Below, piece after piece: positions 1 through 64,000 of a DNA stretch of 64,000 bases. The DNA is from Podarcis pityusensis. Taxonomy: Eukaryota. Made by a program: the position numbers and the translations under genes. The notes under the pieces were generated by a model. It searched no databases. It saw only the letters and a program-made list of their open reading frames with translations, and was not told the origin of the DNA. Each line of letters starts with the position of its first letter. Within the stretch, counting starts at the first letter, position 1. The stretch is taken from NCBI GenBank assembly GCA_964106645.2, contig OZ067050.1; one strand, written 5' to 3'.

Positions 1-358
1 GGAGACTCCACCACACTCCTTGGCAGCAAATTCCACTGTCGAACAGCTCTTACTGTCAGGAAGTTCTTCCTAATGTTTAGGTGGAATCTTCTTTCTTGTA
101 GTTTGGATCCATTGCTCCGTGTCCGCTTCTCTGGAGCAGCAGAAAACAACCTTTCTCCCTCCTCTATGTGACATCCTTTTATATATTTGAACATGGCTAT
201 CATATCACCCCTTAACCTCCTCTTCTCCAGGCTAAACATGCCCAGCTCCCTTAGCCGTTCCTCATAAGGCATCGTTTCCAGGCCTTTGACCATTTTGGTT
301 GCCCTCCTCTGGACACGTTCCAGTTTGTCAATGTCCTTCTTGAACTGTGGTGCCCAGA
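1..358 (-). mobile_element. CR1 LINE 3' fragment
   Basis: Sequence typical of reptile CR1 ORF2 3' region in antisense (ctcttactgtcaggaagttcttcctaatgtttaggtggaatc; ttgaactgtggtgcccagaa). Truncated by the window edge. Confidence 0.75.
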
Positions 359-480
359 AATTAGTCAAAATCTACACTACCGACATGGCCTGTCATACGT
401 CTGGATTTTCCCGGACATTTCAGCCATTTCCGCCCAGAAATTACTGGCTATGTCTGGAAAATTCTAGACATATGGCAACC

Positions 481-1136
481 CTATCTGAAGGAGCAAGAAT
501 GCTCTAATTCATGTTGACCCAAACTCCATTTATATCTAGGGCTGTGTTTTCCAAAGACCATCAGCTCAGTCTTGGAATACTTTACGGAGAGGCTTTCTTG
601 TTTATAATATGAACTAAAAACCACCAATAGATTTTTAAGTCCCAAGTGGGAGACTGAAAGGAGCCCTATGTCATCTGCATACATCTAATGCCAGAGAACA
701 TGGACTAGGTGAAGAACTGCATCATTAATATAAAGATTAAAAAGCATAGGGGCCAAACTACAGCTCTGTTTCACTCCTTCGGTCGATTTAAAGGCCTCAG
801 GCAAGCCAGCATTAAGAGCAACTCTGACCCTCATTTCTGTGCCATAGTACAGTCTCAAATGAGTAAGAGAAGCCTGTGGTCAATGTTAGCATTGAGAAGT
901 TTCTCCCCCCCCCCCCACCTGCTGTGATTAACGGACTCAAAAGCAGCAGAGAGATCAATAAAGGCTGCAAAATGATTGTTTTTACTGTTTTTGGTGTATT
1001 TTCTAATGATGTGATTCAACATAAAACACTGGTTGTTGTTACTGAATCCCTCTCTGAAGCCCGCTTGTCCTTCACACAATATATAATTTGTGTGGAGCCT
1101 GTCTAATAAATAGATATTGAGCATAAAGCCTGGCAA
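481..1136 (-). mobile_element. Degenerate non-LTR retrotransposon reverse transcriptase fragment
   Basis: Broken minus-strand ORFs carry RT motifs QAGFREG...AAFIDLSAAFESVNH (855-1136) and YADD (481-684). Confidence 0.7.
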
Positions 1137-3715
1137 GGAATATCTAAATTAAAGGCCAACAGGGCGATAGGTTTTGAGGAACGGCTCTGTGTGCTATTTT
1201 TATAGAAAAAGAGGTGCTGGAACCCATTCTCTCAGAATGGCAATGGCACCAACCTGAGAGGTGCCGGAATTAAGTTCTGGCTGAAAAAAAGCCCTGGTTT
1301 GAGTCATAATGGACAAGCTTGGCTGAAGGCACACCCCAAAATGGTGTGTGGATGTGTGAAGGTTAATAAAGGCAGAAGTTGTCTCCTCTTATTTCTTCCC
1401 GCCAAACATCCACACCTAGAGACTACAGTATTACGGATGGGCATTTGCAGAAGAGGGAGAGTGTTCCCTCTTTGAAAGGATGCACTCTGAGACGTGAGCA
1501 GCACTGGGACTGGCCCTACCATTAGACATTGGGGGTACATGGAGTCAGTGGCAAGAAGGTGTTGGAGGATGGAGCTGTGGGGGCAGCTTGCCCGGCCTTG
1601 CCCTACTTAAGCTAGCTTGTTGCCCTCAGGGGCAGTGGAGGGCGTTGCTTTACAAAGGCCACATTCCCAAGATAAGTGTAAAACACGGCCGCCATCTTGC
1701 ACTGTCATGGTTTGCCCCCAAAGAATTATGGGAACTGTAGTTTGTGCTGAGAGTGGCTAGGAGACCTCTACTGCCCACCCAGAGCTACAGTTCCCAGAGT
1801 TCCCAGTGAATGTGGGAATGCGGCCAAAGCAAGATTCAGTTGCCCTGCTAGTCAGCCTCAGGGGTGGGAATGGCTCATTATGCCTCAGGCTGCAAAATGT
1901 CTTAAGCCAGCCCTGATGGAGCAGAAACTGGTGCAAATAAGCATCTGCACTTGCTGTTTCCCACCCCTGGACTTGAGCCTTTGTCTAAAATCATTTCCCT
2001 TTTTCTGTTGGGGTTGAGAGAGCAATGCCCACTCCTGGCAGTAGGGCTCATGGGCATTTAGTAACTATGCCCTACCTTCTCTCTAGGGCAGCAGAAATGG
2101 CTCCCTCCTTTTTGGCTCCCCAACAATCTTGTGAGGTAGGCTAGGTTGCGAGGAAGTGACTGACTTTAACAGCTGAGTAGAGACCCGAACCTGGATCTCA
2201 CTAGACCTCACCTGATACTCTGATCCCTGTGCCCACAGTGGCTCTTTGAACTCCAAGACAAGCAGAAGTCCAAGAAGTAAAACCTGGAGGGTTCTCTCTC
2301 TCTCTCTCTCTCTCTCTCTGCAGCATTCAGAGACAGTGAGAAATTTTCCAGCTGAATTTCTGTTTGCCATAAATTTGTAAAACGCCCAAAAGCTCTGCCA
2401 GGAAGCAGCAGTTGGGACTGTCATTCTTCTCTGTTCACCCAACAGTTCCATTTTCTTCCTTCAGTTCTCCCTCTTCAATACCCCTTCTTTTGCAAAGGTT
2501 TTCTCAGTCTGCCCACCATACCTAATGTGTAAATAATTTCTTGAGCTATTATGATGTACACCTCGGGGTGGGAGAAGCATTGCTTTGGGTCCAGCAAATT
2601 ATGTAGGAGCTATGCAGGCAAGGGTTAGGTAAGTCCCTTGTATGGGAGATTACAGCGAGGGCCATGTAAGAATAGAAGCCGAAGTATTACCATTTTAAAA
2701 CTTGGGCTTGTTTACAGCTGAATCCAGGTGCAATTCTAAAAGGGCAAGGCAACCTTGAATCCTGCACTTCCAGTCAACAGCCAGATCTTCAAGGTCTCGT
2801 TTTCGCCGGCAGCTGAATGAGACGATAAGGAGTTCTGAGGCTGCAGGACCATTTCAGACTAAACACGGGAAATCACATTTTGTTCATGCTCTTCTGAATT
2901 TAATATAAACAAAGCCTCCCTTTAACAAGAAAACAGGCTTGAGAAAGAGAGGGCTGTTTCTCACTCGTGCAAGATAGTTTGTTCTTTAAATAAAAAAACC
3001 AAGAGTTTTGGGTAGTTCTCATGGAATATTCCAAAATTGCCTTCTTGGCTGCAGCAGTACAATCCACTCTACAACCTCAGGATTTCACCAAGACACTATC
3101 CTACCTGTATGTAAGCAGGCCAGGCTGCAGGTTACATTTGTGGCCTGCACAAATTTGTTCTTTCCTGACGATTCTCCCTCCCCCCTGCTATCCCCCTGTG
3201 TGATGTGCTTTGAATATTCTGGTGCTAAATCAGTATTAATGATGGTTATTCTAATAATAATAACAATCACCATCATTTTAGGGAAGTGAATATTAGTAAT
3301 AATTGTTATGATGGCATCCATCTGTTTCGAGAGACAATGGAGTGCGCCTCCGGGGGTGTTAGTAGTACTAAAGTGACTCCCCTCTGGAGTGCAATGCTGG
3401 GCAGTGTGTAGGGAGGTCCTGGGCTGCTCAGACAACAAGACACCCCCCTCCCCGGTCTTGCTGATGTGGTCCAAAGGAAAGCAGAGCAATACATTTGGCA
3501 CCAGCTTGGCTGCAGGAGTTGCCAGAAGGAAGCATACAAGTCGTCACCCAACTATCTTAGGGACTCCACTCTGGATTTGTGTAGAGCTTGCTCTAAAACA
3601 GAACCTCAGACCTCTGTCTAAGTCGTAGTGACGATGTCACACCGCCGTGATGATGTCACGTTCAAGACTGACAACAAATAAAGAGATCCACAATCCCTTT
3701 TTTCAAATTTGCTTT

Positions 3716-3721
3716 TTTATT
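3716..3721 (-). terminator. ZG16 polyadenylation signal (AATAAA)
   Basis: tttatt on the + strand about 270 nt beyond the ZG16 stop codon. Confidence 0.6.
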
Positions 3722-3987
3722 GCTCGATGCCGATCGACAGCAGTGCTGCGCTAGCTGTTTGACAGGAGAGGAAGCTCTGAAAACACCGGGCAGAACTTAG
3801 GTAGGCGTTGGTTCAACAGAGTTAACAAAAGAGGTGACAGAAAATGTGCTGGAAAATTATTTGCCTCACGAATAATCAGTCGATGAGGGGAAAGAAAATC
3901 CCCGAGATTTGGGTGGAAAGACATGGGCCCTGAGCTGTCCCTGTTCCCTGCCCCATCGATCAGCTGGTCTCTCCCTGCTGTGCTCCC

Positions 3988-6501
3988 TCACTTTCCACAG
4001 GAGGGGCAGTCACTGGGGTAGTAGTCCCAGTGGAAACCGATGGCGTCAATGACTGAACCAGAGCTGCCGCTGAAGTAACGCAGGACGGTGTTTGGGAAGA
4101 GAGGAGCTGCGTTGAAGCTGGTGCCTGTGTCCTTCCCAAAAGGGAAGTAGCGCCCCTTGTCGGTGACGAACACAAGTTTGCGGACGTAGCTTTTGTATTT
4201 CCCGGAGACTTGGATGATGGACTCGCCAGGGTGCAGGAAGATTTCCTCCAGATCGCCAGAAGAACCCCCCACGTAGTTGCTCCACTCCTTGCCGTAACGG
4301 ACCTGGAGACTGGAATAAGGTAAAAGACCGACTTCTTAGGCCATCTTCTTTCTTCCCTGATAGGCCAACAGCCCAGTGCAGAGTTAGCCACGCTTAAGCC
4401 CCTTAAAACAGAAGGTCTCAGTGGTCCCTAAATCTGCTCTTGATTCCTGTACCCAAAGGATCTAGAAGTTCTCTACAGCCTTTCCATGTTATCATTTCGT
4501 TTGGCGCAACCAATTCACATTTGTTACTCATTTGCCTTGCGCAATTCACATAATTGCGCTGCCGATTGCAAGGACACCCCCCATTCCTCCCCCAATATTC
4601 CTAATTTGTTGCTGAGAAATGTGGCCCTTGACCCAGGAAACACTTGGTCATGTTGTGCGAATGCCTGATGATCGTCTTCCAAAGCAACTACTCTATTCCG
4701 AACTTAAAAATGGAAAGCATAATGCTGGTGGTCAGCAAAAAAGGTTTAAAGACTGTCTCAAGGCAAATCTAAAAAAATGTAGTATAAACACTGACAACTG
4801 GGAAACACTGGCCTGTGAGCGCTCCAGTTGGAGAACAGCCTTTACCAAAGGTGTCATGGGCTTTGAAGACACTCGAACTCAGGACACAAGGGAGAAACGT
4901 GCTAAGAGGAAGGCACACTTGGCAAATCCACACTGTGATCAACTCCTGTCCAGAAACATATGTCCCCACTCTGGAAGGACGTGTGGGTCCAGAATTGGCC
5001 TCCACAGTCACTTACGGACTCATTGTTAAAACTGTGTTTATGGAAGACAATCTTACTCGGCTACGAGTGATCGCCAAAGAAGAAGAAAGAAGAAGAAGAA
5101 AGATAAGTTGTAATAAATGATACAACTCCTCCTCTCCAACTATCAAGCTCTCCAAAACAGAACATGTTCTCCTGCTAGTTTTATGCAACGAGGCATCAAA
5201 CATGTGACAGAAATAGAAGAACTTAGGTTGAAAGCTCTTTGGGGCAGGGTCCTGCATTTGATGACGCTGTAGAAAACAAACGAGGGATAGAAAGTTTGAG
5301 TAGCCAATTTCAAACAAGAGCGAACCCAGTATTATAATCTGGTTCAGAGCTCTGCACTGGACTCTTGGACCTCAAGTGTTTAGTATAAGGAAAGCGGGTT
5401 CTCCGTTTTCTTTTTGCTGTGGAGCCTTTGACTGCTCTGAAATGGTTTTGCTGCTGGCATCAAATTGGCAAACAAGCATATTCAGACATGAGGCTTAAAG
5501 TCACTTTCACAATTGAGGGTTAAGGTATGCACACATTAAAATGGCTAGAAACACAGCAAGACTGTTTCCCCTACACACAAACATATCTTCAGTGCTTTCT
5601 CCTACAAAAGGAACAGAGGGCACTTCCAGACTGCTGCTGTTTTGCAGGCGACATTCAGCGGCATGCTGGAAAACTAGTCGATTTTGTTTTATTTTTCAAT
5701 TTCTTATTAGGCTTCTATCCTGCCCTTCCTCTCAAAAGATGCCACAGAACCATAGCATTGTAGAGTTGGAAGGGACCCCAAGGGTCATCTAACCCAACCC
5801 CTCCCACAACGCCCAGGAGCTCTTGCGCAACAAACCCGCTCCCACCTCCCCCAAAAAATCCTGGACTATTTGCAGTAAGGTAAAGTGATGGGGAAATGTA
5901 CTGGAAAGTATACGATAAAAATTGCTTGAATCTCCCTGCAAACCAATCAGAATGGATGCTCATCTAACCTCCCTGCAATTTTTATTAAGGGCAAATGCTC
6001 GATACACAGGATGTGTGGAAGAGAAAGGACTTTCCAAAGACTGCCCTAAATTTCCCCGCAAAGAAAGGGTTCACCTTATTTTCAGGTCAATCCGTCCACC
6101 TATCGCTTTTTCTCCAAACCCTACAAGCGGCCAAGCCACGGCCTGTTCCCAGATCCCCACCAGCCTCCAAACACTTACCCCACGATGTACCACCGGTTCG
6201 TCCGGATCCTTATGGCAGTTATGGGCCCATCCAGCTGGTTCCCAGAGTGGGAGAAGCGTTTCCCGCCACCTCCGCCGTACTCGCCAGAATAGGAAGAAGA
6301 ACGTGGCTGAGCTGGAATAAGACCCAAAGCAACACAGAGCAGATGAGCTTCAGCACAGCAGCCTAGCCCTGCACTTGGACAGCGCCACGGCCTGGGGGGC
6401 AGTGACACCTCCCTCCCCGCCCCGTCCGGCCCCCCTTGGGATTTACCTGTGTTGATGGTGATGCCGCAACAGAGCAACGCAAGGAGAGTGAACCAAAACA
6501 T
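3988..6501 (-). CDS. ZG16: Zymogen granule protein 16 (jacalin-like secreted lectin), 169 aa
   Basis: Coding exons 6501-6447, 6311-6179 and 4309-3988 (55+133+322=510 nt), GT-AG introns with compatible phases. Signal peptide MFWFTLLALLCC, then SSSYSGEYGGGGGKRFSHSGNQLDGPITA...GLQVRYGK...GDLEEIFLHPGESIIQVSGKYK...IDAIGFHWD, closely matching recalled human ZG16. Confidence 0.96.
4640..5102 (+). mobile_element. RTE-clade LINE 3' end in a ZG16 intron
   Basis: ORF PDDRLPKQLLYSEL...KRFKDCLKANLK...WETLACERSSWR...CGSRIGLHSHLRTH followed by a (GAA)n tail. Confidence 0.85.
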
Positions 6502-8976
6502 CCTAGAAAAGAGAGTGTTGCGGTTTTTAAAAAAGTCAACGCGTTGATTTCAGTACTTTTACATGTTTGTTCTATCCTCCCTGCCCTCCCATATCCGTTT
6601 CAAAGTGTCATCCACATCCTGGTCCCGTTCCTCTAATTTTATCCTTCACAACAGCCCTGTGAGGTAGGAGAGGGTGGGAGTAGGTGAATTGGCCCAGGTC
6701 ACCCACTGAATTTGAATGCTGAGAAGGGATTTGAAGACAGGTGTAGGGATGATTGCGGAGTGGGGAGTGGGGTCCGGAGGGAGCACACTCCCCACCCGCA
6801 GGCAGCCTCAGCCTGCCTGCACGCGTGCCCTTGGGGTGCGGAGCACACACACCCCTCACAGACAAAGCCACGGCTGTCTGAACATTGTTGCCTCTGTCTA
6901 ACCTTTTGCGGTCTCAGTAGTCTGCGGTGTCCTGTCTGTGGACCTTTGTCTCTGAGACCTTTTATCTCCTTCATCATACACTGTGCAAGGGGAAAATGAC
7001 GCGGTGGAAACAGGTGCCAAAATAACTTTGTACCACCCCAGTATCTCGGGACCGGAAGATGTGTAAAGGTCACAACCCAAAATGTATCTGCTTGGTTTGC
7101 ATATTTGTCTCAATAAAAGGAGGCTCCACAGGGCTGGCCGGCAGCTCGCTTTCAGCTCACCTGTGTGCAGCTCACCTGCATTATCAACTCCTGCCTCATG
7201 TCCCTCACTTCAACAGGCCTCTCCAACCAAAGCCTACCCACTCACTTTGGATACAGGAAGCTGCCTTAGTCCATTGGTCCATCTAGCTCAGGTTTCTCAA
7301 AGAAGGACTTGGGTCTCCAGCTGCTTTTGGACTACAGTTCCCATCATCCCTGTCCTGCTAGCTAGGGATGATGGGAGTTGTAGTCTAAAAACAGCTAGAG
7401 ACCTAAGTTTGGGGAATCTTTGATCTAGCTCATTACTGTCTATGCTGTCTGAATTGGCAGCAGCTTTCCAGAGTTTCAGGCAGAAGCCATTCCTACCCCT
7501 ACTTGGAAATGCCAGGAATCGAACCCGCGACCTTCTCTGTGCAAAGCAGATGCTCTGAGTTGTGACTCTTCCCTCAGTTATGAAATAGCAGGTGTTCCAA
7601 AGAGGTCTGAGACACACCTGTCAGAGCACTGCTTCATTACACTTTCAAACCTGATACCCAAGCCAGCTTTACATCTATTTCTTTTTTAAAAGGAGTTCCT
7701 GTAATAGGATCAGGACAGCCGACTCCACGAAGGCCCTGTGCTACGTGGACTTTGCCATGATTTGTGCAAAGTTGAGCTTCCATTGGAAATCAAACCAAAG
7801 CATAATTTGAACCAAATTCACCAAGCATAGCCCTGTTCTCAGCCCTGTAAAAATGCAAAGAGGGAGTGCTTTTGAGCATGTGCAGAGTGACTTGCATTCA
7901 CCCTTGAATAACCGCAACCAGCTTGCAATGAGTGGTAACGGCTTCTGATTAAGAACCATGTTAACATTGCTCAGTCCAGGCTGCGCATATGTTGACGTGG
8001 TTAAGCCAGTGGTCTGCTCTCTGCTCTCTTTATTAATACCTCTTAATTTGCAGCTTTTAAACCATTTTTCTGGAGCGTGGCCTCTGGAAAGTTGTCCTGG
8101 CTCAAATCCCATGCTGGCAACCTTAGTTCTGTGAACTAGTGGAGAGTCAGATGTTGGGAGACTCCAGCTCCCATTCTCTCTCACCACTGGTCATGCTTCA
8201 GTGATGGCCAAACTTGGCTCGCCAGCTGTTTTGGGACTACAACTCCCATCATCCCTAGCTAACAGGACCAGTGGTCAGGGATGATGGGAATTGTAGTCCC
8301 AAAACAGCTGGAGAGCCACCACTGTGCTAGATGGAGTCCTTAAGAGTTTGGAGTCAAGCAACATCTGGAGGGCCACATACCAAACAGCTAGCCAGCCAGC
8401 TTAATCACAGAATCATAAGAGTTGGAATCATCTTTTTATGTTCTGATGTTCTTTGTATACTGTGTTAGTTTTATGATGTTAGCCGCCCTAAGCCCAGCTC
8501 CGGCCGGGGTACAAATAAATAATCATCATCATCATCATCATAATCATCATCATCTAGTCCAACTCTCTGCAATGCAAAAATATGAAGCTGTCCCTTACAG
8601 GGATTGAACCTGCAACCTTGGTATTTTCAGCACCATGTTCTAACCAACTGAGCTATCCAGCAGATCTTGAAAAAAAGCCAACAGGTCCAAACCCCTTAAA
8701 GCCAACAGTCAACCCCAGGCAGCCTTGAAGAGAAACCCCCAAGTCCCTATAGAAAGACCTTGTTCTCAGAGAAGGCCTCTTCAGAGCCTCCTGGAAAACA
8801 GGGTCCACTAGAAGCACCCCCTCTCCTTAAAAAACCCACACACAAAAATATCTGTTGTGAGGCTAAAATGAGGAGGGGGAGAGGCATGTTTTATGCCACC
8901 TTCAGCTGCTGCAAGGAAAAGTGGGATACAAATGCAATAAATAATTATTTGCGGAAAGGGTTGCGCTCAGACCCCG

Positions 8977-9070
8977 ACTTACCTTGCAGCCTGCGCAGTC
9001 CTTGGGTGGGCTGGGTGCTCTGTGCCTGAGATCTGCAGAATTGGCCAAAGGGGAGCTTCGGGTTTTATAC
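8977..9070 (-). promoter_or_regulatory. Putative ZG16 TATA promoter and non-coding exon 1
   Basis: Minus-strand TATAAAA at 9063-9069 and a strong donor AAG|gtaagt with the exon ending at 8983. The first coding exon has an acceptor 1 nt before its ATG, so an upstream exon is expected. GATA motif near 9100. Confidence 0.65.
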
Positions 9071-9374
9071 TGTCCCTGAAGTACGATATGGCGCCACCTT
9101 ATCTTGGGAACCTGCCTGCTGGGCAAACACCATCCATCTATTATAAAACACTTTAATTGGCATTTTCCTGGGAGGGACCCAAACAAACGGGCCCTCCCTT
9201 TAATGGCCCATGGCAGCCACCTGCTGCGCTGGGGCCTAGCGTGGGGTGTGGGGAATCCTGGAGCCCCAAAGATGGAAGGGAAACAGCATTGTCCAACCCT
9301 GATGTATCCTGGTCGCCTTTGGAAAATGGAGGGAACTTTGATCTCCCACCAAATCTTCACATTACTGCAGCTGT

Positions 9375-9895
9375 GTGGCCAGTGAAGATCTTCAGCGCTT
9401 AAATGAAGAATATTTAAATGGCACAATCATTGGTTTTTATTTGAAATATCTGGTGCTTGAAAAACTGAAAAAGAAGGTGCTCATAGAACTCATGTGTTCA
9501 GTTCCTTCTTTTACACATGCCTTAATCCAGACGAGAAATGGCACAGGCAGGTAAAAAGATGGACACGTTGTGTTGACATCTTTGAAGATTTTATTTTTGT
9601 TCCTATTAATAAAGCAGCACCTTGGTTCTTGGCTGCCATCTGTTTCCCAGTCTTAATAGAACCCAATATATGAAACCAATCCATACTATCAGGAAGTTAG
9701 ATCTTCCTCTTCATACGTATCAAGAAATTATATGCAAACAGCCTTGCATTCTGCTCATGGTTTCATTGAGAGGCTGTTCCCAATCAAATGTGGGAAGTCA
9801 AAAAACACACTAAAAGAAGTTTCTCCAACAATGCTATGGAAGGTTCAAACCTGAAAGTGCCACAACAGAATGACTTCAGTGATTGTGGAATTTCC
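9375..9895 (+). pseudogene. SENP6: Processed SENP6 (SUMO protease) pseudogene fragment, catalytic domain
   Basis: Frameshifted, intronless translation [26 protein letters not shown] / HVFSSFFY..L / [33 protein letters not shown] / [13 protein letters not shown] / [28 protein letters not shown], collinear with the recalled SENP6 C48 domain and carrying several deletions. Confidence 0.88.
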
Positions 9896-12249
9896 ACCTG
9901 ATTTCGAAGTCTGAATGCTCCATTGGTAATCTCCTGAGAGTGATCTAGTCTGGCTCAGCCCAGGGATTTAGCCTAGACTTGGAGCTGAACCCCATGGGGG
10001 GAGTGATTTGTCTGGGCGAGACTCTCTGGGTTGTACCCTGACAGGAATGACTCTCTCATTCTCCCTCTCCCGACATTTTGGCTCTCCCGGAATAAACCTG
10101 TAAAACAGCAAACGCAGAGTCACCACTATTTCCAGATCCCTTCTAACCACAGAGCACAGCAAGGAAAGACGTACTATGGGGAGAGAAAAGTCTGCTTTGT
10201 CTCAGCTTCTGCCTGTGAATCTGGGCACCCCACAGTGGGAGGTGACAGCTGGGATGCTGCAAGGCCTGACCCTGCCTCTTCCTCCATGGTTCCCTTCAGG
10301 GACCAGCACATCATTCTCTGAGGATGACTCCTCTACTAGGGACATGGCATCAGCAAAGATGGGGATGGGGACAACCCGAGAACCAGTTGGCTCCACCTGC
10401 CATTGGTCCTGGGCCCTGCCTTTCACTGGCTCTGGGTCCGCCTGCTGTTGGGTGGTGTAGCCTAGTGTAGTGGTTATAATGAGAGACCGGGACCCGAGTT
10501 CAAATCCTTGCTCAGGCACGAAACTTGCCGAATGAACTTGGGCCAGTCACCACCTCACACTATTGTTGTGAGGAAGATTAAAGAGATGTGTGTTGAAAGA
10601 CAGGATCGTTGTGAGCCTAGAAGGGGAGGGTGGAGAGCTCCTGGGAGGAAGCCTGAGGTAAATTGCTAAAAAGCACATGGGATTTATTTTTTATTTTTTT
10701 AGAAAATTAGCACAGAGAGGTTGGGTGAGAGCCTTGGCATGCTTGCTCTCTCTACTTGAAGGGAATGTTTTTTTCTATAGTCAAAAGATTGGCATCCGTG
10801 CCATTTCAGAACACCCCCTTCTGCCCACCCTACTACTGACCAAAGGAGAAAATGAAAACCCAAAATGCTTTGTGCTGTTTTCTTTTTCCTCATGTTCACA
10901 TCCTTGCTCAGCCTCAAAGCTCTTAACAGGGCTGCTCCTCGGCCTCTGGGTTTAAGATGGGCCTAGTGGCTTCATCGCAAAGCAGCAAAATGGTGGAGAA
11001 GGAAGGCAGAGGCAGCTGCGTGCCTGACAGCAATGAGGAACGAGGGACATGCTCCGTTCTGGGGCCGTGCCCTGATAATGCCCTTTGAGAATATTGCCAG
11101 AGACATCTGGAAAGTAGCAACTCAGGCAGACCTCGCCCAAGATGAGGTTGGGTGCCAGGCCTGGCCCATCCCAGGCATATGCTGTTCTGAGAAAACATGG
11201 GAATGTCCAGAGGGCGTTAGGAGGACAAGGGCCTTCCGAGGCCACCGCACCCTGTCCCCACGTCACAGCAATGTGTGACCATCTGTGTGAGTGTGTGTGG
11301 GAGGAAAGGAGGAGATCCAGTTTGGGGCAAACACAACCTTTGCCAATGTTTTGGCAAGGAGGAGGAAGTGGCTTGTGCGATTCTGGTTCCCTGCCACAAA
11401 CATGCAACACGCTTTAGCTGAATTCAGCACAGGTTTGATGCATGCACCCATCGCCGGCTTTAAGGCGTACCTATTCAGTGTTTCATTAGTATTTATTATT
11501 GTTGTTTATTAAATCTGTATACTGCCCTACACCCATAGATCTCAGGGCAGTTAGCAACACAAAATTACAATAATAAAAACACAATATACGTATTAACAAT
11601 ATGGGTGTCTGCTATCTGAAGAGTTGGGGTGTGTGTGTGAGAGAGAAAATGGGTACAAAATCAAGGAACCCAGTGCCCCTTGCAGTCTCCTATTTTTGGA
11701 TACAATACGGTCCCTTTCCACTCCCCACCTGTCCTAGGCCTTACTCCTCCCGCCATGCCTCTTCCCAGGTATCAGGGCCACCTGAGGCATAACCCAATAT
11801 CATGGGTTCAAGCCCCACTTCAGGTGAAACGTTCCTGCGTTGCAGATGGCCGTACTAGATGATCCCACCCGGATCATCCAGTCTGGAGGGTCTCAGATCC
11901 CAGCCTTCAACTCTTGTTGAAAGCGGGGCGATTTAACACATGAAAACTCTAGTTATTCAATTCACGTCCCTTTATGAAACATTCCAGGCAATATCTCTAA
12001 GGAGGTTTTTTTCCCCTCTGCGAATTTCAGACCGAATTAAATGAAAAGGTACAATTTGTCCAAACAGATTTTGGGAGCCCAGTTGGTTCCATATACAGCA
12101 CGGGGCTGATACGGCCAAGGTTGCAGGTTCGGTCCCCGGGCGGGCCAGCTGCATTGCAGGGAGTTGGACTAGAAGAATGATCCTAAATAAATCTACAAGT
12201 CAGTGGAAAAAGGCCATTGGCGCCTTCTCCTCCTAGGACCTGATCTCCA

Positions 12250-12950
12250 AATCCAGGCGGCCTCCATCTCGCCTTCCCCGTCTCACTTGCTCCCCCTGTT
12301 GCCTTTTCCCTTCCTCTCCTCCATTCCCCGCCTGCCTCCCTCCCTCCTTCCCTCCCTGGGCGGCCAGGCTGCCTCTCTCCCCGCGGCCGGTAGATGGGGT
12401 CTGCCCGGCTCCCCTCTCCCTGCTGCTGCTGCTGCCGCTGCTCCTCCTCTCGGGCTTCTCCGCGTCCCGCCGCCTGCCTTCCCCTTCCTTCCTTCCTGCC
12501 AGGCTGCTGCCTCCTTCCTTCCTTGCTCCCTCCTTCCCTCCCTCCTGCCTGCAAAGATGGACCCGCAGCGCCTCTAACAAAGACCCCGCCGCCGCCGCCG
12601 CCGCCCGCCCAGACGCCGCTGCCGCCTCGCTCGGGTTTGCCCTTCTTGGCTGGGGGGCGGGGGGGGGGGCAGGTTGCAGGGGGGTCTCTCTCTCTCTCCT
12701 TCTCCTCTCCTTTCCCCGGGGAGCCCCTTTTGTCTCCGGCCGCAGCAGCAGCAGCGCCAGCAGCGCCCACCCACCCCCACCTCCCCATGCCTTGCTGAGG
12801 CTCTGCGAAGCCCACCCGGGGGGGCGGGTGGGGGGTGGACCCCATTCCGCCGCGATGGGCGCCCCACCTTCCCCCCCGCAACCACCGCTGGAGGGGCTTC
12901 CGCGTCGGGAGGGGGGTCTCCTTTAAAGCTCTTCTTTCCCCCCCTCGCCC
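12250..12950 (+). promoter_or_regulatory. CpG island, probable promoter/5' UTR of the NLK-like gene
   Basis: Very GC- and CpG-rich stretch with GCC/GCT repeats 1.5-2.2 kb upstream of the kinase ATG. Confidence 0.7.
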
Positions 12951-14495
12951 CCCCTCATTCATCCTCTCTGAGCACCCCGGAAATTATCTGATTCTATTTC
13001 CAAGGAACACCTTTTCCCACTAGGAGACACCCAGCCCCCCACCCCCAAAAAGAACACCCCCTCCAGCACCTTAATATTTACCATCAGCAACCCCCAGGCA
13101 TCAACATCTGCCCCAGTCAACAGCTGACCTTTGAGAGGGTTTTTCCAGGCACCCCTAGGTTTTATCAAACTTCTCCAAATCGTAAAGGAAGATCTTGAGT
13201 CTGCTGCACACACATTTAAAAACAGAAACCCCTTTCAAAGAGGAATCTTACTTTCCTGACCCCCCCCCCCCAATTCTCAATAAGCTTCCCCCAAAAGTGA
13301 TTTCACCCCTCTGGGTAAGAGATCCCTTGTGGGTCTTATTCACATTTGCTGGTCATAATTGTAGAGAATCACACAAACATCTCTTTGGACGCTGTCCAGA
13401 ATTTCTGCTGCTCTTGAATTTTCTGTTTACTTCAGCCACCTCTCATGATTTCTGTGGTACAACCCTGAACCTCTTCCTTCCCCCCACCTTATTAGAAAGG
13501 CAATAGATCTCCTTCCCCTATATTTTGAAGTGCACTTCTGAAATTACTCCCGATTCCCCGATTCCAGACGGGCGCCTTGCTTAAATTTCTTTCTCCGATA
13601 GCTATAGGTCATACTGTCCATTTATGCCTACGGGGATCCCCAAATTTTCCATCCCTCTAGCAGGGAGGAGCCTGGGATTCTTCACCACATTTCTATAGGG
13701 TCCAGCATTTGCATCTGTTTGTAAAAGAACAGAAATAGTAGTAATAACAGATTCCCTAAATCTCAGTTATATAGTGAGATAACATTTGAGTGCCTGCCTA
13801 CTCTCTAGAGGTTCCTGATATAAAAGCCAACAATTCTTTCAGCCTATCCAACATTCTGGAACCTGGGCTCCAAAAATCTGTTTTGACAGATTGTTCCTTT
13901 TCATTTAATTCAGTCTGAAAGTCGCAGAGGCAAAAACCTCCTTAGAGATATTCCCTGGAGCGTTTCATCTCTGATAGCGGGACGTGAATTGGACAACTAG
14001 AGTTTTATTGTGTTAAATCTCCCCGCTTTCAACGAGAGTTGAAAGTAGTGATCTGAGACCCTCCAAACTGCCTCCGTAGTGCCCCATACCCCAAGACACC
14101 CACCTGCAACCCGCTTTTTCCAGATCCTTCCACATTCAAGGTATCCCTAAATACCTCCCCTTTCGTCCTAAGTCGTGAGAGCTTTCACGAACAGGTGCTG
14201 CTAAGGCCATACAACTGTCAAGAACACTCCTTTGCAGATTCTGGGACACCCCAAAACTTTTGAGCACCCAATATTGCAGACGTTTCTTCAGCCCTGTATA
14301 CCTGCGTTCAGCCAGCCTTTCAGTAGGCACCTGCAAAATTTCCCCCCAGCTCAGAGCTTCCCCACTGTCCCAAGGGTGCCTTGAAATCCTATCTTCAGAT
14401 CCAAGAGCTCATCCCGCTTCTGATTCCTAAAGCAGGCTCTCTCTAGCCCCTTTCTCAAAACCATCATTTCTTTAACCCCCCTCCCCATTTGTCCA

Positions 14496-29107
<14,612 letters not shown>

Positions 29108-30964
29108 AGGCGCCCAGTGGACAGGGTGGGGAGAAAGAGAAGAAAGGAGAAGTAGAAAAAGGGAAAGCAAAGGAGGAGAAGGGCAGAATGAGAGAGGCTT
29201 TTCATCGGGTGATGGAGAGAGAGAACGAAGAAGAAGAAGAATAAACAACCACTCTTCTTAATCCTGCACTCTTGAATATTTTGACTCATGGACAAACATT
29301 TGGGGTGGGGGGAAAACGTCTGTGTCTTTTTTTTTATTATGAATATTAATATTATTTGGGCTGGGTGGGAGGGTTGGGAAGGGATTGTTTTTTTGCATCA
29401 ATTGATGTCTTTTTCCCTCCACCTTTATTGTTCTGCACTGGAAAACCCTTTAGGTTGTAGGTATTCTCCTTGTGCAACTCTCCTTGTCCGCAAACTCACC
29501 CCCAAATCTGCACTGTTCCCTGACACGCCTGTATTTGCCCATCTCCTGGCTGAGTTACCCTTCCCTCTCTGTTCCTGTATTATTAGGGTTTTGTATTGCT
29601 ACCCCTAGAGGGTTTGCAGCTATTGGAGCGAAGGGGTGTTTGCTTTTCTCAGTATGTTCCGCCCATTCTGCACCAAACCCTGCTGTTCTCCCACTCCTTC
29701 AAAAAAAAATCCTCTTTAGGATCAGTGAAGGATCATCTTACTGGCTGCGTCTTCACTCCTCTCTGCAAGGCACCGTCCCGTAAATAAGCGGCATGTTTTA
29801 TTCCCCTAAATGCTCTGTCCCAAAAGAACCACAGGTGTGTGTGTGGGGGGGGGAGAAACCCAATTTCCTAGCTGGTATCCATACAGCCTTTATCAACCAT
29901 ATTGTTCTCTTAACTGTTCACACTGAATATTCTGCCACTTCTTACAATCAGAAAAGGGGACTCTGGGCCTAAGTAAACATGATCTGTGATGGAACACCAA
30001 TAGGTTTTTAAGTAAGTAAAGTTACAATGAAAGCATGGGGCAGGGATTTGAAGTGTGTGTGGCAGAGAGGGCCCAACCTTTTCCTTGTCTGCTTGCTCCA
30101 GTTGTCCCACCACCAACCCCAGAAAGAAAAACACCTGAGGTACCACTTGGCTCCATTTTGGCATCTCCCAACGTGTCCTTTTAAAAGAAAAATCACTGCT
30201 GGGGTTTAAAAAAAATCACTGCTGGGGTTTACTGTATAGTTTAGTTAGGCCTTCATCCTGTCAGCAGAATCTCTGGAAGTTTCCTTCTCCCAGCACCCCA
30301 CTCTGCAGCCAGAAAAGCACCCCACTTCTTAGCACTCCTCAAGGACACTTATTCCTTCCTTATTTCCACACCCGTTCGAAAATCTACCTCTTTTCTCCTA
30401 GTGTGTGTTTGGTTTGTGTGTTTGTTATTTTTAGCCGGGGGTGGGGGTGTTGAACTTTCATACTTCTGTTGTTAATTAATTTGTATGTTGTTTTCCTGGC
30501 TTTTTTTTGCGGGGGAGGGCGGCTGTTGGATGTTTTTTTTATTCTTAATTTTTTCAGTTTCATTTATTAATTTATGACCCCGTCGGTTTTTAGAGACTCA
30601 AATCCAGAATGCGTGTGTGCGTGTGTGCATTTTTCCTTTGTCCCTGAAAAAGAAAATGAAAAAAACAAAAAACACAACCAACAACCTGGAAACTTGAACT
30701 GTCTTGGCTGTAATAATTTTTTCCCCCTCCTAATTTAATTGTGCTCCATGGTAGCTGAATTAAATTTATGCTGTGTATTTTTCTCCTGTGATTTTTTTAA
30801 ATTTCTCTTCCTATTATTATTATTACTATTATTATTATTCGACCCTTTGAATGTAAATGCACTTTTCCTGGCAACTCTGTTGCACATCTGGATCCCTCTT
30901 CCAGTTCTGCTGGGGCGGCAGCTTGCTTTTGAGGGGCGGTTTGGGGGTGTGCACCTGCCCCAGT

Positions 30965-31175
30965 GAGATTGGAAGCAGGAAGTGCCCATCTGTGGGCTCC
31001 CGGCCTCGCAGGGCGTGCTCAGGAAATGATGCGATCAGGACGCCTCGACCACATCCTTTTCTGCCACTGTTGTCAAAGTGGAGGCAACCTTTGCTTTGTT
31101 GGGGAAGTTCGTCTAAGGCAGAATTGCACACTTGGGGGTCTGCAAACCAAGGAATCCACCGTTTATCAGGTGAGG
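30965..31175 (+). promoter_or_regulatory. Putative C16orf54 promoter and non-coding exon 1
   Basis: Tandem ETS motifs GGAAGCAGGAAGTG from 30971, donor CAG|gtgagg at 31170, matching acceptor at 32117-32118. Confidence 0.45.
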
Positions 31176-31749
31176 TTTTCTATTTTTTTGGTCTTCCCAT
31201 TGCTGTCCACTTCCCCACTCCTCTACCGGACTCAGCCATTAGTAGGTGGGAGACAGTTTCCTCTTAATGTCCCAATGTGGAAAACACCCAGAGGAAGAGG
31301 CCCATGCAGGGGTGGGGAATCCGGGCCCCTCCATGCCTTGCTGCGCCTCGGCTCCCATCGCCCCTAACCATTGGGCATGCTGGCTGGGGCTGATGGGAAG
31401 ACCACAAACTCCCCAGCCCTGCTGTGGGAGAGTGGCAGAGCATCTACTCTCCTCAGTCAGATGGGCAGGGTAGAAAATAAAAATTATCACATCTTTATGG
31501 CTGCAAAGTTAAGCAGGGGGTGAGAATCCTAGAATTGTAGAGGTGGAAGGGCCACACGGGACATCTAGTCCAACCGCCCCTGTAATCTTTTGCCCAACTT
31601 GGGCCTCAAACCTACTACTCTGAGGTGAAGAGTCTCATTGCTCTACCAACTGAGCCATCCTGGGAGGGTCTCAGAAAACTGGAACGGAACTGAGCGGGAC
31701 TTCACAAGCAGGTTGAGCTTTGGGACTTGTAGCTGCAGAATAACAACTG

Positions 31750-31966
31750 CAGTGGTACCTCGGTTACAGACACTTCAGGTTACAGACTCCGCTAACCCAG
31801 AAATAGTATCTTGGGTTAAGAACTTTGCTTCAGGATGAAAAAAGAAATCGCACAGCAGCGGCAGCGGGAGGCCCCATTAGCTAAAGTGGTACCTCAGCTT
31901 AAGAACCGTTTCAGGTTAAGAATGGACCTCTGGAACGAATTAAGTTCTTAACCTGAAGTACCACTG
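31750..31966. mobile_element. Tc1/mariner-type MITE
   Basis: CAGTGGTACCTC...GTACCACTG; same family as 15253. Confidence 0.85.
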
Positions 31967-32165
31967 TATTTTTCTTTTCCTTTTTAAAAAAGGGCTGAGG
32001 TTTTATTTATATTTTTTAATACCGCTCCACCCACAACCCTCGATTACATCAAAAATAAAGCCCAGTACGACCGCCCTGATACAAATCGGTGATTTGACTC
32101 CTCCCTCTTTCTTCACAGTTTGGCTTCTACCTGACGCGCCCATTCTGATTCTGGATGCGGCTTTG

Positions 32166-32687
32166 ATGTGGCTCCATCGCAGTGGTCCACCCCCTGCTAC
32201 GTTGTCAACGCCGGCCCCCTCGACGGGAGCCCAGATGCCTCCTTCCTCTGTGGCCTCCCCGCTCAGTGAGTGTGGCAGCTGCCTGCTGATCATGACAGGC
32301 ATTGCCTTCATTGCCGGCCTTTTCATCGTGATCTCGGCCATCCTCTGCGACCGGGTCTTCCGTGGGTCCCTGCCCTCAGAAAGAAGGGGGCTGCCGTCTG
32401 TCTGGAGGCAAGGCGGGACGCTGTGGATCGAGCCTTCCAGGAGCCGCAGGGAGCCAGATCTCCTATCTAGGCCATCAGAAACGGTGCCCCTTTGGATCCA
32501 GCGCTCAAATGACTGGTTTCTGGAGCAAGGGAGCTGCGATTCCCCCGAAGATACCCAGATGGAGACGCAGAGCCCAAGCAGCTCGGCCCCTTTCTGGGAT
32601 GACGGCGAACCCACCTGGCGGATACAGCCACGCGTCACCCTGCAGGACCTACAGAGCTTTTTCCAGCACAGCGGTCGGGGTACCTAG
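32166..32687 (+). CDS. C16orf54: Transmembrane protein C16orf54 homologue, 173 aa (alternative ATG at 32235)
   Basis: Single coding exon. CGSCLLIM-TM-DRVFR...VWRQGGTLWIEP and C-terminal W.IQPRVTLQDLQSFF match recalled human C16orf54 (CGPCIPIM...VWRPGGELWIEP...LQPRVTLEQISAFW). Synteny with ZG16 and SPN. AATAAA at 33473. Confidence 0.92.
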   Translation: MWLHRSGPPPATLSTPAPSTGAQMPPSSVASPLSECGSCLLIMTGIAFIAGLFIVISAILCDRVFRGSLPSERRGLPSVWRQGGTLWIEPSRSRREPDLLSRPSETVPLWIQRSNDWFLEQGSCDSPEDTQMETQSPSSSAPFWDDGEPTWRIQPRVTLQDLQSFFQHSGRGT

Positions 32688-34014
32688 AGTGTTCCGTGGC
32701 TGGTTTCACTTAAGGCGCCCAAAACCTTCCCTGCCCACTCCACTCCTTCCTGAATCCAAGAAAGCTCAAAGGTCACTGTGGGGTGTGAGATGGAAAATTT
32801 CACTCTTGGGGTGTTAGGGCTTGGGTGGGAGTGTGTGGGAAATGGGCAAGAAAACATCTGGGGTTTTTTTAATACCCTGCTGGTTGGTGTAAACATAGGC
32901 TATGATTAGAGGACACCGGGAAGGAGAATTCTGGGACCAAGGAGTTAACGTCTCGGTGTGCTAGAGAAGGAGGCAAAAATGGAAAGTTGTTTTTTAAAAA
33001 AATAAGTAATGAGAAAACCCACAGACGTTTTGCTTCATCAAATACCCATTTTTTAAGCTTTCCAACCTGACTCATTTCATACATCTCCCATGCAAAATAT
33101 GCCATTTCGGCTTAAAGGGTTGGGGCCCTCTGGTTTCCTACAAGTGACCAGCCCTTAAGGACTTCCTCCCCGCACATTAAACTGCCCAAACAGGAAGATC
33201 GTACGGTCACAGTGTTAAAAGGGGCTTCAGAGCTCAACTAGACCAACCCGCTGCTGATGCAGGATGAAAGCAGGCTTTCAAAAACTGTAACTGTGCGTCT
33301 GACATGCGCAAGAGTGAATGTGGCAACGAAGCAAAATGGTGGATGTTTTGTAATGGTTCTTGTGCTCTTGGCAATTTATGCTAATATGCTGATTTAAAAA
33401 AAAATATGGTTGACCTGTGGCTTGTTTTATATTGTATTACAGTAGGCAGCATTTTAAGTTTGTATAGAAAATAATAAATAATTTAAAATAACTCAGTGAT
33501 GGGCTGCTGGGTTTTTATCTCGTCATTCTCAGAGGGTTTTGTTACTGCTTTCTGAAGTGACGCAAAAAAGCCTTTTCTGTCATCGCCACCCAACACCCTG
33601 CCATTGTGAGATGTTCTCAAGAAGCCTCGCTGATGGCAGGTGACGGCTCGGCTCTCTTTCCACAATGGGAAGCGGCAACACTTCGGAATACCCCTTGCCA
33701 GAAACTGCAGGAAGGGAGAGTGCTCCAGCCCTGCTTCTGGTTGACCACTGTGAGAACAGGATGCTGGACTAGATGGGCTGTTGGCCTGATCCAGCAGGCT
33801 CTCCTTATTGATCTAGGGTGCGAAATGTCTGGGTTCGGCAAACATCGGAATTTAATTAGAGCTTGTGTGTTAGAACCAGGAAAAAGCCAGACTTGTGTGT
33901 TTAAGGCAGATCCGTTTGTGTATTTGACCTCTGCACTCGCTGCTTCTAATCATTTAATTAGCATGTGTGGAACCTAATTATTGCTGCACAAACTTCCTAA
34001 ACTGTGCATTAGGT

Positions 34015-34360
34015 AAAGGTAAAGGGACCCCTGACAATTAGGTCCAGTCGTGGCTGACTCTGGGGTTGCGGCGCTCATCTCGTTTTTTTGTCCTAGGGAG
34101 TCGGCATACAGCTTCCGGGTCATGTGGCCAGCATGACTAAGCTGCTTCTGGCGAACCAAAGCAGTGCATTGAGACGCTGTTTACCTTCCCGCCGGAGCGG
34201 TACCTATTTATCTACTTGCACTTTGATGTGCTTTCGAACTGCTAGGTTGGCAGGAGCAGGGACCGAGCAACGGGAGCTCACCCTATCCCGGGGATTTGAA
34301 CCGCCGACTTGATCGGCAAGCCCTAGGCTCTGTGGTTTAACCCACAGCGCCACCTGTGTC
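34015..34360 (-). mobile_element. Sauria SINE, essentially full length
   Basis: (ACCTTT)n tail, tRNA-like head, 13-bp TSD CTGTGCATTAGGT at 34002-34014 and 34361-34373. Confidence 0.9.
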
Positions 34361-35240
34361 CTGTGCATTAGGTTCTCCTTAATCCTAGGAAATCAGTATG
34401 TGTTGAAAGGTTCTAGACTAGAGTCAGCCTAATTTCCTGGGGAGAATGAGCCATTTGCACATCAAAGGAGTGGGGCCTTGGCGGGTGTTAGAAAAGGCAG
34501 AGGCAATGAAAGCTTGGGAGGAGCATCGTGATGCAAGCTGACAGAAGTTGGGGGTCAGAAGGACATGACTTTTTGTCGCTGGGCTGCAAGGCTGCATCTG
34601 CGAGAAGAACAGAAACCTCTTGGAAAATGATGCTCTGAGCCGCCCCATCTGGACTCTGGTTGCGTAGATGTGTATATAAACCATGCACCATAAAGACACC
34701 ACAGTCTCTGCTGTGCCTCATTGTTCAAAAAGAAACACAGCGCTTACAACCCCTGGAATCTCTCACCACTTGGGGATAGAGTGTGTGTGTAACATTATTG
34801 TGATGGGACGATGAGCTGCTTGTGTGTAAAATCCTAGTCCCTCAGAGTTTGGTCAAGTTTGCAAACCTCTGTCTGTAACGGAGCCCCTTAAACATGGCTC
34901 CGTCAGTCGCTGGCAGATTCCGACAGTGGTTGCTTTCGGAATCGCTTCCAACATAAAAGCTCCTTAACGGAAACACGTCTTCTGGACTCTCTGCGTGACA
35001 GTTTCCGGCGAGGAGTGGGTGTCCCTACAGGAGGTCCTGAAACCTCCCCACTGTTTTCGCTGGAAGTGTCTCTGAGCCATCCCTCCAGCTCCCTTTCACT
35101 TCCCTTCCTTCCGATGGCAGTTCCCTGACATCCACCTCCCCTCCAGGGCCCCCTTCATCCCCTCTCGCCCCCTCCTCTACGGGCGGTGAGGAGGCAAAAC
35201 CCCGGAATGAACTTCCTTCATCTTCCGATGTCCCGAACAC

Positions 35241-36695
35241 TTATCTCCACCTGTTGCGGTTCCTGGTCTCGAAGTACTCCTCCTCCTCAGAGTCCATCTC
35301 CCCTTCCCCTTCCGATTCCGAGAATCCTTCCAACTCCTCCTCCTCATCGGTGGTCCCAAAGTATTCCCTCCGGAACCTCTCCACAGGCTGAGGTTTCCTT
35401 GGGAACCTTTGATGGAACGTTTCTATCAATACCTCGTCATTGATATCTTCTGCCATTACCCAAGTGTTTTCTGACTCCGGTTCTCCTTCCCACGCTACCA
35501 AATACTCCACCTGATCCCCCTTCCACCTGGCGTCGAGGATTTCTGCCACATGGCTGCTGCATTCCCTTTCTTCTATGACCGGTCCCCGAGTGGCCATCCC
35601 TTCTCGTCCCCCCTCATACGGTGACAGTAACGACCTGTGAAATACTGGGTGCAGTTTCATGTGGTTGGGTAACCGGAGCCTGAAAGCCACTGGGTTGACC
35701 TGTTGAATGACCTCAAAGGGACCCAATCTCCTGGGTCTTAATTTCTTACAACCTCCTTTGAACGGCAACCCTTGGGTTGACAGCCACACCCTATCTCCCA
35801 CCCTTATGGTTTCACCTTCCCTTCGGTTCTTGTCTGCCTGCCTCTTGTATTCTTCCTTCGCCCTTTCTAAGTTGAGTTGGAGCTGACGATGGATTGCTTC
35901 CATTTCTTCTACAAAATGCTCGGCTGCCAGGACACCCCATCTCTCCCCTTCTCCCCCTGGGAAAGCCCTGGGATGACACCCATAATTAGCCAAGAAGGGG
36001 CTCATCCCTGTGGACACATTCTCGGCATTGTTGTAGGCAAATTCCGCCAGCGCCAACTTTTCTACCCAGTCATTCTCTCTGTCATTGACATAACACCTCA
36101 GGTATTGCTGGAGGACCCCGTTTGCTCTTTCCGCCTGCCCGTTGGTTTCAGGGTGCCGGGCAGTCGAAAAGTTGACCTCCACCTGCAGTAAGCTCATGAG
36201 CTTCCTCCAGAACCTGGAAGTAAATTGTTTTCCTCGGTCTGAGACCACCCTCAATGGCACCCCGTGCAACCTAAAAATGTGTTCTACAAATAACTTCGCT
36301 GTCTCTTCCGCCGTGACTGCATGCGAGCAGGCTACAAAGTGGCACATCTTTGTTAGTAGGTCTACCACCACCATGATGGCTGTTTTCCCCTTGGACTTCG
36401 GCAGATCAGTCATAAAATCTATCGACACTGCCTCCCAAGGTCGTTCTGGGGTTGGTAAGGGTTCTAATAGCCCCGCCGGTGCCTGCCTCTCCCCTTTGGC
36501 TCGCTGGCATTGCTCACACCCTCTTACATACTCCCGTACATCTTCCCTCACCTTAGGCCACCAAAATTCCCTGGTGACCAACCACATGGTTTTGTGTTGT
36601 CCAAAATGCCCCGCCGTGGGGCTGTCGTGCAACTGCTTGAGTACCCTCCCCCTTAAGTCTCCTTCAGGGATATACAGTGCCCCTTTGTAATACAA
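35241..36695 (-). CDS. Gypsy integrase with chromodomain (pol remnant)
   Basis: HHCC zinc finger (HDSPTAGH...CEQC), DDE core (SIDF, SDRG, QAER), GPF module, chromodomain VAEILDARWKGDQVEYLVAWEGEPESENTW. No natural start of its own. Confidence 0.85.
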   Translation of the reverse strand: MYYKGALYIPEGDLRGRVLKQLHDSPTAGHFGQHKTMWLVTREFWWPKVREDVREYVRGCEQCQRAKGERQAPAGLLEPLPTPERPWEAVSIDFMTDLPKSKGKTAIMVVVDLLTKMCHFVACSHAVTAEETAKLFVEHIFRLHGVPLRVVSDRGKQFTSRFWRKLMSLLQVEVNFSTARHPETNGQAERANGVLQQYLRCYVNDRENDWVEKLALAEFAYNNAENVSTGMSPFLANYGCHPRAFPGGEGERWGVLAAEHFVEEMEAIHRQLQLNLERAKEEYKRQADKNRREGETIRVGDRVWLSTQGLPFKGGCKKLRPRRLGPFEVIQQVNPVAFRLRLPNHMKLHPVFHRSLLSPYEGGREGMATRGPVIEERECSSHVAEILDARWKGDQVEYLVAWEGEPESENTWVMAEDINDEVLIETFHQRFPRKPQPVERFRREYFGTTDEEEELEGFSESEGEGEMDSEEEEYFETRNRNRWR

Positions 36696-36784
36696 AGCTC
36701 CATTTCTTTCCTCGAAACCCCCTGGTTCCTCTCCCTCACCCCTAAGACCTCTGAGCTTATTCTGGGCGTATTCATCATTCTCTG

Positions 36785-37207
36785 TTTAATATCGCTGGAA
36801 AACATCAGATCCATGGCGCGAAAGAACTTCATCGTGTCCTTTAGGACGTCACTATTCGCTGCCATCAGGGGTCTAACCCAGTCTCTCGCCCCCTTTTCAA
36901 GATGCCCAATCACGAAAGCCACTCGTGATTCCTCGTCAGGGAATTCATCAAACTGCAGATTGAGGGCATATTGCATCTCTGTCCGAAAGCCATGATAGTC
37001 TTTGGGTTCCCCCCCAAACTTCTGCACCAATCCTGGTACCTTTCTGACGAGCTGGGTGTCTTTCCCCTTTTTGTCTGCATCCTGAGCCCTCCTCTCCTCA
37101 AGCCTCGCCGTCTGCAGCGCTAGCTGGACCTCCAACACCCGGTACCTTTCTTCCAGGCTTGGACCCGCTCCAGCTCCTGCTTCTCCGGTTCCGGCTGGGT
37201 TGCTCAT
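36785..37207 (-). CDS. Truncated Gypsy gag
   Basis: ATG 46 nt inside the 5' LTR; KFGGEPKDYHGF...FPDEESRVAFVIGHLEKGARDW resembles the Ty3/Gypsy capsid N-terminal domain; ends at the deletion junction. Confidence 0.8.
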
Positions 37208-40200
37208 GATGCCTTCTCCTGCACAAGCTGCTCACGGAGACTGTCGGAATGCTGTGATGGGACGATGAGCTGCTTGTGTGTAAAATCCTAGTCCCTCAGA
37301 GTTTGGTCAAGTTTGCAAACCTCTGTCTGTAACGGAGCCCCTTAAACATGGCTCCGTCAGTCGCTGGCAGATTCCGACAGTGGTTGCTTTCGGAATCGCT
37401 TCCAACATAAAAGCTCCTTAACGGAAACACGTCTTCTGGACTCTCTGCGTGACAGTTTCCGGCGAGGAGTGGGTGTCCCTACAGGAGGTCCTGAAACCTC
37501 CCCACTGTTTTCGCTGGAAGTGTCTCTGAGCCATCCCTCCAGCTCCCTTTCACTTCCCTTCCTTCCGATGGCAGTTCCCTGACAATTATGTCCAGCTTTT
37601 AATTTACCTTGAGGCCAGGAGTGCCAGCCTGGCCCCATGAGTGGCCAGGGCCGTGGGTGCCATGCAGCGTGCATGGCCCTGGCACTGAAGTTTGTGGGTG
37701 CCCAGCCCCTTCATGGGGAGTTTTGTGGGTGCTCAAGGCCCCAGGGAGTTGGCAGCTATGCGGGAGGCTTTTCATATGATGTTTTAGGACTTTTTAAATA
37801 TCGGAGCTGTATTTGATTTGGAAGTTTTATTTGTTGCACTGCTCAGACTTTTAAATACCACGGTTAAAAGAGACGATGGTTTTAACATGGTTCGCTGCTC
37901 TGAACTGTGCTTGTTCTCAAACAAATATGCCAGCAGATGCAAGTTCCAGTTAATACCTGTACTCATGACTGATAACCACACACACTTAGCATCTTTCTTT
38001 TTTCCTTCTGCTGTAACCTGTCAGGAAGATAGAAGTAGGTGTAAAGCATAGATGATGCTCACTCCAGTGAGGAAGGGAGCTGTTTCTGGCAGGGGAATTG
38101 AAAGTGACTAGTCTGTGGGGGAAGGCCCTTCACTCTACGCAGGCATTATGACTTTACCTCAGATGTGAAACTGACAAGGGCCTTCTGCACACTTGGCCTC
38201 CTGACTAGGGCCCAGTTAGATGCCTCCATCTTAGTTTTTGTTTTTTAAGTAAAGAAGCTGTGGGAAGCTGCCTGTTTGAACTGACTAATGGGAGGTTAGG
38301 GCTGCTTTGCATCTGGATTTTTCTGATCCAAAGCCATCCTTGAGTGAGTGGATTACAGGAGGGATTTAAAATAAATGATAATTGTGTGCTTCACAAATGA
38401 GGCAGTCCACATGGACTAAAATTATGTAGCTGCACCACTGCTCTCACCCCCTCTGACTCTCACTGGCAAAATGGGCCCACTGGCTCAAATCATGACGCCA
38501 GATCAGTGAGGATTGCCTTATGACCTGAAAATATGCCCCCTGGGGCACCTTGACTTCCACACGCACACCAACCCCCAACAGAGCAAGGGGTTGTATGTGA
38601 ATAAGAAGCACGTTCTGGCCACATTCACACTGAAAGCACTATGACGCCACTTTAAACAGTCATCATGGCTTCTTCCCCCGAAGCATCTTGGGAGCTGTAG
38701 TTTGTTCAGGATGCTGCTGAGAGTTGTTAGGAGAGCTCTGTTTCCCTCACAGGACTAAAATCCCTAGAGCGATTTAACAGATGATCCCTTTCACAGGGAA
38801 CTCTGGGGACTGTAACTGGGAGGGGAATGGGGGTCTCTTAACAACACTTAGCAGCCTTATCAAACTACAGCTCCCAGGATTCTCTGGGAGAAGCCATGAC
38901 AGTTTAAAGTGGTACCACAGAAATTTCAATGTCTCATGCGAATGTGGCCTCTATATGTTCTGGAAGCAGCCGCACCGAGCACTGGCCCTCAAGATATTTG
39001 GCTGGGCTAGAGGGCCTGGTCTTACCCTAGATTACCTGCATCTTTTCTCAACTATCTACTTCTTGCTTATATTAAGAAGCAGGCTTTTCAGATATAAACG
39101 CGCCATCACATCCTTCGAAACACACTAGATCCAGATTATCTCGCAAAACCTTTGCAGTTCCCATGCCCAGCCTTTCCTGTGGTTGGTCCTGTGGTGTCTT
39201 CTATGTTTATCTCAGCTCCTGCTGTACTCAAGCCATTCTCAGGTTGTCAAAGACCTCGCCTCCTCATGTTTCTTTTGTTTTTCTTGCCCCACAACATTTA
39301 AGGACAGGCTAACATGCCAACATTGAGCAGGAGAAAATCTTCCCTTCACACTTTCCCCATACCTGGATAAATTTCTGCTAAATCTCACCATTTTTTAGAC
39401 GGTTGCTAATGTCACAAGAAAACAGGGACAATCCCACCAATAATCCCTGCCCACACTGCTTACTCTTTCAAAGAAGTTTTTCAGAGTTTTTCAAGAAGTT
39501 TTAACTGGTTTAGATGCTTGGTTTTTAAAACTGATTTTAGAATAAGGAATTGCATTCTGTTATTGAATAAGTTTTGCATTTTAAAACTCATTTGAATCAC
39601 AGCACCAGTCACAAGTACAGGTAAAACGGGGTTTGGACCTGCTGCCCTCGATGCTAATACTATTTATTTAGGAACGTGCACCATTTTGTTCTAGAAAAAG
39701 ATACTACTACTACCTCGAATAATAATGTATGTGTCATATCAATTTTCTGGGCAACCAGTGGCTTTGGCGGGTGGGGGAAAATAGCTATTGAACAATGTAA
39801 GTTGCCAACATTTGGGGGGCCAGTGGGCATATTTGGAATTTTGAGAAAGTCTCCTTGGGCGCCAGACACACAATGGCTGCTGGGTTAGCATATCGCCAAA
39901 TGACTTTGGTGATGGGCCCATGAAATGCTCCTGCAACAGTCAGCCCATCAATGCAAGGAAAGGCACCTACACTAGCTACTGCCAGATTCACTCAGAGAGA
40001 AAAACTCTATGAAGGTTAGTCTAGTGCCATCATACACAACACACAACTGTTTATTGTTGTTTAGTCATGTCCGACTCTTCATGACCCCATGGACCAGAGC
40101 ATACAAAGATATTAGCCACAACCACAGTGATGGGGGCAGAGAGAGAGCAGGTGACAAAGATAAGGCCCAAGGCATTTTGCTGCCTGAAGCAGAGCCCAAG

Positions 40201-40309
40201 TACATGCAGCAACTATCTCAGACAGGGCCGGGGAGCCCATGCTTCTCCTTGAGTTGTTGGGCCGGGAGGCAGCTAGCTGTGGGACCACCCCTGAGAATGC
40301 CCTCTCCAT

Positions 40310-40646
40310 TGTTGTTGTTTAGTCATGTCCAACTCTTTGTGACCCCATGGACCAGAGCACGCCAGGCATTCCTGTCTTCTACTGCCTCCCACAGTTTGGT
40401 CAAACTCATGCTGGTAGCTTTGAGAACACTGTCCAACCATCTCGTCCTCTGTCGTCCCCTTCTCCTTGTGCCCTCCATCTTTCCCAACATCAGGGTCTTT
40501 TTCTCTTCTCATGAGGTGGCCAAAGTATTGGAGCCTCAGCTTCAGGATCTGTCCTTCCAGTGAGCACTCAGGGCTGATTTCCTTAAGAATGGAGAGGTTT
40601 GAAATTCTTGCAGTCTATGGGACTCTCAAGAGTCTCCTCCAGCACC
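40310..40646 (-). mobile_element. Bov-B LINE 3' fragment
   Basis: Same sequence as 24876-25230; 13-bp TSD ATGCCCTCTCCAT at 40297-40309 and 40647-40659. Confidence 0.88.
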
Positions 40647-43132
40647 ATGCCCTCTCCATAGCGGCTGCCGAATAACGGTGGCACCATTCTCTGGACTGGA
40701 TGTTAAGATGCTGGGAGGAGGACCTGGATAAAGCCCTCCCACCACCCGCAGTCCAGCGCCGATAAGGAGACAGGCAAGGGGAGATAAGCAGCCGAGGACG
40801 TCAACAAATGTTTGTCGCCTTGCAGATGTGCAGACGCTCAGAGAGGGACCTTGCTAGCCTAGTCTGGACGCAACTGCTCGACAAGACCATTGGCAGGTAT
40901 GGCGAAGAAGCCACCCCACTCGCCCCCAATGCACCCGCTTGGTCTCTGCCAGTGCTGCCCTTCCCTGATGGTTTTTGCTTTTCAAAAGGGTGGGGGCGGA
41001 AACAGGGTTGGGAATGGCGTTTTTCAGTGGGTAAGGCTTTGCTCTGTTCCGAGTCCCACCTTTTCGTCTCTTCTTTTTCTTTCCTGTGATAGAGGAAGGC
41101 AGGAATTTGAATTTTTAATTTGAATTTTTAGCTGTGTTTATGTGCGTGCATGCCCACAATTTGAACTCAGCTTCAAGCAGCAAAAAGTCTCAGGCCAGCA
41201 CTGCGTTCCCCGCAGGACAGCCTGTGGAGCCCTGGCAAGGGTCTTCTGCAATTTAGCAGCTGGGTGGCAGGTAGAAATTCAACAGGTGTAGTATGCTGCC
41301 TTCATGCCAGAGGAGGGGAGCTTGTACCCACTGCAACCATGAACACAGAAGCTCTGCCAGAAAGGATGTTTCAGCCACAGATAAATCTAATGGGGCTAAT
41401 AAAGTTATCCAGTCTTCCTCTCCCTGCTGCTCCCCAGCTGCCCTCATGCATTATGAAAGCTGAAATAGGCTCCTGTTTTCACCTGTGGGGGCCGGTCATT
41501 GCCTCTTAGCCTAACCTACCTAACAAGGATGTTGTGGGGATTAAATGACGAGGTGGGAAACCATGCACACCACATTGAGCTTGTAGAAAAGGTGGAATAT
41601 AGAATAATAATACTGATAATAGTACTAGGTCATAAAGAGATACATTCTGTTCTTTATGAAAAAAATTCATAACAAACCGAATTAATAGTAGAACAGAACT
41701 TTATCCTTTATGGCAGGATATAACTAATATATTAATATATAATATGAACAATAGGCCAAGGAGATAGACAGGTCACCGACAGTCAATGTTAGTTTTAGTT
41801 TGCAGCTATACATATACCAGCTATACATATACATTTACACATGCAAAATCCTCATAAATCTATGCCATCTTTTGTTTGCTTTCTGGGCCACGCAAATGAC
41901 AGATGCCCGGCTTTGCCTGGTGGCGGCGCCAGCCGTGAGTTGAAAATGGAGAGCTGACAGCTGTCTAGAAACGATAAGATTGCCACATGATGAGGAAGGC
42001 CTGTTGAAACATGGCAAGTCCAGCGTCTCAGCCGGATTCTGCACGCCTGGCCACATTCTAGGATTCACCACCTGCACCCTTTTAATATGTTGAGCTGTGG
42101 GTTGCGAATGCTAATTATATGTATTTAAAATATTTCACCCCTCTGGCACCTGGTGCAGCTGCTTCCCTGCATTTCCACAGACCAGGTTACAGCAGGGAAT
42201 CAAGCCCTCGGACCACCTTGATACCACCTAAATAGGGCCGTGTCCCCAAGCGCTGTAGAAATCCTCGGTCCAGATCCTCGGTCAGTTGCTGCGTGGGGCA
42301 AGTGATCTCTCTGGAAGCCAGTGGAGACAGGCATCGCCATCCTTGTTGATGCATGAAAGGGAAAGCTCATCTCCACCCAAACTCTGTCACATGGGCAGAG
42401 GCCATAACGAAACCCTTGCAACTGGAAAAACATGATGGTGGGGTTGAACTGTAGAGATGGAGAGGAATTCATTCATAACCAATTAGGTAGAAATTCAAAC
42501 GCATCAGATTTGCGTTTTCCAAACCAATGAACCAAACGCCAACTACCCTTTCAAACTAGCACTTCTCTGATTTAAAAGCCTATGAGTTGAGGTAGCTGCT
42601 GGCTGCCCTCTTTTCTCAATGCATGCTCTTGGATATTTCTTTTTCCCCATTTATTTATTTATTATTAATGTTGCCATACATATATGAAATCTTTACATAA
42701 TGATACATATACTTTATATTCATAAATTCACACTTTCACATTTCATTACGTACCAACATTTATCCATTTCTTATTTCTTGCCCTGTGTCTTCCCTCCACC
42801 CTGCGTGACTTCCTTGTTATTATTTTGTAACTTTATTATTGATTATAATTTTGTATCTTAATAATTAAACATTCAATCTTATATATCTGATTAGCTTAAC
42901 TTAACTTTGTGAAATCAGTCTATACATATCAATAAATTCTTGTTGGAGCATCTTTTGGTCATGTATTCTTCTACACATTTTCATTCCTGATTGAGATTTT
43001 GATTAGATTGCATTCTAATTGTTGCTGTCATTTTTGCTAATTCAACCCAATTAGCTCTTGGATATTTCTTTTACGTTTTGTCCTCAGGTTGCTGTTCCTT
43101 GTTGCTCCACTGCCTTCTGGAGTTCTGACACT

Positions 43133-44422
43133 ATGGAAACAAGATCTCTTCTCAGGCAAATAATGGGCTACAGCATGCCTTTTGGCTTCCTTATCCTTTT
43201 GGCCGTGGCCACAAATGGTGAGGAGAATGCAACCACACAACCTCCAGACAAATCTTTTTTTTTTTTTTTAAATAATTTTTATTAACAGGCCAATCACATC
43301 ACATTATCCATATCACATTAATTCCAAATTATACAGCCAAATTTTACATTTTGTTGGGGGTACCCATACATCAAGCTCCGCACGAGTCCAAAACAGCATC
43401 ACTTATCTTACTGCTTTAATTAGACAGTTCTGTCCAGTTTGATCCGGATAGTCCTTTATTACTTCCTTTCTCTTCTTGTTGTTATCATAAATTCCTTTCT
43501 TTGCGATCTCCGATGATTTTCACAAGCACGTTAAAAGCTCCACCCCCCCTTCATTCCAAACATACCGTCTCCTTGTGGTAATTCATCAGAAGATTTACTT
43601 ATCCGTCCGTCACTCCTGGTCGCAGAGATCCATTAATCAGCAGTCTTATCAGTCGAGCTTTACTTGATGTATGTGCTTTCAGCTTCATTTCCAATCGTAT
43701 GTTTCCAATTATAATTCCAAGCTGAAGCAACCAGCACGCGCTGATTGGAATCGGCGTCAGGAAGATCTGACTTCACCGGTGGCCTGTGCCAAGTGTTCGG
43801 CACCCCCATCTCTCGTTTCAGGGGGTGCATTGTGAACACCGCTGGCAGGACAGTGCCCCCCCACATCCTGAGGGGGATTAGGAAGGCTGCATACTTCCCA
43901 TAGCAGCCCCTTAGTACCTCGTATGGGTCAGAGAGATGTTATTGTCGGCCATCTTCCAATGCCCCACCTGGTGGCCCCCCAGACTAATCTTTGCCTCATC
44001 CCACTGTTGCAGCTAACAAATCGTCTTCTCAAAATGCAACCGCTTCGGAGACAATTCATACGTCCAGAGAAAGTAGAAAGAACAAAACCTCTGGAGAAAT
44101 GTATCCTGCTGCCTTGAAGCCTCTTTCCAAAGAATTGACTGCAGCTGCAAAATGGCCTCTGAATGCAACCATCAGCACCACTGAGATGTCACCCGGCAAA
44201 AAACCAAGCGCAAAACCAGGACAGGCTAAGGGAGAAGGAGAAATGAGGGCATCGCCTAAGTCAGATGAGAGGAATTCAACCCAAACCCATGGTAACAGGG
44301 GCTGTGGGGCTGGCTGCCGACCATCAACTACCACACCAGCTGCAAGAGCTGGATCTGGTGGTCTGACAGCAAACCTTGGAATCATCATGGCAGTGGTCCT
44401 CTCTCTCCTGCTCTGCTTCTGA
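43133..44422 (+). CDS. SPN/CD43-derived short mucin-like paralogue, predicted GPI-anchored, interrupted by a retroelement (possible intron 43218-44012)
   Basis: Acceptor, 5' UTR and signal peptide METRSLLRQIMGYSMPFGFLILLAVA nearly identical to SPN at 56735-56885. Frame resumes at 43991 with an S/T-rich, N-glycosylation-site-rich region and ends GSGGLTANLGIIMAVVLSLLLCF-stop. AATAAA at 44580. Could be a pseudogene if unspliced. Confidence 0.7.
43258..43978 (-). mobile_element. About 720-bp polyadenylated retroelement (L1-dependent, non-autonomous)
   Basis: Poly(T) run and minus-strand AATAAA at the left end; 14-bp TSD CCAGAC(A/T)AATCTTT at 43244-43257 and 43979-43992; minus-strand 5' end GGGG...AAGATGGCCG. 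Confidence 0.85.
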
Positions 44423-47400
44423 CCCTTGTCTGACCCCCTTGGTTGACGTGGGGCTTCCAAACCATGAAGTCCACTCACTCAGGGATGTGGTAGGATTGTA
44501 GTAATGCTGAAAATACACCCTGGGACATCTCCTCCGCTTCCAAACACCTAAGACCCAAATATAGTGTGTGTTTGTGTGAAATAAATTCTATGTTTTTTGA
44601 AAGAATCGCTCTGAGATCAGCCCTTTAAGCTCTCAGACTGTGTTACAGTGGTGAGACTGTACTACTCCTCTATTACCTTCCTCTCACCTCAAGAGTTTCG
44701 TATGTACACCAGCGCATCCTTGAAGACCTAGATTAACCCGTCTAACTTTGCAGTTTAACCACCCAGCCGTTCCTGTGTTGGTCTTGCCTTATCGACTCCT
44801 TTTGTTGTTCAACCGTTGCAGTTCATGGGCCCTTATCAGGCTGCCCCAGACAGGCATCCCTTCTATGACTTTCGTTTCTTCGTGCCCTGCGGCCTGAAAC
44901 AAAACACTGCCATGCCAGAACTGAGCAGGTGAAAAGCTTCCCTTTGTGCTTATCTCGGTGCCTGGAGAAGCCTTTTGCTCTGCCACCCCTGCTGAGGCCC
45001 CAAATGAGCCGGACATCTCATTTGGAATCAACCATGGGGAGGGGCATTTTTTTCGAGACTGCAACAGGGGAGAAAAGGCTTAAATTTGCCTTCCCAACAC
45101 ACCATGCTGACAGGGTCCGCCATGAGGCCCAAGTGGCGTAGCAGTTCATCGTAAGATTGTAGCGTTGGAAGGGACCCCGTGGGCCATGTAGTCTGACCCA
45201 CTGCGATGCATGCATCTCAACACATCGTCTCCCATCCAATTTGAAACCATACTGGGCCCTGCTTAGCTTTGCAAATGTGCTAGCAGTTTTCTTGCTGCAC
45301 CACTAGGAGTGGGGTGTTTGTTCAGGGGCTGGGCACACAAGGCCCTGGGTCCAATTCCTTGAATCTCCATGTTTTGGGCCACAATTCAGGGGTAGCTGAG
45401 CAGGGAGTCCTATGGGGGAGCATAGTGGTTTGTCTAGGGTTTCCACCAGGGGTGCTTCCAAGCCTGGAGATGCTGGGAATTGAACCGGCAAAGCAGAGTG
45501 TTTGCTCTGCCACTGAGCTATGGCCTTTCCATGGTTCAGCTCCCTCTTCCAGCTCAAATACATAATGGTGGCGCAGTGTTGAAGACCCTGGAGAGCCCAT
45601 ACTGCACAGAGGGTACAAGACTAGGCGAGGTGGGCCAGGGGTTCAGTGTGTGCTTATTTTAAAATAGCCTTGAATTCTACTTCTGAAAGTGAAGCATCTA
45701 TTTATATTGTCTTTATATTGTCTTCCCAAGAGTCGCTTGGGAAGAAACCAAGTCTTTAGTGTCATCAGCTCAGTCCTGGGAATACTCTGCCAACAGAGAT
45801 TCAACAGGCACCTTCTGTTTCAGTTTTTGAAAGCTTGCCAAAAACTTTTCTATTCAGTCAGGCTTATGCAGGCAATGAAGAATGCATCTTTTCAAAATAG
45901 TTGGCTGATTTCTGATATGTGTGTGATTATTTATATGATTGTTGAAAATGACTGATTTTTTTAAAATGAATAGTGGAATATATAGATAGTAAATACAAAT
46001 ATATAAATATTTTATGATCAATCAAATGAATAAATATTATTTGGGGAGTGTAGAGGATATTGGGGAAGGATTTTCCTGATCATTTGAGTTTGCTGTGTAA
46101 TCATGGGATTGCATTTACTGTTCAAAGGATTTTGACATGTTGTACTTCCTGGTTTCCTCAGCTGTACTATAAAATAAATAAATCAGTATTGTAGATGCTA
46201 TTTTTTTTAAAAAAAATTCTTTCTTACCTGCACCGATGATAGTCATTGTTTGGATGGGAGGCTTTTATCCATTTCCACAGTCACACAATCAATCAATCAA
46301 TCAATCAATCAATAGCTGAACTGGGATTCACACAGTCACAAAAACAAATTAACTGAAAAAGCCTCAAATAAAAAAAACGCAAAATAAATAGCAAAAACAA
46401 AAGCACCAAATATAAGCTCCAAATATCACCTTAGAACACTGCAGTCGGAAATGGAAGGCTTGAATTACAATTGGGGGGGACGCAAAGTAGCAGCGCAACA
46501 GGAAACACACAGGGGGACACAAAACGGAGCACATTTGGCTTCCAAAAAAAAGTTCGGAAACCAGAACACCTACTTCAGGTTTTGCAGTGTTTGGGTTCCA
46601 AGTTCTTCTTTAACTAAGCTGTTCGAAAACCAAGGTACCACTGTATTAGACAAACTAGAACCAGGCTGCAGACATGGGGCAGGCCAGAAAGGGACCCAGT
46701 CTAATTACAAACTTAATTCCACTTATCTGGGAGTAAACTCCCTAGAGTGCAATGCACTTTCCTTATTAGAAGACCAGGTTAGTCTGGTAGTCCTACATGC
46801 ACAACACACAAGATTTGCATACATCCGCCACAACACTGGTGAGTACAGAGACTGTGGAGGTAACAAAAACAAAAACAAAAACCAAGCAGTGGTTTTGCTG
46901 CTTGAAATGGGCTTGTAGCACTTGGGCCAACCATTTAAAACGGGGATGGGGATGCTGTGCTTCTCCCAGTGCTGTTGGACTCCAACTCCCATCAGCTAGT
47001 CTGATGCTCTAACCACTACACCACACTGACCCTCTCCATTGTGGTTGCCCAAAGATGGTGGAAGTGGAACCACCGAGATATTCTCAAGTCTGGATGTTCT
47101 AGAGGAAGACTTAGAGAAGTACCACACCCACACACATACCCCACCCAGTCCCACAGCAGTAAGGGGAAGATGTGCAAAAGGAGATAAGCGCTTGCCAGCT
47201 TCAGGGAGCCTGTGGTTGCCATACTGATATCTAGATGACTAAAAGGGGACGTTACAGCCCTAGTCTGAGCAGGATGAAAACCACCATCCACTTGCACGGC
47301 CAGTCTGCTTGCCTGGCAGCCCATCCATCTTACTTTCCTTGGCCGTTCTGTGGTTGTGCCTTCCTCCGCTGTGGGTGCAGGAAGCAGAGCTGAGCAGGGG

Positions 47401-50400
47401 CTGATCGTGCTTGCTTACTGGTGAGGCTAGTGCACTCTGCATGAGCTCTGAGGCATCCTTTCTTCACGTCGGCCGCCCTAGCATTTTGTGTGGGAGGGTG
47501 GATAACTTTGGTGGTCCTTGGTTCCAAGAGCCTCTCGGTCTCCCCACATGTCCCAACGTGGGCAGGCCCCTCTCACACCCGCGATGCATTGCCAAGCTGA
47601 CTACACCACTTCCTCTCGCTGTGTGCATTTAACGGTTGCTTCTTCTTTTTCAGTATTTCTCCACCGCCACCTCCTCCTCGGTTTCATTCACTCCTTCCTG
47701 CCCGGCCAAACAGAATATTGGTGAGGCGAAGGCAAAGCTGAGGCCTGCCCCACAAGAACCTTCCCTCAACAGGTGGGACCAGCGTTGCGTGAAGCCTTCT
47801 TCCTAAGCAAAAGGTAGAGGGGAGCGGGATGGTGGGGCATTGGTCATTTGGGATAGAGCAAAATTGCAAAGTATCGTGTGGAAATGGTTGTGGGGAAGGT
47901 GGGGTGGCAGCTGCGGAAATGAGAGGTGCATTGTTAAAGTGCGTTTGTTGTATCGTCCACCTGGCATCCCTCGAAGGAGTTCTGTTGGGCATCTATTTTA
48001 TCTTCACAGAAACCTGTGAGGTAGGTTAGCGACTAGCCGAGGCGGGATTTGAACCTGGCTCTAAATCAAACACTTTGTCTGCTAAGTAGTCTGCCCCAAG
48101 CTGGGATTAAGAGCTGAAAGAGCTGGAAGAACAGTGGAAAAGAGGCTGCTATATGCAGAAAATCCAGCATCTCGACCAAGTGGCAAAATAGAGAAATCTG
48201 CTTCAGGCAGGACCATGATAGAGAGATGGGGAAAGGCAGGAATTTGAATTTTTGAAGTGCCGGCCCTAACAGAAGGGAGGTGGTACTTCTGGGGCTCAGT
48301 TTCAGGCGGCAAAATAACTTGAGTTGGCACAGGAGTCTCCACAGGACTAAATCAGGTTTCTGGTCCTGATTTCATCCTTATAATCTAGGCAGCTATATAG
48401 TTTTATAGTCTCCAGCCACATTTTCCTTCCTGGATGCTGGAAGCATTTCTTAAACTCTTCGCTGCTCATGAATAACACATGCCGAAACGTGGAAAGTCAA
48501 TGAGCACCCTTTTTCTATAGTGATAAGTCACAGATTCCATGCTGCATGGATGAGTGAAAGTGCTGTACAGCCCTCAAGTTTCCCCTACACCCACCTTCGA
48601 TTACGATATCTCACAGTAGATTCAGAAGAGATGCAGTGGAGGAGACACAACGTGCACACGCTTGGCATCTCCTGTCTGAGCTTCCTACGCAGGAACTGAC
48701 AGAGGATGGTCCATTGTGGTGAGATGTGGGGAATCCCCCTCCCAAAAACTGCAGGGAAAGCACTCAGAGGACGAATTTCTTTCAGGGCAGCCTCTTATAG
48801 CACTTCTCTGGCCCCTCAAGGGATGGGATGAGGTAGAAATTCAGATTTTTTTGCATTCTAATGAGAAACTTCCTAATCCACGCTTCTCAAGCCAATGCAC
48901 AATTAATTATCCTTTGGAATTTGCACCTCTCCAGATTTTGCAGTGTAGATCTCCAAACCGAGAGGGTGTGCAAAAATGCATATGTTAGTGCTTCTCCAAT
49001 TTTCCACCTCCCACATGAATTGTTGAAGGTCTTGATGATTTTTTCCCCTGCCTGCTGTAGCAATTGCAATGCGCCGTGCTAGACACTGCATGATTTTGAA
49101 ATGCATTTTTGTTGCTGCTTTTATTTGTTATACTGTATTTGATTGCACTTTAAATTCCATAGAATTTGATACGACTTCAGAGTGCAAGTGTCCTTTGCAG
49201 AGATGGCACAGAACACCTGAATGAAGCTTATGGGCCACTGGTAATCCGCAAACACAATATGGGAACCCTGTGTTAGGCACAAAAATGCATACGTTAGGAA
49301 AGATAATGTAGAAAAATCCATTGCTTTATAGGAAATCGCTTACACAAAAAAATGTGCCCAATAGTCAAAACTGCATACCTTTAAAAAATATGGGGGGTTT
49401 TTGGAGAGAATTTTGCACTCAAAAAACTGAGGAATTTTCATGAGGATTTTTTAAAAAACAGATTGCAATTTGCTGTGGAAATGCAAAGATGTTAGTTTAA
49501 GACTGGGAAACTGAGGAACTGAGAGAAACTGAAATGGGCAGATATATTCATCCTTTATCCTCAGGGTGGAGGATAAGCTGCTCCAAGGAATATTATACCA
49601 GGATCTTCCCCTGACTTGGAGCCTGCCCTGTAGAGAGACAACATGAAATGGGTGTCCAAATGGCACTGCAATATTTTTTTAGAGGGTTGGGCCTAGCAGG
49701 GATGAGGCAATGCTTCGGGCAGAGAACTGCCGTGGGCTGGAACAACCCTGATCATTCAGCTTTCTTTCTTTCTTTCTTACTTATATTTTGTTGCTTCTAT
49801 TTCTTTTAATTATGGCAGTATGAGAGAAACACTAGAAAGAGAAGCAGCAGGCTGTGGCAGGAAGAGGGAGCGGCCCTTTCCATCTACCCGCCTTACACAA
49901 CTGCCACCCGGCCCCTCCTCTCCCCAGGTTCTCTCAGCGGTCAGCCATTTTGTGGGGCGCACACAGTGAGGCCCCTTCCATTGGCCTCCTTTGACCCATT
50001 TTTGTTTTACGTTCCTTCCATGAGACACATTGTGGTTTCCTGCTGAAAGGCAGGATAGAAATATAATAAACGTACACAACAGAACAGTGTTGCAGCACAC
50101 AAGCAGCATTTCCACACAATTATCTCATTAAGAGAATGTCTCAACGTCAGACTAGGATACCTAAAGGGCCGTCTCCTTTTGCCTGGCAGCTTGTTAAGAT
50201 GAAGGAAACGTTCGAGGGTGGAGGGTGGCAATATATCAGGAGCCTCTGAGTTTACAGTAATTCTCTAATGGCCATAATTACTGTGGTGCCAAGGTGGTTG
50301 GCAGGGATATTTGGACTGGGCACATGAGGGAAATTATTCAGCTGCAAGTGGCAGCAGGTAGGGCCTTGGGCAGTGCCAGTTTAAGGTTTCACAGGAGGCT

Positions 50401-52714
50401 TTGACCAAGATGGCCTCAGTGGGCTTCAGCTTCCACTGCGTCACCCAACCCCCTAGCAATACCACTTGCCCTTGAAGTATTCCCTCAAATACTATGTCAT
50501 GTGCTCTATCTTAACTTTCCAGACTCCACCCTTGGATGTTGCTTTCTGGAAAGCCTAGCCTGGGTCTTCCCTGTTGATATGGAAGAGCAACCAGGTTCCC
50601 ATGAGAGGAAACGGTCCTTTATCTGAAGAAATCTCCTCATGGCCACCACCAGTTGCCAGCTTCCTATTCAAAAGGCACACACATACACACATATTCCTAA
50701 TCCCAGCTCTGGGGCATGGTGGAAGTGTCAGACGTTGATATTGCATACCCCACAAATGTCCCGGGGGAAAATGGGGCATCCTTTTTTTTTTTATCGCGAG
50801 AGAACAGTGGCCATTTGGGTTGCTGTGATCTTGCCTGATTTTGCGGCGCAATCCCCCCACCCCCGGAAAAGTGCTTTCTTTTGGGTGTGATCTCACATGG
50901 TATCCCCAAGCACTTGTTTTTGGGTGCCTTGCCCATTCTTTTTTTGGAGGGGGGGAAACCATGGCCATGATGTTTTCATGATAAAAAATGGGAAAATACA
51001 GCCCAGGAAGATGGCGTCCTGGATTTTGGTTTCAAGGTCTTGGAGGGTATGGTATGGCTGGGCAGGTGTCATGGCCCATTCCTGACCAGGGGACTAACCG
51101 CCAGCCCTGGCTGCCACCACCTTTTGCTAACCTTCACTGAGTGAGGGAGGAAAATGTGACAAGTGAGCTGAAGGAGTTGCAGTCTCTGCTAGCCTCTCCC
51201 TCTGGGCGGGCATGAGGACTGGGCCATTTGCTTGCTCTCTTCCGCAGCATCAAGGCAGCATGGGATTTCAGCAGGTTTTGGGTTGATTCCTACCGTCCTT
51301 CTTACAATGGTATCCTGCCTTTCTCTTATTATGGAACTCAAGGCAGTGTACATGTAAGTCCTCAGCTGGTCTCCCATCCAGGCACTGATCAGCATTAAGC
51401 CTTCTTTGCATCCATAAGGGAGTAGACTCATGTGCCTTTGGACCACAGCAAGAGCGGACTTTGCTCTTTCAAATTTCAGTGGCATCCTTTGCAGGGCCAA
51501 AATTTGACAGCCCCACCTCTCGCCTTCCATTCCATTTGCTATATCACACCTACACCGCTTCCTATACTCAGCGCCCAGTGTAGCCAAATCTGCCTCTGAC
51601 AACACCCACTGGATCGGGAAGGAATGATGGGTATATCTGCCCATTTTCAGTTTACCTCCATTTCTCATATCTTCAACTCTTCACTTTTCCACATCAACTG
51701 ACAATTTTTTAAAAAGAGTCTAGGTGAAAATTTCAGTGCTAATTTCTCCTAATATACATATTTTTATTTTTGTATGCAGTTGTGCCGAGTCTACACATTT
51801 TTGCAAAGCAAATTCCCCCAGTAGAATGCATTTTTGTACAATATTTTCACCCACATGTGCATTTTTTTGTGCACACTTTGCTGCATTTCTGTACGCGTGA
51901 CTCGGCTGGAGAACCGTGCTGCAAAATTGGCGAACTGCAAAGGACGGCTACATTTTGGTTCATGTATTGTTTCAGAAAGTGAAAGGCTCGCCTTTAAATG
52001 AGGACAGAATTGAATGGTTCCTCCTGCCCCCTAGCTGCCCGTTAGTACCGGATGGCGAGGTGGCGTTGTGAGCGGTTAGCTCTGCCGCTCGTACTACAGG
52101 CCACTTCCGTCAGCAAAATATGTTATTCTTCCTGAGTGGAAAATCCTGGGTGTAGCCTTGCTGGGTGGGGAGATTTTGTCCCTCCGAACCATTGAGTTGG
52201 CAGCCTCACTGGCTAGGCCACAGCTTGGATGTCCACCAGTCTGGATGGCTGTAAAAGAAAATTAGACCTTTTCATGGAGGCAAGGCTATCAATGACTAGC
52301 TATGGTGGTGACTCTGTTCTGCCTCCGCTGCTGGAGGCAGTAATACTGCTGGATACCAGTTCCTGGAAACCACAGGAGGGTTGCACTCTGGCTGCATGTG
52401 AGAACAGATGCTGGATTAGATGGGCCACTGGCCTGATACAGCAGGCTCTTGCCACAAAAGAGCTCAGGCATGATATAACTCTGAAAAATGCATAAGCACA
52501 GATGAGATTCCAAAGATGGCAACTCCATTCTAGACTCTTCTCTGGTTTTTTTTTCTTTTCCCAAATATATGCATGGCATTTATACAGAGCCTCTCTCCAG
52601 GTCCCGAACAGCCTGGTCTGATAGGGCTCATTTTACATTGCAGCTCCTGGGATCTTTAGTACTCAATGCATGGGCTCTGCTGCTGAGCTCTGAGCCATCA
52701 CTCATGCAATCTGC

Positions 52715-52750
<36 letters not shown>

Positions 52751-52859
52751 TTTGTACCCTGCCCATCTGGCTGGGTCTCCCCAGCCACTCTGGGCGGCTT
52801 CTAACAAAGATTGGAAGCTTCTGAAATGTAAAAAAAATGCTCGTGTCTATAATGCATTC

Positions 52860-53065
52860 AAATTAAAACCACAAGGGAAATCTGGAGCATAGAAACCTGT
52901 TCGTATGTGGTCTTCCTCACTTGTCTTTCTCAGCTATCGGCTCGTTCCACACCTTCCTCTCCCAATCCCTGCTTCCTTCCCCCCCGAAAACCTCATCAGC
53001 CTTGCTCCCCGCCCTTTCCTGTCTCTTTCAGTTCCTCCTCGTTCAATTTGATTTGTGGGGTAAGA
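52860..53065 (+). promoter_or_regulatory. Putative SPN promoter and non-coding first exon
   Basis: RUNX motifs (AACCACA 52867, TGTGGT 52906), several ETS/PU.1-like CTTCCT motifs, GC box, candidate donor GGG|gtaaga near 53060. Confidence 0.4.
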
Positions 53066-53580
53066 CTTGAGAAGGCTGCAGAAATAAACTGGTCCTGTCT
53101 CCTACTTTACAGAGGACAGCAGCCCTTTGTTTGAATGGCTCCTCTGTAGGAAGGTGTGTCCCGTCCAAGTGGCACAGTGAGCTAATTCTAGACCCTGAAC
53201 CCTAATAGTCTTAAAACAGATCCCTTCAATCAGGGGTGGGGAACCACCAGCCCATGGGCCAAACCTGACCTGCCAGAGGTCCCAGTTTGGCCCATGAGAG
53301 CTGTTTCCCCCCAAACCATGCCCAGATGTGGCTTCACAGGAACTACTGGGAGCTTAAAGGAAAGTCCCACTTGTTCTTTTGCCTGAAGCAAGATGTGCTC
53401 CTGTGCCTTGTTTTGGAAGCATTTTGTGGGCTGTACGAAGGAGTTCCTCTCCATGTTGTTGATACCTGCAAAATCTGAGCTTCTATCTCCGCCTCTATCA
53501 GCTGATTTTTGGGGGGTGGGGTGGGGAGAAAGACACACTTTTCTAGCCCTTTGCTCAGTACTTCCCAAAGGGTCAAGCAC

Positions 53581-54363
53581 TCCACACTGGGCAATAGATA
53601 TAGGACACAATATCGACCTAAACCTCTGGAAGAAACACTGGAAAAGAGATTTGAAATTTACCACACATTATTCTCTGAAAGAGAACTATTTGAGAATGAT
53701 TCATAGATGGTATTTAGTTCCGAGTAGGTTGGCTAAGATGTATAAAGCTGAATCAGATACGTGTTGGAAATGTAAAGAAATGGGAGGAACTTTTTTTCAT
53801 ATGTGGTGGACATGCAGAAAGGTAAAAGAATATTGGGAAATGATTTATAATGAGTTGAAAAAAATGTTTAAATTTACCTTCCCCAAAAAACCAGAGTCCT
53901 TTTTGTTGGGAATAACCCAGACAGAATTTCCCAGGTGCCAGAAGTTTATTTATGTATGCAACAACAGCGGCCCGTGTTCTGTTAGCCCAAGAATGGAAAG
54001 TGAGTGAGGTCCCATGTAAAGAAGATTGGCAACTTAAGATGTTAGAACTTGCAAGCTTAACACACAGAATAAGAGAGCAAGAAGAATATATATTTAAAGA
54101 AGAGTGGAACATATTTATTGAATATATGGAAAATAATTGTAAGCTGAAAACACTGGCAGCATTCAACAGAGTAAACAATATTTGATTGGTGTAAAAGTGG
54201 AAAATTGATTTGAATGGTTATAGTAAAATATGCAGGAATGTATGGTATGTAACATGAACCACGAAAGGAGAAGAAGGGAAGTCACTGGATATTTTAAAGT
54301 TTGTAAAAAAAAAAATGTAAGAAACTGAAAACTCAATAAAAATTATTTATTAAAAGAAATAAG
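53581..54363 (+). mobile_element. L1 LINE 3' end
   Basis: ORF2 C-terminal Cys-rich region (HRWYLVP...CWKC...FFHMWWTC), AATAAA and A-rich tail, 15-bp TSD CAAAGGGTCAAGCAC at 53566-53580 and 54364-54378. Confidence 0.92.
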
Positions 54364-56804
54364 CAAAGGGTCAAGCACCCAACAGTTAAGCTGGCTGTCG
54401 GGTGCTTGGGAACCTCACACAAGAGATTTTGACAGGTGGGAGGAACAACCTGCCTGTCAGTCACATGAAACCCCAGTGGTGTTACATGATTGACAAATGG
54501 GCTATTCTGCCCACCTGTCGACACTGGGCTGTGTTTCTCCACCTAACTGCTTAACTGGCCATATGTCATGAAACACACAATTAACATTTCTCTTCTCAGC
54601 CCCTCCCCATCATTCTAATTTTTCAGCTATGCCTATAAATTATATGTGCCATCATTTGTTAACTTTTTTTGAGTGATGCATTTCCTCCTTTTCCGGTGAT
54701 GCATCGGTTGCTGCCCTCCTGCAGATGTATGTGGATTTCAGACGTGAGAAATGTGTCTGTCTGGTAGGAAGTGCCACTCCTTGTGGTAACCCTTCCTAGA
54801 ACAGTTGTAGGCAGTTCTGCCCTCAACCAAGCCCCAGACACAAAATAGTGAGTGCTCCTGTCCACCATATTCCTTAGGAATTCCTCTTGATTGGAGCCCC
54901 ATTTTTTTAAAGTTCTCACGCACCTGACTTGAAAATACTGCTGGTTCATTTGTTGTCTGGTTTAAAAGAGAATTCACAGATGCCAAGATCCATGTTTGGC
55001 ACAAGTACTCTTTGGTAAGAGAACCCAAGCAGAGATTTAAAATTTTTAAAAATACACAGCAAAGTAAAGCGTGGAAATATAGGCTGGTGGATCTTTAAAA
55101 TATTCCTTTCTAAGATGCTTCCTAAGTCCTCCTCTTCCCTTAGCATAGAAAGAGACTACATGTTTGGCAAGTTAAAAATGGTTTGCATACAAAATCTTCA
55201 AAGATCAGGTTCATGTGCTTTCTCATATAGCAGTCAGAAAAAGACAGGCAGTAAAACTAAAGTTCTAAAGTGGTGAATGGTTATTTGCCTAGAAACAAAA
55301 GGATGGCTTGCAGAAAGCCATGAAGCTAAGCTGGAGCAACCAAGCTTAGCCTCCTTACTTGCAGGAGTGCAAATGGTGTAATGGGAAGAATGAAAGCTTG
55401 ATAACCCTTTCTCCCAAGATAAGAGAGAGTGACCTAAGCCTGTCAGGACAGCTTACTCTGTGGTCTTAACCCCTCCATGCATTAATTAGAGTTAAGCACG
55501 TTGGTTATATGGGACTGAGGATCCCACAAATACATCCTTTTATTCATCATATGCTTCTGTCCTTCTAGATTTGCTTACAACTCTCTTTCTTTCTAGCTAT
55601 CTATATTTTCCTCTCTTATCCAGAGCCGTCTTTCTCATTGGACTTAGTGGTTCGTTGTGCCAGGGTGCTGGCCTCTCAGGGGTGCCCTGGTGAGTGGGGG
55701 AGCTGCGCGGCTTTACCAGCAGCCTCCCCTTTCCCTGCACACCCGCCAGCTGCGCCCCGCCAACTATATGGTTGGCGGGCATGCAGCTTCCTTCCCAAGC
55801 CTCCACAGGAGGAGAGCGATCCCCACAGAGGCTTAGGATGGGAGCTGCACACACAGCTTCCCTCCCAAGCCTCTGCGTCTGCTAAAGATGGCCCTGCTCC
55901 CGGTCGCTGTCCTCCTCCTGCTTCCTGGCAAAAGGAGGTGCGCAGCCTTCCTGGGCTGCCTTCTCGGGCGGCCTGACACCAGAGAACATGTCCTCCAGCA
56001 CGTTTTCCTGCTTGATCGCCACCACCACGCCAGGGATCGGGGCGGTGGGGGAGGCAGAGGACATTTTCCACCGCCCCCTCCCTTGTTTTGGAGTTGCTGG
56101 GGGGCGGCGGCAGAGGGATCTTTGCACACGGCGCTGGATATGCTTAAGATGGCCCTACTCTTATCCAATGTATATCATGTTCATTTCAAAGAGCTGGGGA
56201 AGGTTGATAGCACAGTGGTTAGAGCATCTGCTTTGAGTGCAGAATGTCCCGGGTTTAATCCCCAGGGCTGGGGAAAAGATCCCTGTCCGAAATCCCGAAG
56301 AGCCATTACCAGTGAGTGGGGACAGCACTGAGTTAGATAGACCAAGTGGTTTGACTCTGTATAAGACAGCTTCCTTTTATGTTACTAGCGAACATCTTTT
56401 ACATTAAAGCAATACTGTACAAATCAATTCACCAAATAAAACTAGTTTGCAAGACTAGAGACAGGGTGCGGTCAGCTCCAGACCTTGTTAAACGCTGGAA
56501 AGGAATTTTGCTGTGGGGTGTCCTGAGCCAAACAAGACACAATGCCCTAGGAGACATCCATGATGTGTAGCTCCACATGATCTGAGCATGAAGTCCCCAA
56601 CCCATCAGAAGAATTCACGGGTCCCTAATTTAAAAAACCCAGGTGTTTAGATATTCTCTTACTCCTCTCTCTTTTCAGTGCAATCTTCCAGGGGGGAAAA
56701 TGTTTTTAAAAAACTTTTCACATTTTGTTCTCAGGTTGCTGTTCCGTGTTGCTCCACTACATATCACTAGCCAAGCAGGCCCTGCCCTCTGGAGTTCTGC
56801 CGCC

Positions 56805-57977
56805 ATGGAAACGCGATCCCTTCTCAGGCAAATAATTGGCTACGGCATGCCCTTTGGCGTCCTTATTCTTTTGACCGTGGCTGCACATGTTGATGGGCAA
56901 GTTTCTGCTACTTCAGACACACGGCCTGTGGGGACCACCATCTTTCCCCCCACGTCAACTTTCACAACTGAAAGGGTGGACACAGAGCTTGCAACCTCAC
57001 CCTCTCCAGCCAAGCCTTCAGCTCTCCCCTTGTCTCAGTCCACTGCTGCAGCTAAAAAACTGTCTCTAAAAACAGCCACTACAGAGATTATTCTCCAAGA
57101 GAGCAGTACAGATGAAGATGAAACTATCACCAACAATACATCAGGCCCCCATCCCTCTACCGGCCCTGCGATCAGCCTTACCACAGAAACAGCTGCTGTG
57201 GGACAAAAATTTGCGATCAGACCTACCACAGAAGCAGCTGTTGTGGGACAAAAAACTGGTACAACCAGTGGCGTGGCAAACCCTCTCAATACAACAACAG
57301 CCCCTCTCGAGACTACTGTTGGGAGTACATCTGGCATCAAACCAAGGTCAAATTCAAAACAGACTACCAAGGGTGAAGCACAGCCAAGTCCGAAGCCAGA
57401 ACAAGATGTGGTAGATGACACCAAAACAATGGACAACCGCACCCATTGGCCTGCTCAGTGGCCCTCAACCACGACAGCTGTCCCCCAAACAACAAGCGCT
57501 GTCCTTGGCCCAAGAGCAAGTTCTGAGAACAACAGCCAGACTGGAATAATTGTGGCCGCTGTCCTCTGTGCCCTTCTGTTCCTGATCCTCTTGATTGCCA
57601 TCCTCCTTTGCTGGCGAAGGCGCCGCTCTGGCTCAACCAGCTTCAACGAGGGGTGGGCAGGCCAGGTGGCGCTGCCAGACGACTCGGCCTTGGATCGGGA
57701 TGTGGAGCAAGGGGCAGTGCCTGCAAAGGAAGAGGAGACCAAGCGCAACACACTCATCACGTTCTCCGGCAAGCGTCAGTCAAGGGTGCCTTCGGTAGCC
57801 ATGGAGGAAATAGGCGAGAAAGGAGAGAGCGGGGAGAACCAGAAACTGCTTTGTGGAGATGCTGGCGGAGGCTCCAGCCCAGAGGCTTCTGGGAAAGCAA
57901 ATGGTAGACTCTCAGAATCCACCATGCAGTCCTCTCAAGAGATCGTGTTCCCCCCACCCCCAGCTAACCAGGAGTAG
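56805..57977 (+). CDS. SPN: Leukosialin (sialophorin, CD43), 390 aa
   Basis: Single coding exon after acceptor 56733-56734, Kozak GCCGCCATGG, signal peptide, S/T/P mucin ectodomain, TM, tail WRRRRSG...WAGQVALP...RNTLITFSGKRQSR..SVAMEE matching recalled CD43 (WAGPAQVP...RPTLTTFFGRRKSR..SLAMEE). Synteny with C16orf54 and ZG16. Confidence 0.92.
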   Translation: METRSLLRQIIGYGMPFGVLILLTVAAHVDGQVSATSDTRPVGTTIFPPTSTFTTERVDTELATSPSPAKPSALPLSQSTAAAKKLSLKTATTEIILQESSTDEDETITNNTSGPHPSTGPAISLTTETAAVGQKFAIRPTTEAAVVGQKTGTTSGVANPLNTTTAPLETTVGSTSGIKPRSNSKQTTKGEAQPSPKPEQDVVDDTKTMDNRTHWPAQWPSTTTAVPQTTSAVLGPRASSENNSQTGIIVAAVLCALLFLILLIAILLCWRRRRSGSTSFNEGWAGQVALPDDSALDRDVEQGAVPAKEEETKRNTLITFSGKRQSRVPSVAMEEIGEKGESGENQKLLCGDAGGGSSPEASGKANGRLSESTMQSSQEIVFPPPPANQE

Positions 57978-59700
57978 CCTCTTCCTCAACGACCAACGGA
58001 GGACACACTTCTTATGCCCCTTTCTACCCCCCTTCCAGTAGATTAGGACACTCCATTGGCCCTGTTCCCGGTCCATTCAGAGCTGGTGGAAGGGCGGAGG
58101 AGCCCAGGAGAGAAACGCTTGCACCATCAGTGTTTCCGACCACATCCTTTTTCCTGTTTGTATGGTATCTGCAAGGTAGAGACAGTGATCTTAAACCAGG
58201 AGTCCTGGTTTCCCAGCCACCTTTGCCTTAGTCTCACCAAACCTCTTTTCCCTTCTAGAAGACAAGGGGTTTGAGCTGTTGCTTTTTCGCAGCTGTGTGG
58301 AAAACACCTTGGTGTGGTTGTACAGGTGGAAAATCCAGGGCTTCAAAGAGGAGGGAGGTTGTGCTGGAGAAACAACGGCCTTCTATTTGTAGCAGAAAGT
58401 CTTGGTTGCCATTTTCAGAAAGAGGGTAAATTGACGACATCAAATTTGCTGCAATTTTCCACAACATTGAAAATGGTTGTGGGTGATGAGCCCTATTATC
58501 AGAACCAGTTTGCAGGGGACTTTTAACGCAGAAGTGCGAATAGGCTAGCCAGATATCGCAACCCTATTCTTTAAATCTATCCAGGCCAGTGGGCATGTAG
58601 GTTCATATGGACACTCTTCTCATTTAATGCAGGTACCATCCCAAATCTTTCCAACCAGACAGCTTACTGCTATGTATCATATCAAAAGTACATCTTTTCA
58701 AGCAGCCAGTGAACGAACCCTTATTAGCCAATTCTCCAAGATCTGTTGCAGGGTAAGCGGAGTATAGATGTTCATAATTTAAAGTAGACCACAAATGGGA
58801 GGAGTGTAGCTGGAGTAATGGGCAATATTTATTTCTGGATAACCATTACAGTTAAGTGGGTTTTCAGGACCCATTATTACAGATTGTTGCCTCTTAATAT
58901 GCTTCGGTCATTCTTTTGGACCAATTATCAAGGCGCTGGAGTGGGTGGGACGTGGGTTCTCCGTGATTTATTTACCCAGGAGTTGATGTTTCTAACTCCC
59001 TTGGAGTGAGAGGCAACAATTTCCTGAGAGGTAGATACATTAGTGTGCAGCATCAAAAGCAACAAAGAGGCTTTAGGGCACTTTAGAGACAAATGGATTA
59101 ATAGCGGCACAAGCTTTTGTGAACTTGAATCTTCTTTATCTGATGAAGTGGCTTCTAATCCACGAATGCTTATGCCACATACAAAATTTGTTTGCCTAAG
59201 ATGAAAGAAGCCACACTGTTGTTTTGGCTGAGATAACATGTGGTAATCATCTCGTACTTATTAGTACAAAATAGTTAATGATACTTTTGTGAATAGGCAC
59301 TTAGGGAAACCAAACCAAAGAATCTACAAAAGTTTTTTACTGGTTTTCTGAAAGCCAGTGTTAGGGCACCACAAGATAGATGCTTTAAAATCCTCACAGA
59401 ATTACAGGTTCCAAAGTTCATTGGAGGAGAAAACATGGCAATTATTCTGGTTTTGGTCCAGTTTAGATTTCTGCTGCAGGTCATAATCTGTGACAGTGTT
59501 TGCCCGCACAAGCCCCAATGAAACAAATAGAAAGAGCTGTGCAAGAGGCCATCTGCCATTTTCCCTACTTGTCTCTCCTCCATTCACCCTCTGGATAACC
59601 CTGTCTAGTGTTCACTATATGTTCAATTGCTGTTTGTGTCAATTTGTTGTGGTTTTTTTGCAGAGATTTATTTTTGTGTGTTGCCGTATCAAAATATATC

Positions 59701-59706
59701 AATAAA
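59701..59706 (+). terminator. Probable SPN polyadenylation signal
   Basis: AATAAA followed by a T/GT-rich downstream element, 1.7 kb after the stop codon. Confidence 0.55.
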
Positions 59707-61499
59707 GAAGTTTTACTTTGGTTTAATTTTTTGGAGTGTGGTTTGGAACGATGTCGAAACCCACTATTTCAATCAGTTCCAAGTGACAATGTAGCTGACA
59801 CACAGTACACCCATCTTTTTATATTGTATAATACTAAAATTCAGGTTACAGTGGTACCTCAGGTTACAGATGCTTCAGGTTACAGTCGCTTCAGGTTACA
59901 GACTCCGCTAACCCGGAAGTACATTGAAAACAATTAAACAATAGTTTTAAGCATCCATATCCTGATGATTTGAACCTTTCAAATCTTGCCAATGAAGGTG
60001 CAAAAGTGATCTAACAAAAGTTCTTCATCTCAAAGAAAACAAAGGCGGCGTTCAGAACGCTGGAATTAATTGCTCTAATCTCTGCTCGTGGTGTTTATCT
60101 TGCATGCAATTAGTTTGCAGGACTCCTGGGCTCTCCTTAATAGACACTGGTTGTTCATCTGTATGGGTACACAGGAGAAGGCCTGGTCCTGCGTTAGGGG
60201 CCTAAATCAACCCTGGGGTTGATTTGCCTGCCATTATTACAGGCTGGGGTGGGGCACAGTTTCAGGGTGGCGGTTGTATGTACTTCTTACCTCTTGATTG
60301 TGCTTTCAATGAAGTTGTAACCCCTCCCTTTTGCTCAAAGTTGGTGAAAGGCTAATTAAACTAATGAGCGTGCTGTGGTTTAAAAAGAAATGAAATTCTC
60401 CTTCCTTCCCTGTGTATGAATTCATTCTGCTCCTTCATCTGAACTTCATCCAAATGAAGTTCCTTTGATTCCAGATCTTAAGGGATTTCTTGAAGTCATT
60501 ATAGGTAACTTGCTGCAGGGAAATGGCTCAGGAAGCATCTTGTTTTATTCTCTCCTCCCAGCCCCTTTAATTTTATACCACTCTCATCTACCACAAAAAA
60601 CTCTCTAGACTAATTGGTACTCCCCGTTCGTTGAACCAGCATGAGCTGTCACAAATAAGCACTGCACTGAAATGGTACATTTTAAAACAAAAAAGGAAAG
60701 AAAGTAAAATAAATACATCGCTAGCATTCTTTACCACCAACAACAGCACAAGAAAATCAAGCAACGTCTAAACTTTGCAAAGATTTTCCAACAACAGAAG
60801 TGGCGCCCATGAGAGAGGTGCCAGAACTGCGCTCCAGTTTGCTCCGGCTGATAAAACCCCCACTGACCTGGAGAATCTATTGTTTTCTGTATGTAAGAGA
60901 TTTTATTTTGAACGGAAGAACCTTCAGTCACGTGAGACCCCGCCATCTACAGCCTAAACTTCAGGCTGCTGCATGGGCTGCTCCCCAGACACACCTTGAC
61001 AATCTCAAAGAGAACAAGGCCTGGAATAGGAAAACGGAGACTTTTAAGTTAATGTAGAAGTGACAAAATTCCACACTTTGCAGTTTCAGGGTGGCACGTT
61101 GGAATTCACCAGACTGAGGCCGTACTCACACCTTACTTTTAAAGGATTGTGATACCACTAAACAGTCATGGCTTCCCCCAAAAGAATTATGGGAGCTGTA
61201 GTTTGTTAAGGATGCTGAGAGTTGGTAGGAGACCCTCCGTATTCCCCACTCATAGCTGCCATTTACAGAGCAGATTAACAAGCAATCCCTCTTCACTGGG
61301 AACTCTGGGAATCATAGCTTTGGGGTGGGAATACAAGTCTCCCAACAACCCTTAGCACCTTCGATAAACTACAGTTCCCAGAATCCTCCTGTGGATTTTT
61401 CCTGAGAGGGACGACTTCTTGTATGGAGGAACGCTCAGTTCTGATGCGAGCCTGTGATCCGAGGCTTGAGGTGGTTGTCTGGGCCTCTCGCCACCCTTC

Positions 61500-63206
61500 T
61501 CACACCCCCACTTCACGCCCTCTGTTGTCGTCATCCTTCTCCTCCGACTCCTCAGAGCACACTTCTTCGTGGCTTTCCTCTTCCTTCTCCCCGCACATTC
61601 TCTGGCAGCTCTCGTTCCAGCACATCCGCAGGTGGAAGTAGCCGGCGCAGGTGATGATGAAAAGGATGGAGGTGAAAACCAGCCCCCACAGCGCCACCCG
61701 CTTCTCAGCCCTGCCATTTATGGTGCACTCAATTCTCTGCTGGCACCTGGTAGTCGACGGGGTGCATACCCAATACGCACTCCAGAGCCTGGGCATCTGG
61801 AAGATGAAAATGACACAGAGGAAAGAGATCTCCAAGGCAAGGATAAGTCCCACCCAGATATCAAAGAGGGGGACACCACAGATGTTAGTGATCCTGGGCC
61901 TCTTCTTCCGCCTAGAAGAAGATTCTCTGTGTCGGTCATGGTGGTGGGCAGCTTCACACGGCGGGGTCGCGTGACATGGCTCAGCCTCGGTGCATGTGCA
62001 GGCCGTGTCTCCATGGTAACACAGCATCGGTCCGGCAGCCATGCCTGGTCCGGACATGACCTGTGCCTGGCCAACGGGTTTGCAGTGGGAGTCTCCAGCC
62101 ATCCATGGCTGGTTGCACACATTGCCTCCAAAGTTCCCATCACTCCCGCCTGTGGTGTCAAAGGTTACGTGGCGCTGGCCGTGCACCTTACACCCCTGAG
62201 CTGGCCTGCGTTTGATGGCCATGTTTGCTTTGTCATCTACCCAGGGATGGGCAGGGACATAGCCCATGCTGCCTTCGGTGTCTGACTTGCATTTGGTGGC
62301 CGTGCGGTATTTGCCATCATCATGGATACCTTGGCCGATGTATCTTTTAGGTGTGCCCATAGCATACCCATCATTAGCTAAACCACCCGATTCTTGAGGG
62401 TTGGCGTATCTCCAATGGAGGGGTTCTCTGTGCTCGTCACCTGACCAAGACTGAGGGGACATTTTGCCTTTGTAAGGTGAGCCGCTAAGGGAGGCCGAGG
62501 TGCTCTTGGTGGCCACGTGGCACTGCTCCTTTTCGCCACAATAGGATGCCGCAGTGGTTTGCCTCATGTGACCTTGATGTGCGGCCATCTTGGTTTGCCT
62601 AGTGTCCGTTGGACCGTAGCTCACACTGGGGCCATACCCTTCAGCCATGGGAGCCGCATGCCCCCCATGCCAATCATCCCAGTGGGTATAGTAAGGATGG
62701 TGGGCATGGTGGCGATGGTGGGCATGGTCGTGGCCATAGTGCCTAGGGAGACCACGGCGCCCAACATTGTAGATGGTGGATATGTCGGGGACGCCACTGT
62801 GGGATGCTGTGGCAACAATGGCCAAGCCTTCCCCTTTATCCCTATCCTCTTTCTCTCTCCTCTTCTTCTTCTTCTTCTCCTTGGGGGTGGTGAGCCGCAG
62901 GAGCCCTACGAGAAGGATCAACGCGATGAATACCAGCCCCCATGTTGCTGCGATGGAGACGGGAAAATGTTGGTTGTAGCACAGGGCTGTGCAGAAGTCT
63001 CGCGACAGGTCGCCTTCGCCCTCGGTGATACTGCAGCTGGTGTCGTCTTTGATCTTGTCCCAGGGGCCGTTGGCGAAGAAGATGGCCATGATGCGGAGGC
63101 CCAGCAGGAAGTACCATGGGTTCAAGCCCTCGCAGTCGAGTGCACCGGAGAGGGAGGATAGCAATGGTCGAAAGAGATGGATAAGACCTGAGAGGATGAT
63201 GGACAT
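61500..63206 (-). CDS. Highly divergent connexin-like four-TM protein, 568 aa
   Basis: Intact single-exon ORF with a splice acceptor directly before the ATG. TM1 LGLRIMAIFF-W, EL1 C-x13-C-x3-CYNQHFPVS, TM2, loop of roughly 330 aa, TM3 LEISFL, EL2 C-x6-C-x5-C...RAEK, TM4, short acidic tail. Confidence 0.8.
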   Translation of the reverse strand: MSIILSGLIHLFRPLLSSLSGALDCEGLNPWYFLLGLRIMAIFFANGPWDKIKDDTSCSITEGEGDLSRDFCTALCYNQHFPVSIAATWGLVFIALILLVGLLRLTTPKEKKKKKRREKEDRDKGEGLAIVATASHSGVPDISTIYNVGRRGLPRHYGHDHAHHRHHAHHPYYTHWDDWHGGHAAPMAEGYGPSVSYGPTDTRQTKMAAHQGHMRQTTAASYCGEKEQCHVATKSTSASLSGSPYKGKMSPQSWSGDEHREPLHWRYANPQESGGLANDGYAMGTPKRYIGQGIHDDGKYRTATKCKSDTEGSMGYVPAHPWVDDKANMAIKRRPAQGCKVHGQRHVTFDTTGGSDGNFGGNVCNQPWMAGDSHCKPVGQAQVMSGPGMAAGPMLCYHGDTACTCTEAEPCHATPPCEAAHHHDRHRESSSRRKKRPRITNICGVPLFDIWVGLILALEISFLCVIFIFQMPRLWSAYWVCTPSTTRCQQRIECTINGRAEKRVALWGLVFTSILFIITCAGYFHLRMCWNESCQRMCGEKEEESHEEVCSEESEEKDDDNRGREVGV

Positions 63207-64000
63207 CTGTGGAGAGACAGGGGTAGGGGTGGGAAAGGGGAGGTTAGGCCTCAGGCAGGAACCTGCATTGGAATTCTACCCAGGGCCAGCACTGGGATTT
63301 GGTACCACTGGGCAATAACTGAGGTACACTCCACAACAGAGGCCCCACTGTCGACCCACAGAGCCTTTAGCCCCCTCCTTGCCCTCACTTCTTGTTCACC
63401 TGCCCTATGCAAGCAACCACACAAGCGAAGAGAGGAAGTGGCTCTCTATATCTGCCTTGCCTTCTCCTTCTGGGTGTTAGCCACGTTGGGTTCATGGCAA
63501 AAAAATGGGGAGCAGGCACTGTGACATAGAGAAGATGGACTTGCTCGGGGAGGGGTGCCCACAGAAGGCCTCCTGCCCCCCTCAAATCTAGTCAATGTGC
63601 TTGCATTATTTGGGGTGAACCAAACTGGGCTGTGGGGCGAAGGGGAAAAGCACAGAACTCTCTTCCTCAGCTTCCAGGGTGGACATAGGAAGAGCCCCAG
63701 CAGATCAGGCCAAAGGCCCATCTAGTCCTGCAGCTGTCAGGCTTCAGGGAATCAGCTTCCTCCCCCATGGCCGTAAATGAGCAGATCAAGCAAAAGGAGT
63801 TCTTACCAGTTAGTTTCTTTAATAAACACAGCGAAGAACGAAAGAGAGCGTCTACCCAGAATGGAGGTACTCCCAATTAAGGGTCACTCCCCCCTCCATC
63901 CCTATTAATCTACTTCACTCCTACGTCTTGTATTCTGGGTTTGTAGCCTCTGGGCTTTCTGTTCTTACATTTTCTGAGCTCTCCATGACTTTGGAGATGG

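Follow-up and report, generated by a model that had tools for sequence, protein, structure and literature searches.

Tandem motifs resembling host TND-interacting motifs behind the integrase chromodomain of a lizard chromovirus clade: a candidate LEDGF/HRP2 tether

The stretch of DNA analysed here, referred to as the window, comprises 64,000 nucleotides of contig OZ067050.1 of Podarcis pityusensis (assembly GCA_964106645.2) and contains at positions 34799-37584, on the minus strand, a young, internally deleted copy (2,786 bp) of a Tf1/sushi-type chromovirus with the following features:

34794-34798 and 37585-37589, both sides of the element: target-site duplication ATTAT, 5 bp
34799..35130, minus strand: 3' LTR, 332 bp, TG...CA
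35131..35144, minus strand: polypurine tract, read through in siblings by a Pol frame that continues into the 3' LTR
35196..35252, minus strand: motif 2, W-R-X-V-F (X being the break), a 9-residue acidic/Ser linker and FRGF
35241..35243, minus strand: stop codon between the motifs, in this copy only
35322..35381, minus strand: motif 1, a predicted helix up to F, an 8-residue acidic/Thr linker and LEGF
35406..35555, minus strand: chromodomain (Pfam Chromo, P0001 residues 413-460, E 2e-10)
35550..36785, minus strand: integrase with H2C2 zinc finger, rve core and Tf2-type SH3 (Pfam, 514-residue frame)
36788..37231, minus strand: gag remnant (DUF4939, slightly below the Pfam cut-off)
37240..37250, minus strand: primer-binding stretch, 11 nt, perfect complement of 37371-37381 within the LTR
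37253..37584, minus strand: 5' LTR, 332 bp, TG...CA, of the same sequence as the 3' LTR; sibling LTRs are 76 bp longer

The internal deletion, at about 36787, removed protease, reverse transcriptase and RNase H (PR-RT-RH) from the window copy and fused the gag remnant out of frame to the integrase; the LTRs, the duplication, the polypurine tract and the terminal chromodomain that characterize chromoviruses are all in place, and the complete PR-RT-RH-IN order was read in the relative P0003. We read the 11-nt LTR-complementary primer site as the self-priming type of the Tf1/sushi group, in which the site is complementary to the transcript start, here a presumed one. The 76-bp deletion relative to siblings is common to both LTRs of the window copy, and since the LTRs are identical, carry the same deletion and are flanked by an intact duplication, the element was probably already shortened when it was copied. 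Exact matches to 33 bases of motif 2 number 1,162 across the genome, which sets the minimum size of the family; among protein matches, the 150 with the best scores, a set selected for identity, are all 100% identical to the sibling L002 and lie mostly in 1,374-residue frames. Two pairs of tandem copies 5,083 bp apart (G000:C1:1792440-1797555 and 88630123-88635238) fit two elements with one common LTR, and this spacing together with the sibling LTR of 408 bp suggests a full-length element of about 5.5 kb. Older and decayed members of these families are in large excess on contig C19, which would fit a W-like or heterochromatic chromosome. In the clade represented by P0002-P0005, P0126 and P0139 the Pol frame ends inside the 3' LTR with a conserved K-x-LLCWKR (window 37357-37450, minus strand), and since this lies about 30 bases ahead of the presumed transcript start, it may be kept as promoter element or as peptide motif. 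Elsewhere in the window, 2.1 kb from the 3' end of the element, positions 31944-32687 (plus strand) hold one open frame with a hydrophobic segment and Pfam DUF4689 (E 7e-19). The window copy itself is a dead, deleted passenger, and any function of the motifs belongs to the family.

Behind the Chromo domain the minus-strand frame reads EYFGTTDEEEELEGF at 35366-35322 (motif 1), followed by an acidic spacer and, past the stop at 35243-35241, by VFGTSEDEGSSFRGF at 35240-35196 (motif 2). The stop is private to the window copy, as 29 of the 29 other loci fetched are open at that place; motif 2 is consequently untranslated here and in frame in siblings. The first-pass annotation had proposed two LEDGF/TND-like motifs of the form FG-acidic linker-FxGF at this site, and the presence of two such motifs behind the integrase chromodomain was borne out by the frame translation, the Pfam assignment and the chance counts given below. 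Its description of their form held in part: the acidic linker and FxGF are there in motif 2, motif 1 ends in LxGF, and the supposed FG start did not stand, because the G after the first F varies between relatives (G, A, E, K, D or T). The anchor of the motif is therefore F with the preceding hydrophobic residue, which is conserved in both motifs, rather than "FG". The chance pattern, defined after the motif had been seen, was F, 7-11 residues with at least 70% D/E/S/T, then [FL]xGF; in a six-frame control translation of 1,199,760 residues it matched at two places, each within another copy of the same family, and shuffling of the 84-residue tail yielded a single motif in 441 of 200,000 trials and two motifs in none. 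The stretch EEEEYFET, which lies between the motifs and resembles the FFAT consensus, was rejected as an FFAT-like motif because it is not kept in relatives. Serine or threonine followed by acids is present in the linkers of both motifs. For the TND-interacting motif class, binding to the TND is raised by CK2 phosphorylation.

The pattern of hydrophobic-F, 8-10 acidic or S/T residues and F(L)-x-G-F is kept in at least five lineages whose integrase cores are 60-95% identical, with variation at x, in the spacer and at the G that follows the first F. Linkers of 8 and 9 residues in the window correspond to 8-9 in 23 instances of element motifs. In Podarcis muralis (P0003-P0005) and in a second subfamily of this genome both motifs are preserved despite gains and losses of spacer residues, and these spacer indels retain the reading frame. 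Across 10 copies the anchor codons swap synonymous forms with residues unchanged. Contigs from four other sequencing runs (organisms B, D, E and F) also span the tail, and the 40 variant places listed of 97 spare the anchor codons, a coverage too incomplete to count as evidence. In a third family, with 30 loci that share 46-53% identity across chromodomain and tail, FxGF of motif 1 persists in 26/30 loci; of the four exceptions, two have a stop at x and two an altered last F. FxGF of motif 2 persists in 27/30, the remaining three being truncated or frameshifted; x, counted by eye like these numbers, takes seven residues (A, G, E, S, P, T or L). A fourth family possesses a single motif, IF-E[EK]TDSEEEE-FIGF, in 12/12 loci. 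FxGF occurs in both motifs of the L094 and P0126 lineages, and in the window family motif 1 has LxGF or MxGF and motif 2 has FxGF. Two motifs are not required, since P0139 is devoid of motif 1 and the family of P0163 has one. The Phe and Gly positions, whose lack of conservation had been named beforehand as what would refute the idea, persist as F and F/L-x-G-F across diverged lineages under silent codon changes, so that this refutation did not come about. As a separate observation, the lineage of P0203, P0303-P0305 and L205 carries WLF-TPTLSAST-FxGF, where the Ser/Thr linker is free of acids and is followed in several members by xSDEE; the central cage W is missing from this lineage too, and judging by its sequence, this is a candidate phosphorylation-switched motif.

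In a search with chromodomain plus tail among 1.84 billion representatives, the pattern appeared in 6 of the best 150 of 816 matches; among the matches listed, four of these six carriers are from Podarcis muralis and the named relatives are lacertid only. In 123 chromovirus proteins (7 chosen and 116 new from the best 120 of 326 listed), [FLMY]xGF within 260 residues past the chromodomain was found in 10. It is absent from the other entries listed, including those named as Anolis, Crotalus and Sphenodon and the amphibians Bombina and Leptobrachium, a comparison for which the first-pass annotation had asked; most motif-free proteins have short tails and so had little room for it. In a quick tree of integrase cores, which left out P0003, P0126, P0301, P0302 and P0310, the motif bearers (8 of 118 rows) lie on one side of a branch with SH-aLRT 99, and in a second such tree 13 of 32 rows do so with SH-aLRT 100, this measure and not bootstrap being the support in both. 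Judged from these trees and searches, the motif marks one clade, not vertebrate chromoviruses generally. The same proteins differ in the chromodomain. The aromatic cage of group I, i.e., methyl-lysine reading, chromodomains is given in an excerpt of PMC3350952 as Y24, W45 and Y48; the corresponding positions of the window family read S, W and E, leaving a single aromatic residue and placing it outside group I. All three cage aromatics are retained in 0/10 motif-bearing proteins versus 101/113 motif-free ones, and the first and third are both missing in 8/10 bearers, P0005 among the bearers keeping the first tyrosine; P0306 and P0394 have no full cage, yet no motif. Gain of the motif and loss of the cage represent one phylogenetic event and therefore do not provide independent support. 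The sister chromoviruses P0307 and P0308 (Anolis) and P0309 (Podarcis) have an intact cage and a C-terminal RRSAR[IL], which we take to recall the nucleosome-binding core of HMGN proteins, and this tail is possibly a second kind of chromatin-tether mimic.

The TND-interacting motif is described as a helix with an acidic linker 8-16 residues long and, optionally, FxGF, the latter being essential for known partners of LEDGF and HRP2; many TND partners are catalogued, and lentiviral integrases are the sole case of viral mimicry named there (PMC9987994). Excerpts of two preprints give the consensus of the LEDGF motif as (E/D)-x-E-x-F-x-G-F, to which P0126, P0127, P0130 and P0163 conform exactly, as does the solved JPO2 M1 peptide; each window motif is one residue off, motif 1 with L for the first F and motif 2 with S for E. 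JPO2 motifs in LEDGF-bound structures are EVADIF-NAPSDDEE-FVGF and LRRIF-IEDTDSETED-FAGF (6EMO, 5YI9), and they correspond to the two motifs of CDCA7L of this genome, LADIF-NTPSDDED-FLGF and LREIF-REDTESENEA-FEGF, besides which its CDCA7 has IAKIF-YEDSDDES-FCGF. These host motifs are closely approached by LREVF-ETTDEEEE-FEGF, which is motif 1 in the third family. A profile of 23 element motifs, applied to 53,000 segments (2.08 million residues) among which the CDCA7L/CDCA7 regions were included deliberately, ranked CDCA7L and CDCA7 motifs first and second of the non-element matches (E about 2, about 10 bits), with the remaining host motif in fifteenth place. Searching the PDB by phmmer with element tails retrieved no chain of a LEDGF ligand at E up to 10. 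The match with the solved JPO2 motifs (6EMO, 5YI9) strengthens the likeness to LEDGF/TND-interacting motifs suggested at first reading.

The window tail has an acidic linker of the required kind (8-16 residues rich in D/E/S/T/G). AlphaFold returned a confident chromodomain and, with modest confidence, a helix at model residues 73-80 immediately before the F of motif 1, and no helix for motif 2. From model residue 81 onward pLDDT is about 47-52, a low confidence serving as a proxy for disorder, and on this model the motifs would lie in a disordered region. Foldseek with the model gave chromodomain matches only, and ESM Atlas only chromodomain look-alikes under 0.9. On the host side, the genome has PSIP1 and an HDGFL2-like gene with the binding domain conserved; a piece of a PSIP1 exon matches Podarcis muralis proteins without a difference, and comparison by eye of the LEDGF binding domain between Podarcis and human gave about 8 differences in 85 residues (about 90% identity). 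A predicted complex of the Podarcis LEDGF IBD (P0007 288-375) with motif 2 (P0002 500-540) scored 0.12 against the mark of 0.34 in a run with no alignment and with controls unfolded, and so speaks neither for nor against binding. The tail, as a sequence, fits the broad definition of the TND-interacting motif, and its binding is predicted.

Insertion sites were compared by weak proxies, as the assembly is unannotated for genes and selection, which removes genic insertions, filters the copies that survive. The 96 sites on C1 (100 listed minus 4 tandem neighbours) fit a uniform spread (KS p 0.78). The 10-kb flanks of 60 insertions had GC of 0.426 versus 0.432 for 60 evenly spaced controls, with the same CpG ratio and repeat share, and mean absolute strand skew, compared for 58 versus 58 after L157, L179, L216 and L217 had been dropped, was 0.051 versus 0.052 (p 0.82); the power of this last proxy is low because host gene stretches show merely weak sense-strand skew. 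These proxies, weak as they are, do not favour a strong HIV-like insertion bias, which is not apparent. The proposal that integration is tethered to transcribed chromatin is left unsupported, as neither spread nor flanks nor strand skew, all weak proxies, gave any bias.

Taken together, the reading that we on balance favour is that the motifs mimic host TND-interacting motifs and bind the IBD of LEDGF/p75 or HRP2, tethering the integration complex to chromatin. Its parts are of unequal firmness: given the conserved sequence pattern, binding to the LEDGF/HRP2 domain is probable, use of the motifs as a chromatin tether during integration is somewhat more plausible than its opposite, and a tether-driven preference for gene bodies is the least firm of the three, to be held with reserve. 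Mechanistically, the helix and F of a motif would occupy one pocket of the LEDGF/HRP2 domain, the acidic, likely phosphorylated linker would lie over a basic patch, and FxGF would occupy a second pocket; avidity would arise from each subunit of the integrase multimer carrying two motifs. Such a tether would stand in for a chromodomain deprived of its full aromatic cage; the least certain step is whether it would direct insertion to H3K36me3 gene bodies or merely confer better access to chromatin. More tentatively, the clade may have swapped readers, so that a heterochromatin-reading chromodomain decayed and tandem motifs docking to host LEDGF/HRP2 evolved, putting a retrotransposon on the tether of HIV. 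Under this swap, motif mimicry would conceivably serve instead of a folded pocket during a burst, still under way, that exceeds a thousand copies.

Among the alternatives, an unlikely one but the most serious is that the motifs do bind LEDGF/HRP2 or another TND protein (IWS1, TFIIS, Elongin A, PNUTS or MED26) for a job other than choice of site. The job might, with the same modest probability, be retention on mitotic chromatin, stability of the integrase or recruitment of elongation factors at a new insertion. The conservation of the motifs and their match to JPO2 fit this equally, the insertion proxies are flat, and at least 8 more exon matches of TND type occur in the host genome, with many TND partners known (PMC9987994); nevertheless, the C-terminus of integrase behind a decayed reader is the place of the targeting module in MLV (PMC8149907) and chromoviruses (PMC3350952), as passages of these papers describe it, and FxGF indicates LEDGF/HRP2 specifically (PMC9987994). 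Rather improbable is that an acidic, aromatic-studded tail serves some other partner and resembles LEDGF ligands by compositional convergence; H2A-H2B in a chaperone-like manner, the element's own basic domains or its Gag are conceivable at the same low level. The tail is indeed low-complexity and very acidic, sequence search did not retrieve PDB ligands of LEDGF, and the P0203/P0303-5 lineage retains FxGF though its linker has no acid. Charge, however, needs none of the order F, 8-10 residues, F-x-G-F (x free, G fixed) that is kept twice and across lineages, and in the monomer model the tail does not pack against the chromodomain with confidence. That the motifs reflect chance, or constraint at the level of DNA or RNA near the polypurine tract, from which the purine-rich tail ends about 50 bases away, is very improbable and already largely refuted by the shuffles, none of 200,000 having two motifs, by silent changes of anchor codons with the residues fixed and by survival of the frame through spacer indels.

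For the reading in which the motifs tether integration via LEDGF/HRP2, the interest lies in the route. LEDGF tethering is known for lentiviruses by means of a folded integrase surface, and mimicry of the unstructured motif by a mobile element, or such a motif in any retrotransposon, did not come to light in a search of mostly openly accessible literature; the proteome-wide lists of the primary motif papers could bear on this. Should the peptides bind, the element would have reached the host factor of lentiviruses independently and would exemplify the natural replacement of a targeting module, and natural variants of the motif would enlarge the small set of known TND ligands. The hypothesis is directly testable, given short peptides, a domain about 90% identical to human and over 1,100 insertion sites.

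Among known systems, Tf1/sushi vertebrate chromoviruses share with the element the LTRs, the 5-bp duplication, the PR-RT-RH-IN-chromo order and the 11-nt self-complementary primer site, whereas the clade is distinguished by the long, motif-bearing tail past the chromodomain and by the Pol frame entering the 3' LTR. Loss of the first and third cage residues likewise occurs in group II chromodomains of plant chromoviruses, which the excerpted 2012 text reports solely from plants (PMC3350952); it is likely independent here, because the clade sits among vertebrate elements with intact cages. Host motifs of JPO2/CDCA7L (6EMO, 5YI9), KMT2A/MLL1 (2MSR), IWS1 and POGZ (6EMP) have the same hydrophobic-F, 8-10 residue acidic S/T linker and FxGF, and JPO2, like the window element, has two motifs in series; those of the element differ in being encoded by the integrase of a mobile element, in that their binding is predicted and, for motif 1 of the window, in L for the first F. 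With lentiviral integrase the element is predicted to share the host domain of LEDGF/p75 (PMC9987994). HIV integrase, according to part of PMC10854676, docks via a structurally prearranged site and cellular partners via an unstructured motif, so that the element, unlike HIV, would take the cellular, unstructured route, and its insertion proxies gave no gene-body bias. A comparable design is that of MLV, where, as excerpted from PMC8149907, the C-terminal integrase tail likewise offers a short conserved motif in a flexible tail to a host chromatin reader, the ET domain of BET proteins, although the motif, the host domain and the chromatin mark all differ and MLV is a retrovirus, the element being a Gypsy retrotransposon. 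By analogy, we infer that the element may work like the MLV tail-BET system aimed at the host factor of HIV.

What the first reader, a model, noticed from the sequence alone, without database searches (positions are those of the whole stretch)
43088..44585. Tandem CD43 duplicate apparently converted to a tail-less, GPI-type mucin
Seen: 13.7 kb upstream of SPN is a copy sharing its acceptor, 5' UTR and signal peptide. Removing the insertion and one TSD restores one frame of about 184 aa with several N-x-S/T sites, ending in small residues (GSGG), a spacer and a hydrophobic tail (LGIIMAVVLSLLLCF) that stops where SPN is still mid-TM. It has its own AATAAA at 44580. Known: this is the layout of a GPI-attachment signal, as in CD24/CD52-type small mucins. 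Inference: a signalling-null, GPI-linked CD43 relative paired with the full-length receptor.
Basis: partly seen in the sequence, partly recalled or inferred. Interest (0 to 1): 0.8.

Follow-up and report, generated by a model that had tools for sequence, protein, structure and literature searches.

The report
Retroposon-broken short CD43 paralogue in lizards
An old, fast-evolving tandem copy of the leukocyte mucin gene CD43 has lost the signalling tail and ends in a GPI-anchor-like signal; it is intact in two related lizards and transcribed in a third, but here a mobile-element insertion splits it and it is probably dead.

Summary
The window comes from a Podarcis wall lizard about 1.2-1.6% diverged from P. 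lilfordi. It holds a true leukosialin (SPN/CD43) gene and, 13.7 kb upstream, a diverged copy. The copy shares SPN's splice acceptor, 5' UTR and signal peptide. It stays collinear with SPN as far as mid-transmembrane and has no cytoplasmic tail.

A 721-bp poly(A)-type retroposon with a 14-bp target-site duplication splits codon 41 from codon 42. Removing it restores 184 codons.

New evidence:
- The same insertion is in P. lilfordi.
- The site is empty and the ORF intact in P. raffonei (183 aa, same stop) and in Lacerta agilis (181 aa).
- The site is also empty in a third Podarcis ("organism C"), where RNA-like libraries from two studies cover the locus.
- All ectodomain indels are in frame.
- omega is about 1.2-1.6, the same as in the ectodomain of genuine SPN.
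- In Lacerta a 1-nt insertion rewrites the last residues and moves the stop four codons.
- No database annotates the protein.

Verdict: this is a real, unannotated lacertid SPN paralogue with a tail-less, GPI-type layout (rule-based check only). In this genome it is most likely a young pseudogene. The mechanism has known precedents in CEACAM and FCGR3B.

The parts
43069..43087 (+). Conserved intron end and splice acceptor (AG at 43086-43087) shared with SPN exon 2
   Evidence: identical ttttgt(c/t)ctcag|GTTGCTGTTCC in the copy (three species) and in SPN (four species).
43088..43132 (+). 5' UTR part of the copy's coding exon; carries a 25-nt deletion relative to SPN and to the Lacerta copy
43133..43255 (+). 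CDS piece 1, codons 1-41 (signal peptide and start of ectodomain). In the genome as it stands it runs into the T-run and stops at 43283-43285
   Evidence: tblastn to SPN E 1.5e-9; h-region FGFLILLAVA.
43244..43257 (.). Left copy of the target-site duplication (CCAGACAAATCTTT)
   Evidence: Empty-site sequence in L005 and L008.
43258..43978 (-). Non-LTR retroposon insertion in antisense orientation (its poly(A) tail reads as the T-run at the left end). No ORF. High-copy repeat
   Evidence: Word depth is thousands in the DNA runs against 12-15 on unique flanks. Present in L003 and X3; absent in L005, L008 and X16.
43979..43992 (.). Right copy of the target-site duplication (CCAGACTAATCTTT, one mismatch)
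43991..44419 (+). CDS piece 2, 143 codons: ectodomain with five sequons, then the C-terminal signal
   Evidence: Collinear with the SPN ectodomain up to mid-TM (26% identity over 212 aa, E 4.5e-9).
44348..44419 (+). Last 24 uncharged residues: small-residue cluster (AGSGG), short spacer and 15-residue hydrophobic end. This is the GPI-type signal, derived from the first half of the ancestral transmembrane segment
44420..44422 (+). TGA stop. Conserved in P. lilfordi and P. raffonei. The aligned triplet is CGT in Lacerta
44423..46200 (+). Downstream transcribed stretch (probable long 3' UTR). Includes the conserved AATAAA at 44580-44585 and further AATAAA motifs at about 46030 and 46176
   Evidence: RNA-like contigs lie on 44374-45387, 45358-45529 and 45500-46145..
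43218..44012 (+). Candidate cryptic intron (795 nt, in frame; donor G|GTGAGG, acceptor ttgcag|CT) that would remove the insertion. Untested
   Evidence: base 43222 is G in the window and P. lilfordi but T in P. raffonei and Lacerta. No RNA data exist for this species.
56733..57977 (+). Genuine SPN/leukosialin coding exon (CDS 56805-57977, 390 aa)
   Evidence: 98% to P. lilfordi leukosialin; orthologues named leukosialin across squamates.
47651..47814 (+). Upstream SPN exon used in the P. lilfordi and Lacerta gene models. It lies downstream of the copy
40826..40896 (+). Exon of a long P. lilfordi SPN isoform, upstream of the copy. Possible shared first or upstream exon

Best explanation
The stretch is the single coding exon of an old tandem paralogue of SPN (CD43). 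The duplication predates the Lacerta-Podarcis split.

The paralogue kept SPN's acceptor, 5' UTR, signal peptide and the first half of the transmembrane segment, and it has no cytoplasmic tail. In species where it is uninterrupted it encodes a 181-183-aa secretory-pathway glycoprotein. After removal of the two signals the mature chain would be about 130 residues, basic, with 3-6 N-glycan sites and about 22% Ser+Thr. Its C-terminus has the layout that the GPI transamidase recognises: small residues, a short spacer, and a 15-19-residue hydrophobic end with nothing after it.

The product would therefore be a lipid-anchored CD43-like surface mucin. [quoted passage not shown] It evolves as fast as the SPN ectodomain.

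In the lineage of this window and P. lilfordi, an L1-type retroposon landed between codons 41 and 42. The reading frame now ends after 50 residues, so here the gene is most likely a young unitary pseudogene.

Shown: homology, insertion and empty sites, intact ORFs in two other species, in-frame indels, transcription in a relative.
Inferred: GPI anchoring, surface mucin function, loss of function here.
For: - Paralogy and collinearity with SPN up to mid-TM.
- SPN identity of the downstream gene.
- Duplication older than the Lacerta-Podarcis split, with no concerted evolution: copies cluster by paralogue, 93% within copy A against 82-86% between paralogues.
- Intact orthologues: P. raffonei ATG 19845 to TGA 20394 in L005 (183 aa, same stop, AATAAA kept). 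Lacerta agilis 3711-4256 in L008 (181 aa).
- Frame maintenance: the ectodomain indels between raffonei and Lacerta are +12, -21 and -9 nt, and the window has a private +3. In neutral flanks only 21 of 73 indels are multiples of 3. P(no stop after 63 substitutions) is 0.25, and the joint chance of an open frame is about 0.016.
- dN 0.146 exceeds the local non-coding divergence of 0.06-0.09 (P 4e-7 to 0.005). This mirrors the genuine SPN ectodomain (omega 1.2-2.1).
- Transcription: runs X13 and X17 (two studies, organism C) cover 42.7-46.1 kb. Their repeat-to-unique depth ratios are about 3-27, against 400 or more in DNA runs. They have zero depth on 47.2-48.4 kb, which the DNA runs do cover. 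In X13 depth steps from 7-8 upstream of the acceptor to 21-42 downstream.
- Insertion shared with P. lilfordi and with run X3; empty in X16, L005 and L008.
- GPI-type layout passes a rule-based check in all three orthologues, and full-length SPN fails it.
- Precedent: a stop codon in a TM exon converts CEACAM1 paralogues to GPI anchorage (PMC5856374).
Against: - No dedicated GPI predictor or experiment was available. The 24 uncharged terminal residues could also act as a tail-less membrane span. In horse CEACAMs, stops in the TM exon did not give GPI predictions.
- omega is 1.2-1.6 overall and 3.7 over the last 22 aligned codons. Nothing at the sequence level separates it from neutral drift.
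- The Lacerta C-terminus is frameshifted and its stop has moved.
- No annotation pipeline calls a protein here. The word search and the 1.84-billion-representative search both returned nothing, and the fetched locus tables for P. raffonei (L005) and Lacerta (L008) list no called gene at the copy.
- The RNA label of X13 and X17 is a guess by the tool. Contigs cannot show strand, splicing or ends. Transcription continues past the AATAAA at 44580 and is also seen, more weakly, upstream of the acceptor.
- No RNA run is available for the window's own species, so loss of function here is inferred only from the broken frame.
Confidence: 0.5

Rival explanations
1. The gene is real in lacertids and dead here, but its product is not GPI-linked. 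The C-terminal uncharged stretch acts as a short tail-less transmembrane anchor, or it fails to anchor and the mucin is secreted or retained in the ER.
For: - 24 uncharged residues end the protein. In Podarcis 19 of them (LTAN..LLLCF) could form a helix.
- Reading Lacerta in the Podarcis frame gives a sense codon (CGT) at the Podarcis stop, and both genera share a TGA eight codons further on. The ancestor may therefore have had a hydrophobic span plus an 8-residue tail.
- Horse CEACAM paralogues with stops in the TM exon were predicted as TM proteins, not GPI-anchored (PMC5856374).
Against: - The strictly hydrophobic run is only 15 residues with no flanking basic residue. That is short for a plasma-membrane span.
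- A cluster of small residues (AGSGG in Podarcis, CGS/SAA in Lacerta) sits 6-10 residues upstream, as in GPI signals.
- The tolerance of the tail to a frameshift that keeps it hydrophobic fits a signal that is cleaved off.
Confidence: 0.2
2. The copy has been a non-coding relic for a long time. It is a transcribed pseudogene or lncRNA locus whose open frame in P. raffonei and Lacerta is luck. The retroposon and the Lacerta frameshift are just two of its random lesions.
For: - omega is about 1.2-1.6 and coding divergence is at or above the flanking rate.
- Two of four lineages carry a lesion.
- It is unannotated as a protein everywhere searched.
- RNA-like coverage is continuous over 3.4 kb, including upstream of the acceptor and past the poly(A) signal.
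Against: - The chance of an open frame across the Lacerta-Podarcis divergence alone is about 0.016. The duplication is several times older, and only two short stretches still match SPN by blastn.
- All three ectodomain indels plus the window's private +3 are in frame.
- The one frameshift sits in the last 11 codons and leaves a hydrophobic end.
- The genuine SPN ectodomain also has omega above 1, so omega cannot separate the two readings.
- Depth rises 3-6 fold at the conserved acceptor.
Confidence: 0.15
3. The gene still works in this species. The retroposon is removed as part of a new in-frame intron (43218-44012, 795 nt), giving a 164-aa protein that lacks 20 ectodomain residues but keeps both signals.
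For: - The donor G|GTGAGG and the acceptor ttgcag|CT are in frame.
- Base 43222 at donor position +5 is G only in the two species that carry the insertion and T in P. raffonei and Lacerta. G at +5 is the consensus; this comes from my own knowledge of splice-site consensus, not from a tool.
- After the insertion both pieces stayed open in the window and in P. lilfordi.
Against: - No RNA run is available for either species.
- The window and P. lilfordi differ by only about 1.2-1.6%, so open pieces are expected anyway.
- The donor and acceptor are ordinary coding sequence that merely resembles splice sites.
- The P. lilfordi annotation has no such model.
Confidence: 0.1

Closest known systems
Leukosialin / CD43 (SPN), the neighbouring parent gene
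   Same: It shares the splice acceptor, 5' UTR and signal peptide (about 85% nt). It has a single coding exon. Its Ser/Thr-rich glycosylated ectodomain is collinear with SPN's, and it keeps the first half of the transmembrane segment.
   Different: It has no cytoplasmic tail, so it lacks the basic juxtamembrane ERM-binding stretch and the conserved C-terminal region. The ectodomain is half as long, basic rather than acidic, and only 26% identical. The protein ends inside the former TM.
Primate GPI-anchored CEACAMs (CEA, CEACAM6/7/8) derived from CEACAM1 paralogues
   Same: In both, a tandem paralogue of a signalling type I immune receptor is made tail-less by a stop inside the TM-coding sequence, and the remaining half-TM serves as the GPI signal (PMC5856374).
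   Different: The protein family is different (Ig-domain adhesion molecules against a mucin). GPI anchorage of CEACAMs is shown experimentally; here it is only inferred.
FCGR3A / FCGR3B pair
   Same: Both are tandem duplicates in which one copy is a transmembrane signalling receptor and the other a GPI-linked, signalling-poor form (reviews found: PMC6786274, PMC11659932; the mechanism is from my own knowledge).
   Different: FCGR3B is a recent, highly similar duplicate with its own cell-type expression. The lizard copy is ancient and highly diverged.
Engineered CD43-GPI (ectodomain-only CD43)
   Same: Both are a CD43-type ectodomain on a lipid anchor without a cytoplasmic domain. In mouse T cells the engineered form was not excluded from the synapse and did not restore CD43's negative regulation (PMC2211903). 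That is the behaviour expected for the lizard protein.
   Different: It is an artificial construct with the full mouse ectodomain. The natural copy has a shorter, diverged ectodomain.
CD24 / CD52-type small GPI mucins
   Same: Both have a signal peptide, a short glycosylated peptide and a C-terminal GPI signal. A CD24 cluster appears among weak language-model neighbours (score 0.84), which is a lead only.
   Different: There is no sequence homology. The mature chain would be about 130 residues, against about 12-35 in CD52 and CD24 (my own knowledge).

Membership tests
SPN / CD43 (leukosialin) gene family | Homologous N-terminal signal peptide and 5' exon architecture (coding exon entered through a conserved acceptor) | tested here: met
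   83-86% nt identity, identical acceptor; E 1.5e-9.
SPN / CD43 (leukosialin) gene family | Ser/Thr/Pro-rich mucin-type ectodomain collinear with SPN | tested here: met
   (212-aa collinear alignment, 26% identity, E 4.5e-9). (S+T 22%, S+T+P 30%, against 24% and 31% in SPN).
SPN / CD43 (leukosialin) gene family | Complete transmembrane segment followed by a basic juxtamembrane motif | tested here: not met
   the stop falls where SPN is mid-TM. No basic stretch follows.
SPN / CD43 (leukosialin) gene family | Conserved cytoplasmic tail of about 120 aa | tested here: not met
   tblastn of the SPN tail against 38000-47600 finds nothing better than E 0.07, and none of those hits is downstream of the copy in the right frame and order.
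GPI-anchored proteins (C-terminal attachment signal) | N-terminal ER signal peptide | tested here: met
   (h-region FGFLILLAVA, mean hydropathy 2.9), homologous to the SPN signal peptide. SignalP was not available.
GPI-anchored proteins (C-terminal attachment signal) | Small omega and omega+2 residues, a spacer of about 5-10 residues, and a C-terminal hydrophobic stretch of 10-20 residues with no charged tail | tested here: met
   a permissive rule-based scan is passed by the window piece, P. raffonei and Lacerta, and failed by full-length SPN. It is not a trained predictor.
GPI-anchored proteins (C-terminal attachment signal) | Positive call by a trained predictor (NetGPI, PredGPI, big-PI), or biochemical proof (PI-PLC release) | not testable with these tools
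Unitary pseudogene (in this species) | Disabling lesion in an otherwise orthologous coding sequence | tested here: met
   the retroposon lies between codons 41 and 42, and the frame ends at 43283-43285. Orthologues without it.
Unitary pseudogene (in this species) | No functional transcript or protein in this species | not testable with these tools
   no RNA holder for organisms A or B.
L1-type (poly(A), target-primed) retroposon insertion | Poly(A) tail, flanking target-site duplication, empty site in relatives, high copy number | tested here: met
   T-run, 14-bp TSD; empty sites; repeat depth. The element family was not identified.

The most novel reading that the evidence does not exclude
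Lacertid lizards carry a previously unrecognised, positively selected, GPI-linked 'decoy' version of CD43. It presents a CD43-like glycan coat without any signalling capacity and is expressed independently of SPN. The Balearic Podarcis either lost it recently or rescued it by turning the retroposon-bearing segment of the coding exon into a new in-frame intron, helped by a lineage-specific T-to-G change at donor position +5.
Probability: 0.12. Interest if true: 0.65.

Novelty: new member of a known kind. Interest (0 to 1): 0.42.

Why it matters
CD43 is generally treated as a single-copy gene, and I found no paper describing a natural tail-less or GPI-type paralogue. A conserved lizard paralogue that keeps only the ectodomain would be a natural counterpart of the engineered CD43-GPI used to separate barrier from signalling functions. 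It would also be another example of the receptor-to-GPI conversion seen in CEACAM and FCGR3 families.

For annotation, it points to an ORF of 181-183 aa that the fetched gene tables for P. raffonei and Lacerta do not call. It also dates a lineage-specific gene loss in the Balearic wall lizards.

For this window itself the result is ordinary: a retroposon-disrupted gene copy.

Tried and rejected
- Pfam on SPN and on both pieces found no family for the copy, and only sub-threshold hits for SPN.
- The word-index protein search with the 143-aa piece gave no hit. The exhaustive search of 1.84 billion representatives also gave none.
- A duplicate of SPN's upstream exon or promoter near the copy was not found.
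- Remnants of the SPN cytoplasmic tail downstream of the copy were not found. A weak MAFFT match of 44452-44475 to SPN's 'GWAGQ' region is not convincing.
- P. muralis: loci L001 and L004 leave a 2,965-bp gap exactly where the copy should be.
- Zootoca: loci L002 and L006 leave an 8.2-kb gap.
- Rhineura: there is no second copy within 10 kb upstream of SPN. This says nothing about greater distances.
- ESM Atlas features gave only weak neighbours (0.87 or less), among them a CD24 cluster at 0.84. I treat these as a lead only.
- Earlier scan notes held nothing for this place or these words.
- The joined 184-aa reconstruction of the window's copy and the 164-aa cryptic-intron model were not built or sent to any search tool. 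The pieces were searched separately by reference, and the naturally uninterrupted P. raffonei and Lacerta ORFs were used instead.
- Read laying could not deliver contig letters, so the ORF of organism C could be judged only from gap counts: -3 or -6 nt in the coding part, none in 44116-44403.
- Gene conversion as the reason for the well-kept 5' end was rejected, because sequences cluster by paralogue, not by species.


Full report
**What the window is.** The downstream gene (CDS 56805-57977, 390 aa) is leukosialin/CD43. It is 98% identical to P. lilfordi leukosialin and finds proteins named leukosialin across squamates. The whole window is collinear with the P. lilfordi assembly at 98.4-98.8% identity (L003). 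It therefore comes from a Podarcis very close to P. lilfordi. Upstream lie a Ser/Thr kinase and a C16orf54 homologue.

**Checking the observation.**
- Window 43069-43221 matches SPN 56716-56893 (E 1.7e-33). This covers the acceptor, the 5' UTR (with a 25-nt gap) and the signal peptide.
- The copy's frame opens at ATG 43133 and runs to 43255.
- A 721-nt element follows. It starts with a T-run and is flanked by a 14-bp target-site duplication (43244-43257 and 43979-43992, one mismatch).
- The frame resumes at 43991 and runs 143 codons to TGA at 44420.
- The offset of 735 nt is a multiple of three, so the restored frame is 41 + 143 = 184 codons. It carries six sequons.
- The protein ends in AGSGG-LTAN-LGIIMAVVLSLLLCF. 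In the alignment SPN is still in the middle of its transmembrane segment at that point.
- AATAAA is at 44580.
- At protein level the copy is collinear with SPN from the signal peptide to mid-TM (E 1.5e-9 and 4.5e-9). No trace of the cytoplasmic tail follows.

**Getting the orthologues.** Pfam, the word-index search and the exhaustive representative search gave nothing for the copy. No annotation in those collections contains this protein.

I reached the orthologous DNA by walking from neighbouring genes.
- The longest P. lilfordi SPN isoform (P0018) gave L003, which contains the copy with the same insertion.
- The C16orf54 homologue of P. raffonei gave L005.
- Lacerta agilis SPN isoform X1 gave L008.
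- The loci for P. muralis and Zootoca stop short of the copy.
- Rhineura has no copy within 10 kb upstream of SPN.

**What the orthologues show.**
- In P. raffonei the site is empty and the ORF is whole: 183 aa, the same ..LLLCF stop, and a conserved AATAAA.
- In Lacerta agilis the ORF is also whole (181 aa). It differs from P. raffonei by in-frame indels of +12, -21 and -9 nt.
- The Lacerta copy has a single extra T inside the hydrophobic tail. This rewrites the last 11 residues to PLSPALLPSLV and moves the stop four codons further on. The codon aligned with the Podarcis TGA is CGT in Lacerta.
- The stop is therefore conserved within Podarcis but not between genera. Both genera still end in an uncharged hydrophobic stretch with small residues 6-10 positions upstream.
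- In the 5' region, sequences group by paralogue and not by species: 93% between Podarcis and Lacerta copies, against 82-86% between copy and SPN. The duplication therefore predates the Lacerta-Podarcis split and has not been homogenised by gene conversion since.

**Is it a gene or a relic?** Nei-Gojobori counts for copy A are:

| Comparison | Sd | Nd | omega |
|---|---|---|---|
| Window vs P. raffonei | 5 | 24 | 1.6 |
| P. raffonei vs Lacerta | 13 | 50 | 1.24 |

On its own this looks neutral. However, the undisputed SPN ectodomain has omega 1.2-2.1 in the same species pairs. SPN's constraint sits in the TM and tail (0.3-0.46), which is exactly the part the copy lacks. Omega therefore cannot decide.

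Frame survival is more informative.
- With the observed 63 substitutions, a random walk keeps the frame free of stops in 25% of trials.
- Neutral flanks carry 7.7 indels per kb, and 71% of them are not multiples of three. About 2.8 frameshifts are therefore expected in the 510 nt before the tail, and none is seen.
- The joint chance is about 0.016 for this split alone. The duplication is several times older.
- dN (0.146) exceeds the non-coding divergence around it (0.06-0.09; P 4e-7 to 0.005). This fits diversifying selection, as in SPN.

I conclude that the copy was a coding gene for most of lacertid history (about 0.8).

**Transcription.** No listed holder is on record as RNA. Six small runs of a third Podarcis (organism C, about 3.5% diverged) are guessed by the tool to be RNA, and they hold the stretch as fully as deep DNA runs of the same organism do. 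I laid two of them (X13 and X17, from different studies) together with DNA runs of organisms B and C on 42500-48400.
- The DNA contig of organism C runs from 43243 directly to 43979, which is the empty site.
- Contigs of organism B bridge the junction between element and flank, which is the filled site.
- X13 and X17 behave as RNA. The ratio of depth on the repeats to depth on unique sequence is about 3-27, against 400 or more in the DNA runs. They have no contig at all on 47.2-48.4 kb, which the DNA runs cover evenly.
- Both cover the copy and its surroundings from about 42.7 to 46.15 kb.
- In X13 the depth rises from 7-8 just upstream of the acceptor to 21-42 within and after the exon.
- Coverage does not drop at the AATAAA of 44580. 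It continues to a cluster of AATAAA motifs at 46.03-46.18 kb.
- Gap counts in organism C are -3 or -6 nt in the coding part and none in 44116-44403, which again preserves the frame.

There are limits. Contigs show neither strand nor splice junctions nor ends. The putative SPN upstream exon (47651-47814) is silent in both runs, so co-expression with SPN is not shown.

**The state in this genome.** The insertion has a poly(A) tail, a target-site duplication, no ORF and a very high copy number. It is an L1-type retroposition shared by the window's species and P. lilfordi only. As the DNA stands, translation ends after 50 residues. The simplest reading is a recent gene loss in the Balearic lineage.

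One alternative cannot be excluded. The sequence G|GTGAGG at 43217/43218 and ttgcag|CT at 44012/44013 would define an in-frame 795-nt intron that removes the element. Donor position +5 (base 43222) is G only in the two species that carry the insertion. No RNA data exist for either species, so I give this about 0.1.

**Mechanism.** In species with the intact gene the product would enter the ER through the SPN-type signal peptide and be N- and O-glycosylated. It would most likely receive a GPI anchor at the small-residue cluster, with the half-TM cleaved off. This route is documented for primate CEACAM1 paralogues, where a stop in the TM exon makes the residual TM a GPI signal. In the horse, similar stops did not give GPI predictions, which is the main caveat (PMC5856374).

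An engineered CD43 ectodomain on a GPI anchor was not excluded from the immune synapse and did not restore CD43's regulatory function (PMC2211903). The natural copy should therefore be signalling-null. Whether it serves as a glycan coat, a ligand or a pathogen decoy is open.

The joined reconstruction of the window's broken copy and the spliced cryptic-intron model were not assembled or sent to any search. The pieces were searched by reference, and the natural intact orthologues were used for whole-ORF work.

**Verdict.** This is an unannotated, ancient, fast-evolving SPN paralogue with a tail-less, GPI-type layout. That makes it a new member of a known kind of receptor/GPI paralogue pair. In this particular genome it is most probably a young pseudogene.

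Noticed in passing
window 34799-37584: A 2.8-kb Ty3/Gypsy-type retroelement piece on the minus strand, with an open 484-aa integrase-containing ORF (35241-36695) and a gag-like ORF (36653-37207). It is absent from P. lilfordi, P. muralis, P. raffonei and Lacerta at this site, so the insertion is private to the window's species.
   Followed up: partly
window 32094-32687 (+): Main exon of the C16orf54 homologue (Pfam DUF4689), 98% identical to the P. raffonei protein. A Ser/Thr kinase gene lies further upstream. The gene order is kinase, C16orf54, SPN-like copy, SPN.
   Followed up: partly
window 40826-40896 (+): An exon (acceptor ttgcag|ATG, donor CAG|GTATGG) is used as the first coding exon of the longest P. 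lilfordi SPN isoform. The SPN-like copy therefore lies inside an intron of that model. The exon could equally be the copy's own upstream exon.
   Followed up: partly
window 57150-57260 (SPN ectodomain): A 15-residue tandem repeat (TTEAAVVGQKFAISP-like) varies from 2 to 4 copies among lacertid SPN proteins. The SPN ectodomain has omega 1.2-2.1, while its TM and tail have 0.3-0.46.
   Followed up: partly
window 44145-44279: One contig of RNA-like run X13 skips 135 nt (45 codons, in frame) with non-canonical ends (CT..AA) and only 29 letters on the shorter side. It could be an allele, a minor isoform or an assembly artefact.
   Followed up: no
window 44024-44032: The window has a private in-frame 3-nt insertion (an extra Ser in NKSSSQ) relative to P. 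lilfordi and P. raffonei. It arose after the retroposon insertion.
   Followed up: partly
window 42500-43060 and 45060-45450, 46050-47030: Further high-copy repeats flank the copy, with word depth of hundreds to tens of thousands in the DNA runs. They include a (CAAT)n microsatellite at about 46290-46315.
   Followed up: no

What the first reader, a model, noticed from the sequence alone, without database searches (positions are those of the whole stretch)
43218..44012. Possible new intron that removes a retroelement from the CD43 paralogue in frame
Seen: donor AATG|GTGAGG at 43218, 40 nt before the insertion (SPN has GTTGAT at the equivalent place), and acceptor ctttgcctcatcccactgttgcAG| at 44011-44012. 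Both are phase 1, giving ...VATN-A-NKSS... and an intact 164-aa product (85+410 nt). The single mismatch between the two TSD copies (CAAAT versus CTAAT at 43984-43988) produces a consensus branch point 25 nt before the acceptor with no intervening AG. Inference: intronisation rescuing a TE-disrupted, originally single-exon CDS.
Basis: partly seen in the sequence, partly recalled or inferred. Interest (0 to 1): 0.8.

Follow-up and report, generated by a model that had tools for sequence, protein, structure and literature searches.

The report
Possible retrocopy-born intron, lizard CD43 duplicate
In a Balearic wall lizard (Podarcis), a short tandem copy of the CD43 gene was split by a 723-base retrocopy that related species lack; strong in-phase splice signals bracket the insert and could remove it as a new intron, but I found no RNA evidence that this happens.

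Summary
The window is Podarcis DNA, about 98.9% identical to P. lilfordi. A truncated tandem duplicate of SPN/CD43 (ATG 43133, stop 44420-44422) is interrupted by an antisense, poly(A)-tailed retrocopy (43256-43978) with a 12-nt target-site duplication.

- **Polarity:** P. raffonei has the precise empty site and an intact single-exon 183-aa ORF. P. lilfordi shares the insertion. P. muralis probably lacks it, judged by length only.
- **Derived signals:** two signals occur only in the insertion-bearing lineage. The donor +5 G is new (GTGAGG here, GTGATG in P. raffonei, GTTGAT in SPN). The A-to-T change makes CTAAT in the 3' duplicate, the only well-placed branch site for AG 44011-44012.
- **Frame:** donor and acceptor are both phase 1, which gives 28+1+135 = 164 aa.

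Splicing itself is untested. The RNA-informed P. lilfordi annotation has no protein from this locus. The acceptor is only moderate, and a stronger decoy acceptor lies inside the insert. dN/dS is uninformative.

My odds are about 0.5 for a disrupted, non-productive duplicate and about 0.4 for a working in-frame intron.

The parts
40826..40897 (+). Upstream exon used by one annotated P. lilfordi SPN isoform (473 aa), with donor CAG|GTATGG at 40898. It may be the duplicate's own first exon.
   Evidence: tblastn of the P0034 N-terminus on the window. Donor yardstick 4.67. Weak collinear similarity of 40.1-40.9 kb to 46.8-47.3 kb.
43086..43087 (+). Conserved 5'UTR acceptor AG of the duplicate (...ttttgtcctcAG|GTTGCTG), the same as the SPN exon-2 acceptor.
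   Evidence: Alignment with SPN. Identical in P. raffonei. Yardstick 8.27, top 0.5% of AGs.
43088..43217 (+). Proposed exon 1': 45 nt of 5'UTR plus 85 nt of coding sequence (ATG 43133; signal peptide METRS...LLAVATN).
   Evidence: One difference from P. raffonei in 130 nt and none from P. lilfordi. About 88% identical to SPN outside one gap.
43218..43223 (+). Candidate 5' splice site GTGAGG (exon-end G at 43217, +5 G at 43222). P. raffonei has GTGATG and SPN has GTTGAT.
   Evidence: Yardstick 5.21 (top 0.43%) against 1.14 for the P. raffonei version.
43218..43255 (+). 38 nt of former coding sequence (G-E-E-N-A-T-T-Q-P-P-D-K-S) that would become intronic. It carries 4 clustered differences from P. 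raffonei.
43244..43255 (.). 5' copy of the target-site duplication, CCAGACAAATCT. It is identical to the P. raffonei empty site.
43256..43978 (-). Retrocopy of 723 nt, antisense to the gene. It has a poly(A) tail (14 T on the plus strand, 43256-43269) and AATAAA on the minus strand at 43278-43283. It has no protein, tRNA or Rfam match and no second copy in about 210 kb of lacertid DNA.
   Evidence: Absent from P. raffonei and present in P. lilfordi at 99% identity.
43820..43821 (+). Competing acceptor AG inside the insert (...ctctcgtttcAG|GGG). If used with donor 43218, the frame stops after 3 further codons.
   Evidence: Yardstick 6.23. Translation. No well-placed yTnAy branch site without an intervening AG.
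43979..43990 (.). 3' copy of the target-site duplication, CCAGACTAATCT. The derived T at 43985 makes CTAAT (43984-43988, branch A at 43987).
43991..44012 (+). Former coding sequence (L-P-H-P-T-V-A) serving as the pyrimidine tract and candidate 3' splice site (AG 44011-44012).
   Evidence: Identical in P. raffonei. SPN also has CTGCAG|CT here. Yardstick 2.97, top 5%.
44013..44422 (+). Proposed exon 2' coding part: a mucin-like Ser/Thr/N-glycan-rich stretch followed by a 13-residue hydrophobic C-terminus. The stop at 44420-44422 falls inside what is the transmembrane segment in SPN.
   Evidence: The ORF is open in only 0.3% of dinucleotide shuffles.
44580..44585 (+). AATAAA polyadenylation signal of the duplicate, conserved in P. 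raffonei.
56805..57977 (+). The full-length SPN/CD43 (leukosialin) gene, 390 aa, and the source of the duplicate.
   Evidence: 98% identical to P. lilfordi leukosialin; orthologues named leukosialin across squamates.

Best explanation
A short, truncated tandem duplicate of SPN/CD43 was a real single-exon coding gene in ancestral Podarcis. It encodes a signal peptide, a mucin-like stretch and a short hydrophobic tail, with no cytoplasmic domain. In the lineage leading to P. lilfordi and the window's species, a polyadenylated RNA was reverse-transcribed into its coding exon, in antisense orientation, with a 12-nt target duplication. Read straight through, the gene now ends after 50 residues.

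The insert is bracketed by a strong GT donor 38 nt upstream, and by a branch site, pyrimidine tract and AG 22 nt downstream. All of these are made of former coding sequence and target-duplication sequence, and they are in the same phase.

My most likely reading is that these signals are real potential, but the locus is currently a disrupted, non-productive duplicate: a young unitary pseudogene, or merely an exon-like piece inside an SPN intron. The insertion would have fixed by drift because the duplicate was dispensable.

Shown: the insertion, its polarity, the derived state of the two signals, and the frame arithmetic. Inferred: the present functional state.
For: - Empty site and intact 183-aa ORF in P. 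raffonei.
- Insertion shared with P. lilfordi.
- The read-through frame stops at 43283-43285.
- No protein containing exon 2 among 5.8 billion clusters or 1.84 billion representatives.
- The P. lilfordi annotation used RNA-seq and Iso-Seq from heart, kidney, liver, lung and tail with PASA, TransDecoder and EVM (PMC10214862). It has nothing between C16orf54 (CAI5790950) and SPN (CAI5790951-3).
- Even the intact P. raffonei copy has no called gene.
- One annotated P. lilfordi SPN isoform splices from 40826-40897 over the whole duplicate to 47653. Transcripts that cross the locus can therefore skip it.
- The acceptor is only in the top 5% of AGs, and a higher-scoring acceptor sits inside the insert.
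- Since the split from P. lilfordi, both substitutions in exon 2 are non-synonymous.
- dN/dS against P. raffonei is 1.3-1.6.
Against: - The donor is as good as or better than the donors inferred for the locus. It is the only strong GT in the upstream CDS and is in phase with the acceptor.
- The two changes that matter most for splicing, donor +5 T-to-G and the A-to-T that makes CTAAT, are both confined to the insertion-bearing lineage.
- CTAAT is the only well-placed yTnAy branch site for any of the competing acceptors.
- Exon 2 is still open in both insertion-bearing species, and the one indel since their split is 3 nt, so in frame.
- dN/dS cannot discriminate, because bona fide SPN gives 0.8-1.15.
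- Annotation pipelines often drop short, family-less ORFs, and the tissues sampled were not lymphoid.
Confidence: 0.5

Rival explanations
1. One reading: the retrocopy is removed as a new 795-nt, phase-1 GT-AG intron (43218-44012).

- Exon definition would pair the strong conserved acceptor at 43087 with donor 43218, giving a 130-nt exon that carries the 5'UTR and the whole signal peptide.
- U2 would use the CTAAT created in the 3' target duplicate.
- The first AG downstream (44011-44012) would be the acceptor.
- The product is a 164-aa secreted or lipid-anchored mucin that lacks 21 residues of the ancestral protein and gains one Ala.

The insertion supplied the intron length. Without it, GT and AG are only about 60 nt apart, which I take from general knowledge to be too short for efficient vertebrate splicing.
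For: - Frame arithmetic and exon-wise translations.
- Donor in the top 0.43% of GTs, against the top 6% for the P. raffonei version.
- Exon-end G and +5 G are the most conserved donor positions outside GU (abstract of 10.1101/2021.03.07.434243).
- Derived CTAAT 24 nt from the AG with no AG in between, while the decoy acceptor lacks such a site.
- All signals are identical in P. lilfordi, with 0 differences over 43000-43254.
- The ancestral ORF was clearly maintained by selection: it is open in 0.3% of shuffles and intact in P. raffonei.
- There is evidence of a transcription start upstream of the duplicate in P. lilfordi.
Against:
- No protein model exists in the RNA-informed P. lilfordi annotation.
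- The acceptor is moderate and a stronger decoy exists.
- The four clustered changes around the donor read like coding changes: D-D-H-A-P became E-E-N-A-T, which creates an N-A-T sequon. The strong donor may therefore predate the insertion by accident rather than be compensatory.
- There is no statistical power to see constraint since the insertion.
Confidence: 0.4
2. The donor is used but non-productively. It would splice to the acceptor inside the insert (43820-43821), to the AG after the poly-U tract (43287-43288), or onward to SPN exons (47653 or 56735). The result is truncated or out-of-frame messages, so the strong donor matters for RNA processing of the SPN transcription unit but not for rescue.
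For: - The decoy acceptor scores 6.23 against 2.97 for the candidate.
- Use of 43822 gives a stop after 3 codons.
- An annotated isoform shows that the duplicate lies inside an SPN intron.
- Antisense poly(A) tracts followed by AG are the usual 3' splice sites of exonised SINEs (PMC2394776).
Against: - The decoy has no well-placed branch site without an intervening AG.
- The poly-T acceptor scores only 1.38 and would make a 71-nt intron.
- No such isoform is among the P. lilfordi SPN proteins.
Confidence: 0.1

Closest known systems
TE-insertion-driven intron gain ('intronization' by Alu insertion into last exons, Sela et al. 2007, PMC2394776; the SINE-born intron in the rice catalase A coding region cited there)
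   Same: A retroposed element lands in an exon and a new GT-AG intron containing it is activated. The ancestral, insertion-free state is seen in related species.
   Different: The four human cases are all in 3'UTRs and are alternative (intron retention). That paper states that SINE-born introns had not been reported in vertebrates and expects them to be rare in CDS. Here the site is in a vertebrate CDS. Both splice sites come from host coding sequence, the branch site comes from the target duplication, and the inserted RNA is not a recognisable SINE. Use of the intron is unproven.
Intronization of exonic sequence (Irimia et al. 2008; Catania and Lynch 2008; three human cases in PMC12124190)
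   Same: Former coding sequence (38 + 22 nt) would become intronic, and the length removed from the ancestral CDS is a multiple of 3 (63 nt replaced by one codon).
   Different: Classical intronization needs no insertion. Here 92% of the intron would be foreign DNA.
Introners (transposon-derived introns; Gozashti et al. 2022, as cited in PMC12124190)
   Same: A mobile-element insertion with a target duplication contributes to the splice signals.
   Different: As I recall them, Introners are high-copy, mostly DNA-type elements that carry or create their own splice sites, in algae, fungi and some invertebrates. This is a single low-copy retrocopy in a vertebrate.
SPN / CD43 / leukosialin
   Same: It is a tandem duplicate next to SPN in the conserved C16orf54-SPN neighbourhood. 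It shares the 5'UTR acceptor, the signal peptide, the membrane-proximal ectodomain (32% identity over 90 aa, E 2e-5) and the start of the transmembrane segment.
   Different: It has no cytoplasmic tail. The stop falls inside the transmembrane segment, leaving a 13-residue hydrophobic end after a small-residue stretch (AGSGG). That looks like a GPI-attachment signal, which is my inference and is untested. It has no Pfam or sequence relatives.

Membership tests
Spliceosomal U2-type GT-AG intron | GT at the 5' end within a consensus context (exon-end G, +3 R, +4 A, +5 G) | tested here: met
   ATG|GTGAGG at 43218. Yardstick score in the top 0.43% of GTs in the window and at least equal to four inferred donors nearby.
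Spliceosomal U2-type GT-AG intron | Branch site yUnAy 18-40 nt upstream of the first AG, followed by a pyrimidine tract and then AG | tested here: met
   GACTAAT with A at 43987, 24 nt from AG 44011, with no AG in between. 16 of the 22 bases before the AG are pyrimidines. The acceptor rank is only in the top 5%.
Spliceosomal U2-type GT-AG intron | Actually removed from RNA (junction reads, cDNA) | not testable with these tools
No protein model from the locus is in either library.
TE-insertion-driven intron gain | The insertion is derived, with an uninterrupted exon at the orthologous site in an outgroup | tested here: met
   P. raffonei L003 has the exact empty site and a continuous 183-aa ORF. 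The unfetched gap in P. muralis is 742 nt shorter than the window interval, matching the 735-nt insert plus duplication.
TE-insertion-driven intron gain | The reading frame is preserved after removal | tested here: met
   85 + 410 nt = 165 codons. The exon-wise translations have no stop.
LINE-mediated (target-primed) retroposition | 3' poly(A), an upstream AATAAA, flanking direct target-site duplication, and a precise empty site | tested here: met
   14-nt A tail. AATAAA 8 nt before the tail on the minus strand. A 12-nt duplication with 1 mismatch.
LINE-mediated (target-primed) retroposition | Identifiable source (SINE/LINE family or parent gene) | tested here: not met
   No other copy in the window or in 7 lacertid loci. 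No tRNA, Rfam or Pfam match. No vertebrate genome-wide search is available here.
SPN/CD43 (leukosialin) | Descent from SPN (paralogy) | tested here: met
   Shared acceptor, 5'UTR and signal peptide. Ectodomain and transmembrane similarity. Tandem position, with C16orf54 synteny.
SPN/CD43 (leukosialin) | Complete transmembrane segment and conserved cytoplasmic tail | tested here: not met
   The stop lies inside the transmembrane-homologous segment, and similarity to SPN fades within about 100 nt past the stop, leaving nothing that matches the cytoplasmic tail. The same stop is present in P. raffonei.

The most novel reading that the evidence does not exclude
A retrocopy insertion into the coding exon of a vertebrate gene was converted into a working phase-1 intron. 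It would use a host-derived donor sharpened by a +5 T-to-G change and a branch point created by a point mutation in the target-site duplication. Both the ancestral, uninterrupted allele and the intron-bearing allele would still be observable in living sister lineages of one genus.
Probability: 0.3. Interest if true: 0.75.

Novelty: new member of a known kind. Interest (0 to 1): 0.5.

Why it matters
New introns are very rare in vertebrates. The reported TE-born ones sit in 3'UTRs (PMC2394776), and CDS intronization cases are few (PMC12124190).

If the junction is real, this locus would show an intron birth in a coding region with every step datable:
- the empty site in P. raffonei;
- the filled site in the Balearic lineage;
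- two single-base changes that built the signals.

Each step could also be tested in a minigene.

If the junction is absent, the locus is an ordinary young pseudogene. It would then be a useful caution that good-looking, in-phase splice signals around an insertion can arise without function.

Tried and rejected
- **Protein searches with exon 2 (by reference):** the word search found nothing at 79-250 aa, the exhaustive search of 1.84 billion representatives found nothing, and Pfam found nothing.
- **The joined 164-aa model:** The exons were handled separately by reference.
- **Orthologous DNA from the SPN side:**
  - P. muralis (L001) and Zootoca (L002) stop about 2.2 kb short of the duplicate.
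  - The P. lilfordi and L. agilis SPN products were not on record.
- **Orthologous DNA from the C16orf54 side:**
  - P. muralis (L005) ends about 200 nt before the ATG.
  - Zootoca (L006) and L. agilis (L007) do not reach the duplicate.
  - Only P. raffonei and P. lilfordi reach it.
- **The window's own SPN product** is not on record, so the window's assembly and species could not be named.
- **Identity of the insert:** Rfam gave only a sub-threshold SCARNA7 hit. There were no tRNAs, no Pfam hit on its ORFs and no other copies.
- **dN/dS** as a test of function was rejected as uninformative, because SPN itself evolves at 0.8-1.15.
- **A bacterial promoter/terminator scan** was irrelevant.
- **The search of earlier findings** returned nothing. 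One call failed on a word format.

Full report
**What is there**

The window is lacertid lizard DNA. The 390-aa ORF at 56805-57977 is 98% identical to leukosialin (SPN/CD43) of Podarcis lilfordi and 86-90% identical to that of P. muralis. Its orthologues are named leukosialin across squamates. A C16orf54 homologue lies at 32094-32687, so the SPN neighbourhood known from mammals is kept.

Over 12.7 kb the window is 98.5-98.9% identical to the P. lilfordi assembly, but differs from it by a 2.8-kb LTR element. The window therefore comes from a very close relative of that assembly. The window's own SPN product is not on record, so I cannot name the species.

**The duplicate**

About 13.7 kb upstream of SPN, on the same strand, lies a truncated copy.
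- It shares the 5'UTR acceptor (...tgtYctcAG|GTTGCTG), the 5'UTR and the signal peptide with SPN.
- It then diverges strongly. The ectodomain is 32% identical over 90 aa at E 2e-5.
- It stops inside the segment that is the transmembrane helix in SPN. Nothing corresponds to the cytoplasmic tail.
- It has no Pfam family and no relative in either protein library.
- The ORF is not a compositional accident. Only 0.3% of dinucleotide shuffles of 43991-44419 stay open.
- The short hydrophobic end after AGSGG looks like a GPI signal. That is my inference only.

**The insertion**

The stretch 43256-43978 is a 723-nt sequence in antisense orientation.
- It has a 14-nt poly(A) tail, read as T on the plus strand, and an AATAAA 8 nt before the tail on the minus strand.
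- It is flanked by CCAGACAAATCT (43244-43255) and CCAGACTAATCT (43979-43990).
- It has no second copy in the window or in seven lacertid loci, about 210 kb in all.
- It has no tRNA, Rfam or Pfam match.
- It is therefore a low-copy retrocopy of unknown source, not a recognisable SINE.
- Read straight through, the gene ends at 43283-43285 after 50 residues.

**Comparative test**

I reached the orthologous site by walking from C16orf54.

| Species | State of the site |
|---|---|
| P. raffonei (L003) | Exact empty site (...CCTCCAGACAAATCTTTGCCTCAT...) and an uninterrupted 183-aa ORF with the same start and the same stop |
| P. lilfordi (L004) | Insertion present at 99% identity |
| P. muralis | Not fetched; the gap between two fetched loci is 2,965 nt against 3,707 nt in the window, a 742-nt deficit that matches the 735-nt insert plus duplication, so the insertion is probably absent |
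| Zootoca and Lacerta | Loci do not reach the site |

- **Polarity:** the insertion is derived and arose before the split of P. lilfordi from the window's species.
- **Branch site:** the empty site reads CAAAT, so CTAAT is a derived A-to-T change in the 3' duplicate.
- **Donor:** it reads GTGATG in P. raffonei, GTTGAT in SPN and GTGAGG here and in P. lilfordi. The +5 G is therefore derived in the insertion-bearing lineage.
- **Acceptor:** TTGCAG|CT is ancestral coding sequence. It is identical in P. raffonei, and SPN has CTGCAG|CT.
- **Verdict on the criterion:** the condition 'same signals already in insertion-free alleles' is not met.

**Quality of the signals**

| Site | Score | Rank |
|---|---|---|
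| Donor 43218 | 5.21 | top 0.43% of 3,254 GTs |
| P. raffonei version of the donor | 1.14 | top 6% |
| Four inferred donors in the locus | 0.96-4.67 | |
| Acceptor 44011 | 2.97 | top 5% of AGs |
| Three inferred acceptors in the locus | 6.1-8.8 | |
| Acceptor inside the insert (43820) | 6.23 | |

- No other GT in the upstream CDS scores above 2.
- Joining the donor to the 43820 acceptor gives a stop after three codons.
- Only the 44011 acceptor has a well-placed yTnAy branch site: GACTAAT, with the A 24 nt from the AG and no AG in between. The 43820 acceptor has none.
- The frame works: 85 + 410 nt, 28 + 1 + 135 = 164 aa.

**Evidence on use**

- None is direct.
- The P. lilfordi annotation was built from RNA-seq and Iso-Seq of five tissues with PASA, TransDecoder and EVM. 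Its protein accessions run from C16orf54 (CAI5790950) directly to three SPN isoforms (CAI5790951-3). No protein with exon 2 exists anywhere.
- Even the intact P. raffonei gene has no called gene. The duplicate is therefore either weakly expressed or generally missed by annotation.
- One P. lilfordi SPN isoform (473 aa) begins in an exon equal to window 40826-40897, upstream of the duplicate, and splices to 47653. Transcription therefore starts upstream of the duplicate and can skip it.
- Weak collinear similarity between 40.1-40.9 kb and 46.8-47.3 kb suggests that this exon is the duplicate's own first exon.

**Constraint**

- dN/dS for window against P. raffonei is 1.3-1.6. SPN itself gives 0.8-1.15, so the measure cannot discriminate.
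- Since the split from P. lilfordi, exon 2 has two substitutions, both non-synonymous and one in each lineage. The window also has one 3-nt TCT gain.
- Expected neutral change over that time is too small to test.
- The four clustered changes next to the donor turned D-D-H-A-P into E-E-N-A-T, which creates an N-A-T sequon. They look like protein-level evolution. The +5 G may therefore have arisen while this stretch was still coding, before the insertion, and not as compensation.

**Verdict**

The functional claim is open.

| Reading | Odds |
|---|---|
| Disrupted, non-productive duplicate | 0.5 |
| Real use of the 43218-44012 intron | 0.4 |
| Other uses of the donor | 0.1 |

The closest known cases are TE-driven intronization (Alu in human 3'UTRs, and the SINE-born intron in rice catalase A; PMC2394776) and exon intronization (PMC12124190). 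A confirmed case would be a new member of that kind. It would be notable for lying in a vertebrate CDS, and for a branch point made by a mutation in the target duplication.

Noticed in passing
window 34799-37584: An LTR retrotransposon with two 332-nt LTRs that are 100% identical (34799-35130 and 37253-37584, TG...CA ends, apparent ATTAT target duplication). It carries only a gag-like ORF (36653-37207, minus) and an integrase/chromodomain ORF (35241-36695, minus). It is absent from P. lilfordi, P. raffonei and P. muralis, so it is a very young, internally deleted insertion specific to the window's lineage.
   Followed up: partly
window 40826-40897 and 47653-47814: Mapping the P. lilfordi SPN isoforms (473 and 454 aa) places alternative 5' exons both upstream and downstream of the duplicate. 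The duplicate therefore sits inside an annotated SPN intron and may behave as an alternative terminal exon of the SPN transcription unit.
   Followed up: partly
window 32094-32687 (+): C16orf54 homologue (PF15755/DUF4689), 98% identical to P. raffonei. It shows that the C16orf54-SPN neighbourhood is conserved with mammals.
   Followed up: partly
window 61500-63206 (-): A 568-aa single-exon ORF with His-rich and Cys-rich stretches. Its orthologues in P. muralis and Zootoca (569 and 573 aa) carry only a faint or weak connexin (PF00029) hit.
   Followed up: no
window 44056-44478 (-) and L003 20030-20452 (-): A 140-aa antisense ORF overlaps exon 2 of the duplicate and is also open in P. raffonei. 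It is probably a by-product of the sense-strand codon content.
   Followed up: no
window 44024-44026: A TCT (Ser) gain specific to the window's lineage. P. lilfordi and P. raffonei both have one TCT fewer. It is in frame.
   Followed up: yes
window 43218-43234 vs L003 19930-19946: Four substitutions within 15 nt separate the window from P. raffonei, against about 5% divergence elsewhere. The run AATGCAACC that results also occurs at 44034-44042 in exon 2. This could be a multi-nucleotide event or a micro-conversion.
   Followed up: no
window 40309-40648, 24873-25329 and others: Copies of a SINE-like repeat, whose translation contains ...[13 protein letters not shown]..., recur in the window and in all lacertid loci fetched.
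   Followed up: no

What the first reader, a model, noticed from the sequence alone, without database searches (positions are those of the whole stretch)
61500..63206. Non-canonical connexin-like gene with altered cysteine spacing and a giant His-rich loop
Seen: a 568-codon ORF with four hydrophobic segments, three Cys in each extracellular loop, CYNQHFPVS, an Arg in TM1, a Glu in TM3 and RAEK before TM4, with an acceptor directly before the ATG. Known: connexins have this topology and single-exon layout, with EL1 C-x6-C-x3-C (CYD..FPIS) and EL2 C-x4/5-C-x5-C (RPTEK). Here EL1 is C-x13-C-x3-C with an acidic insert, EL2 is C-x6-C-x5-C, and the MGDW-type N-terminus and TM2 proline are absent. 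I know of no connexin at the human SPN locus. Inference: an unclassified connexin lineage, possibly a non-docking hemichannel, lost from mammals.
Basis: partly seen in the sequence, partly recalled or inferred. Interest (0 to 1): 0.9.

Follow-up and report, generated by a model that had tools for sequence, protein, structure and literature searches.

The report
Long-loop zeta connexin of lizards
This is a real, conserved wall-lizard gene for a gap-junction-type channel protein of the barely studied 'zeta' (gjz1) connexin subfamily; it is one of three reptile tandem copies, and in lizards and snakes it carries an unusually long inner loop and probably works as an unpaired channel.

Summary
The 568-aa ORF (61500-63206, minus strand) is real: Pfam Connexin above cut-off, all six loop cysteines, a connexin fold in the model of an ortholog, a conserved acceptor before the ATG, intact orthologs across squamates, dN/dS 0.2-0.3 in the core. 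It is not unclassified. It belongs to the divergent zeta subfamily named from zebrafish gjz1/Cx26.3 (PMC9073686). It is not gjz1's one-to-one ortholog: it descends from a tandem sister copy (4 kb from gjz1 in gar) that became three genes in sauropsids. This is the SPN-adjacent copy, with turtle, alligator and owl counterparts. Its odd features are mostly subfamily traits: variable EL1 spacing, an uncharged N-terminus, no R75, and no TM2 proline in gjz1. Particular to the squamate copy are a 340-550 aa loop and the absence of an EL1 N-glycosylation sequon that most other zeta connexins carry. His-richness is local and the acidic insert lacertid-only. No named mammalian member was found, but the paper claims some; unresolved. 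Most likely a non-docking hemichannel (about 50%); function and expression untested. The scan had no earlier connexin note.

The parts
61500..63206 (-). Single-exon CDS of a 568-aa zeta-subfamily connexin (sauropsid copy C; ortholog of Podarcis muralis LOC114581873)
63207..63245 (-). Polypyrimidine tract and CAG splice acceptor directly before the ATG; the upstream exon was not located
   Evidence: the same layout in Pogona, two Logan squamate contigs and the paralogs; RefSeq isoforms X1/X2 differ by a 3-aa N-terminal extension; one search found no upstream exon
63144..63206 (-). N-terminal helix (aa 1-21), hydrophobic, no acidic residue, almost invariant in squamates
63057..63122 (-). TM1 (about aa 29-50) with invariant W31 and R38
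62955..63056 (-). EL1 (about aa 51-84): C58-x13-C72-x3-C76, 7 residues longer than canonical; no N-x-S/T sequon
62892..62954 (-). TM2 (about aa 85-105): W89 kept; the R75 and proline equivalents are absent
61872..62891 (-). 340-aa cytoplasmic loop, predicted disordered, polybasic at both ends, with short conserved motifs; dN/dS about 0.4
62658..62741 (-). His cluster (12 His in aa 156-183), variable among orthologs
61782..61871 (-). TM3 (about aa 446-475) with invariant E459
61701..61781 (-). EL2 (about aa 476-502): C481-x6-C488-x5-C494, E493, RAEK
61500..61700 (-). TM4 (about aa 503-527) and a short Cys-rich then acidic C-terminal tail
56643..57977 (+). Neighbouring CD43/SPN-like gene, tail to tail; synteny marker, not part of the connexin

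Best explanation
Shown: a functional-looking connexin of the zeta subfamily. An ancestral zeta gene was duplicated in tandem (gjz1 proper and a second copy, here called zeta-2). Zeta-2 expanded in sauropsids into three same-strand genes, A (short), B and C; this is C, next to SPN, and in squamates its TM2-TM3 loop grew to 340-550 aa. Inferred: six subunits assemble into a connexon with a disulfide-bonded extracellular cap. Because the docking face is remodelled, the connexon most likely works unpaired, as a hemichannel for ions or small metabolites, like Cx31.3. The uncharged N-terminal helix suggests no canonical transjunctional voltage sensor, and gating or localisation would be set by the long disordered loop (binding partners, phosphorylation, perhaps pH or metal through His/Cys) and by juxtamembrane cysteines. 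Family placement about 0.9; hemichannel mode about 0.5.
For: Pfam Connexin 41.2 bits against a cut-off of 31.3. The ortholog model has a confident four-helix core; connexins take ranks 1-7 in a wide structure search, best Cx50 Z 14.9, rmsd 2.2 over 155 residues, and all listed Foldseek rows are connexins though none reaches E 0.001. A zeta-2-only profile scores gjz1 proteins 124-178 bits and solved canonical connexins at most 65. Tree: gjz1 against zeta-2 100/100; squamate C with turtle, alligator and owl C 99/87. Tandem arrangement in gar, Podarcis, Pogona and alligator. dN/dS 0.20-0.31 in the core. Docking face: 7-residue EL1 insertion, QPG replaced, N54 equivalent is Ser here, N176 equivalent never Asn, D179 to Glu, R75 to Ala, R184 displaced. 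PMC7455182 attributes the failure of Cx31.3 to dock to loss of N54 and D179.
Against: All six cysteines are invariant. The N54 equivalent is Asn in 10 of 12 squamate orthologs sampled and E493 is invariant, so a private docking code is possible. Copy C lacks the EL1 sequon, which removes one obvious block to docking. No hexamer was modelled. The window protein's own model was poor (mean pLDDT 37.6, shallow alignment), so the fold rests on an ortholog about 57-64% identical. A Z near 13-15 is only a little above unrelated helical bundles.
Confidence: 0.5

Rival explanations
1. It forms true gap junctions with a private, homotypic or zeta-only docking code. Loss of the ancestral EL1 glycan site in copies B and C re-enabled docking, and the longer EL1 builds a new interface.
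For: Six cysteines, EL1 length fixed at 13 in all 24 squamate sequences, invariant E493, Asn after C1 in most orthologs, sequon absent in 0/24 C and present in only 1/12 B against 103/115 gjz1.
Against: N176, QPG, R75 and E47 equivalents are lost; the insert sequence itself is variable, and the lacertid copy lacks the N54 equivalent.
Confidence: 0.25
2. It is a poorly conducting or non-conducting connexin: a membrane scaffold or adhesion protein whose loop does the work, or a modifier subunit that co-assembles with the short paralog A or with B.
For: The loop is 60% of the protein and under constraint (dN/dS about 0.4); three co-located paralogs; conserved inter-subunit residues are lost; the N-terminal helix is long and hydrophobic.
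Against: The core keeps W31, R38, W89, E459, K502 and all six cysteines across the whole family, and is more constrained than the loop.
Confidence: 0.2
3. It is the direct one-to-one ortholog of zebrafish gjz1.
For: A gjz1-only profile scores it 97 bits; both lack the TM2 proline; no amniote gjz1 proper was found. On a trimmed alignment the grouping was not rejected (p-AU 0.063).
Against: Gar, coelacanth, caecilian and newt carry both types; the window gene groups with the second at 100/100; p-AU 0.008 on the full 182-column alignment.
Confidence: 0.07
4. It is a decaying pseudogene or a chance ORF.
For: No direct expression evidence was obtained; the lacertid copy is about 60 aa shorter in the loop and has a few changes at conserved sites (S59, Q489).
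Against: Intact ORF in more than 20 squamate sequences, dN/dS well below 1, conserved acceptor.
Confidence: 0.02

Closest known systems
Zebrafish gjz1/Cx26.3 (si:rp71-1c10.10), zeta subfamily; PMC9073686
   Same: Same divergent clade; six cysteines; W31, R38, E459, EK; uncharged N-terminus; no R75 and no TM2 proline; tandem neighbour of the zeta-2 gene in gar.
   Different: A sister paralog, not an ortholog. Loop 340 aa against about 50; EL1 x13 against mostly x6-8; EL1 sequon absent against 103/115 present; Cys-rich tail.
Sauropsid zeta-2 paralogs A (Podarcis LOC114582367) and B (LOC114582366)
   Same: Same tandem cluster and strand; EL1 x12-14, EL2 x6-x5; acceptor before the ATG.
   Different: Short loops in squamates (30-73 aa). 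A keeps the CNWT sequon and the TM2 proline; B has a long C-terminal tail.
Cx31.3/GJC3, a hemichannel-only connexin; PMC7455182
   Same: Six cysteines but altered docking residues; a functional analogy only.
   Different: Among the lowest-scoring canonical connexins against the zeta profiles; no special kinship.
Canonical connexins Cx26, Cx32, Cx43, Cx50, Cx36
   Same: Fold, topology, coding region in one exon, cysteine number.
   Different: EL1 x6 with N-T-L-Q-P-G, R75, TM2 proline, charged N-terminus, shorter loops.

Membership tests
Connexin family (PF00029) | Profile match above the curated cut-off | tested here: met
   41.2 bits against 31.3, E 2e-10, two stretches
Connexin family (PF00029) | Four-TM connexin fold | tested here: met
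   On ortholog P0002: core pLDDT above 90; connexins rank 1-7, Z 14.9, rmsd 2.2 over 155. The window's own model was uninformative.
Connexin family (PF00029) | Three cysteines in each extracellular loop | tested here: met
   C58/72/76 and C481/488/494; these columns are invariant or nearly so
Connexin family (PF00029) | Hexamer and channel activity | not testable with these tools
   Monomer prediction only; no assay
Canonical alpha-epsilon connexin orthogroups | EL1 C-x6-C-x3-C and EL2 C-x4/5-C-x5-C | tested here: not met
   x13/x3 and x6/x5
Canonical alpha-epsilon connexin orthogroups | Conserved R75, TM2 proline, N54/N176/D179 docking set | tested here: not met
   A87, no proline, S59, Q490, E493
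Canonical alpha-epsilon connexin orthogroups | Placement inside a named orthogroup in a rooted tree | not tested
   No full canonical sequences were at hand; profile scores point away (at most 65 bits against 124-178 for gjz1). Epsilon (GJE1) is not among the solved structures compared.
Zeta (gjz1-like) subfamily | Closer to proteins named gjz1 than to canonical connexins | tested here: met
   Single-sequence scores 68 bits (sturgeon gjz1 type) against at most 15; reciprocal profiles. The zebrafish protein itself was not retrieved; database-named gjz1 and Danio aesculapii stood in.
Zeta (gjz1-like) subfamily | Shared derived motifs: W-x6-R in TM1, uncharged N-terminus, no R75 | tested here: met
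Zeta (gjz1-like) subfamily | Genomic link to the gjz1 locus | tested here: inconclusive
   gjz1 and zeta-2 are tandem in gar and share chromosome lengths in caecilian and newt; no flanking gene shared between fish and lizard was shown
gjz1 orthogroup in the strict sense | Monophyly with fish and amphibian gjz1 | tested here: not met
   100/100 split; p-AU 0.008 on 182 columns, but 0.063 on a trimmed 162-column set

The most novel reading that the evidence does not exclude
Zeta connexins are an overlooked sixth subfamily whose ancestral members are N-glycosylated at the EL1 docking tip, like pannexins, and so work as hemichannels. The sauropsid copies B and C lost that site and rebuilt EL1, and squamate C became a docking-competent or otherwise re-purposed channel controlled by a giant loop. 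That would be a natural switch between hemichannel and gap junction within one gene cluster.
Probability: 0.15. Interest if true: 0.8.

Novelty: new variant of a known kind. Interest (0 to 1): 0.48.

Why it matters
The zeta subfamily has one mention in the searched literature, no known phenotype, and was left out of the main vertebrate connexin phylogeny (PMC7914757). This locus shows that it persists in lizards, snakes, turtles, crocodilians and at least one bird as a tandem cluster that databases leave unnamed or mislabel as GJB/GJA-like. The three paralogs differ in EL1 sequon, TM2 proline and loop length, which gives natural variants for testing what makes a connexin dock. Nothing here shows new chemistry or a new kind of system.

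Tried and rejected
The + strand reading has stops; the gene is on the minus strand. Single-sequence and squamate-only profile searches of the PDB gave nothing significant; short paralogs were needed. AlphaFold on the 19-sequence alignment failed; a 115-sequence alignment on an ortholog worked. Two Logan contigs of orthologs retain the acceptor, so they look genomic and say nothing on expression. A special link to Cx31.3 was rejected (low scores). A pannexin, innexin or LRRC8 identity was rejected (lower Z, higher rmsd, no profile match). Earlier scan notes hold nothing on connexins.

Full report
Observation. The finding is an uninterrupted 568-codon ORF on the minus strand at 61500-63206. A pyrimidine tract and CAG lie directly before the ATG, and the same layout is seen in Pogona, two other squamate contigs and the paralogs. 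Three segments are strongly hydrophobic and TM1 is weak, about 1.2. The TM2-TM3 loop is 340 aa. It is 8.5% His overall, with 12 His in residues 156-183; orthologs range from 2.3 to 8.7%, so 'His-rich' is only partly true. The protein differs by 5 residues from a Podarcis lilfordi and 10 from a P. raffonei protein and is 97% identical to P. muralis LOC114581873, so the genome is most likely a Podarcis wall lizard.

It is a connexin. Pfam Connexin scores 41.2 bits, above the 31.3 cut-off. Folding the window protein on a shallow alignment failed. The Rhineura ortholog on a 115-sequence alignment gave a four-helix core and extracellular strands at pLDDT above 90, with a disordered loop. In the wide structure search the first seven rows are connexins (Cx50 Z 14.9, rmsd 2.2 over 155 residues), with unrelated bundles from Z 12.4 down. 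All listed Foldseek rows are connexins, none at E 0.001.

It is under selection. Full-length orthologs of 568-783 aa occur in lacertids, an amphisbaenian, agamids, an anole, an anguid, a cordylid, a skink, geckos and snakes. Nei-Gojobori dN/dS is 0.20-0.31 in the membrane core and 0.26-0.46 in the loop (five sequences, a rough method). In Pogona and P. muralis the gene lies tail to tail with the same CD43/SPN-like gene as here.

Family. An exhaustive search of 50% cluster representatives returned 33 relatives from squamates, turtles, crocodilians, an owl, amphibians, coelacanth, gar, sturgeon, teleosts, sharks and rays. One is named gjz1, and a profile of the short members retrieved many proteins named gjz1 or 'Gap junction protein zeta 1'. 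gjz1/Cx26.3 was reported in zebrafish as a previously unreported connexin that forms an outgroup to the rest, with no known phenotype and expression listed as nervous system (PMC9073686). PMC7914757 left such genes out, noting they might be another subfamily. A profile built without gjz1 proper scores 115 gjz1 proteins at 124-178 bits and solved canonical connexins at no more than 65; a gjz1-only profile scores the window protein at 97 bits.

Position in the family. A maximum-likelihood tree of 70 proteins on 182 core columns splits gjz1 proper (fish, coelacanth, amphibians) from a second lineage at 100/100. That lineage holds coelacanth, gar, caecilian, newt, cartilaginous-fish and all sauropsid sequences. 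The tree has no canonical outgroup and some long branches. The sauropsid sequences form a 100/99 clade with a short type A (not monophyletic in this tree), a type B, and a type C; squamate C groups with turtle, alligator and owl genes at 99/87. Forcing squamate C together with gjz1 was rejected on the full alignment (p-AU 0.008) but not on a trimmed one (0.063). Gar has both zeta types 4 kb apart on one strand. P. muralis has B about 60 kb upstream of C, Pogona has A about 68 kb upstream of C beside a TNFRSF12A-domain gene, Alligator sinensis has a 3-beta-HSD gene followed by A, B and C, and an owl has a 3-beta-HSD gene, C and an SPN-like gene.

Which oddities are special. The first EL1 spacing runs from 5 to 20 across the subfamily: mostly 6-8 in gjz1, 7 in anamniote zeta-2, 12-14 in most sauropsid copies, exactly 13 in all 24 squamate C sequences. 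The TM2 proline is missing in gjz1 (0/23), B (0/7) and squamate C (0/12) but present in A, turtle/archosaur C and sharks. The R75 equivalent and N-terminal acidic residues are missing across nearly the whole clade. The very long loop marks squamate C (340-546 aa), with separate expansions in alligator B and archosaur C. An N-x-S/T sequon directly after the first EL1 cysteine, at the Cx26 N54 position, is present in 103/115 gjz1, 5/5 cartilaginous-fish, 5/6 anamniote zeta-2 and 27/30 A sequences, but in 0/24 squamate C and 1/12 B. These counts include close relatives and are not independent events, and glycosylation is not shown.

Mechanism. That it assembles as a hexamer is inferred from the family. 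Against Cx26 and Cx32 the docking face has a 7-residue EL1 insertion, no QPG, Ser at N54 (Asn in 10 of 12 orthologs), no Asn at N176, Glu at D179, Ala at R75 and Gly at R184. PMC7455182 attributes the inability of Cx31.3 to form junctions to changes at N54 and D179, and extracellular glycans are held to block pannexin docking (PMC8769644). I rate an unpaired hemichannel regulated by the loop at about 0.5, a junction with a private docking code at 0.25, and a scaffold or modifier subunit at 0.2. None of this is tested.

Mammals. No named mammalian protein appeared, but those searches are limited, three representatives were unnamed and one was not looked up, and PMC9073686 says gjz1 is conserved in mammals on the basis of an Ensembl tree. 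Loss in mammals is unresolved.

Limits. The zebrafish gjz1 sequence itself was not retrieved. The names SPN, HSD3B7 and TNFRSF12A rest on Pfam hits or my memory.

Verdict. Interest 0.48.

Noticed in passing
gjz1-type proteins P0035, P0070-P0181; shark and ray P0037-P0045; paralog A P0066, P0068, P0207-P0234: A conserved N-x-S/T sequon right after the first EL1 cysteine in most zeta connexins (103/115 gjz1, 27/30 paralog A), absent from copies B and C. It may mean pannexin-like glycosylation in a connexin.
   Followed up: partly
L002:10001-11224; L003:11346-12137; L006:10001-11710; L010:2693-18030: Three-gene same-strand zeta cluster in sauropsids. In A. sinensis the third copy (about L010:16599-18030) reads in two frames near an assembly gap and is not among the called genes.
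   Followed up: partly
L004:5384-11756: Gar gjz1 and the second zeta gene lie in tandem about 4 kb apart. No zeta-2 copy was seen among the teleost hits and no gjz1 proper among the amniote hits.
   Followed up: partly
P0035, P0039, P0057, P0063, P0072, P0074: Databases label zeta connexins as GJB1/2/3/5-like or GJA3/4/9-like. The ray protein named gjz1 (P0045) falls in the zeta-2 side of the tree.
   Followed up: partly
P0021, P0023, P0026, P0031, P0036: Turtle, alligator and owl loops expanded through short repeats with an NMAA/KMAA motif, unlike the squamate C loop.
   Followed up: no
P0019, P0031, P0050, P0051: Several database models appear to fuse two tandem zeta genes into one protein.
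   Followed up: no
window 35241-37207 (-): Gypsy-type retroelement pieces: gag-like ORF and integrase with chromodomain; already noted by the scan.
   Followed up: no
window 32094-32687 (+): 197-aa single-TM ORF resembling C16orf54 (from memory), consistent with human 16p11.2 synteny.
   Followed up: no
L006:4873-5311 against L001:3128-3540: A stretch of about 440 bp, 67% identical between Podarcis and Pogona, 5-7 kb upstream of the gene; candidate first exon or regulatory element, or a shared repeat.
   Followed up: no
L007:16585-20824: In the owl a MACPF plus C2 (perforin-like) gene follows the SPN-like gene.
   Followed up: no
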